A stretch of DNA of 63,763 nucleotides, counting the filler, from Hausera hauseri (taxonomy: Eukaryota): assembly GCA_046269625.1 (NCBI GenBank). It is 10 parts of 10 records of this genome, joined end to end, with 100 filler letters (N's around TTAATTAATTAA, not from the genome) between each part and the next. Parts side by side here need not be neighbours in the genome. Positions count along the whole stretch, not along the records: positions 38,675 to 51,128 come from JBJURY010033336.1; 9 more parts are not named here. The stretch is one strand, 5' to 3'. Both the position numbers and the translations under genes were made by a program. The notes below the pieces were generated by a model. That model was not told the DNA's origin. It was given only the letters and a program-made list of their open reading frames with translations, and did no database searches. This document shows, piece after piece, positions 1 to 63,763 of the stretch; position 1 is the stretch's first letter, and the number at the start of each line of letters is the position of its first letter.

Positions 1-210
1 AGCGGATCGAATATTCTGACGACGTTGGTCAGGTGGACTTGCACAGCAATCCAATGTTCGCCCGGCAACGATGAAGTTTGTGTATTGACAATAATGCCGC
101 CAGTTTGTAGTAAATCACGCGGCACACAGTCAAGTGGAAACACGCCACGAAATTTCACGCTCAAGAGCAGCTTTCCATAGTGACTGAGGTCGGTGGAGTT
201 AAATGTGAAA
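1..210 (-). pseudogene. Polinton/adintovirus adenain-like cysteine protease, N-terminal part (runs off window start)
   Basis: Manual minus-strand translation gives KFRGVFPLDCVPRDLLQTGGIIVNTQTSSLPGEHWIAV...IFDPL. The NT...PGEHW...FD pattern is typical of Polinton PRO. It lies directly downstream of the major capsid gene. Confidence 0.85.
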
Positions 211-283
211 AATGTGATTTAAGTATAATAGTAATAGTAATAAATTACTTCACATTACGACGGTGAGACACAGCGGATTTTAT

Positions 284-1506
284 TTATACAATGTTGGTTC
301 CGTTTTTCGTTAATTCAACCTAGGCATCGAATACACCGTAAGTGTACATCACGGTAGATTAGCAAAGTGAACCTCCAGTCATAGGTTTCCCTAATGATGT
401 AGTTGACTTTGTTCAACGTCATAATCTGGATCCAGGACAAAGGTGAAGAAAGGATACGTGGACTTGAGCAAATCCATCGATATGCAATTGTTGACATTTT
501 TGTTCAGCAAACCAATGTTGTGTACGATAGATTGCATATATGTGCAAACTTAATCGGCGGTCTCGAAATCCTGCTTGTATGTCTCAACGAAATTCGCATT
601 CCTACCCAAACAGACGTAATTCACATTGCTATGGGTAAACGTTTCCAAATCGGTGGTATAACTGCTGTTTGTTGAACAGTTGTTTAAAATGTAACGAGCA
701 CAAATTTCGGTAATTGCATGTCGCCGAACAGTGCATCTTTGTAAAACATAGATGAACCATTGGGTATTGTGTAAAACACGAGTTCTGTGCGTTGTATCGG
801 GTAACAGACATTTTGCGTTTTCAAGCTCAATCGATGTCCCATGAGCACACATAATTCTACTTTTACTTGACGTATGAATGATCGAGCCTCGGTAATTTTC
901 AGTATGTGTTTGAAATTTGCAACTGCGGTTTTCAAACAAAAGATATTGTAGCTTCGTTTGAGCCGAATCATTGCTTTAACACCGGGCGGTAGGTATTTCG
1001 GCTGATCGAAAAAGTCAAAGTGAAGCTGTCCACACATGGTAAGCGCTTTTGATTCTGCCACCCATGCCTGACGGTTTGCTGCAGTAGTGTCATAACCGAT
1101 GGTTTTCATCAAATGAGTCGTTTTCGTTTCAGTACTGTAATTCAGAGCCGTTTCAATGAGTGCCTTGATGATGTATAAACTGGTGTTGCCTACGATTTTG
1201 ACACTATTTAGACTCAGTGAAGCCTCCTGAAACAGTGTGTGGAAAAGGTAATTTGTCGATGTGATAGTGTCTGTTGAAGCGAGAACCGTTGATGCATTTT
1301 TTTTATCAATGACTTTTACATAGAGTAGCGTATCGTTCAAATTCAGGTATTTATTGTCCGATGCCATAATATTAAATTAAATGCCAATGTTATCGTCCGT
1401 TGAAACCGAATCAACAGGGTAGATTTCTTCAAATGTCTCATTGTCAATAACAACTTGTGGCGCGCCTTTGTCAAATATACACAATTCAGATTTTTCAGAT
1501 GCCACC
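284..1506 (-). pseudogene. Polinton major capsid protein (hexon/PY), frameshifted
   Basis: N-terminal KSELCIFDKGAPQVVID; ORF 684-1367 contains YLNLNDTLLYVK, FHTLF, KALIETALNYS and LHFDFFDQPKYLPPGV.IRLKRS; continues in other frames to VFDA*VELTKNG. Confidence 0.88.
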
Positions 1507-1526
1507 TGTCTATCTGTCAATCAATT

Positions 1527-1865
1527 AATCGAAAATCGTACGACGACGTTTGTTTATAGTGGATGAGCTCGATTATGCTGTACGGTGTTTTCTCAAGCCA
1601 CTGCCAGCGAATTGCTTTTTGACATATTCAACGATTCCTGGTGTAACGCTTTTTGTTTCTGACAAGGCCTGTTCCTTCAGTGATGGTAAAATCTATTTGT
1701 GTTTATATAGCACGTCCTGTGCTGTTTTTGCTTCCACGTCTCCAACATGCTTCAAGACCGGAAATGCTAAACGTGCCAATGTACGCAACCATGCAGAGCC
1801 ATACTGTTTACCAACGAAATACGACAGTTCATTGCCCAGTTGGGGTTTACTGTAAATGGATATGA
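1527..1865 (-). pseudogene. Polinton small core / amphipathic-helix protein (cupiennin/pVI-like)
   Basis: Minus-strand translation YFVGKQYGSAWLRTLARLAFPVLKHVG...FAGSGLRK...KRRRTIFD: a QxG motif, amphipathic helix and basic tail, located between penton and hexon. Confidence 0.65.
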
Positions 1866-1884
1866 TTTCGGAATCAATAATGTT

Positions 1885-2941
1885 GTTGTTGGATTCGACA
1901 AAAATGAAGAGTTAGACTGGTTGTGGTACCGAACGGAAATTCAATAAGGTAGCCCGCGTCATATCAGATATTAATTTCAACATTGTTCATAGATGTTGAT
2001 GCCACAGGTAGGTACATTGTATTATCGAGCTTGACAGTAACATTGTCGCCAGCAGTATACTTGCTGCTTTCCGGATAAATTGCACGGAGTAGCGGTACAC
2101 GTACTCCACCAACCAAAATTGGTTCGGTGACGTTCACGTAAATGTACATTTGGCTTAGTCCCGTTTTCAGTTTGGGTTTGAGTGTTGCAACATCTGCCGC
2201 CGCCGTCGTCATCGATGTCTCAAACCTCTATTTTTCAAAACCCAATACCATGGCCAAAGTTTTGTCCAATGAAATATCAACAGTATCCTTAGCCAGTTCA
2301 AATTTAATGTAACCATTTGTATCTGACTCGAAAACTTTAAATATCGCCTTGTACTTTTGATTTGAAGACGAGTGTTGACAGAGATGTGTTACAGATTCGC
2401 AATAGACATTGTCTCCAATCGATACGTATGCCGTTGACACCCTTTCTGTTGTATAGGTAACTTTCACCTTTGTCTGGTAAAATGCGGGACTTAATCTTGG
2501 ACCAACTACATATTCACTTTTAATATTTTTACCTTTGTACTATGTATTTTTGAATTCAAATTTCTGCGCCATCTCAGAGGACTTAAAGGTAACAGTGAAT
2601 TCAAAATCTGCCATAAAATGTAAGTTTTCGCTTAAAATAAAAACACCGATTTTTGCTTTGGTTGTGCAAATGGCCGATTCTCCAACTGTTATATTATTGT
2701 TAGTAAGTGTCAGAGGACAAGAATGTGTTTTGGTTTCAGTAACAGTCTTGTTGTACGTTATTTTCGTACTACTTTTCAATGTCACCGGTACGTAGGAAAA
2801 GTTTAATTCCGTCAGTACAACCTCCCATTGTGCAACAGATAAATTAAAAGTATTGGTCCAATTTACAACGTATTCACTGGCTGAATTGTTCGTACTAGTC
2901 ATCGGACAACTGTTGCTCAGAAACACCATGTAAATACTCAG
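1885..2941 (-). pseudogene. Polinton minor capsid protein (penton), copy 1
   Basis: N-terminal IYMVFLSNS...N.ASEY...QWEVVLTELNF; C-terminal MYIYVNVTEPILVGGVRVPLLR...YLPV...VEINI...LTLHFRR. Confidence 0.82.
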
Positions 2942-2986
2942 GATCTCGATGATGATGATGATAATAGTGATGATGCAGTTTGTTTA

Positions 2987-4035
2987 TTATGGACGAAGAA
3001 AATGTAGCATCAAATGTGTCTTTGCGCCAAGCAGAAATTTAAAGGGTTTGCAAAATTCGTCTACTATATACAAAAAACTACTGGGCACAACATTGCGAGA
3101 CAACAATAAATACATGGGCCTGATGATGTTTACGTGAGCAGTTTCGACCGGTGTTTTGTATGTGTCCGAATCCAGTTTAATAGAAGCCAATAGTTGTTTG
3201 CGGTCTCCGCCAACACATACGGGTTGGGTTACATCCATTAAAATATTGATTCGATGAAATGCTTCGCAGAGATGTGGTTTTTGTTTAGCAACAATGGGCT
3301 GTCCGCGGCCGGTTTGACCGAATTCTCGTTCCTTAAAACCCAGATTGCGTGCCATGCAAAATATGTAACAATATTGTGAAGTGTAAACAAAATACGACCA
3401 TGAGAGTTTGATTCAAATGCCTTGAGAGCCAATTTAGCTACTACCTTTATGGTTGCGCACAATTCTGTTTCCGTTTCCGTAAGAAAAACATTTCCTGTTG
3501 TATGAGAGGGAAAGAATGATTCAGTCTTTTGCCAGTTCACTGTATTATCGGTGGTTTTCATGGAAAAGTTCAATTTTTAACTAATTATATTATGTCCACC
3601 GAGCTGTAGACCTTTCAAGCTCACATTGACAGATTGAAAACTTCATGCCTGAGCGTCGGCTAGTGATTTAAATTGCAATTCAATTGGATGTTTGTGTTTT
3701 AGCACCAATCGATTGTTTAAATGAAAAATATAAAACGGGAAATATTGCTGCTTGTAATTGCGAACGCGAAATGTTCCATTAGAGTCTCGGACTAACTAAA
3801 AACGACTAGATGCAGGGGATTGTCTTAGTAGAGTATAGTGTATTCCACTGTTCTCATGTATTGTTATTGGTGAAAATGCAAACGTGAATTCCGCCAAAGC
3901 CACCACCCAGGCTCCCTGGCATAAGTCGAGCGGTTGGTACGACGCCATGGTAAACCGTTCAGCGGTATTGTTATTATTGTTGTTGTCATATTGTGATAAT
4001 CTGTTACTATCAAGTACCAAATAAATGCACATCAC
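2987..4035 (-). pseudogene. Polinton minor capsid protein (penton), copy 2
   Basis: N-terminal IYLVLDSN...N.AERF...AWVVALAEFTF; C-terminal INILMDVTQPVCVGGDRKQLL...YLLL...THLMLHFLR. Confidence 0.78.
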
Positions 4036-4727
4036 TCAATTTGCGATGAAAATATCCAACTCGGTGTAGTGTATCCGTGTTACGTGACGAAATATTGTTT
4101 ATTAGAACCTTTGCTGCGTAAACGTAGAATTTTCTGAATACGATACACATCAGGTTTTTCCGATAGTACATGCAGTTCCTGTTTGTAAAATTTGCCACGT
4201 ATTTCGTTACCATTTTCAACTTCTAAAACATACATAACAGGCATTTGTTTTGTGTTGATGGCTGAAATTCAGAAAAACCTTATCGCTCCAGTTCTGATTG
4301 AAATTCTTAATGAATGGTGTTGTACTCAGCTTTGAAATACGTACATAATCATCGATTTTATACTTGGGGCGTTCAACTGGTTGTCGTTGTCGTCGTTGTG
4401 TTTGGTTTTGATAGAGCCACATGTCCAAATCATCGATTAAATCCACCGGTCGTAATCCATTGATGCCACGATGTGTTGAATGATTGTATGCATGGATAAT
4501 ATCCGGCAGTACATCAACCCAGCATTTATTGCCCTGCTTGGTAAAGAATTTGTTCAGTCGGCAGCGTAAGGTTCGATTGAATTGTCCAACAAATAAAGCC
4601 TTGTATTGTGAAAATACAGAGTAGAGGTTGGCATCGAACCGCCTCAAAACCAATGCAACATGGGAGTTGTAAAATTCTTTACTCAAATCCGTTTTTACAT
4701 GTTTCGGTTATTGTTGTTCAATTAATC
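4033..4727 (-). pseudogene. Polinton retroviral-like integrase, C-terminal half with chromodomain-like end
   Basis: TDLSKEFYN, FNRTLR, WVDVLPDIIHAYNHSTHRGI, KYKIDDYVRISK, NWSDKVF, then FYKQEL...YRIQKIL...YFVT*HGY...PSWI. Confidence 0.88.
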
Positions 4728-4827
4728 NNNNNNNNNNNNNNNNNNNNNNNNNNNNNNNNNNNNNNNNNNNNTTAATTAATTAANNNNNNNNNNNNNNNNN
4801 NNNNNNNNNNNNNNNNNNNNNNNNNNN
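4728..4827. other. Artificial contig linker (N run + TTAATTAATTAA + N run); also at 9653-9752, 23625-23724, 28065-28164, 33517-33616, 38575-38674, 51129-51228, 55338-55437 and 59721-59820
   Basis: Nine identical 100-nt spacers containing a six-frame stop palindrome. Confidence 0.97.
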
Positions 4828-6330
4828 TACATTGCAGTATCCCTGATATCTATGCTCCATTTCCTTGATATGCTGATGAAATCTTTCTCCTTGTTCCTCA
4901 CTGACATCTCCAAGGTTTTCGGAAAAACATTCAAGTGGGCATGGAGGAAATGTTGCATCCTAGAGCACGATAGTCTCTCAACATGGTTTCAACATACAGT
5001 CTGTAATTTTTGTGCCTGTAATTCCCAAGGAAATTGTCAACGACTTCTTTAAACGAAACCCAAGCTTTGTGCTCAGCGGACTTTATTGTTCTTTCAAACT
5101 GATCGTCGAAAGTAGCTTCCGAATTTGTGGGCCAAAAATACTCCTTCTTTCACTTTTAATAGCTTACTGCTGGAAATTTGTTGCAAATGTATTTGAAGCA
5201 ATCTCCCTCTCTGTTTAGGGCCTTAACAAACTGCTTAAACAGACCCAATTTAATGTGAAGTGGTGGAAGTAAGACTAGAGCTGGGTCAATTAAACTTGTA
5301 GCAACAATGGTTTTAGATCCAGGTTTTAAGTTTTGTCGCGGTAGCCCATTTTTCTTCTCCAGTGTTGATTTCTAGCCCTACTGTTCCACTCACACAAGGA
5401 CCATGGCATTTTTTGTAGCTTTTCTGCTGAACAAACAGCATACACATGATTTGGGGTCTCCACATATCGTCCAGTTAAATTCTGTGAGTCTTATCTTGTT
5501 CAAAAAACATTGGAGATTTTCGTATGTTTCCTTTAGACGAGTTGAGTATGCTACTGGAACGGATTCAAATTTATTTCCATTGTGAAGTAAGATGGCTTTT
5601 AAAGCAGTCTTTGATGAATCAATAAACAATCTCCATTCTTTAGTATAGTAGTCGATTTCAGAGCCTCTTAAATGACACACAAGTTCAGGAACATTACAAC
5701 AAAATATCAAGTCATCTTGTGCATTCAGAATAATGCATTCTTCACGATGTCGACACCATGAGAACGTTGTGTCTGGCACCAATAAATACTTTGCATTTAA
5801 TCAAAATCAGGTAGCTCCGCGCAGTCTTTTGTCAATTTCAGTTCTCTCATTAAGACATTCAGTTCTCTTGGATTAAAACGCTGTGGTTCATTCGTTTTAA
5901 ATTCAGGGTGGTAGTTGTCATGATCTCCAGAACTGTTTTCATCTTTTTTATCTGAGAAATTAGCTTCAAAAGAACTAAGAGGAACCGGAACTGGTGGGTC
6001 AAGTCCATGAGGCACAGATCGTCTTGTAGAGGGCAGATCCGGATACATGATGTTCTGTTTGTTTCTGGAATTGTATCCTTTCAAATCACACGAGCAGAAG
6101 TAACAATCATCACTGTAGTGTTTAGGCTCACGTCACACCATAGAAATGCAAACGGCAATACGGATTTTTCCCTTTGTTTCAAAGTCTCAATGCTTCCATA
6201 CAACTCCGACAGACTTAAATCCAAAATACTGCTTATACGCCTGCTTCACAAAATTGGTAATGTTCTGTTGCTGCTTCTTAACATAACTGTCATATATATA
6301 GCAGAATGCGTCAACGATATTTTATAATCA
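4828..6330 (-). mobile_element. Chapaev3-type (CMC) DNA transposase pseudogene
   Basis: DAFCYIY, VKQAYKQYFG, REPKHYSDDCYFC, WRLFIDSSKTALKAILLHNGN, LPPLHIKLGLFKQFVKAL, IFGPQIRKL and HFLHAHLNVFP. Family name is recalled from these motifs. Confidence 0.72.
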
Positions 6331-6399
6331 TATTAATGTTGTACCTGTGTAGCAATATTCCTATTTGCATCTTCATCTCACAATACCAGCAAACGATGC

Positions 6400-9300
6400 A
6401 GTAGCAACTTCCTTTCAAGAAGCCAAGGCAGGTGCAAGATGAGAACCGACAATTCAATTCAAAATGGGAGCTTTATTTCTATATGATAAAGAGTGGTAAT
6501 TCAATGATGTGTCTACGTTGCAAGCAGCAAATAAAAACTTTAAAGCGTTCAAATGCCAAGCAACATTAAGACAATTGTAAATCGCATATAAAGTACGTGA
6601 CCTTACAAGGTGAGTCAAGAAAACAAGCATTTGACACAATTAATTCCAATCATTCAAACGACGCGGAAAGGTTTTCTAAATTTAAGTCATCTTCCCGTAG
6701 TCCGGAGGTAGAGGCAATATATCGAGTTACTTTTTTGTTAGGTGTTAGAGGAAAATCGTATTCTGATATCGAGTTATTCAAGGCATGCATTCTGGAAGTT
6801 GTTCGATATATCGAGCAGCCACAACTAAATATATACAAAGACCTGCCTCTCTCTCGAAGAACAGTTGTGAGACGACAAGATGAACTTGCTGAAGTAATAA
6901 GGCAACAATTAGATGAAGTCTGTAAGCAACCTGATGTCCTGTTCGCTATGTCGTTAGATGAGTCATGTGATGCTATTGATACAACCCAAATTGCTGATTT
7001 TCATTCTCACTGTAACAGTATCTTCTGAAATACACGAAGAGCTCTTGGCTCTTGCTAGCTTGTATTCTACAACACACGCTGTCGGTATCCTCGCAGCTTT
7101 CGACAAAATATGCGCTGAAAAAACATTGGACTTAAACAAGCTTGTTGACATATGCACTAATGGTGCACCTGCAATGATAGGTAAGACTGGTTGGTTTGTA
7201 GAACTACTCGAACAACAGCTTCGCTCACAGCTGCCTAATACTCAGTTCCTATAATTCAATTGTATCATTAACCAACAGGCGCTCTGTGCAAAGTCTGCAA
7301 TTTTAGACAACAACATGGACGAGACCACATAAATTGTCAATTTTATACGTGCTCGTGCCATTAATCATCATCAATTCAGAGATCTTCAGGATGACGACTC
7401 CTCTGAGAAGGAGGACATTTTGTATCATTCAGATGTTCCGTAGCTGTCTAAAGGAGAAGCCATGAAAAGAATACTCGAATTGCAAGACTATATCAAAGAA
7501 TTTTACAATGGAAAAGGTGTTGAATGCAAGCTAAATGACACCTATTTTTGTTTGAATCTTGTCTTTTTTGAAGATCTTTTCGAACACTTGACTGGTTTGA
7601 ACACACAGATTCAGGGCAAAAACCAAACTGTATGTGATATGTGGCGTGTTATTGAAGTGTTTATTCGTTAACTGAAACTGTTTCAGACCAAGTTCGGAAA
7701 GAAGCAGCTCATTGAACACTTTTTCCTCTTGCTTGTCTCGATTAGCAGACATGCAAATGCAGAATTATGCTATGATGACTTTTGTAATATCTTCAATTTA
7801 TTCCTTGCTGAGTTTGAAACATGATTTTCCGACTCCTGTCAGAAAAAGAATGAGTTGCGCTTAGTCTCTGAGCCACATTTAGTGGAACCCGAGACGGTGT
7901 CCGAAATGTGTCAACTGGAACTTCTGGAGCTTATTGAATATGCCATCTCACGGCACATGCTGACGCAACAGCCTGTAGATTTGGTTGCATTCTGTAAAGG
8001 AGCAATTCAATATTCGAATCTTCATAATCATGCCCGACGAATACTAACTTGCTTTGGTAGCACATACATATGTGAAACTGCTTTTTCACACATGAAGTAC
8101 TTGACGAATAAATGTCGCACAGTACTTACTGATACTCATTTGCAGTATCAATTACGTTTGAAGACTACAAACCTTATGACACATTTCGTTAAACTATTGG
8201 GTTGGCAACTAAGTAATTGCCGATTTAACACATAGATGTCTGTAACTATCTTTTTAATGACTTCTCTCAATGTTATGATGTCTTCCTTTTGACAATTGTT
8301 AGCTGTAACTCTTACCTTGCTTTACAAGCAAATTGCTTGTTTTTGTTTAAATTTGTCAATTTGGCGTCAATTTTAATGTGGAATGCAGAAACGAGCATTT
8401 TCGTCAAATTTTATATTTTTATTTCCGTAACGGAAAGACACAGCGCAAGAAGCTAAAAAGTTACATGAGGAATATGGTAAGGAAATCTTAAAAAAGACAG
8501 TGCCGAAATAGGTTTAAAAAATTTCGTTCAAGAGATTTTTTTTCTCAAAGATGACCAACGTTCAGGTCGACTAGTTGAGCATGATGATGACCGAATCAAA
8601 GCTGTAATTGAGTCCGATCGTCGTGTAACTATGCGAGAGCTTGCAGAGAGGTTGAATGTATCACATACATCAATTGAGAAACATTTAAAACGTCTCCAAG
8701 TCGTTAAAAAGCTTGATATTTTGATTCCACATGAATTGAAAGAAATTCATTTAACGAAGCGCATCAACGCTCGCGATTTGCATCTTAAACGAAATGAAGT
8801 CGATTTTTTTTTAAATGGATTATCATTGGTGATGAAAAATGGATTGTTTACGCTAACGTCAATCGAAAAAAATCATGGTCCAGGCGTGATGAGCCATCAC
8901 AAACCACTTCGAAAGCTGACATCCACCAAAAGAAGATTTTGCTGTCAATTTGGTGGGATTGGAAAGGTGTAGTGTATTTTGAGCTGTTTCCAAGGAACTA
9001 AACGATTAATACAAATGTGTACTGTTAACAACTGGATATATTAAATGCAGCGTTCAACGAAAAACGGCCAGAATTAGTCAATTGTTAAGGTGTCATTTTC
9101 CATCAGGATAATGTTAGACCACACGTATCTTCGGTCACTCGCCAAAAATTGATAGACCTTGATTTGGAATTGATGTTACATCGACCATATAGCCTTCACC
9201 AAGCACAATCAGACTACTATTTATTTCGATCTTTGCAAAATTTCTTGCATTGTAAAACTTTCAATGATGATGACAATGTGAAATCGCACTTTTTTCAGTT

Positions 9301-9637
9301 TTTTTGTCGATAAAGACCAGAAGTTTTATGAACCTTGAATCATGAAGTTTCCAGATAGATGACAAAAGGTCATCGAGCAAAATGGAAAATATATAATCGG
9401 CAATTACTTAGTTGCCAACCAATATGTTCAAATAAGCAAGCTCAAAGGAGCCATTAACAAGAGACATTAATAAATGTTTTTACTTGGTTGTTCATGGTTT
9501 TGTCTGTCTATACTTGAGATGCATTCATTTGAGCTTTGTATTAGCGTATCTACTTTTTGAAAAATTGAGATAAATAATTTGTCTTTCGTTTTCTTTATTG
9601 AATGGCCTCTAAACCCAAAAAGGTTGTCTAGCCCTGA
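6400..9637 (+). mobile_element. hAT (Charlie/SPIN, GTF2IRD2-like) transposon, decayed and interrupted by a mariner; probable 3' TIR at about 9620-9637
   Basis: LPLSRRTVVRR, SLDESCD, EELL, CTNGAPAMIG, CIINQQALCA and FGSTYICETAFSHMK. The C-terminus KQAQRSH* resumes after the mariner. The end GGTTGTCTAGCCCTG reads CAGGGCTAGACAACC on the minus strand. Confidence 0.85.
8197..9422 (+). mobile_element. Near full-length mariner, mellifera subfamily (Famar1/Ammar1-like), inactivated
   Basis: TIR TTGGGTTGGCAACTAAGTAATTGCCGATT at 8197 with its inverse ending at 9422, both flanked by TA. Transposase remnants: EHFRQIL, RSGRLVE, IPHELKE, ITGDEKW-like, HQDNVRPH, YSLHQAQSDYYLFRSLQN. Confidence 0.93.
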
Positions 9638-9752
9638 CCTGTTCGTTTAAGTNNNNNNNNNNNNNNNNNNNNNNNNNNNNNNNNNNNNNNNNNNNNTTAA
9701 TTAATTAANNNNNNNNNNNNNNNNNNNNNNNNNNNNNNNNNNNNNNNNNNNN

Positions 9753-11480
9753 TGTCCAATCCTTTGGCATACATACAATACGATGAGAGTTCGTGATATT
9801 GGTATGCCGTTGTACTGCTATGTTGAGGACTGGGACTGCATGTATGAACTGGTCTGAGAATGACCTCAAAGTCGCAGTAGATGACAATTGGGACCTTGAT
9901 CTTCTTCTCAAATTCCTTAAATTCGATATAGACCTCTTTGGGAAATTCTGGTCTTACAAAATAATTGCTGTTACAATACATTTTATGCTCCTTCAGCTTC
10001 TCCACAGCTAACTTACCACTAAAATGCGATAAACATCTTTTGCATATTTCGATTCCGTGTTCATGATTTGTTATTTGGGATTTGATTATACGTCTAAAGT
10101 TTTTGATCCAAACATAATGTTTCTCATCACCATCGTCTAGTAGAAGCAGATCCCTATGATCTTCCAATTCATCATCACATATTTGTAAGGGGTAGAATTT
10201 GTCCTCTTCGTCGAATCCAAAGATATTGATGGACATGTTGTTGATGCGGCTGAACTTCTTGATTTCATCTGGACATGGAGGGAATGTGATACACTGAAAG
10301 TCATAGTTGTGTTGGAGATCATTAAATAGCCAAATTCGCTCTGCTGCATGTTTTTTATCCTGTACAAGTTGACATAAAATAGCATACAGGACGCATTTGT
10401 TGTCATTATCATGGGCATTGACGCATGCATTTTTCTGCCGAATCTATTCCGGAAGCTGTATATATAAACTGCCTCGCATGGGGGAATATCTATGCACATA
10501 TATAAGCAGACTCTTGATGGCTGCCAGAGTCCATCCGCTCTTTTTACTCTGGCTCTCATCAGCTTTACGGATCAGCTTCATGTGTTCATCATGCAGCCAT
10601 TCAGCTATATTTGTGCTTTTCAATATAGTCCTATTTTTGGTCTTGAACGCTGTAATTGAATGCTCAGCTGCCACATTGACGTATGTGGCCTCAAATTTCA
10701 TATTAACCTTAAGGGCCTTGAGCTTAGTCATATTGTCCTGGAGGATCCCCTCTGTTTCTTCCTTTACATATTCCAGGAACTTCTTGATGGTTGTTTGTCC
10801 AGCTGCATCAATGACATATTTGCGGACTTTATTATTTAATTCAGCGCCATCAACTTGCAGCTGTTTTTGGCTTTTTGGTGGAACCGCTACACCTGTTGAG
10901 CCTGAAGCATCTGATAGACCTGATGGACGTTTTACTCTTGCGGTCTGTACTGCGGACTGGACAACTGGCCTATGCTCATTAAATATGATCTTGGATTTTG
11001 ATACAAAGTCAGTCAGATGATCCTTATGATCTTCATAGAACTGTATGTATTCCCCATCACATATAGTCTCACATCCAGGGCAAATATAATAAAGGATTCG
11101 ATTGAATTTGTGACCATAATAGATCCTCATGATATTGTGGCAATTCTCGAGGTTATGTATTGTACATATGCAATACATATATATACTGCACCTTTTGTTT
11201 TCTTTTGACACGTTAGACATTGTTGGAATATTGGTATAGAATATTTCTTTTTTCCAATTGACGAAGGATATCAAGTGTTGTTTATGTACGTCGTAGAATT
11301 CCTCATACCCTGTTCAGCACACTACCTCACATGTAGGGCATATATATTATTGGATCCTATTGAACATGTGGCCATAGTATTTGATCATGGTACTATGGCA
11401 GGTTTCTGGATCATGTATTGGAGCCAGACATTCTTAATACAATTTGCACATCTAAAACAAATTATTTGACGACAACAAAT
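9753..11480 (-). pseudogene. Polinton protein-primed PolB, N-terminal region up to Exo I
   Basis: SGWTLAAIKSL...YSPMRGSLYIQLP, NACVN...DNKC, SINIFG, HYVWIKNF, ICKRCLSHF, VIYCDFE, YQYHE. Confidence 0.85.
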
Positions 11481-12299
11481 AAGAAGAAGACTTACCATTC
11501 TTGTAAGTGATTTCGGAACTGAATTTGGAAATAATGAAAAATATAGCTATACCAGCATGCACTGTCTAATTTTGATAATTGATGCAGTAAAACACATGTA
11601 TGAAAAATATTTTTGATGTAGTAAAACACATGTAAGGAAATAATTTTAATGGTGGGGTAAATTCGGCAATGAATATTGTATAGCCAATATATAATGTGCA
11701 TTTGTTTCAATGCATCAAATGCATGAACTTGTCACGTAATTATGCCATTTCTTGTCACTGTTTGTTTTAATGCATCAAATGATTTAAAATATCGCGCGCT
11801 CCAGATTCGGTTTTCATATATGCTGAATCAATTGGCACCATCAAATTCTTCGAATAATGCACGCTCCATCGAATATTTGAGTTCGAATAGCCAAGTATTT
11901 GAGTTCGAATATTCTTTTCGAACATCTGACATCAGATTCAGATTTCCCACATATACTTTCCTATCCAGTCCCGCTATTAGATTTATCGATTTCCGCTTCA
12001 CTGCACTTTAAATTCACATTTTGCTTAATTCAAAATATTGATTTTGTATATACATAGTACATTTTCATGAAATAATTTTTATGCACATGGAGGTCTTCGA
12101 ATACGAGGAATCGATTCCTGCCGTTAGATTTTTCGAATAGTTCGAAGTTCGATTTTCAAGTTCGAAAATCTTCGAATTTCGAACTTTCGACTCGAGATTC
12201 GAATTCTCCATAGTCGATTTCCTATCTGTCCCCGCTCAATGTTGGGTCGAATTTTGCTTCCCTACGCTTATAAAACATGTTGAATAAATAACCAATTTG

Positions 12300-12740
12300 C
12301 ACTTTCGATCGATATTAATCAATAACTATTCAATAAATTTAAATTCTAACTGCACATTCACACACAACATCGTGTACGCTACCGATTGCACCCTGTCCCG
12401 AGTGCTAATAATCGATTTTTGATTTTTCGAAAATCCAATATTATTGATTTTTGCACACTTGCACATGTGCTGAATATTTGCACTTGCACCAATCGATGTG
12501 CACTCATGTACACTATCGAGTAGCACAAAGTGCAGATCGATTCGATCAACAGTGCACTGTGCAGCGATCGGTTTGTGGAAAGTGCAAAGGTGCCCTTAGC
12601 AACGGTGCCTAGCGGCACCGTTGCTAAACACTTTTTGGATCGATAGTGCATCGGGTACACTATCGATCGGCACATGTGCAAAATAGATTTATCGATTACC
12701 CCCACCCGGGGTGGGGTAGAACCGCCATTTTCCTTGTACT
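12300..12740 (-). repeat. Probable Polinton terminal inverted repeat, with the terminus at 12740
   Basis: Reverse complement of 23092-23540; rich in GTGCAC and ATCGAT palindromes; ends CATTTTCCTTGTACT; PolB reads inward from it. Confidence 0.7.
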
Positions 12741-13330
12741 GTCTCCTCATGACCGGTACACCATTACAAATTAATCTCGAAGAATTATTCAATTTGCTGA
12801 ATTTCGTACAACCTGCATCATTTCGGAGTCTGTCAGCGTTTCTTGGACAATTTTCCGATGTGTCGAAAGAAGAACAGATGAGAAAATTACAGGAAATGTT
12901 GAAGAAACACTTGTTACGTCGAGTTAACCTGATGTATTCGATGACCTTCCATCAAAAGAAGAGCAAGTTATACGAGTAGACATGACCGGTCATCAGAAGG
13001 AAATTTACAAATTGTTATTGATTAGGAAATTTGATGTTTTACGATCGAAATTCAATACGAAAGGTCTGCGACATATTTTAATGCATTTACGGAAGTGTTG
13101 TAATCATCCGTATTTGATATCGGATAAACGAAATGAAAATGATACTTATGATGTTGATGAGTTGGTAAATTCTTGTGGCAAAATGATCATATTGAAACGG
13201 ATATTCATCAAATTGAGAGAACAAGGTCATCGAGTGCTGTTATTTTCAGGGATGACGAAATTACTGGATTTAGTGGAGTACATGTTGGAAGATATGAAAA
13301 TATACTGAGAGAATTGATGGCAGTGTCAAA
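12741..13330 (+). pseudogene. CHD3/4/5 (Mi-2) SNF2 helicase fragment, intronless
   Basis: LLMTGTPLQINLEELFNLLNF, FSDVSKEEQMRKL, LLRR, LRKCCNHPYLI, SCGKM, GHRVLLFSGMTKLLDL, RIDG; contains frameshifts and stops. Confidence 0.85.
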
Positions 13331-13789
13331 TCAATGTGTATCTTTTGCGAAAATTGTTTGGTGTGCTTATTTGATAATCAAAATTTATTGAAAACTGATT
13401 TTAAATTACTAAGTTACACGTACGACGAAATTTTCCTAAGTTATGGCACTGACAAAGCCTTTAAGATAACGGCTAAATTCGTCATTCGGAGATATGAAAC
13501 TCTGCTTGAAATAAATAATCAAAACGGAAAGAATAGCTTTCCGGTCAATCCGCACATTCTCATCAAAAAAGACATCGATAATTATTTCAACTCTCGACAG
13601 AACACTTGCGACGTTTTCAAAGTCCTTAGAGACACTATCGATTTCTTTTCTTATATTTATACATTCAACAATCCAGCACTAATGATTATGCCGGACAACA
13701 GTTCGGTGCAATTGTTGAAAAACTATGCTCTAATTGTTCGAGATGCGTATCATGTTGCTTTAGTGTATAGGATACGTTTTGCCATAAAT

Positions 13790-14040
13790 ATCATTTTTCA
13801 CAATGACAAAGTGGTTGCGTCGGTTGGGAGAATTTTCAAAATATGGAAACCGATTGACAACGAAGAGGGAAAAGTTTGGTTCTCTTACGATACCAATACC
13901 AAGATTAACGATTTGCTGCATTTTCCGAAGAGCGGATTGTTGTTTGCTGGATGTTATAAGCAAATGGTCAGCAGTTATTTTGTACCGCAGTTTGGCGATG
14001 CACCGTCATGGTGTGAACTACTCGGTAATTTTATCGTTGA
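13790..14040 (+). pseudogene. NOL10/Enp2 WD40-region fragment within chimeric ORF 13334-14389
   Basis: KIW...GK...INDLLHFPKSGLLF...YFVPQFGDAPSWCELL resembles the NOL10 pattern YYIPxLGPAPxWCSFL. Confidence 0.7.
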
Positions 14041-14339
14041 CGATAATAATTTTATTTTTTTAATAATTTTATCTTTCGATACGACCTCATTATTGCTTTA
14101 TTTTAAAACACAGTTGTATAAAATTGATTTAAAACAAAATTCATTCGCACACTTCTTAACATTGCATATGGAAAAGGTCGGTACCACACATTTAGTTTTG
14201 ATCTTTTGTTACAGATTGAAAAGTATCACGTTGAAGAACTATCCAGAACTGCAAGCGACTGTTATAAATTCGGGAATAGCACCACCATCGGATTCTATGT
14301 CAAATTTGAGACGTGTCAGAATAATGCGCAGTCCGAAAT

Positions 14340-15011
14340 TTGCCATTTATAACTTTCTGTATCATGTCACAGTTTTATCCGCAACGTGATGACAATCTTT
14401 ACCTTACTTTCAGACCCTTTGGTGAATACAAACCTCTTGTTGAAAAAGCACTTTGGCTCAATTCAGACAATCAACAGGTAATGGTATCTCATGAATATCG
14501 GCAGGCATCATCCGGAAGAAACCTTAAAGAACTTTGTAGTAGTTTCTACCAGTTATTCAGAGAAATGCTAAATTTCTCCGAATCACTCATAAGGCGAGGT
14601 ATTTTGGCAGTTAGCGACTTATCGCATGTCAATAGTTTTACCAACGGATCTTTTATGAGATCAGCACATGGTACCGATTGGGACCCCTTGACAGATATTC
14701 CCTGGGTCGGTGAGGCTGATCATCTGTACGAACTGTTGTCTGAATTTCAATCACACATCGGGCACATGAAACTTCGTCGTCGGGAAATTCATTTTCACGT
14801 GCAATTCAGAGACACTCACAACCCGTCGATGAATGACACGAATAGTCCGATAAATGAAGTAATCCCCAATGAACATGACTTCTCTTACCTGCCTTTCTCT
14901 TATACTGATTCCTACATTAAATCAACATACTCCAGCACGGATTGTAACGCAAATTTTTGCCAACCAAATCTTTCACATGTCTATCCAGAGCTTAATCAAG
15001 ATCGTTGCTAA
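14340..15011 (+). CDS. Unassigned 223-aa ORF
   Basis: Open frame with protein-like composition and no recognised motif. Confidence 0.25.
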   Translation: MPFITFCIMSQFYPQRDDNLYLTFRPFGEYKPLVEKALWLNSDNQQVMVSHEYRQASSGRNLKELCSSFYQLFREMLNFSESLIRRGILAVSDLSHVNSFTNGSFMRSAHGTDWDPLTDIPWVGEADHLYELLSEFQSHIGHMKLRRREIHFHVQFRDTHNPSMNDTNSPINEVIPNEHDFSYLPFSYTDSYIKSTYSSTDCNANFCQPNLSHVYPELNQDRC

Positions 15012-15071
15012 TCCGCTGACCTTTTCAACAACTTTCATACATCCCAGGACACTTACTGTCTCCTGTTATAC

Positions 15072-15860
15072 TTGAGAAATCCACAAAACGATAACCTGGA
15101 GGAAGATTTAAAACTTCTGCCTGTTGGAATGACGGGAGAAATCTTTGTATATGGTCCTACTCTTGCTCTTGTTTACTCCAAATGGTCTAATTTAAATGAA
15201 AAGATGTTTTTGCCACACAGTCAAGACATACTAGGGGACGCAAAAGCTAGAAATAAAATGTATCGTACAGGAGACCGGGGCTACCTGCTATCGGATGGTA
15301 GTCTAGAAATCTGTGGTCGATGCAAGGCAATGGTCAAAATCAGAGGCTACTCTGTGGAAATGGCCGCTAGTGAAAACACACTTATCGGGATGGAATACGC
15401 ACAAACTACTGTTGTTATTACACGTGGACAAGAAAGAGACGATAAATATCTTGTTTCCTCCATTTTCCTGAACGAACCAACACACTTTAAACAAATCAGA
15501 GGTGTTTTGAAACATCGACTGCCATTTTGTATGATACCATCATTCTTTGTAATCCTCAAGGAATTACCAATTCTTCCTGCTTCGAGTAAATTGAACAAAA
15601 AAGCACTTCGTCCATTGAACAAAGGCTTACACCTGTGTCAGCCTGATTTTCTCCCAGAAACTGAGACAGAGAAACAACTGTCGAAAACCTGGAGTAATGT
15701 TCCACAAATAAATAACATCAATGTTCAGGAAAGTTTCTTCTATCTTGGAGAACACTCATTGTTGGCGGCAAAATTATCGCATATCATAAATGAGAAATTC
15801 GACATTAAAGTGAGTGTTAAAGATTCGTATAATCATCCAATATTGAGTGCTATGGGAAGG
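15072..15860 (+). pseudogene. NRPS-like fragment: adenylation-domain C-terminus plus thiolation (PCP) domain
   Basis: GEIFVYGPTLA, YRTGDRGY, GRCKAMVKIRGY, LPILPASSKLNKKAL, and FFYLGEHSLLA (GGHSL phosphopantetheine motif, mutated). Truncated by a gypsy element. Confidence 0.85.
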
Positions 15861-18800
15861 TCGGTCACCCTGCAATCTGGGGTCCGCCGCGCCGGGGCGG
15901 AGGTCCCGGCTTTCAACCCTGCGCCGGTCAGTCAGACGGCGCTTTTCGCGTCGGCCCCACAACACGCTCCCAGGCACACTACTTTTCCCCTCTATTTTCC
16001 TTTTCCTAAATAATAAACATATATACACACTCATTGCATTACATTTACATATTACAACCCTTCGTACTTTCATTTCTTTCTTACTCAACTCTTCCGATTT
16101 TTATCTTACACAACGGTTCTATAATACCCCTCACCGGACCCTATCGTCTTTCCCAACCCACACTTGTATCCACATACATTTCCGTACCCGTGGTGGCATG
16201 AACTCGTCGCCAACCATAGATACCACGGACAAAACCACTACGAAACCAAAACCTGTTATACTGCTTCAAAAACCCATTCCTAACCCTGCTAGTAACCTCC
16301 CATTCATTACCTCTTTCGCTACTTTCCCTAACTGCACCGAATTATTTATTGACAACCAAGGCTTTATCAAAACTTGGTTGCAATTTCATCAACTATGGCT
16401 ACAGGCAAATAACATTACTGACTCTTTAACTAAAGCACATAATCTTCTCTTCTTACTCCCTAATAATATCAAAACACGCATTCACAACATCATCGAAATT
16501 TGTGAACTTCCTAATCCATATTCCCAACTTTTCAACGCAGTCCTTAAGATGGCAGAACCCTCCATGGACACGATCATACAACGTTTCTTCCACGACAATG
16601 CTATAGGCACCCAACGACCATCAGAATTCTTACGCACCTCTTTGGCACGTTTACATACCCTCGGCGTCACTAAAGAACACAATCCAGACCTACTGCGCCA
16701 CTATTTCCTCAATGCGCTACCTATCCAAATCCGGGCCCTACTTACCGTGGTGAAGGACTACACCGCTTGAGAAATTAGCCGAATTAGCCAATAGGACACA
16801 CGACGTCATACACGTAAATTCTCCAACAGTTGTTTTAGCAGCAGTTGCCGCTAACGATATTCAAACCAATAACACACCTACAGAACAACAACTTAATCAG
16901 CTACGTGCTGAAAATATTGCACTACACGCAACAATCAACAATATTAATAATAAACTAAGCGAACTCACCCTGTCCTGCCGGAGGGATTTTGTCGCTGACC
17001 GCGTTCGTTCTGCGTCTAGAAACGGCACAACATCGCTTGCATGTTCGTCGATCTGCTATTACCATAGCAGATTTAACACTAATCCTCAGAAGTGCTACCT
17101 AGGGTGCAAATTTTATAAAAAGAGTTTTTCCTCGAACACCATTGTTTGCATCTACCATGCAAGGTTTAAAAATCACGTTCGTTAATGCATTCCAGGTTGC
17201 ACTTTCAAACCAAATACGAACGACGGACGTACTACCTTTCCTTCTAATAGTCGTCCTAGGTCACCCTTTCAAAAAAACTAAGTTCGCCGCCAGAAGTCAC
17301 GGCAAACTCTGGCAAAGACACTACTTCACTTTCTGTACTCCGATACGTCTCTTTTGCTGTCTTTACTCTAAAGGTTGCAATCATAGCTCCTACAACGCAA
17401 TCTCTTAATTTTCTCATCGATACAGGTGCAGCGATTTCTTTATTACCATAAACTTTTCCTGTACAAAATTCCCCATTCAGAATTAAGCCCTTATACACCG
17501 CTTCAGGCCAACCGCTGAACATTTCTGGCATGGCTAAATTATCCTTCACCTTACCAAATTTTCCTTCACCTTTCCACTGGACGTTCACAGTCGCTAACGT
17601 CCAGACGGAAATTCTAGGATCCGACTTTCTATCACACTATAATTTATTGGTTGGTTGCAGTCAGAGATGTTTGAGGAACGGCACCACTGGCGACATTTCT
17701 GGACACGTCAATAGCATTTCGACTACCATGCAGTCGACCGGACGCGGAGGTCAATCTTGAAAAAATCAATGAATAATTCGAATTTTCATAACAATAATTC
17801 AATTCGTAAACTTTTAAGTAATAATATTGATATTCGATTGAAGTTCAATGTCGATAATTGTGGTACTGCCATCAACGTTAATTCATTCAACGGAATCACT
17901 TCATCTAACACCATTTTCAATTCGACCATCTTACACCAAATACCACTTGACTGCACATCACCAAACAACTCACAAATTGCATCCGCTACTACTCAATCCG
18001 TTTCACCACTTTCGCCGAATTACTCACAGTTACCTACAACTTTACAGCAATTCATAAACGTATAATGTCCACGCGTACTTAAAAAAATCGTACGTTTACT
18101 CCCGCGAACATTACTTTACACCACATAGTTACACAGCATCAACATCCAATACGCCAAAAGGTACGACCTCTGTCATCTCGACGTAGACAGGCCGTAGAAG
18201 CCGATTTTCTTGAACTAAAACGTCCCGGCATAGTACGCCGTTCCAAATCTCCTTGGTCATCACCTTTACACGTTGTACAAAAAAGGACGGTACTTTTAGA
18301 CCATGCGGTGGCTACCGACAGCTGAACAACTTGACTATCATTGATGCGTACCCTTTACCACTCATCAAGGATATCCTGCATCGTCTTAATTCAACCACCA
18401 TCTATTCCACCATTGATTTAGCTAAAGCATAACATCAAATACCGGTGGTACGCGAAGACATAGAAAAAACTGCTGTCACTACTCATTTTGGTCTCTATGA
18501 ATACCTGTTTATGACATTCGGTTGGCGGAATGCCGCACAAACTTTTCAGCGGCACATTGATTGAATTCTTTCAGATTTCCTGTTTGCACACCCTTATATC
18601 GATGATATTCTAGTCGTTTCATCTTCGGCCAAACAACACGAGCAACACCTTCGCGTAGTATTCCAACGCCTTAACCACCATAATCTCAAAGTCAGTTTCG
18701 ACAAATGCCATTTCTACAAAAAGCGCGTTAACTTTTTAGGCCACGTTATTTCACCAGACAGTCATTCTCCCCAACCAGACCCAGTTGAAGCTCTTGAAAA

Positions 18801-21245
18801 TATCCAGTTGCCACGTACAACCACTGAAATGCACAGCTTCCTTGGTACACTACACTTTGTACATAAATATGTACCATATTGCTCCAAATTGACAGCACCA
18901 TTCGCACACCTAAGCGGCGACAAAAAACATCAACCAATCCAATGGACATCTGAATTGGTCGACAAATTTGATAAGCTACGCGAAGGAATTAAGACCGTCG
19001 ATATTCTCGCTTTCCCAAGCCCGATGCAGAACTAATCCGTACTACAGACGCGTCAACCACTGCAGTAGGCGCTGTACTCCACAAGATCTACAAGGGAGAA
19101 AATCAACCGCTAGAATTTTTTTCTCGCGAGCTAACAGCCCCTGAAACCAGATATTGAACGTTCGATCGAGAACTGTTGGCCATCGTCCTCGCTTTAAAGC
19201 ATTTCGCTCGTCATTTTATTATACAAACCGATCACAAGCCCTTACTTAACATCATGGTTATGAAACACCCTTTAATACGCCAAGAACGACAGATATCATA
19301 CTTATCGACATTTAACTTCGATATTAAACACATTAACGGGGTTAACAATTTGGTTTCCGATTTTTTATCTAGGTCGGTTAGTTCAATTGGTTTTTCACCG
19401 ATCTTTACGCAAGATAAACTTCAACAGAACCAGCCACCTCAGGATATGCTTAATTCTTTTAAGTCTTGCACAATCATTGACGGCGTGGCTGTAGACATTT
19501 CCAAACCAGGCCATTTCGTAATAATTCTAGCACCATCATTGCAAAGGCAAGCATTTCACAGCGTGCATTCATTACACCACCTTAGTGATAAAACTACTTT
19601 TCGTCTACTCCATGGACAGGTAATTTGGCCGTCAATGCATTCTGATGTGCAGGCCTGGGTTAAGATGTGTGTGGCTTGCTAAAAATACAAAACAGCTAAG
19701 CATTTAAAGCCACCCCTATTCCACTTTCCCTGCACACCGCGTTTCGAATCCGTGCATATCTACATCGCTGGCTCACTTCCTCCAGACAACGGACATCAAT
19801 TAATCCTCACCATGATGGACCGTTCCTTGCGATGGCCAGAAACCATCCCTCTGCGGAGCACAAATACCGACACTATAGCTGACGTTTTCATTCAAACATG
19901 AATTACCAGGTTTGGATCACCTCGCTTTATCATCACGGGCCAGGATCTACGGTTTGAATCCAACCAGTTCAAATCCCTCGTTAACCGATGGGGATCCATC
20001 ACATACATACTACGCATTATCACACCAAATAGAATGGCCTTCTAGAACGTTTCCACCGAACATTGAAAACGTCACTAAGAATTTTGGCAGAGTCCAACAC
20101 TAGTTGGACGAATTTTCTTCCGTTTGTTCTGCTTGGCTGGCGGAACACTCCTTCCACTTCTACATGCTGCTCACCTACTAAAGCCTTATTCGGAGCTCCT
20201 GTACGATCATTATTCGAACTAACCGCCCTAGACGACACTCTCACGGATGAGATAATACGGCGGCGCAAAATCACTTCATCGAGGTCAGCAAAGATTCGTT
20301 CTGCAGGCTACTTCACAAAGACAAAACATACTTACCCGAAAATTTGTATTCGGCGAAATTCGTATGACTATAAACTGATACAGCTGTACTCACACAACGC
20401 CATTATCTCTAAAGACGACAAAGAACTTACAGTACACATTACCAACTTAAAGCCCGCTTTTTTGTCGATGACACATTACCAACCTACATGTCAATCTTTT
20501 TTCTCACTCCTCCACTCCTTGCTATGCCTATATCTATTGCTACATCATTTCCACCTTCCTCTTCTGCGCCTAGTCCTGCTCCATCATTTTCTACACTTTC
20601 TACTTCTATCCGTACCACTCTTTTTATCGCTACCACTCCTTCTGTTTCATCTTCCATTTCCATTCTTTCGTTTAACATAATACCAATCTCTACATCAACT
20701 TTCGTCTCTCCTCCTTCACTCGCTACTTCACCCTTGGTCATTCCTTCATCTCCTAACACTCTTTCCAATGCCTTTAACCATCCGTCTTCAACAATCCCTA
20801 TTCCTTCGTCATTTTCTTCTCTTTATTCCGACTGATCTTCGCACGATACAACACCTACACCAAAATCTATCAATTTTTTCCCCAATCTCAATCTCTGCAA
20901 GCAAACACATTGCACAACGACACAACATGCAGAGTCACATTCAGCAAGTATAGCAGGGAAAAATCAGTCGAAGGTAATCAAAGTCTTATTCACACTCAGC
21001 TCAACTGACACAGGCACTTTTCGTTTTGCAAATTTTCTCTCTGTTCTTTTACTCTTCATAGTTTTAATTTTGCCATGCGGGGGTTATATGGTGCCAACAT
21101 CGACCGCCGCTCTCTAGCCCATTCGGTTGGTCACGGCCGGGTTTCCGCTACCGACGTCTCGTGCACATAGGCGGACCCGATTCTGCTCTTCGAAACGGCA
21201 CTATATGATCGGAGCGGTGAACAAGAGACGAAAAACGGTATCCGT
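15861..21245 (+). mobile_element. Ty3/gypsy element of the CsRn1/Boudicca/Kabuki type, decayed (gag about 16198-17290, pol about 17290-20830)
   Basis: CHCC boxes at 17054 and 17146, LIDTGA at about 17415, YIDD at 18595, RNase H TDAS/TDHKPL, integrase, and a G tract at about 21080 followed by a probable LTR remnant. Confidence 0.9.
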
Positions 21246-21723
21246 TGATTTTCTGATTGTTTATTAAAAAGACAGATCGATTCAACGTCAATTTTATTCG
21301 ATAAACAATCGATATCATATTTCACAAGTCCATACAAATCTTGATAAGTCTCCTGGAACACGTAACACCAATCCCGCGAATTACAATCCTTAAACTGCGG
21401 TAATTTCCACAGTGGGCCGACGATATAGTCGATAATGCAATCCATCACAGCAGCATCATGCTTTTGAATCCGTTGCCAAATCATGACAACTCCCAGTAAT
21501 AATTCCCACCAAAGTTCAGTGTTTCAATAAGGTTATTCTTATCCGATGATGCTATTTCATGCGGTATCCTAACAAATTATTACACGCCAACGGTTTACCA
21601 ATAATCATCTTACGTTCGACAATTTTTCCGGTTGATTGCAATTCAATCAACCTACCAGTTTTAACACATAGTTCTGCTCGAAACGTGCGGGATCCGATTA
21701 AATTAGAATCAACATGAAAAACA

Positions 21724-22784
21724 GTGTATGATTTGCTACAAACACAAACACTACCACCACCCCGAATGGTTGAACGACAATCAAAGACAAATCTTTACAT
21801 TAAAGGATTACCAGAAAATTTTAACGATAATGCATTGGAAGCCCTGGTACCGGATAAGTTGAAAATCAAATCACTCAAAGCCGCATTAGAAGATGACTTT
21901 CGATGCAAAGGTTACAGATTCATTGACTTCATAACCGAAGAAGACACCAGAGATGCATTGTCATACATCCAGTCAAAGAACCCTCAGTACAGTGCAAAAT
22001 ACGCCAAGGAGAATTAGAAGGACAAAACAAATTGATGTCACAAACATTCCAAAAAATTGAACAAGCAAGGACAGTAACAAATTAAATGTATATTTCGAAA
22101 AATTCGGTCCTATTCAGTCTGCCTTTACAATGATGGAAAAATCGACGAACAAAACCGTCGGTGTTGGTTTCGTACGATTTGTTTACGAAAACAATGCTCT
22201 CGACGCTCTGCAACAAATACAGAGGAGCCTTAACTATCTTCCTGGAACAGACAGACCGATTGAAGCAAAATACGCTGATAAACACAATCTCGAAACAAGA
22301 AAACGGCGAAACACATCATCTCATATAGATCCTCTGGCAGCAGTTAGGTGGATCAATTTAATGAATCCAAATGTCGCGTTAGCAAACAACCTTTACGGAC
22401 CTCTATGCAGTCAGCCGTTACTGCTGCGGAACCAAGGAATGTTTACGTCCCCATCTCAAGTGCCGCTCATAACGTCAACAGCGGATACGGGATCACATAT
22501 AGATATATCTGCACTGTACAATTTACCATCCGCAAAATAACTATCTTTATCAGCGTCAGAATCAGTTGTTAACAATGCAAGGTTGTAGGGACCTTTCAGG
22601 GACTGCTGTGAATTCGTTTATCCTTACCAATAGTTTGACAAATCCCAGTTCCAGTAAGAGCTCAGCAGCAACGACAAATCAACGCCTCGATCTACCTAAC
22701 TATCCACAGCTCACCAGTTACCCGACAACAACTCCAAATATGGTTAATCAGACAACATCGTCCTTGACAACTGAATCAATCTGA
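21724..22784 (+). pseudogene. Two-RRM protein of the alan shepard/RBMS/SUP-26 family, intronless retrocopy-like
   Basis: SKTNLYIKGLP, CKGYRFIDF, AKEN*KDKTN, GVGFVRF, LPGTDRPIEAKYAD; low-complexity tail; AATAAA near 23007; stops and frameshifts. Confidence 0.75.
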
Positions 22785-23091
22785 ACTAGCTCCAATTTTA
22801 TTTGATCGTAGTCAGTGACAACATTCGTTTCTCTCACTCTTACATTGTAATTAAAGTGGGCATTTTTAAGTAAACTATCTGTTGTACTTTTCTAGCCAGA
22901 CGGAGTATGAAAATTTTCTTCGAAAAAAATTGTTCTTTTTCGTTAAAATGTGGATTAGTTTTAATGTGTCAAAAAGAATTTTTTTACAGAATTTGAATTA
23001 AAAAGAAATAAATCAATTCAACCATTTTGCATTTCAATTTTCAAATCTTATCTTTTGGAATTTATACTCTATATATTTGGATATTTATCGG

Positions 23092-23624
23092 AGTAGGGAG
23101 AAAATGTGCTTTTGGTCCCACCTCGGTGGGGGGGGGTAATCAATACATCGATGTTGCATAGGTGCCGACCGATAGTGCACCCGAAGCACTATCGATCCAA
23201 AAAGTGCCTAGCAACGGTGCCCTTAGTCACAGTTGCTAATGGCACTTTTGCCTTTTCACTAATCGATCGCTGCACAGTACACTATTGATCAAATCGATGG
23301 TACAAAGTGTTAATCGATAGTGCACATAAGTGCACACCGATTGCTGCAAGTACAAGTGTGCAGAACATGTGCAAGTGTGCAAAAATCAATAATATTGGAT
23401 TTCCGATATTTCAAAAAGTGCTGATTAGCACTTGTGATCGGGTGCAATTGGTAGTGCACGTGATGTTTTGTGTGAATGTGCAGTTAGAATTTAAATCGGT
23501 TGATTGGTTTTCGAATAATTCGCAAGTGGGGTAAAACCGCCACAGGACTTTCCGCTATAAATTTTAAATCAATGATATGAATATGGCACATATACTGGCG
23601 TGTGCAGTACTTGATGTAGTATCG
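23092..23624 (+). repeat. Probable Polinton terminus/TIR starting AGTAGGGAGAAAATG
   Basis: Inverse homologue of 12300-12740; the AG-starting terminus fits Polintons. Confidence 0.7.
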
Positions 23625-23724
23625 NNNNNNNNNNNNNNNNNNNNNNNNNNNNNNNNNNNNNNNNNNNNTTAATTAATTAANNNNNNNNNNNNNNNNNNNN
23701 NNNNNNNNNNNNNNNNNNNNNNNN

Positions 23725-23838
23725 TTTATGGATCGATAGTGTTCCGGGTGCACTATCGATTGGCACATGTGCAATATCGATTTATCGATCCAACCCCCCC
23801 CGGGGGGTCTGTGCCCGAATCCCCATTTTCTCCCTACT
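23725..23838 (-). repeat. Third copy of the same Polinton terminus, abutting a gypsy pol gene
   Basis: Ends CATTTTCTCCCTACT and is homologous to 12635-12740. Confidence 0.7.
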
Positions 23839-36819: not shown

Positions 36820-37530
36820 TAATTAAAATGTGCTTCTGCTACACTCTAAATCGGGCTTTTGATACCGGCTTTTTCCTTGTATCCTTGCAACTCAATATTC
36901 ATTTAACACTTTAAACCACCACCACCATCATCACTACCAAGTACATGAGACATTTCGCGACCAATGAAATCAAACAATTTCGTTTTCGGCGCCCGTAAAT
37001 CGACAGATTGCTGTTGCACGGTTGTTTCGTTTAACTTTAAATCCACGTTTAATTGATGCAGCGCATCAGAAAGTTTACCCGAATTTTCACACTAAAGCCG
37101 TTTTACACCATAGCTGTGCTTGGGTGCACATAGAGACATGGGATAATTCAATGAAATCAGTACTGGCGTTTGCAGAAAAGGCATTTCATACTTGCGAAAA
37201 ATTCATTTCGGTAAAAATATCTGTCTTTGGCACGACGGTTTTGATTTTTGTTTATGTATTCCAATCATTGCATTTTGCCTTTTTAGCGTCGTTTTTGCTG
37301 TTGCTTATGATTATTTCTGAGCAAGTTGCTTTTTCGTTTCCAGACAATCGTCACTAGAAGGTTTATCTAATTGTTGGACAGGTTCTGTTTTCGTTTCCAG
37401 CAGTTTGAGATTAGAATTGTCGTTTTTGTAGCCAAACAACTACGACCAATCTGAACTTTCACCATTCGCACAACCATCATCATCACCATCATCATTGAGT
37501 AGAATCGTTTTTCGTCGTCGTCGTCTTCCA
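36820..37530 (-). pseudogene. Polinton accessory gene of unknown function (paralogue B)
   Basis: Frameshifted; C-terminus MNIELQGYKEKAGIKSPI*SV. Confidence 0.35.
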
Positions 37531-37605
37531 TGGCAGTTATGTCTGAATGAGCATGGGAATGGTAGTTATAGTTTGTTGTTGTGGTGCAATGTACATTATT
37601 TTGAT

Positions 37606-38021
37606 TCATAAAACATTTATGTGCTTTTTAATTTGGTTAATAATAAAAATTTTTCTACTGCTAAACACACTGACACAAAGTGGGCGAAACAGTGTCAGTC
37701 TCACTTCAGGAATCTGTTCGGGTTTATACGTATATTCAGTAGTGGCCATTGCTAATTTGTACAGATTGATTGTTTGGTAGTCTAACTGAGCCGTTACCAT
37801 TATTGATTGAATTTGGTCAGTGACAATTCCAAATGGTAGTAGTTTTATAGCTGTGATTGATTTGCGACAATCCATAATACGACACTTTTCCGATTTAAAT
37901 ATAATGCATGTAAAATCCAGTGGACACTTGAGGACATACTGTGTCGGCTTCCATTGATTAAAAGGTAGTGTGTTAATGTCACACTCGGTAACATGTCCGC
38001 GATAGTTGATAATAACTAACA
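37606..38021 (-). pseudogene. TATA-binding-protein (TBP)-like gene
   Basis: Two TBP half-repeats: TCIIFKSEKCRIMDC and IQSIMVTAQL...INLYKL...YKPEQIP...VSVFSSRKIFI, compared with IQNIV...INL..L...YEPEQFP...IFSSGKMVITG. Confidence 0.72.
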
Positions 38022-38119
38022 TTATGGAAACAGTGTTTATACTATAGATATTCATATGTGCGTGTAACACGATTATAAACAAATAATGTGGTGAAGAAAG
38101 GTTGTATTAATATTATTAG

Positions 38120-38574
38120 ATGAATCTGCAGAATGATGCCATTTTCCAGATTGTAGGCCCGTGGAAATGTCAATGAACACTTTGTGTGTAAACTGCTGCA
38201 GAACTACCGTGACATGTTCCATTCACCACGGTACAATCACATATACTGGCATTAGGATGTTGGTGATGATGGTGAGTTCGGTTTGACTCATCGGGAATTT
38301 TGCAAACTGAAATCTATAACGGTAATTGATAGGTCTGATGAGAACTGGTCAGAGAAATTACGCAACGGTGATGTTATTGTCATTCCAGAAATGCGAACAT
38401 CATCGAACAAGAAATCTAAGCGTACACTATTTGGTGTTATTCAAAAATCCCCGTGATTAGACTATCATTAATTATGTTGCACTATAAGCATTTTCTCAAA
38501 ACCGAGCTTGCTTGATAGATGCATATCATGATGCTACGACCGAGTGACACGGATACTTGTTCATTGACTTTACG
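38120..38574 (+). pseudogene. Polinton A32/FtsK-like packaging ATPase, decayed
   Basis: IFQIVGP (broken Walker A), HIYW, DVIVI, then KSP...AYHDATTE*HGYLFIDF. Confidence 0.72.
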
Positions 38575-38674
38575 NNNNNNNNNNNNNNNNNNNNNNNNNN
38601 NNNNNNNNNNNNNNNNNNTTAATTAATTAANNNNNNNNNNNNNNNNNNNNNNNNNNNNNNNNNNNNNNNNNNNN

Positions 38675-38745
38675 TAATTATTTGCGGTTGTAGATCAGTG
38701 ATGTGTGGAAATTATAGGGGGCGGCGTTTCTTTTGAACATACCTG
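38675..38745. mobile_element. Terminus of a Tc1/mariner-type TIR element, followed by TA at 38746-38747
   Basis: GAAATTATAGGGGGCGGCGTTTCTTTTGAACATACCTG is the exact reverse complement of 51043-51080. Confidence 0.85.
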
Positions 38746-38747
38746 TA

Positions 38748-39591
38748 TATAACAGATATTAAAAATGATAAAAAGAAATCAATAAGATGTGAAATAACCC
38801 ACAAGCAACAGTCGTCATGTTGCAATGTTACGAGAGGAAAGATGTACCAGATAAACTACAAATTAATCCGCAAAGAACAAGGAATTGTTTCCAATATACT
38901 AAAGCAGAAAGGTCCAATGATGTACGTAAAATACAAAAATCTTACTAAGTATAAAGATAAACATTCGAAAATCTCGACGCTATCAGTGCACTCCCAATTA
39001 ATTAATAAAACTAAAGAGATGACCATTTTGATCCTACCGTATGCGTCACATTCCCGACCGAAACGGTCCATCTGGGAAAACGTAACAATTACACCGACAA
39101 CCACTGCATTAATCATAGCGGTCAAACCTGACCTAGATTTCTTTAAAATAAAATTCACCTGCAAAGTCCAGCAAATGATAGTCGCAACAGGCGTAATTAC
39201 GCCCGATGATTTAATTGTACCTTGCGCAGCCCTGACTCCTGATACAAAATACACCATTACACTTAATCTGTACAACGAAAATAACAAGGTAGTGTCCACA
39301 AAAATCTTGACAGCCTATACAAAAGATACCAAGGAATCAGATTTAATAAAACCACCCAAAAGCAAAATCACACCCAAAATAGTAACTACAAAGAAACCAA
39401 CAAGAGCAATATATACGTATTCACGTATGGAATTAATATTAATAGGTACGATAACCCCTGTCGCACTAACTCTACTAATAATAATCGCGATAAAAGTAAT
39501 TAAGATGAAACGACAACGTCAAAAACCCGGTTGGGTACGCATAGACATGCGTCGCCTAACAAAGCCGCTGGACTCGGATAATCCGAGCTAA
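38748..39591 (+). CDS. C-terminal part of the retroelement polyprotein: Cys-containing beta module, furin site RPKR, FN3-like domain, stalk, TM helix and tail
   Basis: Open from 38749 in the frame of ORF 38842; ALTPDTKYTITL; TM LILIGTITPVALTLLIIIAI followed by KMKRQR; joins 51042 in frame. Confidence 0.8.
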
Positions 39592-39720
39592 CAATTACAT
39601 CAATGGATTGCATGTTACGCAATCCAGTATATTAAGATAACTAAATATGATTTAGTTACCTTAAGAACTCATAAAATTCAAAATCGAACGATTGCCTACG
39701 TATTATACTCGACAACCGTT

Positions 39721-41022
39721 ATGATTACGTTAAGTATACCTTGTAACAGTACATTGACTATTATTTTTACAGTTATGAAATCTTCTCAATCTATCCAGTC
39801 CTCCACAGCGATGCAGATCCAAACATTGCAAAGGTCAAAACACTGGTACGACAATGCCAGAAACCATTTGATAAACGCAGGGCCAACAAATCAGTATCAT
39901 GTTGTGATGAATGACAATACCTATTGTCTAAATTATCCACACCTCCAGCAAATCCCCAATAATCTCAAGGGGTACAGTATGGCTAATCGGTCACTGGCCT
40001 TAATACAAATGACCAAAGCCACTTCATTCCTCATAAAAGACCTGATCACCTTACCCAATAAATATCACAGCCTCAATGTCTACGACATACTGGGAAAATT
40101 CCAGATCAAAACAAAGAACTCAACCACGAAAATGGCAGGTGATCTTATCAATCTAGACCCTAACTATGGAATATCTATTGATTCCAAGTTCATGGATAAA
40201 AACACGATAAAAGTACGTTCCCTTACCAACCGTATAATGATAGGAGTTGAGGTAATAAAATCAGAAAAATTCTGGCCCACGGAACCCCAGGGAAGATGCT
40301 TCAACCTGCCAGAACCAGACTACCACCAATATAAAAAGAAATCGTATCGAAGGACAACCGACATCAATGAAAGCGACATGGCTATCGTTGCAGTAAATTT
40401 GGCCTATGACCAGTTTAACCAACTCCAGCCGATAGAATGCAGCATTATGAATCTAACTGGCGAAACCCTCTTCTATTCAATTATCACGCCTAGACAGAGG
40501 ATTAATAACTATGACACTCACGTAACCGGATTGACCGAGTCGCAAACGAACAATCAGATGGATGTGAATGACTTCTACCAGAAGGTCAGCACAGTCTTAA
40601 CGGATAAGTTGGTAATCGGGGCCAACGTATTAGAAACATTAACAAATTATCTCAAATGCCCACTACGAAGAATTGCAGGAGTTTGCGATATTTTATATCA
40701 AGAGGACGTACTGCAAAAATACCATATGGAGGTTATCAGTCATAAGGAGCTAGCCAAACGCTTCTATGAGACACGAACCATGCCACTTCGAAGTACAGTA
40801 TTGGTTCAGTGTTATCAAGCCATTTACCGTTCGTTAAAATGGATGGACGATGTGATCGACACAAGCACGAGCCCCGATAAGGTGTTAAAAACACCCCCGT
40901 CATCTAGAAAAAGGAAATTCCAGATGGAAGAAACCATATTTATGAATGGAGAAGTCTTCACAATCGACGCAGTGCGATATAAATCGCAATCCGGAAACTA
41001 CATCTATCTTCCTCCTTCTTAA
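39721..41022 (+). CDS. Accessory ORF with a C-terminal ISG20/REX4-like DEDDh exonuclease fold, catalytic residues apparently degenerate
   Basis: IVAVNL...CSIMNLTGETLFYSIITPRQRINNYDTHVTGLT...VSTVLTDKLVIGAN...DI; intact 433 codons. Confidence 0.7.
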   Translation: MITLSIPCNSTLTIIFTVMKSSQSIQSSTAMQIQTLQRSKHWYDNARNHLINAGPTNQYHVVMNDNTYCLNYPHLQQIPNNLKGYSMANRSLALIQMTKATSFLIKDLITLPNKYHSLNVYDILGKFQIKTKNSTTKMAGDLINLDPNYGISIDSKFMDKNTIKVRSLTNRIMIGVEVIKSEKFWPTEPQGRCFNLPEPDYHQYKKKSYRRTTDINESDMAIVAVNLAYDQFNQLQPIECSIMNLTGETLFYSIITPRQRINNYDTHVTGLTESQTNNQMDVNDFYQKVSTVLTDKLVIGANVLETLTNYLKCPLRRIAGVCDILYQEDVLQKYHMEVISHKELAKRFYETRTMPLRSTVLVQCYQAIYRSLKWMDDVIDTSTSPDKVLKTPPSSRKRKFQMEETIFMNGEVFTIDAVRYKSQSGNYIYLPPS

Positions 41023-41059
41023 AAGAAAAATTCGGGGCAATTTTCTTCGGCCCCCCATC

Positions 41060-41923
41060 AACTTATTCAGTCGACATTTTACAATTTTGTGTCTCATATT
41101 TTTTAATTCACATTTACATGCTGCGATCGACATATTTATTATTGACCGACATTTCTATTATTGATCTGACCTGCAAAAATATGTGCTATGACTTCGAGAA
41201 TAATTGGGTGACATATGTTATTTTTAGCGATATTTCCCATTTGACATTTGACAGTACTTAACCGACATTTACAGTCTGCAATCAATTTTTAATTCTCCTA
41301 TATCTCCCATTTGACATTTTGTAATCTGTAATGTGATTTTTTAACCAGTGGTGTGCTATATACGATCCTGCATGACATTTTTAGTTTGTTATAGACCATT
41401 TTTTTAATGATTAATGCAATTCTGCATGTTTATAAATCAGGTATAAATACCTGTGGTTTAACGTACGATTTAGAACAACTTTTGACAACAAGTTTTTGAA
41501 TCAAGTTTGGGTATTATTGTTACTTTAAGTATGTGTTTACTTTTCTTAATATCGTAACGGTTATCAATATTTTGCTCTTTTGTTTGTAGATAAATTACTA
41601 AGTAAACCAAGTAATTAAGTAATCGAATCTAAATAACTTGGAGGACCCGACGTGCTGTCAGACCGCCGCCCAAATAATCAAACTAAACTACAGTCAAATA
41701 AAACCGTAGTAACTAACGAGTAACACACGCATACCTTGACCCCGACACACTACCCATAAGTTAAGATAGTAAGGTCCTTGGACTCTCTCTCTACTCACAT
41801 CGCATCGAATAATCTCCCTATTTGTTCACCCGTTGGTTTAATAATTGTCGTTTAAAAACAAAACCAATCGTCTAAAGAAAAGATAAATACGCTCTCCCCA
41901 TTTAAATCAACGGAGACTGAACA
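41060..41923 (+). repeat. LTR of the env-bearing gypsy element (5' boundary approximate)
   Basis: Non-coding, ends ...GAACA two bases before the PBS; TATA-like TATAAATA at about 41442. Confidence 0.65.
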
Positions 41924-41925
41924 AC

Positions 41926-41943
41926 TGGTGCCGTGACCCGGGA
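41926..41943 (+). promoter_or_regulatory. Primer-binding site, tRNA-His-like
   Basis: TGGTGCCGTGACCCGGGA compared with the canonical tRNA-His PBS TGGTGCCGTGACTCGGAT. Confidence 0.8.
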
Positions 41944-42094
41944 GTAAACCATTCGCATATAAAAAAAATTTAAATAATAAAGTAATAAAATTACCAAGAT
42001 AGCTACCAGATCTGGTGCTAGATATAAAGAAGAAAACGAAATTGCATACGGTCTTGAATATTTAAATAATCTTAGTGAAGAAGAAAACGAAATA

Positions 42095-45000
42095 ATGACA
42101 GGAAATAATGCACCCATAGAGCAGGTGATTCAGTCAAAGGCTGATTTTACCCTGCCAATGAAGAAATTTTCAGGAAAAGAAGACGTGCAAGACTTTATTA
42201 TGGAGTATGAAGTATACTCGAAAAGTTTCGGATGGACTGATCAGCAGCGTGTAGAGAGGCTACCTCTCCACCTAAAAGGGACTGCTCTAGCCATTTATTT
42301 TCAAATGCCTGATGCCGATAAGAACGACTGGAAAGTCGTAAAAGAAAAATTGCCTCAAAAGTTTTTGGTTGACCCTACCGGAAAAGGGAGAATTGAAGAA
42401 TTCATAAGAAGAAGGCAACGTAAAGACGAAACGGTTCAGGAATTTGTATGCGCTTTAGAGAAATTGGCTGCACGAGCATACCCAGATGCAACGACAAGAA
42501 GTAACGCCTTATTGGCCCAATTCCAATATGGATTAGAAGAAAGATTGAGGACAATAATCTCGCAGGCTGACCCATCCACGTTTTTAGAAGCAATAAGAAA
42601 AGCACGTAAAGCTGAGAGAGATGCTGAGTTTTATAGATGGAATAGATTCAGAAATTATAACAATAATAGTTACGATAAACGTAAAAATAACAGCACTCAA
42701 AGGTATGAACGATACGAAAGGAATAGAAGTCCATCCCAAACCTCAGCCACTGAAGCTGAGTCAGATGGAGAAAAGAAAGTAAGATTCAAACTGAGAAATG
42801 AAGGAGAGAAAACATCCTATAAAAAGAAATACCCCAAAAAGGATGGAAGATCATGGCCAAGTATAGATTCAGAAGGAAGATTAAAGTGTTTCAATTGCAA
42901 CAAATACGGCCATATTGCCAAAGCGTGTAGGTCACGAAAAAGAGAACCTATGAAGAGCAACATGAGATATAATAACAATAATAAACCCAAGAAGGACTAT
43001 ACATCAGTTACATCAGACGAATCATCCGATGGAGAATACGAAACAGAAGAAAGTGAATCGGAACGAAAGAAAAAAGAAAGTACTAATTATGTCAATGATG
43101 TATTGTCTCATCGAATGAAGACGCAATTAGCGATGGAATTAAAAGATTATAAGACTCAACAAAAACGGTTGAAAGAAAATAGTATCTGCACAATAGAAGA
43201 TAAGCCTGAAGGAACAAAAACTCGACGAAGTAGGAAGAAGAGTAATAAAAAGATAATCGAAGTGGAATCAAGAGAGACTTCAGTGGAGAAGAGTGATGTA
43301 GAAAAGAAGACAAAGAGAGGACGGAAGAAGAGTTTAATTGGAGAATCAACCTCGGAAGAAGGAGAAGAAGAAAGTAAACCGGTAAAAATATTTGATGAAA
43401 CAGTGATGGAGCAGGTAATCCAAAGAAAAGAAGTTGACTTAGATGCTGACGATGAAATTATCGAAGCTATAGTTGCTATTAACCCCGAAAACGTCGAAAT
43501 AGATGGAGCAATAAAAGCCTTACTGAAATTAATAAACAGTAATGTATCAGCAAATAAATTAAACGAAATATTATTTCAATTATTGTTACTTGCGCATGAC
43601 ACCAGCCCAGTTCGAGACATAGCACGAACGATACTAGCTAAAGCAGCAGAAGCAGAGATAGGAAAAAGTGAATTTATCAGAATAACTTTAAAGGAAGGAA
43701 ATCAAGACCTGAGAGTAATCCGGATGAAGGAAAATGACGACATAGAGACCCTACGCGAGAAAATCGTAGAATTAGAACCGGATTATAGAGAAAAACTGTA
43801 CGGATTAAGTTTCTATGGAAGAACGCTATATAGTTATGACAACTTGTTACGGATAGGCATTAGAAACGAAAATTATAATCCCATTACCATTACTCTAGTG
43901 GAGATTCACCCGGACGCCAGAGCTGAGGTAGTAGCAGATAATATAATTAGAGAACTGGAGCCACCAGAAGAACATTTGCTAGGTGACACTCAAGATGTTA
44001 CAGTTCAGACAGAGGCAAGAAGAAGAGGAAGACCGAAAGGTACCAAGATAAGTGACATCAAGAATAAAAGAGATAGAAATGAAGAGATAGTACGCCGGTT
44101 GTTGTTATCAGGAATAGATATGACGCCAGAGTCAGTAGACATCGACCCGCTAATAAGAACGTTACTAGCAAGATTGCACACCTCATTTGCATCATTCGAT
44201 ATGCAAGTGACAATTCCAGATGAATTATTTCAGTCATTACGAAATTCATTATTGAGAATTAGTAGGCAATTTTACGAAAATATTACGGAAGAAAGAATTA
44301 ATGAATTACACGAACAAGATATTGTAGAAAAGATGTTGGCCTCAGGAGTTACTCGAGAAAAGGTATTAACCGCGGTGTCATACATAATCTATAAAATAAT
44401 TGCCACTAATCACCAAACAGAAAATCTTGAAGAGATTGATCGTAACATCAAGACCATAGTTAAGGTTTTGCGAGATACGCTACAAAACTGGGTTCAATGC
44501 AGAGGAGGTTGGATACCGAGTTTAATGGCTAACACAGCCATAACGGAAATGCCAGACAGACCTTCTGGCTCACCAGCGACCACTCCACTTAACCAAAATG
44601 CTATTAGACAAGGTATAACGAACGTGTCGTTTGTGGAAATCCTTCAACTTCTCTTAATCATGTCCATTTGCGCACCTAATGCTATGGGTATAGTAGCATA
44701 CGACTGCTCAAAGCCGAAAGAAGGACAAAAGTATTCATTTGTTGACCTTGAAAAATGTCCAGAAGCGGACCCAGAACAATTAGTCACTACTACTGGTCAT
44801 CGATATTGGGTTTATCAGGAATCCGAATTTATAAAAGTCAAAATACGAGAATGTTATTTGAAACGATCTTTTTTCCTTTTCAATTGCGCATATTACTCTG
44901 GTAATTCGGCAATAATAGAACCAACTACACCATTTGAGCCTATAATAATATCTCGTGCCGAATGCCAAGACGCTTTTAAAATTGGAACAATAACGGTGCA

Positions 45001-48000
45001 AAATGCACATATACCCGCAGTAAGAAATAGAATAAAATATACTCGAATTTTCCGAGCAGGAAAAATCGACAAAACTAGAGAAGGAACTTGCAAAGGAGTA
45101 GACTATGACGTAGGCGGAACAATCGCACCTAGAACGGTAGCCATTGAAGATTACCAAGTACAATTGAAAGAATATGAAGCGTTGTTTGACTCGCAAACTA
45201 AATTAATGACTACGATGGCTGAGTGTGAATACGATAACGGTGAATGTGACACAGGAGAATCGAAGATGGCTTGGGAAGTATCTACAAAAAAATGCCATTT
45301 AACCTTGCTAAAAAACGGAATATTTAACAAAACGGTAGGGAAATCAACCGATAAAGAGACAACTACGTTTAAGGAAGGAGTAAAGGAAGCAAAAATGACT
45401 GAAGTCGCTACTATAGTGTTCTCAGCAAACCCAGAGGAAATGATGAGATTCAAAATCACAGGCACGCTGAACAAATGTGACGAAGAAATATTTAAAACTA
45501 ATTACAAAGGGATATACTTGTCCTTGAAACAAGTACACGGAGCAAAAGCGAAACTAGACAAAACGGATATAAAGTTAACCCAATATTTCGATAATAAAAT
45601 AGATTTCCTAATCAACTATGTAAGAATGGAAATTAGAAGTCTATACAGGGAAATAATGATGAATGAATGTAAATTAAATTACGAAATTATGCGAAATAAG
45701 ATGGCTCTGGTAATGACTAACCCAGACATGGTAGCCCCGGTAATGCCATTCGGTGATGGAATAATTGGTAGAATAATGGGTGAAATACTAGTAACTATCG
45801 AATGTAAGAAAGTAGATGTCAAATTAAGACCCACGAATATCTGTACTTCAGAATTACCAGTAGAATACCAGAATGAACCGCGTTATGTAATGCCAGTAAC
45901 AAGAATCCTATTGGAAGCCAACGTGAAGCCGACAATTCTTTATAATTGCACTTTTAACATGTCACCAATGTTCAAAATCAATGATAAAAGTTGGATACGA
46001 ATGCCTAATAGAGAAACGATGCCAGCTCCAGAAATGCTTAGCCTAGTAAATCTGCAAAGGAATCATAAATTCGAACCTTTAACGAGTATCCCACAAGGAG
46101 GGATATATACAGAACAAAACTTAGAGGACTATCGGAGAATGATAATGTTCCCACAACAAAGACAACGAGTAATAACAGAATTGACAAAAAGAGTAATGTG
46201 GGACGGAGAAGGATCACCACAATGGGAAAATCTGATGGGAAAAGACTATTTAAAGAAAGTAACGAGAAATATCATGGAGAAGATGTGGGGAAGATTTCTA
46301 TATTTCGGACAAGCAGCTTCAGGATTTTTAGCAATATATTTTATTATCAGTGCCCTACGAACCATATTTACTGCACTGGGAAAAGCATACGGAATTCACG
46401 CTGCAGTAGGATGTTCGTGGAAAATTTTAATAGCTGTAATACCGGCGGTAGCCAGTTGTTTCCTGGCTAACCATGATGCTAAATGGAAAAAGAAGTTACT
46501 TAAAGAAAAGAATAAAAATGTTGAAGATACCTCACCTTACAGCATAATAAATGACAAAAATGATGATGACGATGACGGTAAGGCGGATAACAAGGAATCC
46601 ATTAGTAATAAATACCTTACCAGAATGAAAAGATTTTCGTTAAGACCAAGAAAAAAGAAGTACAAGAAGAAATTACTAACGGACCTGCCACAACTAAATT
46701 CAGCGGACGAATATAATGGACAAATCTGTACATCAACTTCAGCCCCGTATTATGTACAATCTTTGAGATATCAAGACAATAACGGCTTAGAAAGAAGAGA
46801 AACGTATCCCATGTATCAAGTGTTGCAAATGAAAAGAAGTTACGACGAAAATTTACCATCTCAGCCTACGTGCAAAACGAATGATAAGAATGCACCAAAA
46901 ACACCTACTAGACCCGAAGTAATGATAGATGTGAACGGATACCCAATGCTTGCGTTAATAGATACAGGATCGACCACAACGATAATGGGAAAAAGTCAGT
47001 TACCACCAAAACTCTTGAGAAAACTAAGGAAACCAACAGAGACACTAGTTAACGTAGGAGCATTTGGCACTGAGGAAGAAATAAAGACTGTCCTAGATGC
47101 CAAAATTAAAATATGTAATCAGATAATTGACCATACCATCAGAGTAGCGGAGAACTTAACGAACGAAATCCTTATTGGATGTGACATTTTAAGTCAATTA
47201 GAAGAAGTCTATATTGATCTAAAAACAAGTCAACTTAGGACGTTTGGCAAGAGAGAATGTGAAGGGTCAGTCACCTTAACAAGAGAAATGGTAATACCAA
47301 GTAGAAGCGAGATAATAACGACCGGAAGAATCCAAGGAAGGAGGGAATTTGAAAATGTGCATTTCGAACCATCATATCAGACAATGGAAAGATATGATAT
47401 TCTAATCGCTCCGCATATCGATAAAATACGAGATGGGAAGATTCACCTAAGAATCTGCAATACTGGGAACAGGAAAATACGATTAAGAAGAAATACTAAA
47501 ATGGGATATATAACGGCAATTGAGGATATATTGACCGGATCCGTCAAAGAAAGTGTTAACTCTATAATTTCAGATGTGGATAAGATTGAGAAAATGATAA
47601 ATAAGAAATTGAGTGATGGAAGACAGAAAGTGGAAACGAAGAAAACCCCAAATCATATTAACTGGGAAGAGAAGTTACAAGAATGTAAAATGTTAAACGA
47701 AGAAGAAAGAACAGCACTAAAACAGCTCCTAGAAAGGAATAATAAGCGGTTTGCTCAAAGTGACTACGACTTGGGATCTATGAACGTAATACGACACTCT
47801 ATTAAATTAAAAGATGGCCAAGATAAACCAATAAAGAAGCGACCTTATAGATTAGCATATGATAAGAAAGAGCAAGCCCGCCAGATTATAAAAGAAATGA
47901 GAGAAAATAAAATAATTCGACCTAGTTGTTCTCCTTGGACAGCCCCGGTAGTAATGGTTAAAAAGAAAGACGGAGCTATGAGATTCTGCATAGACTATCG

Positions 48001-51000
48001 AGCCCTTAACGAAATAACAGAAACGGACACCTATCCGCTGCCCAGAATCGACGAGATCCTAGATAAGTTGCACGGATCAGCTATATTTACAACCATAGAC
48101 CTGCAGAAAGGATACTGGCAGGTAGAGATCAAAGAGGAAGATAAACAAAAAACTGCCTTCTCGATAGGCGAAGGATTATGGGAATTTAATAGAATGCCCT
48201 TTGGATTAAAGAACGGCCCACCAACGTTCCAAAGAGGAACAGAGTTGTTATTATTAGACGCCCCTCATGCAATGGTCTATATCGATGATATAATAATCGC
48301 ATCACCTAGTTTTAGCCAACACTTAAAGGATTTACAAGATCTGTTTGATAGATGTGAAATAATGGGTCTTAAAATTAATCCGAAGAAATGCTCATTCGCA
48401 CAAGAAGAAGTCGACTTTCTCGGACATCGAGTAGATCGATATGGCGTAAAACCATTAGAAAAGTTACTCGGAAAAATTAAAGATTTTCCAAAACCTACCA
48501 CCGTAAAGGAACTACGTCGATTCCTGGGATTAGCCAATTATTATCGCAGATTTATAAAAGATTTCAGTAAAATAGCCAAACCATTATACGAATTACTGAG
48601 AGAGGATCTAGAAAAAGTAATATGGACAGCCGACTGCCAGAATTCATTCGAAACTTTGAAAGAAAAACTGCTAAGCGCTCCAATCTTAATATATCCCGAT
48701 ATGAAGAAATCATTTATATTGGCAACAGATGCAAGTGACTACGGAGTCGGCGCAGTATTATCACAAAAGGGCGAAGATGGAAAAGAACACCCAGTAGCTT
48801 ACGCATCAAGGAAGCTGAATAAGCATCAGAAGAAATATGTGGTTATCGAAAGAGAACTATTAGCCGTAATATTTGCACTAGAAGTATTCTCACCTTATAT
48901 CAGTGAAAATAAACCTGTATTGATATACACAGACCATCGACCATTACAATGGTTAAAACAGCATGAAAACCCAAATAGTAGATTATTACGTTGGGCTCTT
49001 AAACTTCAACCATATACCCTGAACTTCCAGTATAAACCTGGAACGCGTAATGCCAACGCGGATTATCTATCAAGATTACCAGAAAACCAGGAAACAAAGA
49101 AAGCCGTAGTAGCAGCTATATGGAGCATGGACGGATCCATAGAGAAGATAAGAGAGAACCAAAGCGAAGATGCCGAAATAAAGGCCATTAGAGGTTATTT
49201 GATGAATAAAATCGTGCCATCAGATAAAGAGTTAGCACGACACCTAGCTAGATTTAGTGAAGCTTACGAAGAAAAAGAAGGATTCTTGTATTATATTCAC
49301 CAGAACGGGCCCGCATTAGTAATTCCAAAGAAGAATCGAGCGGTATTATTAACCCAATACCATAATGGATTATCGGGAGGCCACCAATCGGTAAGAAAAA
49401 CAATAAATAAACTGAAAAGAAAATATTTTTGGTCTACTATGGTAAAGGACGTACAAGAATGGTGCGATAGTTGTAAACTATGCTTCACCCGTAAAAATAC
49501 GGGCTCAAAATTTAAAGCACCCCTCAAAGTATGGGACAATCCACCAGCACCATTTGAATTCACCGCAATGGATATAACAGGACCTTTACCATTAACACGG
49601 AATGGAAATAAATATATCCTCGTGTTCATAGATTATTTTACTCGATGGGTAGTGGCGATACCTATGCATGATATGAAGGCAGACACAATTGCTGAGAAGT
49701 TCGTAGAAAACATTGTTTTCAACTACGGAGCCCCCAGAATATTACTAACGGATCAAGCCTCCAATCTAACAGGGAATGTCATGCAAGCGATATATGAGAT
49801 CATGCAGATACTGAAATTGAGATCAACGCCCGGACACCCAGAAAATAATGGCATGATCGAAAGATATATCGGAGATCTGAAAAGCAAATTACAGACAGTC
49901 GTAAGCGTCAGACAAGATGACTGGGACGAATATATCAACGCATGTGTTTTCGTAAATCGAACATCAGTACATGAAGCTACCAAAGAAACACCATTTTACT
50001 TAATGTATCTGAGGGATGCCAGATTACCAATCGATTTAGACTTCAACGTAAAACCAACTTCGCATTTGATGGAAGTAGAAGAATATAAACAGCTAATGCA
50101 GGAACGCTTACAATTGGCGTACAAAATAATAAAAGGAAATCAATCGGATTATAAAGACAAATATAAGAAGTACTATGACAAGAAAACAAAGAAGCCGAAA
50201 ATTAAAGTGGGTGATAAAATAATGCTACACGTACCATTGAGCAAGAAAGGAAAGACGTCCAAATTAGATAGACCCTATAAAGGTCCATATGAGGTAGAAA
50301 AAGTGGACTTACCTAACATCTGCATAAAGAAAAATAATGCCACGTTCAAAGTGCACGTGAATAGATGTAAACCTGCAGCTAAAGAAAGCCATCTCAGAGA
50401 AGATGAACAGGAAATAGTGAGAACAATTAGCGAGAAACCAATCGGTAAACAAACCACATATACAAGGGTTAGCATAAAAAACTATTTCATATTTTTAATT
50501 TTTATGCTATTGCCTGGTGCTATAACACAAACAATAGAACAGGAAGCGATGAAATCCATGATATGTCATCTAATATCAATATCAGATGATTCATTACTGA
50601 AAAGTATCAAACATCATATAATATATTCCAAAAAGGGTCAAAAATGTATAAAATTTTACGCTGAAAAACCCTTACCTACCAATTATACCGTAGGAATTCA
50701 AGTAATTCATGAGGAGGATCATAAAGAAAAACTAACTCGACAGAACTACGATTGTGAGCTACATTATGAAACAAATGAAACAGAATGTTTAATAGAAGAA
50801 GCCGGTTTATATAACCTATATTATACGCTCATTAAAAAGCGAGGCAATCTCTATCGGACGCAAGATGCTAAAAAGATGGGTCTAATAAAAATTCTTAACA
50901 AACATGAAATGAATGTCACGCAATTAGATGTAAAAATTATCGAACAAATAACAGCAAAACTGATTGCTTTTAAAAACGGAAGAAGTTGCGTTGAAATAAC

Positions 51001-51076
51001 GACAAGGATAAAATTGGAATATAATCGAAGAATAAACATATACAGGTATGTTCAAAAGAAACGCCGCCCCCTATAA
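42095..51076 (+). CDS. Single-ORF Ty3/gypsy polyprotein: Gag, Ubl, AT-hook, Bcl-2-like, class III-like glycoprotein, PR, RT, RNase H, IN, second ectodomain
   Basis: CFNCNKYGHIAKAC at 42887, RRGRPK at about 44020, NWVQCRGGW at about 44490, signal peptide plus IVAYDC at 44690, TM about 46290-46470, DTGS at 46961, YIDD at 48278, TDASD/TDHRPL, HHCC, DDE core, GPY. The last 11 codons come from the inserted TIR. Confidence 0.95.
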   Translation: MTGNNAPIEQVIQSKADFTLPMKKFSGKEDVQDFIMEYEVYSKSFGWTDQQRVERLPLHLKGTALAIYFQMPDADKNDWKVVKEKLPQKFLVDPTGKGRIEEFIRRRQRKDETVQEFVCALEKLAARAYPDATTRSNALLAQFQYGLEERLRTIISQADPSTFLEAIRKARKAERDAEFYRWNRFRNYNNNSYDKRKNNSTQRYERYERNRSPSQTSATEAESDGEKKVRFKLRNEGEKTSYKKKYPKKDGRSWPSIDSEGRLKCFNCNKYGHIAKACRSRKREPMKSNMRYNNNNKPKKDYTSVTSDESSDGEYETEESESERKKKESTNYVNDVLSHRMKTQLAMELKDYKTQQKRLKENSICTIEDKPEGTKTRRSRKKSNKKIIEVESRETSVEKSDVEKKTKRGRKKSLIGESTSEEGEEESKPVKIFDETVMEQVIQRKEVDLDADDEIIEAIVAINPENVEIDGAIKALLKLINSNVSANKLNEILFQLLLLAHDTSPVRDIARTILAKAAEAEIGKSEFIRITLKEGNQDLRVIRMKENDDIETLREKIVELEPDYREKLYGLSFYGRTLYSYDNLLRIGIRNENYNPITITLVEIHPDARAEVVADNIIRELEPPEEHLLGDTQDVTVQTEARRRGRPKGTKISDIKNKRDRNEEIVRRLLLSGIDMTPESVDIDPLIRTLLARLHTSFASFDMQVTIPDELFQSLRNSLLRISRQFYENITEERINELHEQDIVEKMLASGVTREKVLTAVSYIIYKIIATNHQTENLEEIDRNIKTIVKVLRDTLQNWVQCRGGWIPSLMANTAITEMPDRPSGSPATTPLNQNAIRQGITNVSFVEILQLLLIMSICAPNAMGIVAYDCSKPKEGQKYSFVDLEKCPEADPEQLVTTTGHRYWVYQESEFIKVKIRECYLKRSFFLFNCAYYSGNSAIIEPTTPFEPIIISRAECQDAFKIGTITVQNAHIPAVRNRIKYTRIFRAGKIDKTREGTCKGVDYDVGGTIAPRTVAIEDYQVQLKEYEALFDSQTKLMTTMAECEYDNGECDTGESKMAWEVSTKKCHLTLLKNGIFNKTVGKSTDKETTTFKEGVKEAKMTEVATIVFSANPEEMMRFKITGTLNKCDEEIFKTNYKGIYLSLKQVHGAKAKLDKTDIKLTQYFDNKIDFLINYVRMEIRSLYREIMMNECKLNYEIMRNKMALVMTNPDMVAPVMPFGDGIIGRIMGEILVTIECKKVDVKLRPTNICTSELPVEYQNEPRYVMPVTRILLEANVKPTILYNCTFNMSPMFKINDKSWIRMPNRETMPAPEMLSLVNLQRNHKFEPLTSIPQGGIYTEQNLEDYRRMIMFPQQRQRVITELTKRVMWDGEGSPQWENLMGKDYLKKVTRNIMEKMWGRFLYFGQAASGFLAIYFIISALRTIFTALGKAYGIHAAVGCSWKILIAVIPAVASCFLANHDAKWKKKLLKEKNKNVEDTSPYSIINDKNDDDDDGKADNKESISNKYLTRMKRFSLRPRKKKYKKKLLTDLPQLNSADEYNGQICTSTSAPYYVQSLRYQDNNGLERRETYPMYQVLQMKRSYDENLPSQPTCKTNDKNAPKTPTRPEVMIDVNGYPMLALIDTGSTTTIMGKSQLPPKLLRKLRKPTETLVNVGAFGTEEEIKTVLDAKIKICNQIIDHTIRVAENLTNEILIGCDILSQLEEVYIDLKTSQLRTFGKRECEGSVTLTREMVIPSRSEIITTGRIQGRREFENVHFEPSYQTMERYDILIAPHIDKIRDGKIHLRICNTGNRKIRLRRNTKMGYITAIEDILTGSVKESVNSIISDVDKIEKMINKKLSDGRQKVETKKTPNHINWEEKLQECKMLNEEERTALKQLLERNNKRFAQSDYDLGSMNVIRHSIKLKDGQDKPIKKRPYRLAYDKKEQARQIIKEMRENKIIRPSCSPWTAPVVMVKKKDGAMRFCIDYRALNEITETDTYPLPRIDEILDKLHGSAIFTTIDLQKGYWQVEIKEEDKQKTAFSIGEGLWEFNRMPFGLKNGPPTFQRGTELLLLDAPHAMVYIDDIIIASPSFSQHLKDLQDLFDRCEIMGLKINPKKCSFAQEEVDFLGHRVDRYGVKPLEKLLGKIKDFPKPTTVKELRRFLGLANYYRRFIKDFSKIAKPLYELLREDLEKVIWTADCQNSFETLKEKLLSAPILIYPDMKKSFILATDASDYGVGAVLSQKGEDGKEHPVAYASRKLNKHQKKYVVIERELLAVIFALEVFSPYISENKPVLIYTDHRPLQWLKQHENPNSRLLRWALKLQPYTLNFQYKPGTRNANADYLSRLPENQETKKAVVAAIWSMDGSIEKIRENQSEDAEIKAIRGYLMNKIVPSDKELARHLARFSEAYEEKEGFLYYIHQNGPALVIPKKNRAVLLTQYHNGLSGGHQSVRKTINKLKRKYFWSTMVKDVQEWCDSCKLCFTRKNTGSKFKAPLKVWDNPPAPFEFTAMDITGPLPLTRNGNKYILVFIDYFTRWVVAIPMHDMKADTIAEKFVENIVFNYGAPRILLTDQASNLTGNVMQAIYEIMQILKLRSTPGHPENNGMIERYIGDLKSKLQTVVSVRQDDWDEYINACVFVNRTSVHEATKETPFYLMYLRDARLPIDLDFNVKPTSHLMEVEEYKQLMQERLQLAYKIIKGNQSDYKDKYKKYYDKKTKKPKIKVGDKIMLHVPLSKKGKTSKLDRPYKGPYEVEKVDLPNICIKKNNATFKVHVNRCKPAAKESHLREDEQEIVRTISEKPIGKQTTYTRVSIKNYFIFLIFMLLPGAITQTIEQEAMKSMICHLISISDDSLLKSIKHHIIYSKKGQKCIKFYAEKPLPTNYTVGIQVIHEEDHKEKLTRQNYDCELHYETNETECLIEEAGLYNLYYTLIKKRGNLYRTQDAKKMGLIKILNKHEMNVTQLDVKIIEQITAKLIAFKNGRSCVEITTRIKLEYNRRINIYRYVQKKRRPL

Positions 51077-51128
51077 TTTCGTCGCAAATGGAAACGCCAC
51101 CCATAAAATTTCATCGCAAATGTTAACG
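51043..51128. mobile_element. Other terminus of the Tc1/mariner-type element, preceded by TA at 51041-51042
   Basis: CAGGTATGTTCAAAAGAAACGCCGCCCCCTATAATTTC. Confidence 0.85.
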
Positions 51129-51228
51129 NNNNNNNNNNNNNNNNNNNNNNNNNNNNNNNNNNNNNNNNNNNNTTAATTAATTAANNNNNNNNNNNNNNNN
51201 NNNNNNNNNNNNNNNNNNNNNNNNNNNN

Positions 51229-53205
51229 TCACCTTTCTGTTGCACTCTATTCTGAAATGCCATAAGTTTCTGTTGTGGCGTTACTGTAGGCAATAACTTA
51301 CGATTCAATGCTCCAACCAGGGAGGACCAAGATTTTTTTTCATCATTAATAAGCTCACTATAAGCATCGACAGCTACATTCTTAAGATATAGTGATAAGC
51401 GTTTTATTGTTACTTCAGGAGTAAGACTAGTACCCTCTGCGTGCAGCTTATAAATCCTTAAAAAGTCATTGAGCCCGTCCGGGTCACCGTCGTATGCCGG
51501 AAGATTCAAAGAGTCAAATGAAAAATGTCGAGCTTTTGTCCTACGCCTGGATTCTCCGTTGCCATATTTATCCTATTCTTACGAGGTTTATCCTTAAGTT
51601 GAGGAAGTTTATGCTTACCGTTTGATTCTAAATTGATTTTAGTGTCAGAATTTGTTCTGTATATTACTCTGCGTGTCTCACGTACAGGAGACTTATTTCT
51701 ACCGTTTATTTGGTTCTCAATGTTCGTCTTAATTTAGCCCTTTATTTTAGTCTCTGATAACTTATATCCCACAATTTATTTTTCTTTCTATTAATCGGTG
51801 TATTGGCGCTGATCGCCGATATGTCTTTATTTAGCTGTGAATAGTACTAGCTAGGCACAGACTGTCCTGCTAGGGTCGCCAAATGTTATATATACGGGTG
51901 GCCCTTAACTCACACCCCTTATATATAACGTATTTTACTCTTGAAATTAAATTTTCTTATGCAAAATCGGTCTAACGTTATCGCTAAACGAATGTGCCTA
52001 GTATGTCGATTTTACGTGAATGCAAAATGTGGTAAATGCGACACCCCTGCGTAGTTTTAATAATTTCCAGCTACTTATATAATTTACTGTGAATTTTACA
52101 CTTAGTGTACATCAAATCAGCCTAAAGGGCCGATGAGAAACTATAGTCGGATTTTATACAATATAAATAAAATATACCAATATATTGATTCCTACAAGGG
52201 AATCACACGTTTTAGAATAATGTCAACGTTTTCAATACTGCTGATATTGAGTTACTGAGTTGTCTTCTTTAAACACTGGTCGAATCTTCAATCAAGTACC
52301 TTTTCGCTAATCAACGCTATAGTCGATGAAAACTGATCAAATAACTGTTTAGAGAAATTGTCAGGACTAATCGACGCTAAAGTTGACGAAATCTGTTCGA
52401 AATACTGTCATAAACGCTGGCTTATATACTAGGGCTAATCAGTGCCAGTTGCTTTTTATTTGCATTTCTCTCATTAATTTGCTATTTTCAACGTTTATTT
52501 AACAATTCATTAGCAGATAATTGCCATATGCCATTTCTAATTATTACGTTACTAATACATACTATTGATAATTCAAATTTAACGTTAACAACAATATGTT
52601 CAATTCACTAATATGTACAATTTAACAGCTGTATTATTTAGTCAATTCACAACAAAGCCAACCAGACTACTGTCAAGGTACAAACTTAATATATTTATTT
52701 TCTTTTTGACCGTATTTTACTTGTTAGGAAGGTGAATCTGTAAAATGTTTGTCCGAACTAATTGGTTTTTAAAATCCGAAATAAATCGTTATTTAAATAG
52801 GGAATGTTTTCAGAGGACAGAGTTGCAATCTTGTCAAGATAATCCTTAATTATTAAAATATGTATGTTAAACATTTTAAGGTTTTATTCTTCCCGATGTT
52901 TACTTTGAACCCGATAAAATAAAACCAACACTACGCAATATGGTCTCTAATTAATTCAGGCAAAGATTTTGACACGTATTCTCAAGTTATTTATCAATCA
53001 CGGCCAATCAATTATGGTAGCTCACAGAGCGACTCACAATTGTTTAGAACATACAAATTATTTACCAATCAGCCAAATTTGGGACCTTCAAATGATTTCG
53101 ATTACCACAAAAAGCAAAAATAAAGAACTAGATTAGTATGACAAATAAAATATGCCCTAAATAAGTTGTTGGCTAAATGCTCGCTCGTCCGAGACACTTG
53201 TAACA
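51229..53205 (-). mobile_element. 5' end of another gypsy element: LTR 51884-53205, PBS 51864-51881, gag from about 51565
   Basis: On the minus strand the LTR runs TGTTACA...TATAACA, followed by TGGCGACCCTAGCAGGAC. Gag reads LPAYDGDP...FLRIY...LSLYLKNVA...RVQQKG. Confidence 0.8.
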
Positions 53206-53916
53206 ATTAACGTACTTGACGAAACTTGGTCGTGCATCATCCCTTCGACAGGACCAAGCCGTTCAAAGTGGCAAAAGTTATTTATAAAATGACCAGGAGT
53301 TTGGCGGTAGTGGGAAGTGTTCGTTCCATCTCACTTCTCTGGTTGGTTCGTCGACCAGTTTTCCCCACCTGATTGGCTATTCCGAATATTTCACTAAAAA
53401 TTTCGGATGACCCCTCGCCGGCCAAAAAGGAGGTAGAGCAATGGACTTTGGACCGAGTGTTATCGATAGCGCGTGACGAGCTGAGCAAAAGTTATTATAG
53501 GTGAGGAATACAGAAATGTAAGGGAGAGGCGCTAGAAGAGGAAGAAACAAAACAGGAAATGTATCACATGTAACGCGAAACATGCTGCTAGCACTGACAA
53601 AATGTGTAAAAAAGATAAATCTATGTTGGAGAATCCAATGGACACGGTTGCAACTCAATCAGACCATGGGAACATAGGGAAAAATCGGTGGGAAATTTTC
53701 AAACGAGGAAAATTTCCCCTTGCACAAGTCAAACGGCGGTGGAAATGGGTTGAGCACACAATCATCATAGTTGAGCATTTCATATTATAGCCGCCTCACG
53801 ATCAGACCAAAAGATCCAGGTGAAAACGGCAACCGAACGAACAAACAAACCGAAAAAACGCATTGTTAAAAGTCCAAGTCAAAATCATATTGTTAAGTGC
53901 AAATCAAAATCACTGT

Positions 53917-54520
53917 AGTAGGGAGAAGTGTCATTTCGTTCTCACTTCCCAAAAAGTGCTCAGATGGACCTCGGACAAGTTTTCCCCACCTATCTCGCAA
54001 TTCTGAGCATTTGAAGTTTTTTTTTCGTCGGAAGACCCTCCAGCCGGAAGCACATGTCATGTGTCGCACATGTGTCCGATGGAAATCGCTAGAGCTCGAT
54101 GAGGCGAGAAAATTTTTATAGCGCGGTGACAGTCAAAAATGTAATCGGGTGGCGCTAGATGCAAAAGAAGCAAAACGGGAAATGTTCTACGAGAAACCAG
54201 ACACGAGTTACGAATTTCGCAATGTTTGGTGCTAATTTCAAATGAATGTCGGTGAGTCGAATGCACACAATTTCAACGCGGTCTGACCATGGGAACATGG
54301 GGAAAAATTGATGGGAAAATTTCAAAAGGTAAAAATTTCCCACTGTTCAAGTCTGCTGGCTGTGTAGATGGGTTGAAAACGAAGCCCATCAGTAGTTGAG
54401 CATTTCATATTGTAGCCGCCTCACGATCAGACCAATGGATCGGGGTGTGAAAAATGTTCAACGAAACCGAACGAACGAACGACCGAAAAACGCATTGTTA
54501 AAAGTCAAAATCTCGTTTGG
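53917..54520 (+). repeat. Probable Polinton terminus (AGTAGGGAGA) and subterminal region, with a diverged direct copy at about 53460-53880
   Basis: Same 10-mer as 23092. GACCATGGGAACAT...TAGCCGCCTCACGATCAGACCAA...CGCATTGTTAAAAGTC is present at both 53660-53875 and 54285-54505. Confidence 0.55.
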
Positions 54521-54699
54521 TTTTGTTTTGTTTGTTGTAAAAAGTCGTGTACGACGACGACGACGACGAGCTCATGGTTGAGTATTACTACTACTATTAG
54601 TCACAACTCACAAGGAGAATGATTGTGATGAAAAGTCACATTATATTGTTTTTCATGATTTGCTCAAAAAACAACAGCAATAAAATATTACACATTTCA

Positions 54700-55070
54700 C
54701 AAAGGTGGCTGTAATGTAAGCCACTATAAGCAGTAATGTCCGCACAGTATAGTCATTGGATATTGATAATGAACTCGATTATATTCAACACCATATGACA
54801 ATGATGATTATAGTTCAATTTGAGAAACTAACGATGACGGATAGTAAAATCCGAGCGAGTCGAATACTCTGATGACGTTGGTCGGATTGTGAACGTACAC
54901 AGCAATCCAATGTTCTCCCGGCAACGGTGAAGTGTGTATTGACAATAAGGTCACCGCAGCCACTTTGTCCTTAATCACACGGCACACGGTCCAGTGGAAA
55001 CACGCAACGAAATTTTACGCCGAAGAGCAGTTTTCCGTAGTTATTGAGCACGGTGGAGCTAAATGTGAAT
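54700..55070 (-). pseudogene. Polinton cysteine protease, second copy
   Basis: NTHTSPLPGEHWIAV...VFDSLG...YQYPMTILCGHYC contains the His/Asp/Cys triad region; homologous to 1-210. Confidence 0.85.
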
Positions 55071-55149
55071 TAAGTATAATAGTAATAGTAGTAATAAATT
55101 ATTTCATGGTACGACGACGAAGAAGAAAAGGTGAGACAGCGGATTTCAT

Positions 55150-55337
55150 ATATACAGTGACGGTTCCGTTTTTCGTTATTTCAACCTCGGCATCAAATAC
55201 ACCTTAAATGTACATCACGATAGATTGCTCCAACGCTTTGGCAAAGTGAATCTCCAGTCGCAGGTTTCCCTGCTGAGGTAGTTGAGTCTGTTCAACGTCA
55301 TAATCCGGAGCCAGGACAAAAGTGAAGAATGGATAGG
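55150..55337 (-). pseudogene. Polinton major capsid C-terminus, second copy
   Basis: Nucleotide homologue of 284-455. Confidence 0.8.
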
Positions 55338-55437
55338 NNNNNNNNNNNNNNNNNNNNNNNNNNNNNNNNNNNNNNNNNNNNTTAATTAATTAANNNNNNN
55401 NNNNNNNNNNNNNNNNNNNNNNNNNNNNNNNNNNNNN

Positions 55438-56260
55438 GCTGTAAAAACCATCCTTGGGTGGTAATGAGGACTCATCCAGTGTTTCCCATGATGTTATATA
55501 ATCATAGGGAAACACTGCTTTCCTTTTAACCAGGTCAAAGGTATCCGGAAAGAATTGCTTCGTTTCCTTGAGTTCTTTGACAGGCAGGTTCTTCACTAAA
55601 CTATCCCGTAAAGATGACATGAATCTGAAACTATTGATGAAACAAAATCGGATTTTACCAGCATGCTTAGTGAAAGTGATATATTTTTCCTCACTGTTGG
55701 GGATCACCTCAATGTTTACTTCAATGTTGCCTAATTCTCGGAATATGAAGTGGCTATCATAGCCACTAAGATTATGAAACACTAGATTGCAGTTGTTACA
55801 TGCTGCGCCACGATATGCACCTTAACTTTCCAATTTTCCTTGATGAAGGACTTTTCGCACAAGTAGCATGATGCTGCCTTGTGCCATTATTGTTCTTGCA
55901 TCCAAGACATGCTCATGTCGTCCTTATGTTGTTGTAGAATCCTTTGAAGATTATGAGCCATGTCTTCAAATCTCTTCATGAAATGTGCTGCTGCATCTGG
56001 ACCCCTGAATAGATATGGTGCATTGTCCAATTCTTTGGCATACATACAATACGATTAGAGTTCGTGATATTGGTATGCCGTTGTACTGCTATGTTGAGGA
56101 CTGGGACTGTATTTGTGAACTGGCTTGAGAATGGCCTCAAAGTCGCAACAGATGACAATTGAGACCTTGATCCTCCTCTCAAATTCCTTAAATTCGATAT
56201 AGTCCTCTTTGGGAAATTCTGGCCTTACACAATAATTGCTGTTTCAGTACATCTTGTGCT
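55438..56260 (-). pseudogene. Polinton PolB exonuclease region with an endonuclease VII-like Zn insertion
   Basis: CDFEAIL, CYLC...YRGAACNNCNL, FHNLSGYDSHF, EEKYITF, SFRFM, RKAVFPYDY; overlaps 9753-9990 in sequence. Confidence 0.88.
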
Positions 56261-59200
56261 TGTAGGTTTTATTTGGTTAAAACAAATCCAAGAAATGAAG
56301 AAATAAATCCACAAGAAACAAGTTGTATTTAAACTTTAAAATTCTAAATTGATAAATCTATACAGAAAAATCAATTTTTAACCATGAAGCACATATATAT
56401 GTATACAAATGTTCATATATAAGAAAATAATCAAAATGTTAGAATAAAAGCATTACAATCTTAAAATCATTGATACAGGAGAAATCACAGATCCCGTGAT
56501 TGCATTGTAAATTACACATTCAGAAAGCAGCAATGAATTAAAAAAAACGATTTAAAATTTAAAGTCAGACAATGCTAGCAATACCTTTGAAGGTCTGTTC
56601 CTTGGTAAATATAGTTTTATTTCAATATTCTCATTGGCATCATCATCTGCCAAAACGATGATAGAAGAACAGCGACAAAACCCACGACTTTATTCTTATT
56701 TGAGAGTTCCCTGCTTTTCTGAATCACTGGATAAATAACATCTTTTCCTTTAAGTGAAATTTCAAAATCGACGACTGCTATATACATTCGAGCAGAATTT
56801 GGCGAGGATACAAGTTGTTTATCTAAATTTTTCTGTCGACTTGATTGCTTTTGATTGCTTTTACAAATCGTTCGAGCTAAATGCCACTGTCACACCATTT
56901 TCAGAAATTGCAGCTTTTGCGTCGCATAATCACATTGTGGGAAAATTCTCTCACCGATTCGACAGCCTCAAACAGTGCAGCCGCATCCTAGCCACTACAT
57001 CACCTTCTCCCCCCGCAGTGGCAAGACAAAAACTTTGAAGAGAAGAAAATGAATGGAAATTACAGTAGAAACAAGAAGAGCTTATACCTATTCGGTTTTG
57101 GTACGTGTTAGACGTTGGACTCCATCTGTGAACTTCTCCCTACTGTAAGTACTAAACGTCACATGACGTGATCTGTTAGTTATAACTGGTACTTGTGGAG
57201 TCGTTGGAGAGAGAGATACTGTGGATTTTGTGGTGCTGGAGGATGTTCCATGAGGCGGTGAAAGTGGAGAAGAAACTGAAAACGGAAAAAGATCACGCGA
57301 AGCAGACGAGATTGCAGAGGGCAGAGAATTGTGCGATGAAGGTGAAATGAATAGTGGATGTGCAGGCGATGACGGATAAGCAAATGGTGAAGGAGCACTG
57401 GAAGATGAAGGAAGTGAAGAAAACTGATTGTGACGCTATAGTGATGGCTGCGAAGGATTAAAATTATCAAGGACATTAGATGGTTGCTCGAGGGTAGAGA
57501 AGTTAGAGTTGGGATTTGAAACAATGCTGTTATTCTGGTCATCATCGATGAAGAAGGCTGGCTTAAGATTAGAAATTTGTACATTATGGGGTTGGTCCTT
57601 GCGTAAAATAGTGGCAGTGTGCGAAGAAAGATTAAGTAATTTGTAAGGTCCAACGTATTGAGGCCAAAAACCAGAATGTGACGGATCCTTCAACCATACA
57701 AACTTGGCTGAGTATATATCCTCTGGGATATAAGATTTGTCTTTGTTTATAAGACGGCAGAACGCATTCGAGTATACATCAGCAAAGTGGGACTGTGCTG
57801 CACGAATAACTTCATCTGATGGACTTTCGTCCAGATTGGAGAGCTCAAATAGTGCACGAACTGGTGTCCCAAAGAGAGCCTCAGCTGGAGCACAGCCTGT
57901 AGTGGTGGATGGCATGAGATGGCATGAGGTCCAGTTATGATTGTTGTTAGCCAGGATTTTTAAGGAAATCTTCATGGTATGATGAAATCTCTCGAGAAGA
58001 CCATTTGCTTGGGGATTGTACGGCGTCGTATGGAGATGGGCTATCTCCAAGTGCTTTACAAGAGATTTGAAAGATTAGCTTCAAATTGCGGACCCTGGTC
58101 CGTTATGATGTGACGTGGTGAACCAAAACGGTTGACCCATATTTTGATTAATGCATCTGCTACTGAGTCGGTGTTAGTTAATCGAGGCGGAACGGCTTCA
58201 GGCCAGCGGGAAGCACGATCCATCATGGATAAGATGTATTGATAAGCGTTGTTGGATGGCAAAGGACCGACAAGATCCAAATGCACAGTGTCAAAATGGG
58301 ACGTACAATGGAAGTGGTAAAGTGGTGGTTTTAGGTGTTTGTGGACCTTGTATTGCTGGCATGCTACACATCCCTTGACCCAGATCTGTACATCTGTACG
58401 CATAGTTGGCCATACAAAGTGGCGTAGCAGTAGTTGAAATGTGGCTTTTGGACCCGGATGATGAAGAGGGTGAAAGTGATTGAAATCTGTCTTTTGTAGC
58501 GATGTAGCAAGAATGATTTTCTTGTTGGTCGAGTTGGAAGTGTCGTAAGCGATGCCATCGATGATTTCAACATATTTAAAAGCTTGGGGAATGTCAGATC
58601 ATGGCTGGTTGCTTCTCAGGACCTCAGAGGAGAAAAGTGGCTGAACTGTAATTGGGTTAACCCACCGCGAAAGCAAATCCGCTACTAAATTTTCGGTGCC
58701 TGAAATATATTTCATGAAGAAACTAAACATCGACAGGTATGATATCTGTCGTTTTTGTCTGGGTGATGGCTGTTTCAAAGTCATTATATGAAGTAAAGGC
58801 TTGTGGTCGGTTTGGATGGTAAATTGACGTGAAAGAAGCAAGTGCTTGAAATGCTTTACCGCTAAAACCACAGCCAAAAGTTCACGATCGAATGTGGAGT
58901 ATCGGCTTTCCGGTTGCGTGAGCTTTCGGGAATATAACTCTAATGGTTCATTGACGCCATTGTATATTTGCTGTAATATCGCACCAGTTGCTGTGGTAGA
59001 GGCATCGGTAGTTAGTATTAATTCGGCGTTTGGTTTTGGAAAAGCCAAGATTTCCACAGTTTTCAGACCTTCACGAAGGCGATCAAATTGATTTACTAGA
59101 TCGGGAGTCCAATGGATTAATTGCCTTTTCTTCCCGGATGAGAGGTGTGCGAACGGTGCCGTTAGTTCGGAGCAGTGTGGCACGTATTTGTCTACGAAAT

Positions 59201-59720
59201 GCAATGTACCTGGAAAACTACGCATATCGGTAGTTGTAGTTGGCAACGTTACGTTTTTTATTTGTTGTAAGCGATCAGGCTGGGGCGAATGCCCTTCAGG
59301 AGTGATTATATGGCCTAAGAAGTTTACACTTTTCTGGAAGAAATTGCATTTGTCGAAATTAATTTGCAGGTTACTTTGATGCAATCTTTGGAAAACGATT
59401 TTAAGATGCTTATGATGTTGTTTTATTGAGCTGGAAGCGACTAATATGTCATCTATGTATGGGTGAGCAAAATCAAGTTCAGAAAGTACGGCATCAATGT
59501 GGCGCTGAAAGGTCTGAGATGCACTACGTAGGCCGAAAGGCATGAAGATATATTCATAAAGGCCAAACGGTGTGATGACAGCAGTTTTTGGAATGTCATC
59601 AGGCGCAACAGGGATTTGATGGTAGGTCTTGTGAAGATCAATAGTAGAATAAGTATTGGTGTTGCTGAGGCTATGAAGAATATCCTTAATGAGTGGTAGT
59701 GGATAGGCATCTGTAATAGT
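56261..59720 (-). mobile_element. CsRn1-like gypsy 3' half (RT, RNase H, IN; PPT at about 57001-57015; 3' LTR 56261-56999), inserted in PolB
   Basis: YIDDI, TDAS, TDHKPL, HLDLVGPLP, TDQGPQFE, NGLLERFH. On the minus strand GGGGGGAGAAGG precedes an LTR running TGTAG...CTACA. Confidence 0.9.
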
Positions 59721-59820
59721 NNNNNNNNNNNNNNNNNNNNNNNNNNNNNNNNNNNNNNNNNNNNTTAATTAATTAANNNNNNNNNNNNNNNNNNNNNNNN
59801 NNNNNNNNNNNNNNNNNNNN

Positions 59821-61770
59821 ATGTGGCGTTGGAATGTTTGACTTGCATTCCGTAAGCCGAAAGGCATGCGTAGGTACTCGAACAAACCAAAAGGCGTTAT
59901 TACAGCCGTTTTTGGAATGTCTTCGGTAGCTATTGGGATCTGGTGGCATGCCCTTTTCACATTGATTGCGTTGAATATTGCGGCACCATGTAGGCAATGC
60001 AATATGTCTGTTACCAACGGTATTGGGTATGAATCATGGATGGTGACGTTATTCAACATTCTGTAGTCACCACAAGGCCCGTATGATTCGTCCTTTTTAG
60101 AACCATGTGCAATGGTGATGCCCACGGTGATGTGGAGCGGCGTATGATGCCTGTTTCTTCGAGGTATCGGAATTCGGCTTCCGCAGCTGCTGTCTTTACA
60201 GGGTCAATTTCCCTCCGGGGTTGCCGAATTGGTCGGTCACATGATGTGACAAGAAAGTGTGATGTTTTCATCTCTTTCTGTGTTGATTGTGCTGAGCGTT
60301 TCAACAGGTTAGGTTATTGCGCTTCCAGCAATGGAGCAATGTCACTGGAATTTGTAATTTTGATATTCGTGACAGCGTTTATAGTTAGTGTGAATGCGGG
60401 TGGAGGTAGTGGATTGCTCCCGCTGGTGAGTGTTCATTTCGGCAATCAACTGTGAGATCGTAGTGATCTAGGAAGTCAGAAACAAGGATTGGTTGATTGA
60501 CATCGGCCAACATGAATGACCAAGCGTATGGTCGGCCTTGTAGGTGAAATTGTAGGTACAGTGTACCTGTTGTTAATATGCGCGTGCCATAGTCAGCTTT
60601 GAGTGATGCATGCAAGACCAGCGTATGTCTAGCGTATGCATTAGGTATCAGCTATAGAGCTGCACCAGTGTCGATTAAAAAATCGAGTTGTTTCGAGATG
60701 TCAGAGTGTAGTGGCTCCGTCTCGAGGGTAAAAATAGCATCGACAATGGGGTCGCGATTTGCATACGGCAGTTGTGGTGATTGGGTTTCCAGTCGACGTG
60801 CCGTTAGTCGTCTGGGCCCATTTAGTTTTTTGATGGCTTGTGAAATTTGCAGCCGGGTAGACAGATTTTTGCGTCTCTGACCAAAATAGTTGTGATAAAT
60901 GCAAGTGTCTTGCATTTTTACGTTTGCTGATGGCTTGTCGAATTGACAACCATGGTAACATTTGTAGGCGGATTTGTCAAATCGTGTGTGGAAATAACAA
61001 ATTTTGGAAAATTTGCCTTTCTTTCTCTTAGGGGATGGACGCCGAGATGACTGTTTGTCTCTGGCTGGCAGATTCTTGTGTGTTACAAGTGTCTGCAGTG
61101 CGGCGATAATGGTGTACAGCAGACTTTTTGGTTAACGTTACGGAGTGGATGTTTTTCGTCGGAGCGGATGCTACGGTACTTTCGTGCACTAATGTATTTT
61201 GTCGGCTTTTGATGATATATCGTCCAACGTGGTATCGAGCGGTAACAACATAAGTGCTGCTTGGATTTGGTTATGCAAAGTACTCAGGAAGTAGCGCCGT
61301 AGTATGTGCTGGTTGGAGTGGAAGTCCAACTCAGCATTGCTTAAGTGTGAGCATAATTTTTGCAACAAGTCAGAAGGTTTCATATTCCTTGTCTGTCGCT
61401 TGATGAAGACCAGGTTGAACTGGTCCTGTTGGGACGGCAGATATGCATTGCATATGGCTGTTTTGATTTTGTCGAACGGTTTTTCATCTGACAGTAGTGT
61501 GTCCTGATCCCTTATGACTGCGAGCGTTGTTGGCTGCAGGTATTGAGTTATTTTTAATGCCTTGTTTAGTTATCCGGTGATTCTGTATTGAGTAGCCCAT
61601 GTTTCAAACACATGGAACCACTTCTCTGGAGTTCCGTCCGAACCTATGAAGAAGGTGAGACATGGTAATTTGGGTGGTTTGGCCCGTGTTGCTAAAGCAG
61701 TTTCTGCTTTTTTGTCAGCGTAAGGTTATTTTATCCAACGGCACAAACCGACATTGTTCGGCTAGTTATG
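59821..61770 (-). mobile_element. CsRn1-like gypsy gag, PR and start of RT, decayed
   Basis: KPSDLL, two CHCC boxes, FLIDTGA, SPWASPLHMV, TPFGLFEY. Confidence 0.85.
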
Positions 61771-61774
61771 CCTT

Positions 61775-63763
61775 GATGAAACCTCATATTGATAAACATA
61801 ACGATGTATTAACGTTTTTTGAATTATTACGAGACAATAGACCACACACAATAGTCCACTTTGGTACTTTTGACCTGAATGCTATGGTAGAAACAGGAAT
61901 CAACGTTGCATTATTAGCAAAGCATGCAATTCCAAAAGAATTACAATCTCAAATAAAATTAGCTAATAAGGACTCACCTGGTACTACTTTGGCTTTTCAA
62001 CAATGCAGTAAACCTTATGGATACTGGAAAAGTGACCTATGTATTTTAGGACAAATAATTAAGATAACTTTCGATGTAATGAACACTTTGCATTTAAGAT
62101 GTATTTTAGGCATGAACGTGTTGCGCAAATTGGAAGGAGTACACATAAACTTACAATCAGGATCAATCTGTCCAAATAATGAAGATAAATCACCTAATTA
62201 CAACAAAAAAGATATCTGGATCGGACATGTTGAGAAAATACCACCCAATTTTCGAATGGTTATACATGCTAGAACAAATTTTTCAGACAACTGTGTTTTT
62301 GAATTTGTACCAAAAACTCTTCGAAATGTGCTCATATTACCACACTATAGTGTTAATGTAATTGGAGGAACTATTCCTGTAGAAGTTTTAAATCCAACCC
62401 CAAAATATGCCACGTTGTTCACAACAACAAAAATTGGACAGGCTCTTGAAACAACTCGTCGTGAGAATTACGATAACAAAGTCGCGACCGTCTCTAACAC
62501 AGAACAAGAAAACACCGAAGATATATTAAACGTTGTTCTCGCAAAAGCGAAGAAAAATCTATCAGATGAATATCTAGAAAACTTTTCAGACCTCATTTTT
62601 AGTATATTGCCTTTTTGCAAAGAATGAAACTGATATCGGACGAACTAATTTAGTCGAATTCAAATTATCATTTATGATTGACCCACTAACAGGAAAATAA
62701 ATAGATTTATTGCGACAACCAATACCAAAATGGTACCCTCCTCAAAAAGCGCTCCAAAAGGAAGTTGAGGAACAAATTCAAGCTATGCTAGATAAAGGCA
62801 TTACAGAACAAAGTCAATCACCATGGCCATCTCCCATAGTTATGGCCAAAAAAGCTAATACGACTAAACACCGCTTGTACGTGAATTACGTCACCTTGAA
62901 CAAACACTTAATGAATCATGCTTATCCGATCCATCGAATTCGAGAAATCATTGATGAATTAAAGGATTGTAAATATTTTACCACATTAGATTTACAAAGT
63001 GGATTTTGGCAAATTCATGTAGCAGAAGACCGGTGGAAAACCGCATTCAAGACACACACCGGAGTCTATCAATTCACTCGTATGCCATTTGGTCTAAAAA
63101 CTGCACCCACTTTCTTCCAGGAATTCATTCGTTTGGTACTAAAATGAGTACGAGGATTATCATATATTGATGACATTCTCATCGCATCCAAGACATGGTC
63201 TACTCATTTAACTGAATTAAAAAAAGTATTCGATTGAATTAGACTCGCGAAATTAAAGTTAAATCCGAAAAAATTTGAATGGTGCAGGAAAGAAGTTAGA
63301 TATATTGGATTTGTTATTTCCAACCAAGGAATTTCGACTAGTCCCTATTTGATATCCAAAATCTTAGAATACCCCCATCAACCAGTGTCCATGAAATGAA
63401 AGCTTGGTTAGGTCTGGGAGGATTTTATGCTACATTTATACCTGACTTTGCAGAAATTAATCAGCCTCAATATAAGCTCTTAAGAAAGGATCACAAATGG
63501 GGATGGACAGAAGAGAATCAAAATGCATTTGACGAGATCAAGAAACGAATGGTATCAGCACCGATATTGAGATACCCAGATTTCTCGTTATTATTTATTC
63601 TGAAAACCGATGCTAGCATAAAAGCTATTAATTATATATTAGCTTAGCAAGATCCAGAAGAAACAACAGAACGCGTAATTGCCTACGGAGGACAAAGCTT
63701 AAATAATGTAGAACGAAAATACTCAACCACTGAATTAGAGTTATTAGCTATTCGTGATAGATT
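61775..63763 (+). mobile_element. Gypsy pol fragment (PR, spacer, RT, RNase H), decayed, from a lineage other than CsRn1
   Basis: AMVETG, ILGMNVL, SPWPSPIVM, TLDLQSGFWQI, RMPFGL, YIDD, KTDAS, AYGG. Confidence 0.85.

Follow-up and report, generated by a model that had tools for sequence, protein, structure and literature searches.

The window analyzed here, a stretch of 63,763 nucleotides of joined contigs from Hausera hauseri, contains a compact TBP-like gene that belongs to a family carried by Polintons. We consider it probable (roughly 60%) that in intact elements the product is the element's own late-gene initiation factor, reading the box (C/T)ATAAACA upstream of the genes for virion formation. 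This is the best reading because the TBP matches are strong, the gene is linked to Polinton genes in other copies and the search for an upstream motif was positive. It rests on correlation (linkage plus upstream motif), with DNA binding and late timing both putative, and to that extent the idea of an element-specific initiation factor, possibly for late genes, put forward in the first-pass annotation of this DNA is supported. The window copy is itself a fossil and is of value in leading to the family.

A degenerate TBP-like gene among Polinton remnants

The gene lies on the minus strand of the contig at positions 33617-38574 (JBJURY010378925.1). Its open frame (37606-38055) would give 149 aa from the ATG at 38055 and 138 aa from the one at 38022, the start used by relatives, so that the gene is placed at 37606..38022. 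The ORF matches Pfam TBP (PF00352) at an E value of 3.9e-6 (27.1 bits against a cut-off of 22.9), and a PDB search returned two archaeal TBP chains, with Sulfolobus TBP (1mp9) at 1.2e-7. The Pfam match covers the C-lobe only, and the N-lobe searched alone against Pfam gave no match; both lobes are evident from an hhalign profile alignment to cellular-type TBPs (probability 99.4) and from the two-lobed predicted fold of an intact relative, P0002. With such strong matches, the protein of about 140 aa with two TBP half-repeats described in the first pass stands. Used as a single query, the ORF retrieved two proteins, P0001 and P0002, at about 65% identity. At 10 of the 31 columns kept in at least 90% of 120 listed relatives the window copy deviates (median 1 and maximum 6 among those relatives), and about 11 residues are missing near its C terminus, for which reasons we regard this copy as probably in decay, though its reading frame has stayed open, and likely no longer functional.

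Divergent from this gene is the remnant of an A32-type packaging ATPase (38120..38574, plus strand), which carries frameshifts and stops and is cut by the assembly gap at 38575. Its three-frame translation is broken, tblastn to the ATPases of relatives gave matches in three frames (E values down to 4e-22), and the cluster representative of this ATPase matches Pfam Pox_A32. Between the ATGs at 38022 and 38120 there are 97 bp, in agreement with the head-to-head arrangement at about 100 bp noted earlier. This interval holds two copies of TATAAACA. The first (38074..38081, plus strand), which begins 46 nt before the ATPase ATG, is a putative late promoter. The second (38034..38041, minus strand) is 19 nt before the TBP-like ATG, which is atypical for the family, (C/T)ATAAAC being present in just 1 of 45 upstream regions of TBP-like genes in relatives; we count this late-type box before the gene itself against the best reading.

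The linkage of the gene to PolB and dUTPase on one contig was likewise confirmed. The dUTPase is an intact ORF of 159 aa (36246..36725, minus strand; Pfam E value of 4.6e-23), a gene for which no homologue was found among the ORFs of 58 related loci. PolB is a frameshifted C-terminal remnant (33620..34239, plus strand; tblastn E value of 1.6e-44 to the PolB of locus L029), and the representative of its cluster, from L052, matches Pfam DNA_pol_B_2. Two further minus-strand remnants are conserved among relatives. One (36825..37202; tblastn E value of 2.5e-8) belongs to a neighbor gene (clusters C1, C13 and C15) present in 34 of the 58 related loci and preceded in the window by CATAAACA at 37249-37256. 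This neighbor family had no Pfam, PHROG or PDB match, its clusters are weakly joined by hhalign (C1 to C13 at 4e-4 and C1 to C15 at 5e-5, with C13 and C15 not joined), and it presumably resembles SSB. The other (35691..36142; tblastn E value of 1e-17) is a Polinton accessory gene, cluster C4, which has no Pfam match and which we label DEDD-nuclease/Maelstrom-like by assumption. PolB and ATPase remnants are the only Polinton core genes on this contig. Its whole length, TBP gene included, is matched by many diverged contigs in two public runs (28,729 and 1,223), as expected of a multi-copy element.

A separate contig (1..4727, minus strand) holds Polinton-type remnants recognized by tblastn, namely an integrase, two putative minor capsids, a core-like gene, a putative major capsid and a protease, with TATAAACA at 1551-1558 (minus strand) before the major-capsid remnant. 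It comes from the same kind of element as the TBP-bearing contig, though not necessarily from the same copy. Further PolB N-terminal remnants were seen at 9753-11313 and 55438-56260, 92% identical over 237 nt. The contigs of the window are short and full of mobile-element pieces, and are joined at 4728, 9653, 23625, 28065, 33517, 38575, 51129, 55338 and 59721 by gaps made of 44 N, a 12-base spacer (TTAATTAATTAA where read) and 44 N. Since these linkers join separate contigs, adjacency across them is no evidence of linkage.

The contig at 38675-51128 is of another kind. It has a single ORF of 2993 aa (42095-51076, plus strand) that encodes, in this order, gag, a Bcl-2-like stretch (weak, E value of 8e-4, below the cut-off), a Monjiviricetes-type fusion glycoprotein (1e-88) and protease-RT-RNase H-integrase, so that an envelope gene is placed between gag and pol within one frame. 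Two unassigned ORFs are found upstream of it. The contig has no direct repeats of 25 nt or longer, and a perfect 43-nt inverted repeat is found near both ends (38708-38750 and 51038-51080).

Genomic context and predicted structure of the compact TBP family

A metagenome scan for the compact TBP yielded 58 loci (L001-L058), many of them near-copies from few assemblies. A core Polinton gene is present in 24 of the 58 and in 10 of the 12 loci of at least 4 kb, whereas 34, mostly short, have none, and thus the linkage of the TBP-like gene to Polinton genes holds in other copies as well. All but one of the 24 rest on clusters with a Pfam-matching representative (A32 ATPase, rve, adenain-like protease or PolB). 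PolB, rve integrase, A32 ATPase and protease occur together in L007, L029 and L059, and the compact TBP gene is found inside the near-complete Polintons L007, L029, L052 and L059. For the major and minor capsid (C9 and C12; in Polintons a double and a single jelly-roll, respectively), core-like, PW-like and Maelstrom-like clusters Pfam gave no match; we use these labels as assumptions resting on gene order. Scans of viral contigs gave no match for the TBP-like gene, the ATPase or the capsid, and neither did a phage collection searched with the capsid. In L002, L007, L011 and L025, a GT donor-like site is found at the end of cluster C8, and a pyrimidine tract plus AG precedes the start of C1, for which reason C8 and C1 may be exons of one gene.

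Gene order was compared in the 17 loci that have both TBP and ATPase. Fourteen are in tandem with TBP first, one is in tandem in the reverse order and two are divergent, with other genes in between. A conserved head-to-head bidirectional unit was therefore rejected, and the order seen in the window is incidental, given that just 2 of 17 loci in relatives are divergent.

The family is large and conserved. A profile built from 7 close rows matched 315 proteins at E values of up to 1, and the 120 listed among them have a median length of 150 aa and are mostly 44 to 58% identical to P0002. The clusters reached by a full HMMER search numbered 59 at E values of up to 1e-30 and 737 at up to 1e-10, the latter including cellular TBPs. 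All 7 close members match Pfam TBP, the best at 1.9e-17. Over 56 locus pairs (only those more than 60% identical with dS of 0.05 to 2, and not independent of each other) the median dN/dS was 0.185, and the family is under purifying selection.

As a stand-in for the window copy, the fold was predicted for the intact relative P0002. The AlphaFold2 model, made with an alignment of 121 rows, has a pLDDT of 97 and a pTM of 0.86. Foldseek gave 44 matches at E values of up to 0.001, of which all 41 listed are TBP, and VIA-align superposed residues 1-148 on human TBP 164-337 with a Z of 14.0 and an rmsd of 2.7 over 146 residues, the best non-TBP match having a Z of 6.9. No helix of 4 or more residues is found in positions 1 to 83 of the model, and the C-lobe has both helices, so that the compact TBP is predicted to be a saddle whose N-lobe lacks both. 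The stretch of helix 2 measures 21 residues in P0002 against 33 to 34, over the same columns, in seven rows labeled cellular-type by their sequence rather than by record name, and the N-lobe linker of the family has a median of 18 residues with 2 prolines.

At the DNA-binding face, three of the intercalating Phe columns are invariant in the 120 listed relatives, and the first, Phe in the cellular-type rows, is Pro in 117. In place of the Val, Val/Ile, Thr, Asn, Ile and Leu found in most cellular-type rows, the corresponding columns of the family mostly have Asn, Arg, Met, Ser, Arg and Asn; from TBP-DNA structures, we take these recoded polar or basic columns to face DNA. The four-Phe set of a canonical cellular TBP is thus incomplete in the alignment, and its N-lobe helices with the basic patch are missing in the model. 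The first stirrup glutamate is kept in 116 of the 120 relatives (D in the other 4) and the second in all 120. According to the available sections of PMC7221094, these glutamates contact TFIIB, the first of them is conserved in only about 40% of viral TBPs, and the basic patch of N-lobe H2 binds TFIIA, Mot1/BTAF1, Brf1/2 and TAF1. With the C-lobe TFIIB-contact pair retained, binding of TFIIB by the family is predicted.

In a quick unrooted tree of the 106 two-lobed rows (out of 154 given), with its base left open, a branch with an SH-aLRT of 100 separates 93 compact-family rows from 7 rows of cellular type and 6 of L065 type. Most short forms fall in a 57-row clade (96), beside longer forms with a helix-length linker. 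The tree fits a stepwise loss of the N-lobe helices, the longer forms being known from sequence without genomic context. The best single-lobe scores are tied between archaeal TBP (45.3 bits) and microsporidian TBP (45.2 bits), a tie that, together with the open base, singles out no donor. A second type of TBP was seen in another Polinton, L065, where a full-length TBP of 177 aa with both repeats (2446-2976, minus strand; Pfam E value of 1.7e-33) sits between the ATPase and the putative capsid. Six proteins of this type were found, that of L065 included, which group with cellular-type TBPs apart from the compact family; no (C/T)ATAAAC was found in the L065 locus.

A shared box upstream of late-class genes

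The motif was first spotted by eye and then counted in the 100-nt upstream regions of the same loci, near-copies included, after removal of those that fell short of 100 nt, lacked an assignable start or had the same last 40 nt as another. This left 45 regions of TBP-like genes from the 58 loci, with 15 of 17 for the ATPase, 8 of 9 for the putative major capsid protein (MCP), 11 of 12 for the PW-like gene, 11 of 15 for C4, 5 of 8 for the protease, 7 of 8 for the minor capsid, 6 of 6 for the core-like gene and 8 of 11 for the integrase. ATAAAC in the sense orientation was present before 15/15 ATPases, 11/11 PW-like genes, 10/11 C4, 5/6 core-like genes, 3/5 proteases, 4/7 putative minor capsids and 4/8 integrases. 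It was also found before 8/8 putative MCPs, the kind of motif shared upstream of capsid genes that the first-pass annotation had suggested looking for. The antisense count was 0 in all gene classes, compared to shuffle means of 0.4 to 1.5. Before TBP-like genes the motif was at chance (4/45, shuffle 3.2), and a TATA plus TCAYH pattern was found instead in 19/45 (shuffle 2.0). The remaining 26 lack this TATA-plus-initiator pattern, which we count against the best reading.

Within 71 late-class regions, the main box variants were TATAAACA (42 sites), CATAAACA (11) and TATAAACG (6), the last of which we take to be the C(-25) variant of the adenovirus box. Position 7 prefers C, with 47 TATAAAC and 14 CATAAAC versus 8 TATAAAT, 3 TATAAAA and 2 TATAAAG. 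The median distance from box to ATG was 37 nt (43/45 regions), not far from the 43 nt between host-type TATA and ATG (27/56 early-type regions), with TATA and initiator about 30 nt apart in the early-type regions. There are thus two upstream architectures, a deviant box before late-class genes and a host-type TATA plus initiator that tends to precede TBP-like genes, "early" and "late" being classes inferred from gene function only. Another sequence, TGTTT(A/T)A, was seen in 20 of the 45 upstream regions of TBP-like genes (L001-L058), mostly 43 to 64 nt before the ATG and largely exclusive of the TATA-plus-initiator type (both in 3 regions); it is possibly a second promoter type or a feedback site.

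With regard to the genes on either side, gene ends that precede a late-class gene have the box nearby in 57 of 75 cases. Of the other ends, many of them followed by unclassified ORFs, 29 of 121 have it. No box was found at the 9 C4 ends that precede a TBP-like gene. At late-class gene ends with no annotated late gene behind them it was present in 6 of 22, and this is counted against the best reading.

As a contrast we used a blind set of 19 loci (L059-L077) picked by ATPase pattern alone, 15 of which were confirmed as ATPase. One of them, L059, has the compact TBP and also the box at no more than 130 nt before 7/7 genes. In the other confirmed loci the box precedes 1 of 35 genes, a count that omits 6 rows (no usable start or spurious match) and two TBP genes, and the absence of TBP there refers to contigs that are partial, with some starts unsure. 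The contrast is one of co-occurrence rather than proof, because of the partial contigs and unsure starts and because L059 is kin to the first set; as it is the single positive, gene and box may simply be co-inherited. The 15 confirmed ATPase-motif matches were found in prokaryotic genome bins and are Polinton-type ATPase contigs, and the L059-L077 Polinton contigs are probably eukaryotic DNA binned into MAGs. In L062 and L076, GTATAAGA was spotted by eye about 40 to 60 nt before the PW-like ATG; no TBP match was found in their contigs and genome bins.

Proposed mechanism, alternatives and comparison with known systems

If the compact TBP is the element's late-gene factor, its gene would be transcribed early by host TFIID and Pol II from the host-type TATA plus initiator. 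The protein, whose DNA face is more polar and keeps three of the four Phe columns, would then bind the (C/T)ATAAACA box located some 37 nt upstream of the start codons of the ATPase, capsid, core, protease and PW-like genes. There, the C-lobe glutamate pair that it has kept would recruit host TFIIB and thereby Pol II, and the loss of the basic N-lobe helix would free it from Mot1/BTAF1, TAF1, TFIIA and Brf1. The outcome would be a one-protein early-to-late switch. To our knowledge, Polintons encode no RNA polymerase.

The main rival to this reading, which we think unlikely, has host TBP recognizing the box, as a weak version of TATA that becomes active only once the genome has been amplified. 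The TBP-like protein would then have another role, for example as a decoy that ties up host TFIIB or sits on the TATA boxes of the host. Such a decoy would also need the TFIIB-contact glutamates, which are essentially invariant (116 E plus 4 D; 120 E), and the Pro in the first Phe column of the N-lobe could weaken DNA binding. Host TBP has also been crystallized on the C(-25) variant, going by the available part of the 1qn3 record, which favors this rival. However, the columns facing DNA hardly vary within the family and have a new, more polar composition, suggesting that a specific sequence has been selected for. In addition, position 7 of the box is preferably C in late-class regions, early-type genes have canonical boxes, and the box is nearly absent (1/35) from Polintons where the TBP-like gene was not found.

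It is less probable still that the protein reads the box only within a larger viral complex, comparable to the herpesvirus vPIC or the TBP-TFIIB pairs of NCLDVs, and not with host TFIIB alone. Viral TBPs mostly co-occur with a viral TFIIB-like protein (PMC7221094, accessible text), but no Pfam TFIIB match was found in 50 representative ORFs, 45 of them from related, incomplete loci and the set including the long ORFs of the near-complete L052. Several neighbors with no family match, one of which is present in 34/58 loci, could supply such a partner, although the stirrup is host-like, in contrast to the conservation of about 40% reported for viral TBPs in the available sections of the same paper.

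The Forkhead consensus is RYAAAYA, which ATAAACA matches. That the box is a host Forkhead site, or else a 3'-end or polyadenylation signal, in either case unrelated to the TBP-like gene, appears very improbable. These readings are disfavored by the strand bias (ATAAACA sense 52 and antisense 0 in 71 regions), by the lack of GTAAACA on either strand and by the fixed spacing. In tandem arrays the box is often near the end of the upstream gene (57/75), as a terminator would be, but it tracks the downstream gene (0/9 C4 ends before a TBP-like gene), and in the window it sits between divergent genes, where no gene ends. Finally, a host TBP paralogue or retrocopy lying by chance beside Polinton debris, as the degenerate window copy, the fragmented assembly and the 34/58 mostly short loci with no core Polinton gene might suggest, is largely refuted by the genomic context of relatives (the gene lies within near-complete Polintons L007, L029, L052 and L059), with the SH-aLRT of 100 separating the family from cellular-type TBPs and the many diverged contigs that cover the TBP-bearing contig, gene included, in two runs also against it.

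Extended beyond single elements, the late-gene factor reading becomes a broader proposition to which we give somewhat less than even odds: that a widespread Polinton lineage runs an early-to-late program in which host Pol II is brought to a promoter of the element's own, (C/T)ATAAACA, by one TBP of 150 aa that lacks the host-regulation surface but has kept the part that TFIIB binds, while other lineages captured or kept a TBP separately (L065) with other boxes. The conserved pair of factor and box marks the morphogenesis genes as one regulon, which bears on virion formation and gene timing in animal Polintons, and reduces the early-to-late question to one small protein and an 8-bp site. Being predicted to form a saddle without N-lobe helices and being under purifying selection, the compact TBP is also a natural deletion experiment on the surfaces that initiation can spare. 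If true, the proposed early-to-late program would use the smallest known viral initiation system, would give direct regulatory evidence of a productive viral cycle in these "transposons" and would offer an orthogonal TBP-promoter pair usable in eukaryotic cells.

The elements share with Polintons, Mavericks and adintoviruses the PolB, rve integrase, A32 ATPase and adenain-like protease, and, in related loci, capsid genes that are putative. The accessible text of PMC8502044 does not discuss TBP as a Polinton gene, that of PMC11161782, PMC10748475 and 10.64898/2026.06.19.733378 has no TBP or TATA, and one supplement of Starrett et al. gave no TBP match. Figure 5 of Starrett et al. 2021 (PMC8502044; preprint 10.1101/697771) does mark a "TBP" in one or more MELD viruses or related elements whose PolB is adintovirus-like; it is a label only, the available text giving no family, structure, promoter motif or mechanism, and identity with the compact family is not implied. 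Apart from it, no prior description of the family or the box was found in the open-access literature covered. A viral TBP with a private late promoter is already known as a kind, and was found in print for Polintons only as a figure label.

With cellular TBPs (eukaryotic TBP/TRF and archaeal TBP; PF00352) the compact form shares the two-lobed saddle (Z of 14), a complete C-lobe, the stirrup glutamates and three of four Phe columns. It differs in being about 30 residues shorter, in missing the N-lobe helices in the model, in having Pro in the first Phe column and in several DNA-facing columns that are polar or basic, at an identity of 20 to 28%. The TBP-like proteins of NCLDVs (phycodnavirus, mimivirus, ASFV B263R and poxvirus factors; PMC7221094, available sections) likewise have a TBP fold in which the regulatory surface of the N-lobe is eroded. 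Structural matches to them by Foldseek reach an E value of 2.5e-7 at only 8 to 21% identity, weaker than to cellular TBP; a viral TFIIB accompanies most of these proteins, and their stirrup glutamates vary (PMC7221094, same sections). In general, viral TBPs mostly operate together with a viral TFIIB or with additional viral factors, according to the accessible parts of PMC7221094 and PMC12529657, which we count against the best reading.

In beta- and gammaherpesviruses, which are nuclear DNA viruses, the vTBP (KSHV ORF24, EBV BcRF1 and HCMV UL87) mimics TBP at a TATT late box and uses host Pol II (PMC12529657, available text). Common to both systems are a deviant TATA box for virion genes, host-type early promoters and a polar DNA face, features that in Polintons we infer from sequence. 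The large multidomain ORF24 makes direct contact with Pol II, is predicted to be incompatible with TFIIB and needs five other viral factors (PMC12529657, same portion), whereas in the compact protein, of about 150 aa, the TBP fold spans the whole chain and the TFIIB glutamates are kept. The late box is (C/T)ATAAACA in Polintons and TATTWAA in herpesviruses, and BFVD matches of the compact TBP to herpesvirus proteins are weak (E value of about 3e-3) and, as far as tested, not orthologous. As the large Pol II-binding part is absent and the TFIIB site kept, the compact TBP is not a member of the herpesvirus system; the herpesvirus vTBP with its TATT box is its closest working analogue.

Follow-up and report, generated by a model that had tools for sequence, protein, structure and literature searches.

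Envelope-bearing Ty3/gypsy elements are known across animals, which raises the questions of whether they spread from cell to cell and how they handle host defences. Nematode elements with the gene order GAG-ENV-POL reportedly encode gag-env-pro-pol as one continuous ORF. Errantivirus-like Ty3/gypsy elements of this order have been described in nematodes, bryozoans and flatworms (Chary and Hayashi, PMC13524379); that paper cites Sacco et al. 2022 for nematode ERVs, and its bryozoan and flatworm rows include LTRs of about 800-1400 bp. Here, we describe a contig that, by its sequence, is a permuted Ty3/gypsy retroelement with the gene order gag-env-pol and is invertebrate retrovirus-like. With the described GAG-ENV-POL elements it shares a Ty3/gypsy pol, a class III envelope gene of the HSV-gB/Monjiviricetes type between gag and pol, an LTR and a tRNA primer-binding site (PBS). 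The features are collected in Table 1.

Table 1. Features of the permuted contig, in window coordinates
Feature	Position	Strand	Basis or remark
Transposon end stub	38675..38745	.	Exact 38-nt inverted-repeat arm 38708-38745, faces outward
TA beside left arm	38746..38747	.	Sequence; inferred target-site duplication
Piece B, 3' part of interrupted ORF	38752..39591	+	D2 second half onward; ends at stop
Fibronectin type III domain D3	39049..39336	+	AF2, Foldseek, VIA
Transmembrane segment of post-integrase protein	39436..39486	+	Hydropathy 2.59
Stop-free, non-coding-like spacer	39592..39774	+	GC 0.295, T 0.34
ORF C, ISG20/REXO (RNase T, DEDDh)-like	39775..41022	+	ESM Atlas, PDB sequence search
Candidate single LTR, ~866 bp	41061..41926	+	Imperfect inverted termini, repeats, TATA boxes, AATAAA
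PBS for tRNA-His(GUG)	41926..41937	+	12/12 match to His_GUG 3' end, PMC13524379 supplement 1
Piece A, continuous gag-env-pro-pol ORF entering second membrane protein	42095..51037	+	Stop-free; Pfam
Gag, Ty3-type capsid and one CCHC knuckle	42155..42928	+	PF19259 E 2.4e-5 (below cut-off), PF00098 E 3.8e-4
Helical segment and ubiquitin-like module	43442..43867	+	PF00240 E 0.04
Bcl-2-like domain, tentative	44219..44512	+	PF00452 E 1.8e-5, profile 6-100 of 100
Internal signal segment and class III (Monjiviricetes/gB-type) envelope glycoprotein	44624..46540	+	PF24664 E 1.2e-88
Protease, RT, RNase H, integrase	46907..49840	+	Ty3/gypsy order (Pfam); catalytic motifs present
Second internal signal, D1 (50612-50851), D2 first half cut by insertion	50486..51037	+	Sequence analysis
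TA beside right arm	51041..51042	.	Sequence; inferred target-site duplication
Other transposon end stub	51043..51128	.	Arm 51043-51080 and degenerate inner direct repeat

Results

Both contig ends carry outward-facing transposon ends

Positions 38675-51128 of the window, that is, the whole stretch of DNA analysed (63,763 nucleotides, filler included), hold exactly one contig, bounded by N-spacers. An earlier note on this DNA had reported perfect inverted repeats adjoining a TA at the two ends, and we found the same: the two arms are exact reverse complements over 38 nt, each at a TA, where about 2e-15 such pairs would be expected by composition. The pair does not extend outward; inward, the alternating TA flanks give 5 further complementary bases. 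Both arms point out of the contig in stubs of 71 nt (left) and 86 nt (right). The claim that a TIR insertion could be removed from the contig holds insofar as the contig opens at the insertion, but the insertion itself is absent, the transposon body lying outside both the contig and the window. Since the stub sequences diverge past the 38-nt arm, they are evidently the two different ends, left and right, of one Tc1/mariner-type element whose body was left unassembled.

Tc1/mariner (ITm) elements have TA flanks, a short perfect TIR starting with CAG and an inner direct repeat. The stubs resemble them in these features, with 23/32 positions matching in the direct repeat of the right stub, and we take the superfamily label from the TA flank and the CAG-start TIR. 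Terminal inverted repeats and a putative TA target duplication were found. The stubs differ from typed members in that body and transposase are missing, so that no family can be assigned; because the contig holds no transposase, the Tc1 insertion proposed earlier is supported at the level of the superfamily and not by the finer label. The right stub also brings a premature stop (51074-51076). A decayed mariner at 8195-9424 was considered as the source of the TIRs and rejected, being unlike the TIR element of the contig, and an Rfam search of the whole window gave no match.

One interrupted gene spans the two ends

The insertion splits the Cys module D2 at a TA. For the in-frame joining of the two ends that had been claimed, we reproduced the length arithmetic and found the reading frames on either side compatible, as judged from lengths only. 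A frame match by itself has a 1 in 3 chance and piece B is without close relatives, as would suit unrelated insertions beside unrelated sequence with frames that match by accident. However, when the intact Cys module D1 was aligned with the joined break, read as X, the in-register frame scored 64 (0/5000 shuffles), whereas the other two frames scored 37 and 28 and contained 5 and 4 stops. This alignment across the break ranked first among 12,675 window controls, the next unrelated score being 58. The second half of D1 matched the head of piece B on its own (2/2000 shuffles), and D1 against the tail of piece A alone was not significant (341/2000).

Colinearity with a relative also speaks against unrelated ends. 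P0004, one of three related ENA proteins (P0002-P0004), has 3771 aa and no stop. Its match to piece A (53-3101) precedes that to piece B (~3519-3608), as in the joined gene; its C-terminal part comprises a signal, an ectodomain and a transmembrane segment. D3 matched P0004 in a comparison with 0/1000 shuffles, and neither D1 nor the head of piece B did so significantly (242/1000 and 627/1000). In addition, the stubs are complementary left and right transposon ends. Unrelated ends thus appear very improbable, and largely refuted already. In sequence terms, what stands at both ends of the contig is a single, interrupted gene. Two earlier proposals stand, namely that the ORFs upstream form the 3' portion of the element and that the contig is circularly permuted: D1 aligns across the break in a single frame, piece B matches the post-integrase ectodomain of P0004, and the permutation is opened at the DNA-transposon insertion. 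Homologue searches with piece B returned 0 of 2077 candidates (proteins of 490-2000 aa) and 0 in 1.84 billion representatives, and no close uninterrupted copy of the gene was found with them.

Polyprotein and candidate accessory domains

Pfam places env between the CCHC knuckle and the protease, and hydrophobic segments at aa 844-868, 1412-1428 and 1442-1458 mark its signal and transmembrane parts; the ectodomain had no solved relative by sequence. The nearest solved RT is that of Ty3 (E 2.7e-92). In RT/RNase H scores, Ty3 (313 bits) was followed by the caulimovirus-type entry 8r0s (207), a foamy-virus-type Pol (143) and MLV (109). The replication genes look intact, with gag, env and pol untouched by the insertion. 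The helical and ubiquitin-like segment is common to the relatives (0/300 shuffles each for P0002 and P0004, 17/300 for P0003), and no convincing solved relative was found for the ubiquitin-like part by sequence.

The domain just before the env signal resembles Bcl-2 and is possibly a candidate cell-death regulator. Its PF00452 match reached 25.6 bits, under the curated cut-off of 31.4, and BOK or BAX made up 8 of the 15 PDB sequence matches (best E 0.066). The AF2 single-sequence model was poor (pLDDT 44). With this model, 44 of 45 among the Foldseek matches listed belong to the Bcl-2 family, at E values of at least 0.14 and rmsd of 14-21; a Foldseek-free search had no Bcl-2 among the 50 matches listed (best Z 6.5), which is uninformative at pLDDT 44. 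Homologue searches with the region returned 0 of 768 candidates, and ESM Atlas gave no usable match.

Beyond the integrase, the element is predicted to encode an FN3 type I membrane protein, supported at the level of fold by module D3. Piece B runs from the second half of D2 through D3, an S/T/P-rich stalk, a transmembrane helix and a basic tail to the stop. Among the modules D1-D3, the fold prediction covered D3; its AF2 model (pLDDT 80) has seven strands, Foldseek matched it to FN3 domains at probability 1.00 (best E 2.3e-3), and VIA matched it to fibronectin (Z 9.4, rmsd 3.3, 95 aligned).

ORF C and the LTR

ESM Atlas linked ORF C at 0.90 to RNase_T clusters, with recognition below threshold; PDB sequence matches were ISG20 (E 0.17) and ISG20L2 (E 0.19), and Pfam gave no match to the RNase T/ISG20 family. 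The first catalytic motif appears to lack D/E and looks degenerate, as read by eye in the translation against the consensus. Most likely, ORF C would be made from spliced RNA: a T-rich site resembling a splice acceptor ends the spacer just before the ATG, and the in-frame codon score of the spacer is not the top one among the three frames. Readthrough of the stop codon of the long ORF is a rather unlikely alternative. ORF C is in frame with piece B, no stop intervenes after the UAA, and a CARYYA-type context stands after this UAA at the start of the spacer (chance ~0.004 by composition, spotted post hoc); CARYYA promotes readthrough, but with it UAA is far less efficient than UGA or UAG, according to PMC4132726. 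Against readthrough also stand the 61 codons preceding the ATG, which look non-coding, and the acceptor-like T-run-ACAG 2 nt upstream of the ATG.

The PBS lies directly upstream of gag and adjoins the one LTR candidate. This candidate contains 8 GACATWT repeats, against a Markov mean of 0.25 and a maximum of 3 in 2000, as well as TATA boxes at 41431 and 41442 and an AATAAA at 41697. Its termini match at 10/12 positions, which is not significant alone, and its 5' edge is tentative. A short LTR of 268 bp from 41656 ranked lower; the TATA boxes would fall outside it, and the AATAAA near its start. A blastn search of the contig and the whole window turned up no further LTR, so the two identical, collapsed LTRs suggested before are a hypothesis, with a single candidate LTR observed. 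The contig ends do not overlap, and the flanks of the element are not in the contig.

Discussion

Origin of the permuted contig

The contig probably represents a gag-env-pol Ty3/gypsy element with a transposon-interrupted accessory gene, permuted by a short-read assembler that merged its LTRs. A Tc1/mariner-type transposon inserted at a TA within the post-integrase accessory gene, sparing gag, env and pol. In the genome, the LTR would be followed by gag-env-pol, the 5' part of the accessory gene, the transposon, the 3' part of this gene, ORF C and again an LTR. With near-identical LTRs merged, the path would run from the 3' end through a single LTR node to the 5' end, and assembly would halt on both sides 70-90 nt into the higher-copy transposon. 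This assembly does break at repeats: of 20 other contig ends present in the window, 6 fall in repeats found elsewhere there (mutual matches of two satellite contigs excluded). The scheme would be easiest with several copies, all insertion-bearing; with the replication genes unharmed, such copies are possible. A strict graph assembler halts at a two-copy repeat, and a lone provirus with two collapsed LTRs is therefore probably less likely than it appears; several insertion-bearing copies or a circle would fit better. Collapse would need extra assumptions, namely several copies or a greedy path.

It is unlikely, but conceivable, that the order is real in the chromosome, as a head-to-tail tandem sharing its internal LTR, with the contig spanning two successive transposon copies. 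Such a tandem predicts an identical contig and requires no LTR mis-join, and PMC11899658 describes tandems with a shared internal LTR as frequent in plant genomes and perhaps more frequent still among gypsy elements; that paper is on plants, however, and short reads would collapse the units anyway, so that the contig cannot reveal it. Quite unlikely, too, is that the contig derives from extrachromosomal 1-LTR circles that carried the insertion and were broken open in assembly at the transposon repeat; such circles would be products of reverse transcription or of recombination between LTRs. Circles would make the 3'-to-5' path dominant, and the replication genes look intact; in PMC5408684, a circularly permuted scaffold from a bdelloid element that is expressed was so interpreted. 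The contig ends lack the overlap that a circle might leave, although none is expected if it broke at a repeat. That a 1-LTR circle was hit by a transposon and came to lie between two transposon copies had been suggested in the earlier note; the circle would have entered a copy in the chromosome by recombination. This fits the outward-facing ends, but is highly improbable, as it requires two rare events that nothing in the data demands.

Proposed working and significance

For the favoured gag-env-pol element with merged LTRs, the anatomy suggests one tRNA-His-primed element whose single polyprotein would be threaded twice through the ER. The first internal signal would open the class III fusogen, with Gag, the ubiquitin-like module and the Bcl-2-like domain staying tethered on the cytosolic side; Pol would be cytosolic, and the second signal would open the type I membrane protein with FN3, which might serve in attachment or as a decoy. 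More tentatively, the element may represent an invertebrate ERV lineage with a host-manipulating accessory set (an ER-anchored Bcl-2-fold modulator, an FN3 surface protein and a nuclease-dead ISG20-like RNA binder), of which an insertion-bearing sub-lineage is multiplying.

If this is true, a Bcl-2-fold apoptosis modulator would be fused behind Gag, with the env signal anchoring it in the ER in much the way that their tails anchor BOK and Bcl-2, the same polyprotein would yield a second surface protein, with FN3, after the integrase, and a nuclease-dead ISG20-like RNA binder would be encoded at the 3' end. The FN3 surface protein and the possible Bcl-2-like domain would be candidates for attachment and cell-death control, and the accessory set would be comparable to that of complex animal viruses. 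The insertion-bearing sub-lineage would still multiply because the interrupted gene is dispensable in cis. These accessory domains are of more interest than the permutation, the looping itself being ordinary; for annotators, though, it is a caution, as permuted contigs of this kind hide an element's 3' genes in front of its gag.

Comparison with known systems

The ENA proteins P0002-P0004 resemble the element in env (36-38% identity), in domain order and in the helical and ubiquitin-like module. P0004 is also like the joined gene, with a post-integrase signal, a Cys/FN3-like ectodomain and a transmembrane segment in one ORF; this tail is found in one of the three relatives only, P0003 differing after the integrase and P0002 ending earlier. 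Unlike the element, the three carry additional protease-like domains, and neither a Bcl-2-like segment (3, 109 and 67 of 300 shuffles) nor a match to ORF C (4, 33 and 1 of 60) is clear in them.

Of the rows of PMC13524379 covered here (36 from nematodes, 10 from bryozoans and 9 from flatworms), none has the His_GUG label, unlike the element. The text of that paper and 7 supplements make no mention of fibronectin, Bcl, ubiquitin or exonuclease. A retrotransposon-borne Bcl-2 or FN3 membrane protein was not found in the literature searched, and Sacco et al. 2022 may describe extra ORFs; among the literature matches listed, the one holding the FN3 term concerns a fungus. Gag-env-pol elements are already described; the accessory load of this one (FN3 protein, ubiquitin-like module, Bcl-2-like domain and ORF C) we did not find in print.

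In PMC5408684, the bdelloid LTR retrotransposons Juno and Vesta likewise have an ORF for a captured nuclease of the DEDD family at their 3' end, and one circularly permuted scaffold is reported for them, as here. Their ORF3 is RNase D-like (DEDDy), has intact residues and replaces env, whereas ORF C resembles ISG20/RNase T, looks degenerate and occurs alongside env.

A terminal inverted repeat element interrupts one gene

The window is made up of 11 short contigs with N-spacers between them, and the permuted Ty3/gypsy-like element spans exactly one of these. The 38-nt arms, which are the terminal inverted repeats (TIRs) of a Tc1/mariner-type element, proved to be exact reverse complements with a TA adjoining each, as the earlier note had described, and the length that it had calculated across the break was reproduced. 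The arm pair far exceeded the computed chance expectation. Both arms face outward from the contig, which opens with a 71-nt stub, the final part of one transposon end, and closes with an 86-nt stub, the initial part of the other. The sequences of these two stubs diverge beyond the arm, and the right stub carries a degenerate inner direct repeat (23/32 matches). No other exact TIR match was found in the window, and two weak sites from relaxed searches were judged unrelated.

A hydrophobic signal lies downstream of the integrase, together with the Cys module D1, which is intact, and the onset of a similar module cut by the transposon. The second half of D1 aligned with the head of piece B with a score of 50 (2/2000 shuffles); taken by itself, its first half did not match the tail of piece A significantly (341/2000 shuffles). 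When the break was read as X, D1 could be aligned across it in just one frame, the in-register one, with a score of 64 (0/5000 shuffles) versus 37 and 28 in the other two frames. This score topped 12,675 window controls that excluded the region of D1 itself; the next unrelated score was 58, and the margin is therefore moderate. In addition, env is common to three relatives (ENA proteins P0002, P0003 and P0004), and P0004 (3771 aa, no stop) matches piece A at residues 53–3101 and piece B at ~3519–3608. Its terminus consists of a signal, an ectodomain and a transmembrane helix, in the same order as pieces A then B. The downstream module D3 also matched P0004 (0/1000 shuffles). Against a single interrupted gene, neither D1 nor the head of piece B matched P0004 significantly, P0003 diverges downstream of the integrase, P0002 stops earlier and homologue searches found no close uninterrupted copy of the element. 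Both sequence comparisons, D1 across the break and P0004 colinearity, say yes to the two contig ends belonging to one gene. Taken together, these results demonstrate that a TIR element interrupts one gene.

Origin of the permuted contig

Neither a second LTR nor an overlap between the contig ends was found. LTR collapse, an LTR-sharing tandem and a 1-LTR circle would each yield an identical contig. Collapse by the assembler is the probable cause. A provirus with two LTRs would have offered a path giving the permuted contig. Because passage through the LTR requires a dominant 3′-to-5′ path, several copies all with the insertion are favoured, and such copies are possible because the transposon would have hit an accessory gene only. 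Tandems sharing an LTR, common in plants (PMC11899658), are an unlikely source; a 1-LTR circle, as proposed for a permuted bdelloid scaffold (PMC5408684), is slightly less likely still. Matches to repeats elsewhere in the window were seen at 6 of the 20 other contig ends, a count that omits matches between two satellite contigs. Contigs of this assembly tend to end in repeats, which fits the short transposon stubs, and the permutation is probably an ordinary product of assembly. Gypsy remnants, a decayed mariner and satellite lie on other contigs, a content that matches a short-read assembly of a repeat-rich animal genome.

Features of the element and of the other contigs in the window
Feature	Position (strand)	Description
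Mariner-type DNA transposon	8195-9424	decayed, ~1.2 kb; 31-nt inverted ends, unlike the TIR of the element's contig
HTH ORF	8481-8972	within this transposon
Inverted repeat pair, ~395 nt	12314-12707, 23128-23519	83%; same repeat at start of next contig
Med14 RM6	13298-14389	within repeat pair; E 4e-6, host-like
Phosphopantetheine attachment site	15012-16013	within repeat pair; E 3e-6, host-like
Gypsy pol remnant	16333-19984	enclosed by repeat pair
RRM	22061-22540	within repeat pair; E 7e-8, host-like
Gypsy pol remnants	23725-27000, 55438-63763	additional decayed copies; ~25-48% identity to element's pol over aligned parts
TTCG-type satellite	28165-32000	long, over two contigs; yields spurious long ORFs
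dUTPase and TBP-like ORF	36246-38106 (-)	adjoining, on 5-kb contig; dUTPase intron-free, E 6.5e-23; TBP-like E 5e-6; possibly from a DNA virus or a large mobile element
Element contig	38675-51128	
Arms	38708-38745, 51043-51080	
Piece B	38752-39591 (+)	3′ part of interrupted ORF
D3	39049-39336 (+)	fibronectin type III module
ORF C	39775-41022 (+)	ATG at 39775
Expected plus-strand primer site	41023-41065	small hairpin then C-run, no purine tract
LTR, top candidate	~41061-41926	5′ edge tentative
GACATWT repeats	41073-41380	eight copies, candidate U3 region
tRNA-His primer site	41926	12/12 match
Long ORF	41981-51076	no stop codon
Piece A	42095-51037 (+)	gag-env-pro-pol into start of second membrane protein

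Backbone and accessory domains

Within the long ORF, Pfam places a capsid of Ty3 type and a CCHC knuckle ahead of a Monjiviricetes-type fusion glycoprotein (E 1.2e-88), which is followed by protease, reverse transcriptase (RT), RNase H and integrase, the order of gypsy elements. The pol catalytic motifs are present, and Ty3 RT is the closest among solved structures. The LTR candidate has 10/12 inverted terminal matches and TATA boxes upstream of AATAAA. Its GACATWT repeats, of which the remaining element holds one copy, are a possible enhancer or RNA signal. These results establish the domain order and primer site.

Structure prediction confidently shows a fibronectin type III fold for D3 (pLDDT 80), which makes the post-integrase product a type I membrane protein bearing this fold; P0004 has a counterpart. 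A helical and ubiquitin-like module after Gag (weak Pfam match, E 0.04) is common to P0002 and P0004. P0003 and P0004 contain up to three aspartic-protease-like domains, one downstream of the integrase; in P0003, env and pol are separated by C2H2-like fingers.

Directly upstream of the env signal lies a Bcl-2-like domain (Pfam E 1.8e-5, nearly full profile, below the cut-off). BOK or BAX made up 8/15 of its PDB sequence matches, and Bcl-2-family entries 44 of the 45 Foldseek matches listed, from a poor query model; no clear match was found in P0002–P0004. As all three lines lean on sequence, this assignment is a lead.

ORF C weakly resembles ISG20/RNase T; on inspection by eye, the first of its catalytic motifs seems degenerate relative to the consensus. 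The UAA that precedes it has a CARYYA context. However, UAA is the weakest stop for that motif (PMC4132726), the spacer is non-coding-like and an acceptor-like site lies upstream of the ATG. Expression of ORF C by splicing is more likely than by readthrough.

Comparison with known elements

The polyprotein would pass the ER twice, the env signal would tether the Bcl-2-like domain to the membrane, and the accessory parts may serve in attachment, in the control of cell death and in binding RNA. No retrotransposon with such accessory domains was found in the literature searched; Sacco et al. 2022 may cover extra ORFs. The backbone is already known, since PMC13524379 reports elements of nematodes, bryozoans and flatworms in which env likewise lies between gag and pol. 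The text of that paper and its seven supplements, whose long cells were covered in part, make no mention of fibronectin, Bcl, ubiquitin or exonuclease. Captured DEDD nucleases are likewise already known in bdelloid elements (PMC5408684).

Follow-up and report, generated by a model that had tools for sequence, protein, structure and literature searches.

A predicted Bcl-2-fold domain between Gag and Env in the polyprotein of a Ty3/gypsy-type retrotransposon

A single open reading frame in the Hausera hauseri assembly GCA_046269625.1 joins Gag, cargo, Env and Pol, and its cargo includes a Bcl-2-like domain (44144-44518, + strand) on which a sequence profile, the predicted structure and the BH2 motif agree. 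The frame is open across all of these parts, the order of the domains can be read directly along it, and the match to Bcl-2 proteins at the sequence level is accompanied by conservation of the domain in two relatives. A sequence-only reading of the same DNA had placed a Bcl-2-like domain in frame between Gag and Env, and this position held: Pfam Ty3_capsid and zf-CCHC matches lie before the domain and a Monjiviricetes_fusion match lies after it in the same frame. Because the Trp and Gly of BH1 and the Gly-Asp of BH3, residues linked to BH3 binding, are lost, we file the domain as Bcl-2-fold and not as a canonical multi-motif Bcl-2 family member. The Bcl-2 fold of the segment is itself a prediction from structural modelling.

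The element and its polyprotein

The window, that is the whole stretch of 63,763 nucleotides that was analysed, holds the frame at 41981-51076 (+ strand, as for the features below apart from the inverted repeat), with 3,031 codons from stop to stop and the first Met at 42095. Along it run, in order, a capsid, a zinc knuckle, a helical domain, a ubiquitin-like domain, the Bcl-2-like domain, an internal signal peptide, a class III Env and the series protease, reverse transcriptase, RNase H and integrase (PR-RT-RH-IN). The Ty3-type capsid (42155-42613) is matched by Pfam Ty3_capsid over aa 59-211 at E 2.4e-5, and the CCHC zinc knuckle (42884-42931) by Pfam zf-CCHC over aa 302-317, above the cut-off. 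Env is a class III (gB/mononegaviral-type) fusion glycoprotein (44690-46540; Pfam PF24664 Monjiviricetes_fusion, aa 886-1520, E 1.2e-88), and hydropathy marks two hydrophobic segments toward its C-terminus, at aa 1445-1463 and 1478-1496. Pol (46907-49840), recognized by Pfam matches and motifs, comprises an aspartic protease with DTGS at 46961, a reverse transcriptase with YIDD at 48278, RNase H and integrase. Both the Ty3/gypsy order PR-RT-RH-IN and the Ty3 capsid are therefore present by Pfam. No dUTPase match was returned by Pfam in the interval between protease and reverse transcriptase, where a beta-rich stretch near aa 1770-1855 is dUTPase-like by eye only.

Two further domains between the knuckle and the Bcl-2-like domain had been missed in the sequence-only reading. 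One is a small helical domain (about 43433-43660; pLDDT 63-80), its role unassigned, that resembles TFIIS N-terminal/IBD or HEAT-type bundles. Its VIA-align matches were to the Elongin-A TND (Z 9.1, rmsd 2.8, 80 residues aligned) and to the HRP2 IBD (Z 8.3), and matches at Z 8.3-9.1 may perhaps reflect just a common helical arrangement. That it might be a second, partial Bcl-2 was rejected at an hhalign probability of 2-5%. The other is an integral ubiquitin-like domain (Ubl; about 43673-43906), from which the C-terminal Gly-Gly is missing in all three sequences available, those of the element and its two relatives. A profile built on alignment A2 retrieved single-domain Ubl proteins from the PDB at E 2e-4 to 1e-3; searched against the PDB as a single sequence, the Ubl piece yielded chance rows only, the Ubl being visible with the profile. 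The predicted structure of the Ubl also found its counterparts by Foldseek (prob 1.0, TMt up to 0.77) and by VIA-align (Z about 9, rmsd 2.4-2.9).

The contig that carries the ORF is about 12.4 kb long and has N gaps on both sides. Upstream of the frame, a candidate LTR of the form TG...CA (41656-41923) was read by eye, and a PBS-like TGG sequence follows at 41926. A Logan contig match ends at 41923, after which come 32 unlike letters, and no second LTR copy was found in the window. Each end of the contig carries one copy of a perfect 43-nt inverted repeat (51038-51080, with its mate at 38708-38750); these repeats are probably the termini of a DNA transposon interrupting this copy of the element at the contig ends. 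A Logan contig of sequencing run X1 runs from 51040 to 38746 without the inverted repeat. The probable 3' part of the element (38737-41022), which the assembly places upstream, contains a membrane-protein ORF (38737-39591; TM hydropathy 2.65) and an ORF with an ISG20-like exonuclease fold (39592-41022; ISG20 E 0.04, weak). A collapse of two LTRs, with the 3' part moved upstream in the assembly, would be consistent with both Logan contigs.

In run X1, which may be the source sample, 12,254 contig records align to the whole stretch at 85% likeness, and variants inside the Bcl-2-like domain occur in 22-23 contigs of that run; this fits a multi-copy family and is not a copy number. No RNA data set is listed as a holder of the element. 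Two of six short Env motifs match the supplement of PMC13524379, in five rows, all of them Smed errantiviruses of the group Platyhelminthes_C1a. Because the Env motif matches are all to Smed errantiviruses of Platyhelminthes, the element is likely of a flatworm lineage.

Sequence and predicted fold of the Bcl-2-like domain

The Pfam Bcl-2 profile (PF00452) matches aa 747-844 and is covered from position 6 to 100 of its 100 positions in every piece scanned. The E-value was 8.1e-4 for the whole ORF, 2.1e-5 for a 161-aa piece and 8.1e-6 for a 112-aa piece, with scores of 20.3, 25.5 and 26.8 bits, all three under the curated cut-off of 31.4 bits. The Pfam check proposed with the sequence-only reading thus returned a nearly full-length match at a sub-threshold score. 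A sequence search of the PDB gave nine rows to E 10, five of which are BOK or BAX (four BAX), the BOK row being weak at E 0.068.

All four BH-like motifs that had been named were found at 44075-44512, in one frame and in the order given. BH2, LQNWVQCRGGW (44480-44512), is kept: the WIxxxGGW motif named in PMC8814693 finds its counterpart in WVQCRGGW in the window and in WVKCRGGW and YLEERGGW in the relatives, both of which keep the GGW tail. A BH2-type pattern, chosen post hoc, has a single occurrence across the window's six reading frames, and shuffling the ORF 5,000 times produced it in 4 cases. The BH1-like segment VEKMLASGVTREKVLTAVSY (44324-44383) has TREK in place of NWGR, as had been noticed, and the relatives have SRNK and a DTK-type sequence there, so that the Trp and Gly are replaced in all three sequences (the Gly by Glu, Asn or Thr). 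The Arg position keeps a basic residue, Lys, in all three, as in the TWGK of BOK. The BH3 consensus includes a conserved Gly-Asp. At the BH3 position, the helix LRNSLLRISRQF (44237-44272) and its counterparts contain LLRISRQF, TAKVSEQF and LRVLIPVI, and the Gly-Asp is absent from each of them. Passages of PMC9027176 and PMC8814693 tie the Gly and Arg of NWGR to BH3 binding and their loss to weak or no binding, and the role of the BH3 Asp is treated in PMC9027176 and PMC7022251. Judged by sequence, the canonical residues of the BH3 groove are largely replaced, and the Lys at the NWGR Arg position possibly allows groove binding. Viral members of the family may be without BH motifs, and non-apoptotic roles bypass the groove, according to passages of PMC7022251.

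The assignment of the first helix has to be revised. RNEEIVRRLL (44075-44104, aa 699-708), which had been taken for BH4, lies outside the Bcl-2 structural alignments; it is an additional helix that precedes the Bcl-2 core, in a part with pLDDT <50. Because model residue 239-246 is where most rows aligned structurally with Bcl-2 proteins begin, helix 1/BH4 is assigned to DPLIRTLLARLHTS (44144-44185, aa 722-735), about 25 residues downstream, and the pairwise alignment with the more distant relative agrees on this segment.

For the fold, AlphaFold2 was given the three element-derived sequences with no host Bcl-2 rows, and the resulting model has a mean pLDDT of 56 (47-74 in the Bcl-2 part). A single-sequence AlphaFold2 model of the 161-aa piece, with a mean pLDDT of 40, was set aside in the fold searches. 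The Foldseek comparison that had been suggested gave a divided answer: Bcl-2 and Bcl-xL were matched at prob 1.0 (TMt 0.53-0.58, E about 5e-3 to 1e-2) in a list full of these proteins and of ubiquitin-like domains, but no match to the PDB reached E 0.001 or less. In VIA-align against 48,161 chains, canarypox CNP058 ranked first (Z 9.5, rmsd 3.1, 113 residues aligned), this best Z of the model lying in the range under about 13 that is possibly generic for helical bundles. All six of the top-50 VIA rows that span model residues 242-369 are Bcl-2 proteins. In the alignments to Bcl-2 proteins (105-118 residues aligned, rmsd 2.8-3.4, Z 8.4-9.5) the predicted helices 1-8 follow in order around a hydrophobic central helix 5 (aa 795-809, hydropathy 1.67). 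The BFVD added weak rows for the v-Bcl-2 of BoHV-4 and ORF64 of callitrichine herpesvirus. The sequence-only reading had held that a different predicted fold and an unconserved BH2 would speak against it; the predicted fold is a Bcl-2 bundle and the GGW tail is kept in both relatives. The case for the Bcl-2 fold is carried by the agreement of profile, predicted structure and motif.

Conservation and the internal signal peptide

Searched exhaustively, 1.84 billion representatives yielded two relatives with an E-value of 0.001 or better, P0003 (37% identity) and P0004 (24%). Each is a Gag protein in which helical, ubiquitin-like and Bcl-2-like domains follow one another as in the element. Word-index homologue searches recovered P0004 alone, which is not evidence of rarity, and viral contigs scanned with three queries (the domain, alignment A2, Env) gave no relatives. 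Identity to P0003 is 45.5% in the Bcl-2 core, 59% in the capsid, 48% in Env and 36% in the Ubl, against 7-38% in the linkers, 28% in the spacer and 24% in the signal. Because the core, at 45.5%, is close to the 48% of Env and the linkers are at 7-38%, the Bcl-2-like domain is conserved about as well as Env. The Pfam Bcl-2 profile matches P0003 at E 0.055 and has no match in P0004 at E 1 or less. The pairwise score of the element's domain to P0004 is 165; 300 shuffles gave a mean of 48 and a maximum of 82.

A hydrophobic segment had been noted about 40 aa beyond the BH motifs, and it is indeed found at aa 879-897, 35 residues after the BH2 Trp. It has a hydropathy of 1.89 and reads as part of an internal signal peptide of Env (44615-44689); the segment is also in P0003 and is poorly conserved. 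Small residues precede IVAYDC, where the Env ectodomain starts. Cleavage by signal peptidase follows the -3,-1 rule, and the cut would fall before about 44690, near aa 903/904. We infer that the signal peptide is also the membrane anchor of the Gag-Ubl-Bcl-2 precursor.

This anchor may be conditional, given a stop codon in the contig of P0004 (L001, the one confirmed among 177 pattern matches). There, a TGA stands 20 residues past BH2, and the Env leader then continues in that frame, with no Met. Because the stop splits the domain from the signal peptide, the anchor would not be obligatory in L001 unless the stop is read through. RNA structure after the TGA was not above that of shuffles (z 0.36 and -0.10), so programmed readthrough in L001 is without structural support. 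The TGA is possibly a nonsense change.

Possible roles and comparison with known systems

In the role that we propose for the domain, and to which we give an even chance, it would be tethered to the ER, face the cytosol and dampen the host's cell-death or defence signalling through a non-canonical surface, making no use of a classical BH3 groove. Under this proposal the polyprotein would be made on ER-bound ribosomes, because aa 879-897 is the internal signal peptide of Env. Cleavage by signal peptidase would leave this segment as the C-terminal anchor of a Gag-helical-Ubl-Bcl-2 protein, in the topology of a tail anchor but at the ER rather than the mitochondrion. The element's protease may then release the capsid from the helical-Ubl-Bcl-2 cargo, and the Bcl-2-fold and Ubl domains would bind host partners, the producing cell being kept alive or quiet while particles assemble. 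Presumably the domain derives from a Bcl-2 gene, host or viral, that an ancestor of the flatworm Gag-Env-Pol lineage took up. The Bcl-2 fold has a non-apoptotic use in poxviral A52/B14, as described in PMC2494871, and flatworms possess a Bcl-2/BH3/cytochrome c pathway according to passages of PMC7022251. A more elaborate version, in which the Env signal peptide doubles as the tail anchor of a working Bcl-2-fold effector to give an ER-tethered inhibitor of death or defence, and readthrough in some family members (L001) switches between soluble Gag-Ubl-Bcl-2 and anchored, Env-Pol-fused forms, we regard as improbable; if true, the element would provide a demonstrated, retrotransposon-borne modulator of apoptosis that works via a surface other than NWGR.

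A classical viral Bcl-2, with a groove that sequesters host BH3-only proteins or Bak, Bax or Bok and so blocks mitochondrial apoptosis, seems to us doubtful. The closest structural neighbours of the domain are BH3-binding prosurvival proteins (CNP058, Bfl-1, A179L, GIV66 and Mcl-1), but such neighbours are skewed to the structures that have been solved. While the Lys at the NWGR Arg position is retained in all three sequences, the Trp and Gly of this motif are replaced in all three. In favour of a classical role, passages of PMC9027176 and PMC7022251 allow viral Bcl-2 proteins without BH motifs and report that ORFV125 binds BH3 weakly with SPGR. A co-translational signal peptide would moreover direct the domain to the ER and not to the mitochondrial outer membrane. 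The position of the domain directly against the membrane anchor would suit a domain repurposed for structure, that is a matrix-like, membrane-proximal module that couples the capsid to the Env-bearing membrane at budding and has no part in signalling. Such a module would be produced in the same amount as the capsid, and conservation about equal to that of Env, despite the loss of canonical binding residues, is equally compatible with a role in particle assembly. Against this, the Ubl accompanies the domain in all three sequences, and Burro retrotransposons, as described in PMC6431247, add BIR, ankyrin and MATH domains, which points to host regulation; we consider a purely structural module unlikely.

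It is very improbable that the domain is a mere passenger, either a captured fragment in decay or a helical bundle with no relation to Bcl-2 and a chance likeness to it. A sub-threshold Pfam score, the modest confidence of the model and the weak or missing Pfam match in the relatives would fit such a passenger, but three independent lines, the profile, the structure search and the BH2 motif, are in agreement. Furthermore, core identity of 45.5% stands against 7-38% in the linkers, and the score of 165 to P0004 against a shuffled maximum of 82. The dampener of host signalling remains our preferred reading.

Neither the architecture nor the apoptosis hypothesis is novel here, as both have been published for Burro. 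Burro1-4/GYPSM1 are giant gypsy-like elements of Schmidtea mediterranea, with a Burro-like element in Dugesia tigrina, and passages of PMC6431247 (Arkhipova and Yushenova 2019) describe in Burro a Ubi2/SUMO-like domain, a BCL2-like motif, credited to Grohme et al. 2018, and an in-frame env before the protease. The claim in the sequence-only reading that such a domain had not been reported is therefore superseded by that description of planarian Burro elements. The same source notes that the Burro cargo includes BIR and MATH, an apoptosis-control theme, and puts forward an interference of Burro with apoptosis and ubiquitination, a proposal it leaves awaiting experiment. In PMC8532177, BURRO1 serves as an expression marker, and that text has no 'bcl' passage. 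Our search of the literature outside subscription papers found no functional test of this architecture.

Like Burro/GYPSM1, the present element combines Gag, ubiquitin/SUMO-like and BCL2-like domains, an in-frame mononegaviral-type env and PR-RT-RH-IN in one polyprotein. It differs in size, with 3,031 codons and about 12 kb, whereas PMC6431247 gives 4,873-5,140 aa for Burro, with an internal region as long as 25 kb, and the present element has one zinc knuckle, the comparison being with Burro's published description. BIR, ankyrin and MATH had no Pfam match to E 10 in the element's ORF. The interval from the knuckle to the Ubl is about 240 aa, which leaves little room for them. Judged by size and by BIR, ankyrin and MATH, the element does not count as a Burro, but it has the core layout of one. 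This compact element retains Ubl and Bcl-2 as cargo in the absence of BIR, ankyrin and MATH, and a domain of 125 residues is an easy object with which to test whether retrotransposons suppress host cell death like large DNA viruses. The structural support, the reassigned helix, the lost groove residues and the L001 stop refine the published annotation and do not overturn it.

Passages of PMC13524379 (Chary and Hayashi) describe 'ancient errantiviruses' of GAG-ENV-POL order with an HSV/gB-type Env in Platyhelminthes, Bryozoa and Nematoda. The element shares the Gag-Env-Pol order and the class III Env with Smed_errantivirus_1-6 of that work; in contrast to the element, no Bcl-2 or ubiquitin-like cargo is mentioned in its main text. 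With viral Bcl-2 proteins, namely CNP058, ASFV A179L, GIV66 of grouper iridovirus and gammaherpesvirus v-Bcl-2, the domain shares the predicted bundle (Z 8.7-9.5, rmsd about 3.1). Those proteins are encoded by stand-alone genes of large DNA viruses, whereas the element's is a polyprotein domain of 8-17% identity to them, and, unlike them, it has the Env signal peptide as its sole candidate anchor. BOK and BAX are its best sequence matches among Bcl-2-family structures in the PDB, and its BH1 GVT..K and BH2 W...GGW recall BOK; the likeness is at E 0.068 or worse, and the element differs from both in being without the BH3 Gly-Asp and the BH1 Trp-Gly.

Layout of the element's contig

The contig carrying the Gag-Env-Pol element (38675-51128) is flanked by N gaps on both sides. 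Its order appears to be circularly permuted: the element's 3' part is followed by one LTR and then by the 5' part. Both ends of the contig carry a 43-nt perfect inverted repeat, which we take to be, probably, a Tc1/mariner-type insertion. This repeat is absent from a Logan contig that crosses directly from 51040 to 38746; therefore, an uninterrupted allele exists.

Other sequences in the window

Outside the element's contig lies a stand-alone dUTPase ORF (36246-36812, minus strand; Pfam E 6.5e-23). By eye, 15012-16013 (plus strand) resembles the last part of an adenylation domain together with a carrier domain, the parent protein looking NRPS-like or aminoadipate-reductase-like, and a decayed gypsy element adjoins this fragment. 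Several more decayed Ty3/gypsy fragments are found on both strands at 16000-26000, 51177-51572 and 57400-62600. A degenerate TTCG-type simple repeat of about 4 kb with extreme AT skew occupies 28100-32000. ORF pieces at 9697-11313 (minus strand) resemble, also by eye, regions of Polinton/Maverick protein-primed polymerases.

Coding regions on the element's contig and in a relative

In L001, a contig from a relative of the element, one TGA (3058-3060) separates Gag-Ubl-Bcl-2 (997 aa, Ubl being the ubiquitin-like domain) from the Env leader, which is open, Met-less and in unchanged frame past the stop. The TGA may represent either readthrough or a nonsense change.

A second signal-like segment downstream of integrase (aa 2830-2848, in region 50468-51076, plus strand) and a separate ORF encoding a strong transmembrane segment (38737-39591, plus strand) suggest that Pol ends with a second surface protein; neither region has a Pfam assignment. 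The ORF at 39592-41022 (plus strand) weakly resembles exonucleases of the ISG20/ISG20L2 type (E 0.04-0.05), and may be inactive as an exonuclease because its first acidic motif appears, by eye, to be replaced.

For the helical domain preceding the Ubl (43433-43660, plus strand), matches include the TFIIS N-terminal domain and the integrase-binding domain (IBD) at Z 8.3-9.1, but HEAT-type bundles reach similar scores.

Follow-up and report, generated by a model that had tools for sequence, protein, structure and literature searches.

A Ty3/gypsy retroelement of Hausera hauseri with a predicted class III fusion glycoprotein in frame between Gag and protease

In the planarian Burro elements, Gag, ubiquitin-like, BCL2-like and Env domains precede the protease and reverse transcriptase (PR and RT) in one ORF, and the env matches mononegavirus fusion proteins (Arkhipova & Yushenova 2019, PMC6431247; partial text). 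The same partial text presents this as the first case of an in-frame env between gag and pol (PMC6431247). GAG-ENV-POL elements are known in flatworms, bryozoans and nematodes, according to the available part of a second study (Chary & Hayashi 2026, PMC13524379). A second-hand source, seen in part, attributes a flipped ENV-POL order in a metavirus to the nematode NERV elements. Sacco et al. in 2022 reportedly described NERV with a continuous gag-env-pro-pol ORF; these elements are said to be restricted to nematodes and to carry other accessory ORFs. Related glycoproteins (G) occur in Jingchuvirales/Monjiviricetes and in mosquito BEL/Pao elements of the Anakin type.

The window, the whole stretch of DNA analysed (63,763 nucleotides, filler included), contains an element of ~12.3 kb in record JBJURY010033336.1. 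Very probably it belongs to the Ty3/gypsy LTR retroelements and follows the Burro/GAG-ENV-POL layout in one frame; its product is likely processed as a membrane-threaded polyprotein. The following features make up its main frame.

41981–51076, plus strand: one uninterrupted reading frame of 3031 codons between stops, with the first Met codon at nt 42095
42155–42928, plus strand: Gag, with Ty3-type capsid (aa 59–211) and CCHC knuckle (aa 302–317)
43685–43900, plus strand: ubiquitin-like domain, weak (Pfam ubiquitin, E 0.064)
44147–44536, plus strand: Bcl-2-fold domain, directly 5' of the signal peptide (Pfam PF00452, E 1.8e-5, below cut-off)
44630–44689, plus strand: signal peptide 1 (internal), with cleavage predicted after A-M-G (hydropathy, conserved -3/-1 residues)
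44690–46303, plus strand: class III (chuvirus-G/gB-like) ectodomain and membrane-proximal helix (Pfam, alignment, AlphaFold model)
46313–46369, plus strand: predicted transmembrane anchor of G (best segment of the family profile)
46412–46468, plus strand: second hydrophobic segment, which likely lies on the membrane surface as an amphipathic helix (family profile)
46907–47203, plus strand: aspartic protease with DTGS (PF00077, E 6e-8)
47957–49015, plus strand: reverse transcriptase and RNase H with their catalytic motifs (Pfam, motif check)
49322–50296, plus strand: integrase with zinc-binding region, D-D-E core and GPY module (Pfam, motif check)

Along 41981–51076 the order is Gag, weak ubiquitin-like domain, Bcl-2-fold domain, internal signal peptide, class III glycoprotein and protease–RT–RNase H–integrase, joined without any stop or frameshift. 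The preliminary description had placed an envelope between gag and protease in one reading frame, and the Pfam domain order and the order in relatives agree with it. The motifs that it quoted, from the internal signal peptide to DTGS, all lie inside this frame. From 5' to 3' these are ILQLLLIMS (aa 887, nt 44639), IVAYDC (aa 904, nt 44690), SFVDLEKC (nt 44735), LYREIMMNEC (nt 45641), GEILVTIEC (45779), CTSELPV (45842), DTGS (46961) and YIDD (48278). The PR-RT-RH-IN order, the GPY module and the Ty3-type capsid place the element in Ty3/gypsy (Metaviridae). The Gag matches have E-values of 2.4e-5 for PF19259, below its curated cut-off, and 3.8e-4 for PF00098.

G lies upstream of the protease within one protein in 13 of the 16 close relatives scanned, and the gag-env-pol order is therefore not an assembly error. 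These 13 are separate records whose G is 28–39% identical to that of the Hausera element. Gag, G and PR occur in one protein in six relatives, and in two the protein carries a Gag marker and continues through RT and integrase. Searches of viral_contigs, metagenome_contigs and genome_contigs (the last with P0008 as query) found no related DNA loci.

The region between Gag and protease matches Monjiviricetes_fusion (PF24664, aa 886–1520, E 1.2e-88). The ectodomain spans aa 904–1441, 538 residues with 14 cysteines, close to the Cys-rich ectodomain of about 530 aa first proposed. All 14 cysteines are conserved at ≥90% in a 118-sequence alignment. The AlphaFold model of G (pLDDT 91) has a gB-like multi-domain fold with a long central helix; a signal peptide, conserved disulfide cysteines and a C-terminal anchor are likewise predicted. 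A PDB structure search gave only herpesvirus gB among the top matches listed (E 5e-15, TM ~0.4), the VIA comparison with herpesvirus gB gave Z 11.8 and rmsd 8.5 over 415 aligned residues, and in BFVD the glycoprotein of a chu-related virus matched best (E 1.9e-42, TM 0.68). Together with PF24664, the gB and chu-like matches bear out the jingchuvirus-type, gB-like class III identity. The G proteins of Jingchuvirales/Monjiviricetes and BEL/Pao share the Pfam family, the fold, the A-Y/F-D-C N-terminus and the C-terminal membrane region. They are products of stand-alone genes of ~650 aa with 21–28% identity, whereas the Hausera G forms part of a gypsy polyprotein. In 87 of 105 G proteins of stand-alone length an A/G-Y/F-D-C motif is found, at median position 24. 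At the predicted signal peptidase site a small residue is kept at -3 in 14/14 relatives and at -1 in 13/14, and the earlier expectation that host signal peptidase is needed is likely correct.

Upstream of G, the Bcl-2-fold domain extends the resemblance to Burro, and the ubiquitin-like domain may do so too. A ubiquitin-like domain likely precedes the Bcl-2-fold domain, as judged from sequence; relative P0011 has a weak ubiquitin match (E 0.031) at the equivalent place. The Bcl-2-fold model has a pLDDT of 55, and the best 28 matches among 48,161 chains all belong to the Bcl-2 family (best match Z 9.3, rmsd 3.2, 114 aligned). Sequence search alone (E 0.18) and Foldseek (E 0.008) gave weaker support, and the GGW motif is present in 4 of 14 relatives.

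In the element, a single ORF holds gag, env and pol in that order and in one frame, and the BCL2-like domain comes immediately before env. It shares with Burro/GYPSM1 the single ORF, Gag with CCHC, the BCL2-like domain, env and PR-RT-RH-IN, and may also share the Ubi/SUMO-like domain, as far as the available part of the 2019 paper describes them (PMC6431247). Measured against the same partial text, it differs in size (~12.3 kb with a ~0.86-kb LTR versus 25–30 kb), ORF length (3031 codons versus ~4,900–5,100 aa for ORF1) and number of CCHC knuckles (one versus 2–3; PMC6431247). Since the size and ORF1 length of the giant Burro elements are not reached, we file the element only as Burro-type. 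BIR, MATH, ankyrin and dUTPase cargo gave no Pfam match in the element at E ≤0.1 or 0.5.

The accessible portions of the second study show the same GAG-ENV-POL order and a gB-type ENV in Smed_errantivirus_1-6 (Platyhelminthes C1a); by eye, domains I–II of these ENVs and the Hausera G have YQE, CxTG, MRF and TNYxG motifs in common, and the bryozoan ENVs look more distant (PMC13524379). Short motifs shared with the Schmidtea C1a group occur in 17 of 154 proteins versus 2 of the 132 ranked P0021–P0152, the motifs having been picked after viewing both sets. As available, the main text on the C1a errantiviruses contains none of the terms Bcl, ubiquitin, fibronectin, exonuclease, polyprotein or splic (PMC13524379). 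Layout, the BCL2-like domain and the short ENV motifs point to Burro-type membership. The novelty implied for the layout does not hold, the planarian in-frame arrangement with ubiquitin-like and BCL2-like domains before env having been published in 2019 (PMC6431247), and the element therefore adds one more member. With roughly half the length of Burro and an intact frame from Gag to integrase, it is a simpler subject for asking how a Pol encoded behind a membrane protein is processed and kept in proportion to Gag, a question on which the literature searched yielded no data.

The element continues beyond the integrase, and its contig (38675–51128) is permuted at a transposon-like insertion, which splits the next gene.

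50480–51040, plus strand: second signal-peptide-like segment and first piece of a predicted luminal region with 3 N-glycosylation sequons (hydropathy), broken at 51040 by the insertion
38746–39591, plus strand: second piece, with luminal part, Thr/Lys-rich stalk, strong TM at 39424–39492 (KD 2.65) and basic tail
39589–39665, plus strand: predicted readthrough signal consisting of TAA-CAA-TTA with two hairpins (stop context, RNA structure)
39592–41022, plus strand: in-frame downstream ORF with degenerate ISG20/REX4-like exonuclease region (profile search)
51038–51128, no strand assigned: first of two arms of an element with terminal inverted repeats, inserted at TA, and contig end
38675–38750, no strand assigned: other arm of that insertion, and contig start

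The two pieces are taken as one gene because a contig of run X1 leads from 51040 into 38746 and because a tail of similar shape is unbroken in relatives P0005 and P0008. Other short X1 joints (sides of 21–35 letters) were left out. The product is predicted to be a type I membrane protein with its own signal peptide. A signal-like segment follows the integrase in 3 of the 4 relatives that extend beyond it; in P0002 such a tail is absent. Searches with the post-integrase protein gave neither a Pfam match nor a longer homolog; pairwise shuffling of the relatives' tails gave no significant sequence likeness (z ≤1.8) outside one match in the signal region. The protein contains L-x-P-x-T-x-Y, which we take to be a fibronectin-III motif and which is shared with P0005 and P0008; pairwise shuffling did not support a fibronectin-III label, which is kept only as a lead.

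The stop of this gene is followed by CAR-YYA, an in-frame ORF and a predicted 3' RNA structure, and is likely read through into the downstream ORF; UAA-CAA-UUA within the CAR-YYA motif has precedent for stop-codon readthrough in the part of the source available (PMC3159437). The downstream ORF matches profiles of ISG20L2 (E 0.003) and ISG20 (E 0.15) and has one homolog, P0154, 62% identical. Judged by eye against DEDDh, which we take as the reference motif, its catalytic acidic residues appear to be lost. Bdelloid rotifer LTR elements likewise have an exonuclease-family ORF, the DEDDy ORF3 3' of pol (Rodriguez et al. 2017, PMC5408684; partial text); the Hausera ORF differs in being ISG20/REX4-like, apparently degenerate and behind an in-frame stop in readthrough context. 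The available portion of the 2019 Burro paper does not mention a post-integrase membrane protein or readthrough ORF (PMC6431247), and no description of a second membrane protein and readthrough gene in Burro-type elements was found in the partly available literature examined. If real, both would widen the known cargo of these elements.

The position of Pol relative to the membrane depends on the segments following G. On a crude hydrophobicity scale, used for signal and TM scoring in the family profile, a segment score <1 was obtained for the second-best segment in 1/115 family rows versus 52/115 for the best. The second segment scored better than the first in 1/115 rows (P0023), and P0026 behaves likewise among the rows listed. 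Polar or charged positions are frequent in the second segment across the family. In the Hausera copy the second segment is more hydrophobic than in the family, and the two are about equally hydrophobic (KD 1.92 for the second versus 1.83 for the first), and the next 15 aa contain 6 K/R. For the predicted G anchor, K/R occurs at aa 1457 and aa 1460 in 55% and 77% of family rows. Four K/R precede the second signal peptide and six follow the final TM. Given the second signal peptide and final TM, the in-out-in-out-in parity requires Pol to be cytosolic. A two-pass G anchor, which would leave Pol in the lumen, is considered less likely in view of the amphipathic family profile and the K/R cluster after the second segment.

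We propose that Gag, the ubiquitin-like and the Bcl-2-fold domains would be made in the cytosol, after which the internal signal peptide would direct translation to the ER, with cleavage by signal peptidase before IVAYDC. Signal 1 would stay on the Bcl-2-bearing precursor as its C-terminal membrane anchor. The G ectodomain would fold and trimerise in the lumen; one TM pass followed by the surface-lying helix would bring PR-RT-RH-IN back into the cytosol for release of the enzymes by the element's own protease. After the integrase, the second signal peptide would open a second type I membrane protein, and occasional readthrough of its stop would add the exonuclease-like domain, facing the cytosol. 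Particles with G would bud at internal or plasma membranes. The polyprotein had been called more like that of a flavivirus or alphavirus than a retrotransposon; the layout is that of a retrotransposon, but the flavivirus analogy is fair for the processing.

Herpesvirus gB depends on accessory glycoproteins. A fuller version of this scheme, which we think rather unlikely, has a twice-threaded polyprotein give a virion with two glycoproteins, the gB-like fusogen and a post-integrase attachment partner or fusion trigger, with signal 1 anchoring Bcl-2 and programmed readthrough adding a catalytically dead ISG20-like domain. If true, this would be a retroelement with flavivirus-style processing and three layers of host-directed cargo.

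From such a polyprotein the preliminary description predicted Gag:Env:Pol at 1:1:1. Particles normally require far more Gag than Pol, and single-ORF LTR elements set Gag excess after translation or, as in copia-type elements, by splicing. It is possible, though doubtful, that env-skipping splicing or a mixed topology, in which the second segment is threaded and Pol is lost to the lumen, sets the Gag excess and Pol supply here, so that the output is not 1:1:1. The hydrophobicity of the second segment in the Hausera copy would allow such threading, but the segment is amphipathic in the family profile, and no K/R cluster is stronger than the one behind it. An explanation of the layout as an artefact, with an endogenous chuvirus element or an assembly mis-join lying in frame within an ordinary gag-pol element, could appeal to the window being a string of short contigs, to the permuted contig and to the absence of a spanning piece among the X1 pieces listed. 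It is nevertheless extremely improbable: an unbroken 9-kb frame is not expected to survive random insertion, and the order recurs in the 13 separately recorded relatives, which rules out an accidental in-frame insertion, as well as in published Burro (PMC6431247).

It is also conceivable, but in our view improbable, that the envelope is kept for a non-infectious use, such as budding into internal membranes, passage from cell to cell inside one host or a function that serves the host. The Bcl-2-fold cargo points in this direction, as does a second-hand, partly available report that Burro1, with anti-apoptotic cargo, protects stem cells (PMC13465017); no particle data for the Burro-type family were found in the literature searched. 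Against this, the retention of 14/14 cysteines and, in the model, the full gB-like fold beside intact Pol motifs would fit a working fusogen. Such a role is compatible with the membrane-threaded reading, which concerns processing.

The ends of the element are marked by two features.

41064–41923, plus strand: probable LTR, single copy in the contig (inverted end pair, X1 contig)
41926–41943, plus strand: primer-binding-site-like sequence starting TGG, 2 nt past the LTR end

A contig of the X1 run covers 41063–41923 and then departs from the stretch; the LTR edges rest on this contig, the 5' edge being inferred. The two LTR ends pair as inverted sequences at 8/9 bases, with CA at the 3' terminus. 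No canonical polypurine tract lies directly before the LTR, and a second LTR copy and flanks were not seen within the permuted contig; the assembler likely collapsed two LTRs into one. The window contains no tRNA genes; the primer-binding-site-like sequence at 41926 presumably resembles tRNA-His. The interrupting insertion, which we assume from its TA site to be Tc1/mariner-like, has arms that form a perfect 43-nt inverted pair between 51038–51128 and 38708–38750.

The Ty3/gypsy element lies on one contig (38675-51128) of the window, whose contigs are joined by N spacers. Gag, the glycoprotein (G) and Pol share one frame, along which Pfam orders the domains as Ty3 capsid, CCHC, Bcl-2, Monjiviricetes_fusion, protease, RT, RNase H and integrase:

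41981-51076, + strand: single open frame, 3031 codons
aa59-211: Ty3 capsid (Pfam)
aa302-317: CCHC (Pfam)
aa747-844: Bcl-2 (Pfam, below cut-off)
aa886-1520: Monjiviricetes_fusion (Pfam, E 1.2e-88)

All motifs quoted in the preliminary description are found within this frame, and the catalytic motifs of PR, RT, RH and IN are all present. The G-like feature it had placed between gag and protease is real and correctly identified, as seen from the Pfam match (E 1.2e-88) and a gB-type predicted fold. Searching 1.84 billion representatives without a profile gave 1263 relatives of G at E<=0.001; the 150 best of these are listed, and P numbers below denote fetched proteins. All 14 ectodomain cysteines are each at least 90% conserved in an alignment of G with 117 fetched proteins. 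The AlphaFold model of G has a mean pLDDT of 91.4, and its PDB matches, among those listed, are herpesvirus gB throughout (best E 5e-15); structural comparison with gB gives a best Z of 11.8 (rmsd 8.5, 415 aligned). In the viral library, G is matched best by a glycoprotein from a chu-related virus (E 1.9e-42, TM 0.68). The Pfam family and the conserved cysteines, with the gB and chu-related matches of the model, thus place G among class III glycoproteins by family and predicted fold; its fusion activity is putative. Among other relatives, the distant P0142 has immunoglobulin domains joined to the fusogen on its upstream side, and P0079 has DUF5641 upstream of G.

To see whether the order of domains is real, we scanned 16 of the 19 closest relatives with Pfam, excluding the fragments P0009, P0014 and P0017. 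G precedes an aspartic protease within a single predicted protein in 13 of the 16, and the remaining three (P0003, P0011, P0013) end in G or just beyond it. Six close relatives combine a Gag marker, G and protease in the same protein, and P0008 and P0019 are continuous from the CCHC knuckle through integrase. Since most close relatives are only 28-39% identical to the window's G, the Gag-G-Pol order is old, and we rejected a mis-join as its source. Pfam found no protease in six more distant long matches. P0008 (HBK71150.1), a gypsy G-Pol polyprotein, is labelled as coming from a Flavobacteriaceae MAG; its DNA is probably of animal origin and was binned with a bacterium.

Relatives carry a small residue at positions -3 (14/14) and -1 (13/14) of the site where the internal hydrophobic stretch ahead of G ends. 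The motif following this predicted cleavage site is present in 87 of the 105 stand-alone-length proteins among those fetched, at a median position of 24, which is directly behind a predicted ordinary N-terminal signal peptide. Towards the C-terminus, the family shows a helix of amphipathic character, a single transmembrane segment at aa1445-1463, which closes with K/R in 55% and 77% of rows, and a second segment in which polar residues recur periodically. By a crude scale rather than a trained predictor, the best segment scores below 1 in 52/115 rows and the second-best in 1/115. The window's own second segment equals the first in hydrophobicity, which counts against the one-pass family profile, as do the few rows in which the second segment ranks higher. 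The strongest basic cluster sits after the second segment, therefore a single pass by either would keep Pol cytosolic. We infer one pass after the ectodomain, and it is likely that the polyprotein is membrane-threaded, with signal peptidase freeing G and this pass returning Pol to the cytosol; such a polyprotein might give the 1:1:1 Gag:Env:Pol ratio proposed in the preliminary description. The window's frame has one aspartic protease motif, versus two to four after G in many relatives (P0001, P0002, P0004-P0007, P0016; four in P0007, one extra after integrase in P0002 and P0005). These tandem proteases might ease dimerisation of membrane-tethered Pol.

The model of aa690-903, ahead of G, has a pLDDT of 55; its top 28 of 48,161 chains are exclusively Bcl-2 proteins (best Z 9.3), with weak E-values in Foldseek. 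In 4/14 relatives a GGW motif resembling BH2 stands ahead of the signal; a ubiquitin-like match is weak. As cellular Bcl-2 proteins are tail-anchored, the signal peptide, once cleaved, may serve as tail anchor of the Bcl-2 domain.

Each end of the element's contig carries one arm of a perfect inverted repeat of 43 nt. In a 3326-nt contig from a public run containing the stretch (X1, possibly the window's source and hence no independent evidence), 50063-51040 passes straight into 38746-41092, two letters fitting both sides. The element's contig is therefore permuted at a TA-site insertion, which is missing from at least one copy of the element, and 38746-41022 is the 3' part. Upstream of the frame lies:

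41064-41923: LTR-like stretch, LTR-like ends, then PBS-like site

The inferred LTR starts with TA, not TG. No purine tract directly precedes it (41020-41063), a purine-rich run lying ~30-45 nt upstream, and no second LTR, flanks or canonical polypurine tract are seen in the permuted contig.

In-frame env between gag and pol, which the preliminary description had implied to be novel, is already published: as far as the available text of PMC6431247 goes, a single ORF of planarian Burro elements encodes Gag, Ubi/SUMO-like, BCL2-like, env and PR-RT-RH-IN, described by its authors as the first such case. GAG-ENV-POL elements with gB-type ENV are known from Nematoda, Bryozoa and Platyhelminthes, and the Schmidtea ENV shares short motifs with the window's G by eye (PMC13524379, available text). 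These motifs occur in 17/154 fetched proteins, nearly all in the polyprotein clade, and the host is therefore likely a flatworm. The element is a compact, new addition to the Burro-type GAG-ENV-POL elements, and its interest rests mainly on a predicted second membrane protein and a predicted readthrough signal. PMC6431247 (section 7) mentions neither, and neither turned up when PMC13524379 was searched by word or in literature searches; Repbase entries or figures may have them.

Behind integrase, a second signal-like segment is found at aa2834-2850, and the 3' piece of the element closes with a stalk, then a strong TM and a basic tail. Integrase is present in five relatives, one of which (P0019) stops inside it, leaving four for comparison. 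A hydrophobic segment follows in three (P0005, P0008, P0018), with a final TM as well in P0005 and P0008; P0002 has neither. The relatives' tails show no significant sequence similarity, and family searches gave no match for post-integrase tails. The predicted post-integrase membrane protein stops at a TAA with CAATTA immediately behind it, a predicted CAR-YYA readthrough context:

39589-39665: readthrough context TAA-CAA-TTA plus hairpins, ahead of in-frame 476-codon ORF

UAA-CAA-UUA has viral precedent for such readthrough (PMC3159437, available text). The context occurs at 9/3243 stop triplets on the + strand. The downstream ORF is in frame with the stop, and its first Met lies 44 codons further. 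For the 112 nt that start at the stop, folding gives z -3.95, a value reached by 0/200 shuffles for a signal picked post hoc. Of 109 tiled windows, just the one overlapping this stretch folded more strongly. In the element's contig, no RNA hairpin signal is stronger than that of 39589-39665. The ORF has one homolog (62%) and a weak match to ISG20L2 (E 0.003).

Elsewhere in the window, frames and repeats with capsid-, integrase- and polymerase-like motifs (684-4707 -, 9753-11313 -, 36246-38106 -, 54889-56260) are presumably Polinton/Maverick-like; these pieces have no Pfam match, and a dUTPase (E 6.5e-23) and a TBP-like frame (E 5e-6) lie among these regions. Interrupted frames at 13298-16013 (+) resemble a degraded NRPS-like gene: they contain a phosphopantetheine attachment site (PF00550, E 3e-6) and an adenylation-like segment. 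A Med14 match (E 4e-6) falls on 13298-14386. A frame with an RRM at 22061-22540 (+; PF00076, E 7e-8), which we take to be ELAV-like by motif, is probably a host exon. Several copies of ordinary gypsy gag-pol, all decayed and some mutually inverted, occupy 16000-26000, 51260-51572 (-) and 58700-59950, and a second gag-like start lies on the contig after that of the element. A long microsatellite array with a 4-bp unit spans 28100-32000.

Follow-up and report, generated by a model that had tools for sequence, protein, structure and literature searches.

We analysed a window of 63,763 nt, filler included, from the genome of Hausera hauseri (GCA_046269625.1), in which contigs are separated by N-TTAATTAATTAA-N spacers. 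Judged from its sequence, the contig in question (38675-51128, 12,454 nt; JBJURY010033336.1) is a gB-bearing Ty3/gypsy retrotransposon carrying a predicted second surface protein behind its integrase (IN) (Table 1). The gag–gB–pol frame comprises 3031 codons, with 11 codons continuing into an inserted repeat, up to 51076. Its gB-type Env, placed between Gag and Pol, matches PF24664 in Pfam (E 1.2e-88, residues 886-1520). The Bcl-2-like segment (Pfam E 8e-4, below cut-off) is also matched in P0002, P0105, P0106 and P0111, and the ubiquitin-like segment, recognised by eye and lacking a Pfam match in the window, has one in P0002 (E 4.4e-5). The order PR-RT-RH-IN together with a Ty3-type Gag, and an LTR ending in CA at 41923 with a tRNA primer-binding site right behind it, are those of a Ty3/gypsy LTR retrotransposon. 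The 3' end of the LTR is the point at which one matching record departs from the window, and position 41063 is merely a contig break in run X1 and not a mapped 5' boundary. The permuted contig contains one LTR-like region, and a search of the element for a polypurine tract detected no purine run followed by TG. The assignment of the primer to tRNA-His was compared with the tRNA-His column of supp1 of PMC13524379; among the supp1 rows listed, this site is absent from 14 Bryozoa and Platyhelminthes rows. The frame downstream of the second protein contains, from about 40381, an ISG20/DEDDh-exonuclease-like segment (E 0.06-0.39; 3/3 matches are exonucleases), which is probably inactive. Pfam gave no credible match for this frame or for either ectodomain piece of the second protein.

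Table 1 Features of the retrotransposon contig, in coordinates of the window.
Feature	Position	Strand	Basis or remark
One end of inserted inverted-repeat element, cut by contig end	51043..51128	+	arm 51043-51080, TA 51041-51042
Other end of inserted element	38675..38745	+	arm 38708-38745, TA 38746-38747
LTR-like non-coding region	41063..41923	+	3' end ends in CA
Primer-binding site	41926..41937	+	complementary to last 12 nt of tRNA-His
Uninterrupted frame coding for Gag, accessory domains, gB-type Env, PR, RT, RNase H, IN and, at its end, the first part of the second membrane protein	41981..51042	+
Ty3 capsid-like domain and CCHC zinc knuckle	42155..42931	+	Pfam; capsid E 2.4e-5, below cut-off
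Ubiquitin-like and Bcl-2-like segments	43661..44512	+	eye / Pfam
Internal signal-like segment, gB/chuvirus-type fusion glycoprotein, membrane-proximal hydrophobic segments	44630..46540	+	Pfam, hydropathy
Protease, RT, RNase H, integrase	46907..50371	+
Second internal signal-peptide-like segment YFIFLIFMLLPGAITQ	50483..50530	+	hydropathy
First ectodomain piece, with module 1 and the beginning of module 2	50531..51040	+	model pLDDT 40
Ectodomain, second piece: remainder of module 2 and linker	38748..39054	+
RPKR, furin-type consensus	39055..39066	+
Membrane-proximal FN3-like seven-stranded domain (predicted), with both family cysteines	39067..39324	+
K/P/T-rich stalk	39331..39426	+	47% K/P/T across 34 residues
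Transmembrane helix	39427..39501	+	19-residue hydropathy up to 2.65
Basic cytoplasmic tail of about 27 residues that lacks a PDZ-type end, followed by the stop codon	39502..39591	+
Further open frame, 476 codons	39592..41022	+

The backbone is of an already known type, namely that of a Burro-like element and GAG-ENV-POL gB errantivirus. As published, the giant gypsy-like planarian elements Burro/GYPSM1 likewise encode Gag, a zinc knuckle and an Env in frame between Gag and protease, followed by PR-RT-RH-IN, in a single polyprotein, along with ubiquitin-like and Bcl-2-like segments, for which the window element has candidates (by eye and below the Pfam cut-off, respectively); ankyrin repeats, a further feature in common with Burro, occur in 3 relatives of the window element. 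The Burro elements, however, exceed 30 kb, with multi-kb LTRs and an ORF of about 5000 residues, compared to the 12.5 kb contig and 3031 codons of the smaller element described here (PMC6431247). Unlike Burro, the element in the window has no BIR or MATH match in Pfam. It is Burro-like in layout, as judged from the published description, and is not classed as Burro itself. The HSV/gB-type GAG-ENV-POL errantiviruses of Platyhelminthes, Bryozoa and Nematoda (Chary and Hayashi, PMC13524379) are described as sharing the Ty3/gypsy Pol, the gB-type Env before Pol, the LTR end and the tRNA primer site. The sections of PMC6431247 covered here mention no membrane protein after integrase and contain no occurrence of 'fibronectin'; in the main text of PMC13524379, whose analysis C-terminal of IN deals with chromodomains, both 'fibronectin' and 'accessory' have 0 occurrences. 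Our literature search as a whole turned up no account of a further membrane protein, or of an FN3 or Ig protein, encoded behind integrase. The nematode ERVs of Sacco et al. 2022 reportedly have a continuous gag-env-pro-pol with Env between Gag and protease, as in the window element, and their additional ORFs are said to code for either a helicase or a hypothetical protein of small size rather than for another membrane protein.

The signal-like segment of the second protein starts 111 nt past the integrase end, in the same frame. The first ectodomain piece holds the motifs KKGQKCIKF at 50630, TECL... at 50780-50839 and KNGRSCVEI at 50972, and the second piece RCEI at 38785 and SCCN... at 38815-38874, with the stop codon at 39589-39591. 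Every motif that the sequence-only reading had listed, from signal-like segment and modules to RPKR, stalk, transmembrane (TM) helix and basic tail, was found where it had been placed. A chance open frame was rejected, as 0/2000 base shuffles were stop-free for either piece. The same reading had called the protein an env-like type I membrane protein: the type I topology held, on the basis of hydropathy, and 'env-like' applies to topology only, as nothing in the protein resembles a fusogen. A second fusogen was rejected, with no fusion-protein match and an FN3-like domain instead.

In the window, the protein is broken within module 2, at 51042/38748. The contig starts and ends with a perfect inverted repeat (2 matches, 0 expected), each arm having an adjacent TA, an arrangement as in Tc1/mariner elements. 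From the general features of that family, we take the inserted repeat, of which just 71 and 86 nt of its ends lie inside the contig, to be Tc1/mariner-like. It is multi-copy, with many run X1 contigs falling on its 38675..38745 end. The proposed continuation of the protein at 38748-39591 was confirmed by one run X1 contig (3326 nt, depth 12.1), which spans 50063-51040 and then directly 38746-41092; since this single contig joins both pieces, the continuation has been seen directly, albeit in a single copy. The copy in the window, judged from its coding frame, would yield just a truncated, unanchored piece of the second protein. Most likely, the contig is permuted because the assembler collapsed two near-identical LTRs and halted at the repeat on either side. 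The sequence-only reading had commented neither on the insertion nor on this probable assembly origin of the contig order. We did not take the circular order to prove a true circle or a composite transposon, as LTR collapse needs fewer steps. Summed contig depth in run X1, which is no copy number, was 12-17 over 39091-39922, with one contig over 50451-50592, compared to values in the hundreds and thousands across gag, gB and pol. The low depth over the second protein hints that sister families differ there.

For module 3 of the ectodomain, the single-sequence model has strands at 113-191 with a pLDDT of about 70-88 and superposes on FN3 domains with Z 9.8 (rmsd 2.6, 84 aligned) and Z 8.9 (rmsd 2.6-2.9). 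The Foldseek list is headed by FN3 entries, with 5-21% identity in the structural matches, and other Ig-like sandwiches lie within 1 Z of FN3. A profile built from 10 relatives only scored 25.8 bits on the second piece from the window, compared to 8.6 for the best of 1000 shuffles. Model, Foldseek, superposition and family profile agree with the FN3-like domain noted earlier, so that the membrane-proximal domain is predicted to be FN3-like. The remainder of module 2 scored 8.3 and 8.6 bits with the family profile (best of about 1000 shuffles 8.1) and module 1 only 0.1 and 3.1 bits, and the single-sequence model of the first piece has a pLDDT of 40. With HHalign, the first piece gave no match to the relatives, and the second aligned to their membrane-proximal module with E 0.006 and a probability of 6%. 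Of the two similar modules of about 100 residues proposed earlier, the mutual likeness stood, albeit modestly, with shuffle p values of 0.0005 and 0.0055 for windows picked by eye and 0.0135 for whole piece against whole piece, whereas an FN3 fold of module 1 was not supported (p = 0.17 against the FN3 domain). No Pfam fn3 match was found in the second protein, and a search of a viral fold library returned generic FN3/Ig-like matches only. Animal single-pass FN3 proteins (FNDC5, FNDC9, cytokine receptors, receptor phosphatases) share the order of signal, FN3-like domain, stalk, TM and short tail, but differ from the second protein in the missing Pfam fn3 match, the low identity of the structural matches and the conserved cysteine pair in its module.

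The element belongs to a clade of 22 (support 99; 0.995 in another tree). Among its 21 relatives, 16 have signal, ectodomain and TM after integrase, 2 have signal and Ig, one lacks both and another two are truncated; a signal-like segment thus follows IN in 18/21. The slot after integrase is conserved and its contents are variable, being FN3-type, Ig or Cys-rich. Conservation among sister elements and a signal/TM topology, on which the sequence-only reading had staked its claim, were therefore both found. The gB precedes Pol in 17/21 relatives, the remaining 4 ORFs starting downstream of that place; 0 of the 65 non-clade RT-IN matches have a gB of this type or the module. Since 10 of these 65 outside elements have a long membrane protein behind IN, one with a rhabdovirus-G match, the place behind IN is where Env usually lies. 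The tail reads in frame in 5/5 and 15/15 distinct cluster members (the latter 15 of 20 listed). The RPKR site, present in the window, failed as a clade feature, and furin cleavage as a clade trait was rejected, with a furin-type site in 4/18 relatives' ectodomains. A word search with residues 2780-3020 against proteins of 1667-5305 residues gave 0 of 402 candidates; a metagenome scan with the integrase gave 8 distant loci (26-43%), and a viral-contig scan with gB no match.

The ectodomains themselves change fast. In one cluster, their divergence is 1.26% compared to 0.19% for gB and 0 for RT, and in a second cluster 1.82% compared to 0.17% and 0.30%, respectively. Such variation, together with a change of domain type within the clade, is expected of a host-facing binder, but relaxed constraint fits equally well, because the pre-Env accessory region of the second cluster varies as fast (1.85%). 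It is improbable, though, that the slot holds captured host gene fragments of little function, in frame merely because the copies are young. Ectodomains barely alignable between subclades, differing cargo and the broken copy in the window would agree with this, as would the 4 listed X1-contig differences at 50451-50592, of which 4/4 are non-synonymous, a number too small for a test. Against it, the order signal-ectodomain-TM and a Cys-containing module persist across elements merely 43-50% identical in RT-IN, and P0035 has a second whole signal-module-TM unit ahead of its protease. Very unlikely, in our estimate, is a topological device, in which the Pol end would be held at the gB membrane by the second signal and the TM, to the benefit of assembly, with the ectodomain as replaceable filler: the anchor layout is indeed more conserved than ectodomain identity, but a cleaved signal alone would suffice to tether IN, and tethering does not need the up to three disulphide-bearing modules and up to 14 glycosylation sequons. 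Intact three-module relatives are P0030, P0033, P0003, P0034 and P0039.

We regard it as an even call that the second protein is a single-pass surface protein, as predicted, that is a regular component of the clade and likely assists the gB fusogen as its partner in attachment or cell contact. The polyprotein would be threaded through the ER twice during translation, and cleavage by signal peptidase would separate the second protein from integrase. Its synthesis would then match that of gB and Gag one-to-one, and it would arrive at the same membrane. There, the variable FN3/Ig-type ectodomain would attach to a host surface molecule, with fusion left to gB, and the PDZ-type tail of many relatives may position the protein at junctions or budding sites. 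Several observations weigh against such a partnership: the co-occurrence with gB is one evolutionary event, since it rests on a single clade; P0029 has gB and no hydrophobic segment after IN; an FN3-like Z of 8-10 is middling for a common fold; and the relatives' polyproteins readily collect other cargo (ankyrin, in 3 relatives as repeats, C2H2, extra protease copies, ubiquitin-like, Bcl-2-like). Some class III fusogens, such as rhabdovirus G and baculovirus GP64, act alone. Herpesvirus gB, in turn, requires gD, gH and gL, and the entry of gB errantiviruses is unexplained according to the main text of PMC13524379.

The tails bear on a further possibility, to which we give a minor share of belief: a host-modulating membrane protein that acts in the producer cell and not on particles, where it would mimic a receptor or adhesion molecule, serve as an immune decoy or block superinfection, with a tail that signals or docks. 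Class I PDZ-type ends occur in 8/16 relatives compared to 1/65 outside proteins, a final V/L/I in 13/16 compared to 10/65, YxxPhi motifs in 9/16 and PPxY in 2. The small Cys-rich ectodomains (about 100-120 residues in P0028 and P0032) with long Tyr/PPxY/PDZ tails resemble signalling mimics more than spikes, and the Atlas likens the protein to FNDC9, FNDC5 and cytokine receptors (0.90-0.91; recognition 2278, under the mark of 2300). A role in the producer cell also agrees with the Bcl-2-like and ubiquitin-like cargo, the cargo of Burro being linked, as described in PMC6431247, to apoptosis and ubiquitination. On the other side, the tail in the window has neither a tyrosine nor a PDZ end, the latter speaking against the attachment-partner reading as well, the 8 PDZ cases are mutually related and the background ends include those of partial proteins. 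One-to-one synthesis with Gag and gB would, moreover, fit a structural role.

Entry machineries are split in herpesviruses, where gB acts with gD/gH/gL, and in paramyxoviruses, where F acts with HN/H/G. The common idea proposed here, by analogy only, is a conserved fusogen with a variable attachment protein; neither a sequence link nor a fold link emerged, and in the window element both proteins would come from one polyprotein. Extending the attachment-partner reading in this direction, we tentatively suggest, and consider it rather doubtful as a whole, that the clade may carry a two-part entry machine in one polyprotein: a conserved class III fusogen that has moved to a place ahead of Pol and, where Env used to sit, an exchangeable host-type cassette for receptor binding, of FN3 repeats, Ig or Cys-rich type, often with a PDZ tail aimed at cell junctions, as the retrotransposon counterpart of herpesvirus gB plus gD.

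To our knowledge, retroviruses and errantiviruses are assumed to carry a single Env. The survey of gB-type errantiviruses leaves the entry mechanism open in its main text, as herpesvirus gB needs partners (PMC13524379). With a second membrane protein that occurs clade-wide and derives from the same polyprotein, there is a concrete candidate for the partner of gB that can be tested, and its changing ectodomain could account for tissue targeting. If the protein is a host-cell modulator instead, the apoptosis and ubiquitin cargo known from Burro-like elements would gain an arm at the cell surface.

The window is composed of ten contigs with N-TTAATTAATTAA-N spacers between them, one of which carries the element studied here. 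In its long open frame, Pfam recognised a Ty3 capsid, a zinc knuckle, protease, RT, RNase H and integrase, a gB/chuvirus-type fusion glycoprotein (gB; E 1.2e-88) and, below threshold, Bcl-2. The interval between Gag and gB contains ubiquitin-like, AT-hook-like and Bcl-2-like segments, the last of which is common to the relatives P0002, P0105, P0106 and P0111. A contig from sequencing run X1 matches the window as far as 41923 and diverges beyond, which places the 3' end of the LTR there, next to a tRNA-His primer site. The long frame runs 223 codons beyond the integrase and there encodes the first piece of a second, predicted type I membrane protein, the second piece of which (280 codons) lies at the other end of the contig; for each of the two pieces, 0 of 2000 shuffles were free of stops. 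All motifs that a sequence-only reading had listed for this protein were found in their places. Between the two pieces lies a perfect inverted repeat, each arm of which adjoins a TA, and the inserted element is represented in the contig by 71 and 86 nt of its ends only. Many X1 contigs map onto its left end. We read the element as a likely multi-copy DNA transposon, which by its family features we take to be Tc1/mariner-like. A single 3326-nt X1 contig joins 50063-51040 directly to 38746-41092, with 6 and 2 letters different. There is therefore a copy or allele without the interruption, as seen in one contig of one run that may itself be the source of the window. The simplest account of the permuted contig order would be that the assembler collapsed the two LTRs and stopped at the repeat on both sides. 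The window's own copy of the second protein is interrupted and probably non-functional.

Features of the window and their positions
Feature	Position	Strand	Length	Contig
Long open frame	41981-51076		3031 codons	38675-51128
Frame holding second piece	38737-39591		284 codons	38675-51128
Further frame	39592-41022	+	476 codons	38675-51128
Part of further frame covered by diverged X1 contigs	39885-40850
tRNA-His primer site	41926-41937
Gag-gB interval	43661-44512	+
AT-hook-like segment	44021-44041
Inverted repeat arms	12314-12707, 23128-23519
NOL10-like piece (by eye, presumed)	13298-14389
Adenylation/NRPS-like piece (by eye, presumed)	15012-16013
RRM-like piece (by eye, presumed)	22061-22540
Polinton/Maverick capsid, integrase, DNA polymerase B gene-like fragments (by eye)	684-1376, 4216-4707, 9697-11313	-
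DNA similar to these fragments	54889-55335, 56024-56260
T-rich microsatellite-like array, 4-nt-based period	28100-32000		4 kb

Relatives were collected by a gB search (3 long proteins out of 2143 candidates), an RT-IN search (85 proteins out of 3369) and HMMER with gB, where 147 new proteins among the 150 matches listed were screened and P0110 alone extended past the integrase. The window, P0110 and 20 of the 85 RT-IN proteins form a clade with support of 0.995 without P0110 (82/85 passing the length filter) and of 99 once P0110 is included (7 outgroups, P0075 excluded); its deeper internal branches are poorly supported. gB lies ahead of Pol in 17/21 relatives, and the remaining four start downstream of its place. 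A signal-like segment, ectodomain, TM and tail follow the integrase in 16 of the 21 (15 by hydropathy scan, P0110 by eye), so that the region is conserved among copies, where the sequence-only reading had named a lack of conservation as one of the findings that would overturn it. Two relatives have a signal, an Ig domain (Pfam Ig_3, E 1.5e-5 and 4.1e-8) and a short hydrophobic end, P0029 has no hydrophobic segment following the integrase, and two stop at or inside the integrase. By ectodomain, eleven are FN3-type, two Ig and two small Cys-rich, three have no type assigned and three are lacking or cut. The C-termini of P0038 and P0040 comprise a signal, Ig domain, furin-type site and short tail-less hydrophobic end, by eye resembling a GPI-anchor signal. 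Extra aspartic-protease-like copies occur in P0003, P0004, P0028-P0031, P0033, P0034, P0037, P0039 and P0109, often between integrase and second signal and up to several per polyprotein; the window has none after its integrase. Outside the clade, 10/65 proteins carry hydrophobic segments after the integrase, without upstream gB, and one of these matches rhabdovirus G. Env thus normally occupies the post-integrase slot, which in the window's clade holds a non-fusogen.

The ectodomain comprises module 1 and the start of module 2 in the first piece, and the rest of module 2 and module 3 in the second. Modelled from its single sequence, the second piece showed a helix at the TM and, between residues 113 and 191, seven strands with pLDDT about 70-88, the pLDDT being under 50 elsewhere; the model of the first piece was unusable (pLDDT 40). 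The membrane-proximal domain gave Foldseek matches to FN3 entries and VIA-align Z of 9.8 and 8.9 (rmsd 2.6-2.9, 84-87 aligned), with other Ig-like sandwiches tying with the FN3 entries, and its Atlas look-alikes were FN3 single-pass proteins (0.90-0.91, recognition value slightly under threshold). The proposed FN3-like domain is therefore borne out as a predicted fold, as are signal and TM as predictions. The further claim of two similar modules held in part: module 1 is similar to module 2 (p 0.0005 and 0.0055 in chosen windows, 0.0135 unselected) and has no significant likeness to module 3 (p 0.17), so that its fold would follow via the chain through module 2 only. A profile built without window sequence from 16 motif-picked modules in 10 relatives scored 25.8 bits on the second piece (FN3 domain 20.2, rest of module 2 8.3) and 0.1 bits on the first, the top score among 1000 shuffles being 8.6; with a widened profile the FN3 domain scored 19.6, the rest of module 2 8.6 and the first piece 0.9. 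Beyond the training set the matches were P0110, another module in P0033 and an extra unit in P0035, with no match in 65 non-clade proteins and nothing else above 5.3 bits in 700 six-frame window segments. The extra unit of P0035 (residues about 45-230, 29.2 bits) is a second complete signal, FN3-type module and TM ahead of the protease; a signal-module-TM unit is also kept after the integrase, and the additional whole unit indicates that the cassette is mobile as one piece.

Two clusters of close copies were compared. The tail of the second protein is in frame in all distinct members read (5/5 and 15/15), and the ectodomain diverges by 1.26% and 1.82%, where gB diverges by 0.19% and 0.17% and RT by 0 and 0.30%. 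In cluster 2 a similar value, 1.85%, was measured for the pre-Env region, so the fast ectodomain change may reflect relaxed constraint; that the protein is passive cargo we consider unlikely. The 15 members of the P0003 cluster (P0009-P0022) fall into two haplotype groups across signal and ectodomain. The groups differ at 7 of 27 signal positions, and this pattern is a hint of cassette exchange between sister copies. The predicted furin-type site, RPKR, is present in the window, but such sites occur in only 4/18 ectodomains. Class I PDZ-type ends are found in 8/16 relatives versus 1/65 outside proteins, and the window's tail is without one.

The frame following the second protein is in register with it and separated from it by the single stop codon only. 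In its C-terminal half it is ISG20/ISG20L2/PolC DEDDh exonuclease-like (sole three matches, E 0.06-0.39); the first acidic motif seems replaced, so the product is probably inactive, and it could be an antiviral-nuclease mimic. No homologue was found among 251 fetched proteins. Elsewhere in the window, inverted repeat arms about 83-85% alike enclose 10 kb with host-gene-like pieces and, presumably, a decayed Gypsy element (by eye), and the T-rich array is a source of long spurious open frames.

The backbone of the element matches that of Burro-like planarian elements (PMC6431247) and of GAG-ENV-POL gB errantiviruses (PMC13524379); the text passages compared leave a membrane protein after the integrase unmentioned. 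Targeted literature searches returned no relevant description of one. The layout suggests a flatworm host. The sequence shows the order and frame of the second protein, and its slot is conserved. The polyprotein would cross the ER membrane twice, signal peptidase would free the second protein, and this protein and gB would be synthesised one-to-one; a mere topological anchor is the least probable role. The ectodomain would attach to the host surface, and PDZ-ended members would be directed to junctions. We give an about even chance to the second protein being an attachment partner of gB, and a clearly smaller one to a host-modulating surface protein, the two being mutually compatible. Whichever function is proposed, the second protein is real and clade-wide, and it adds to a known type of element a part that apparently has not been described before.
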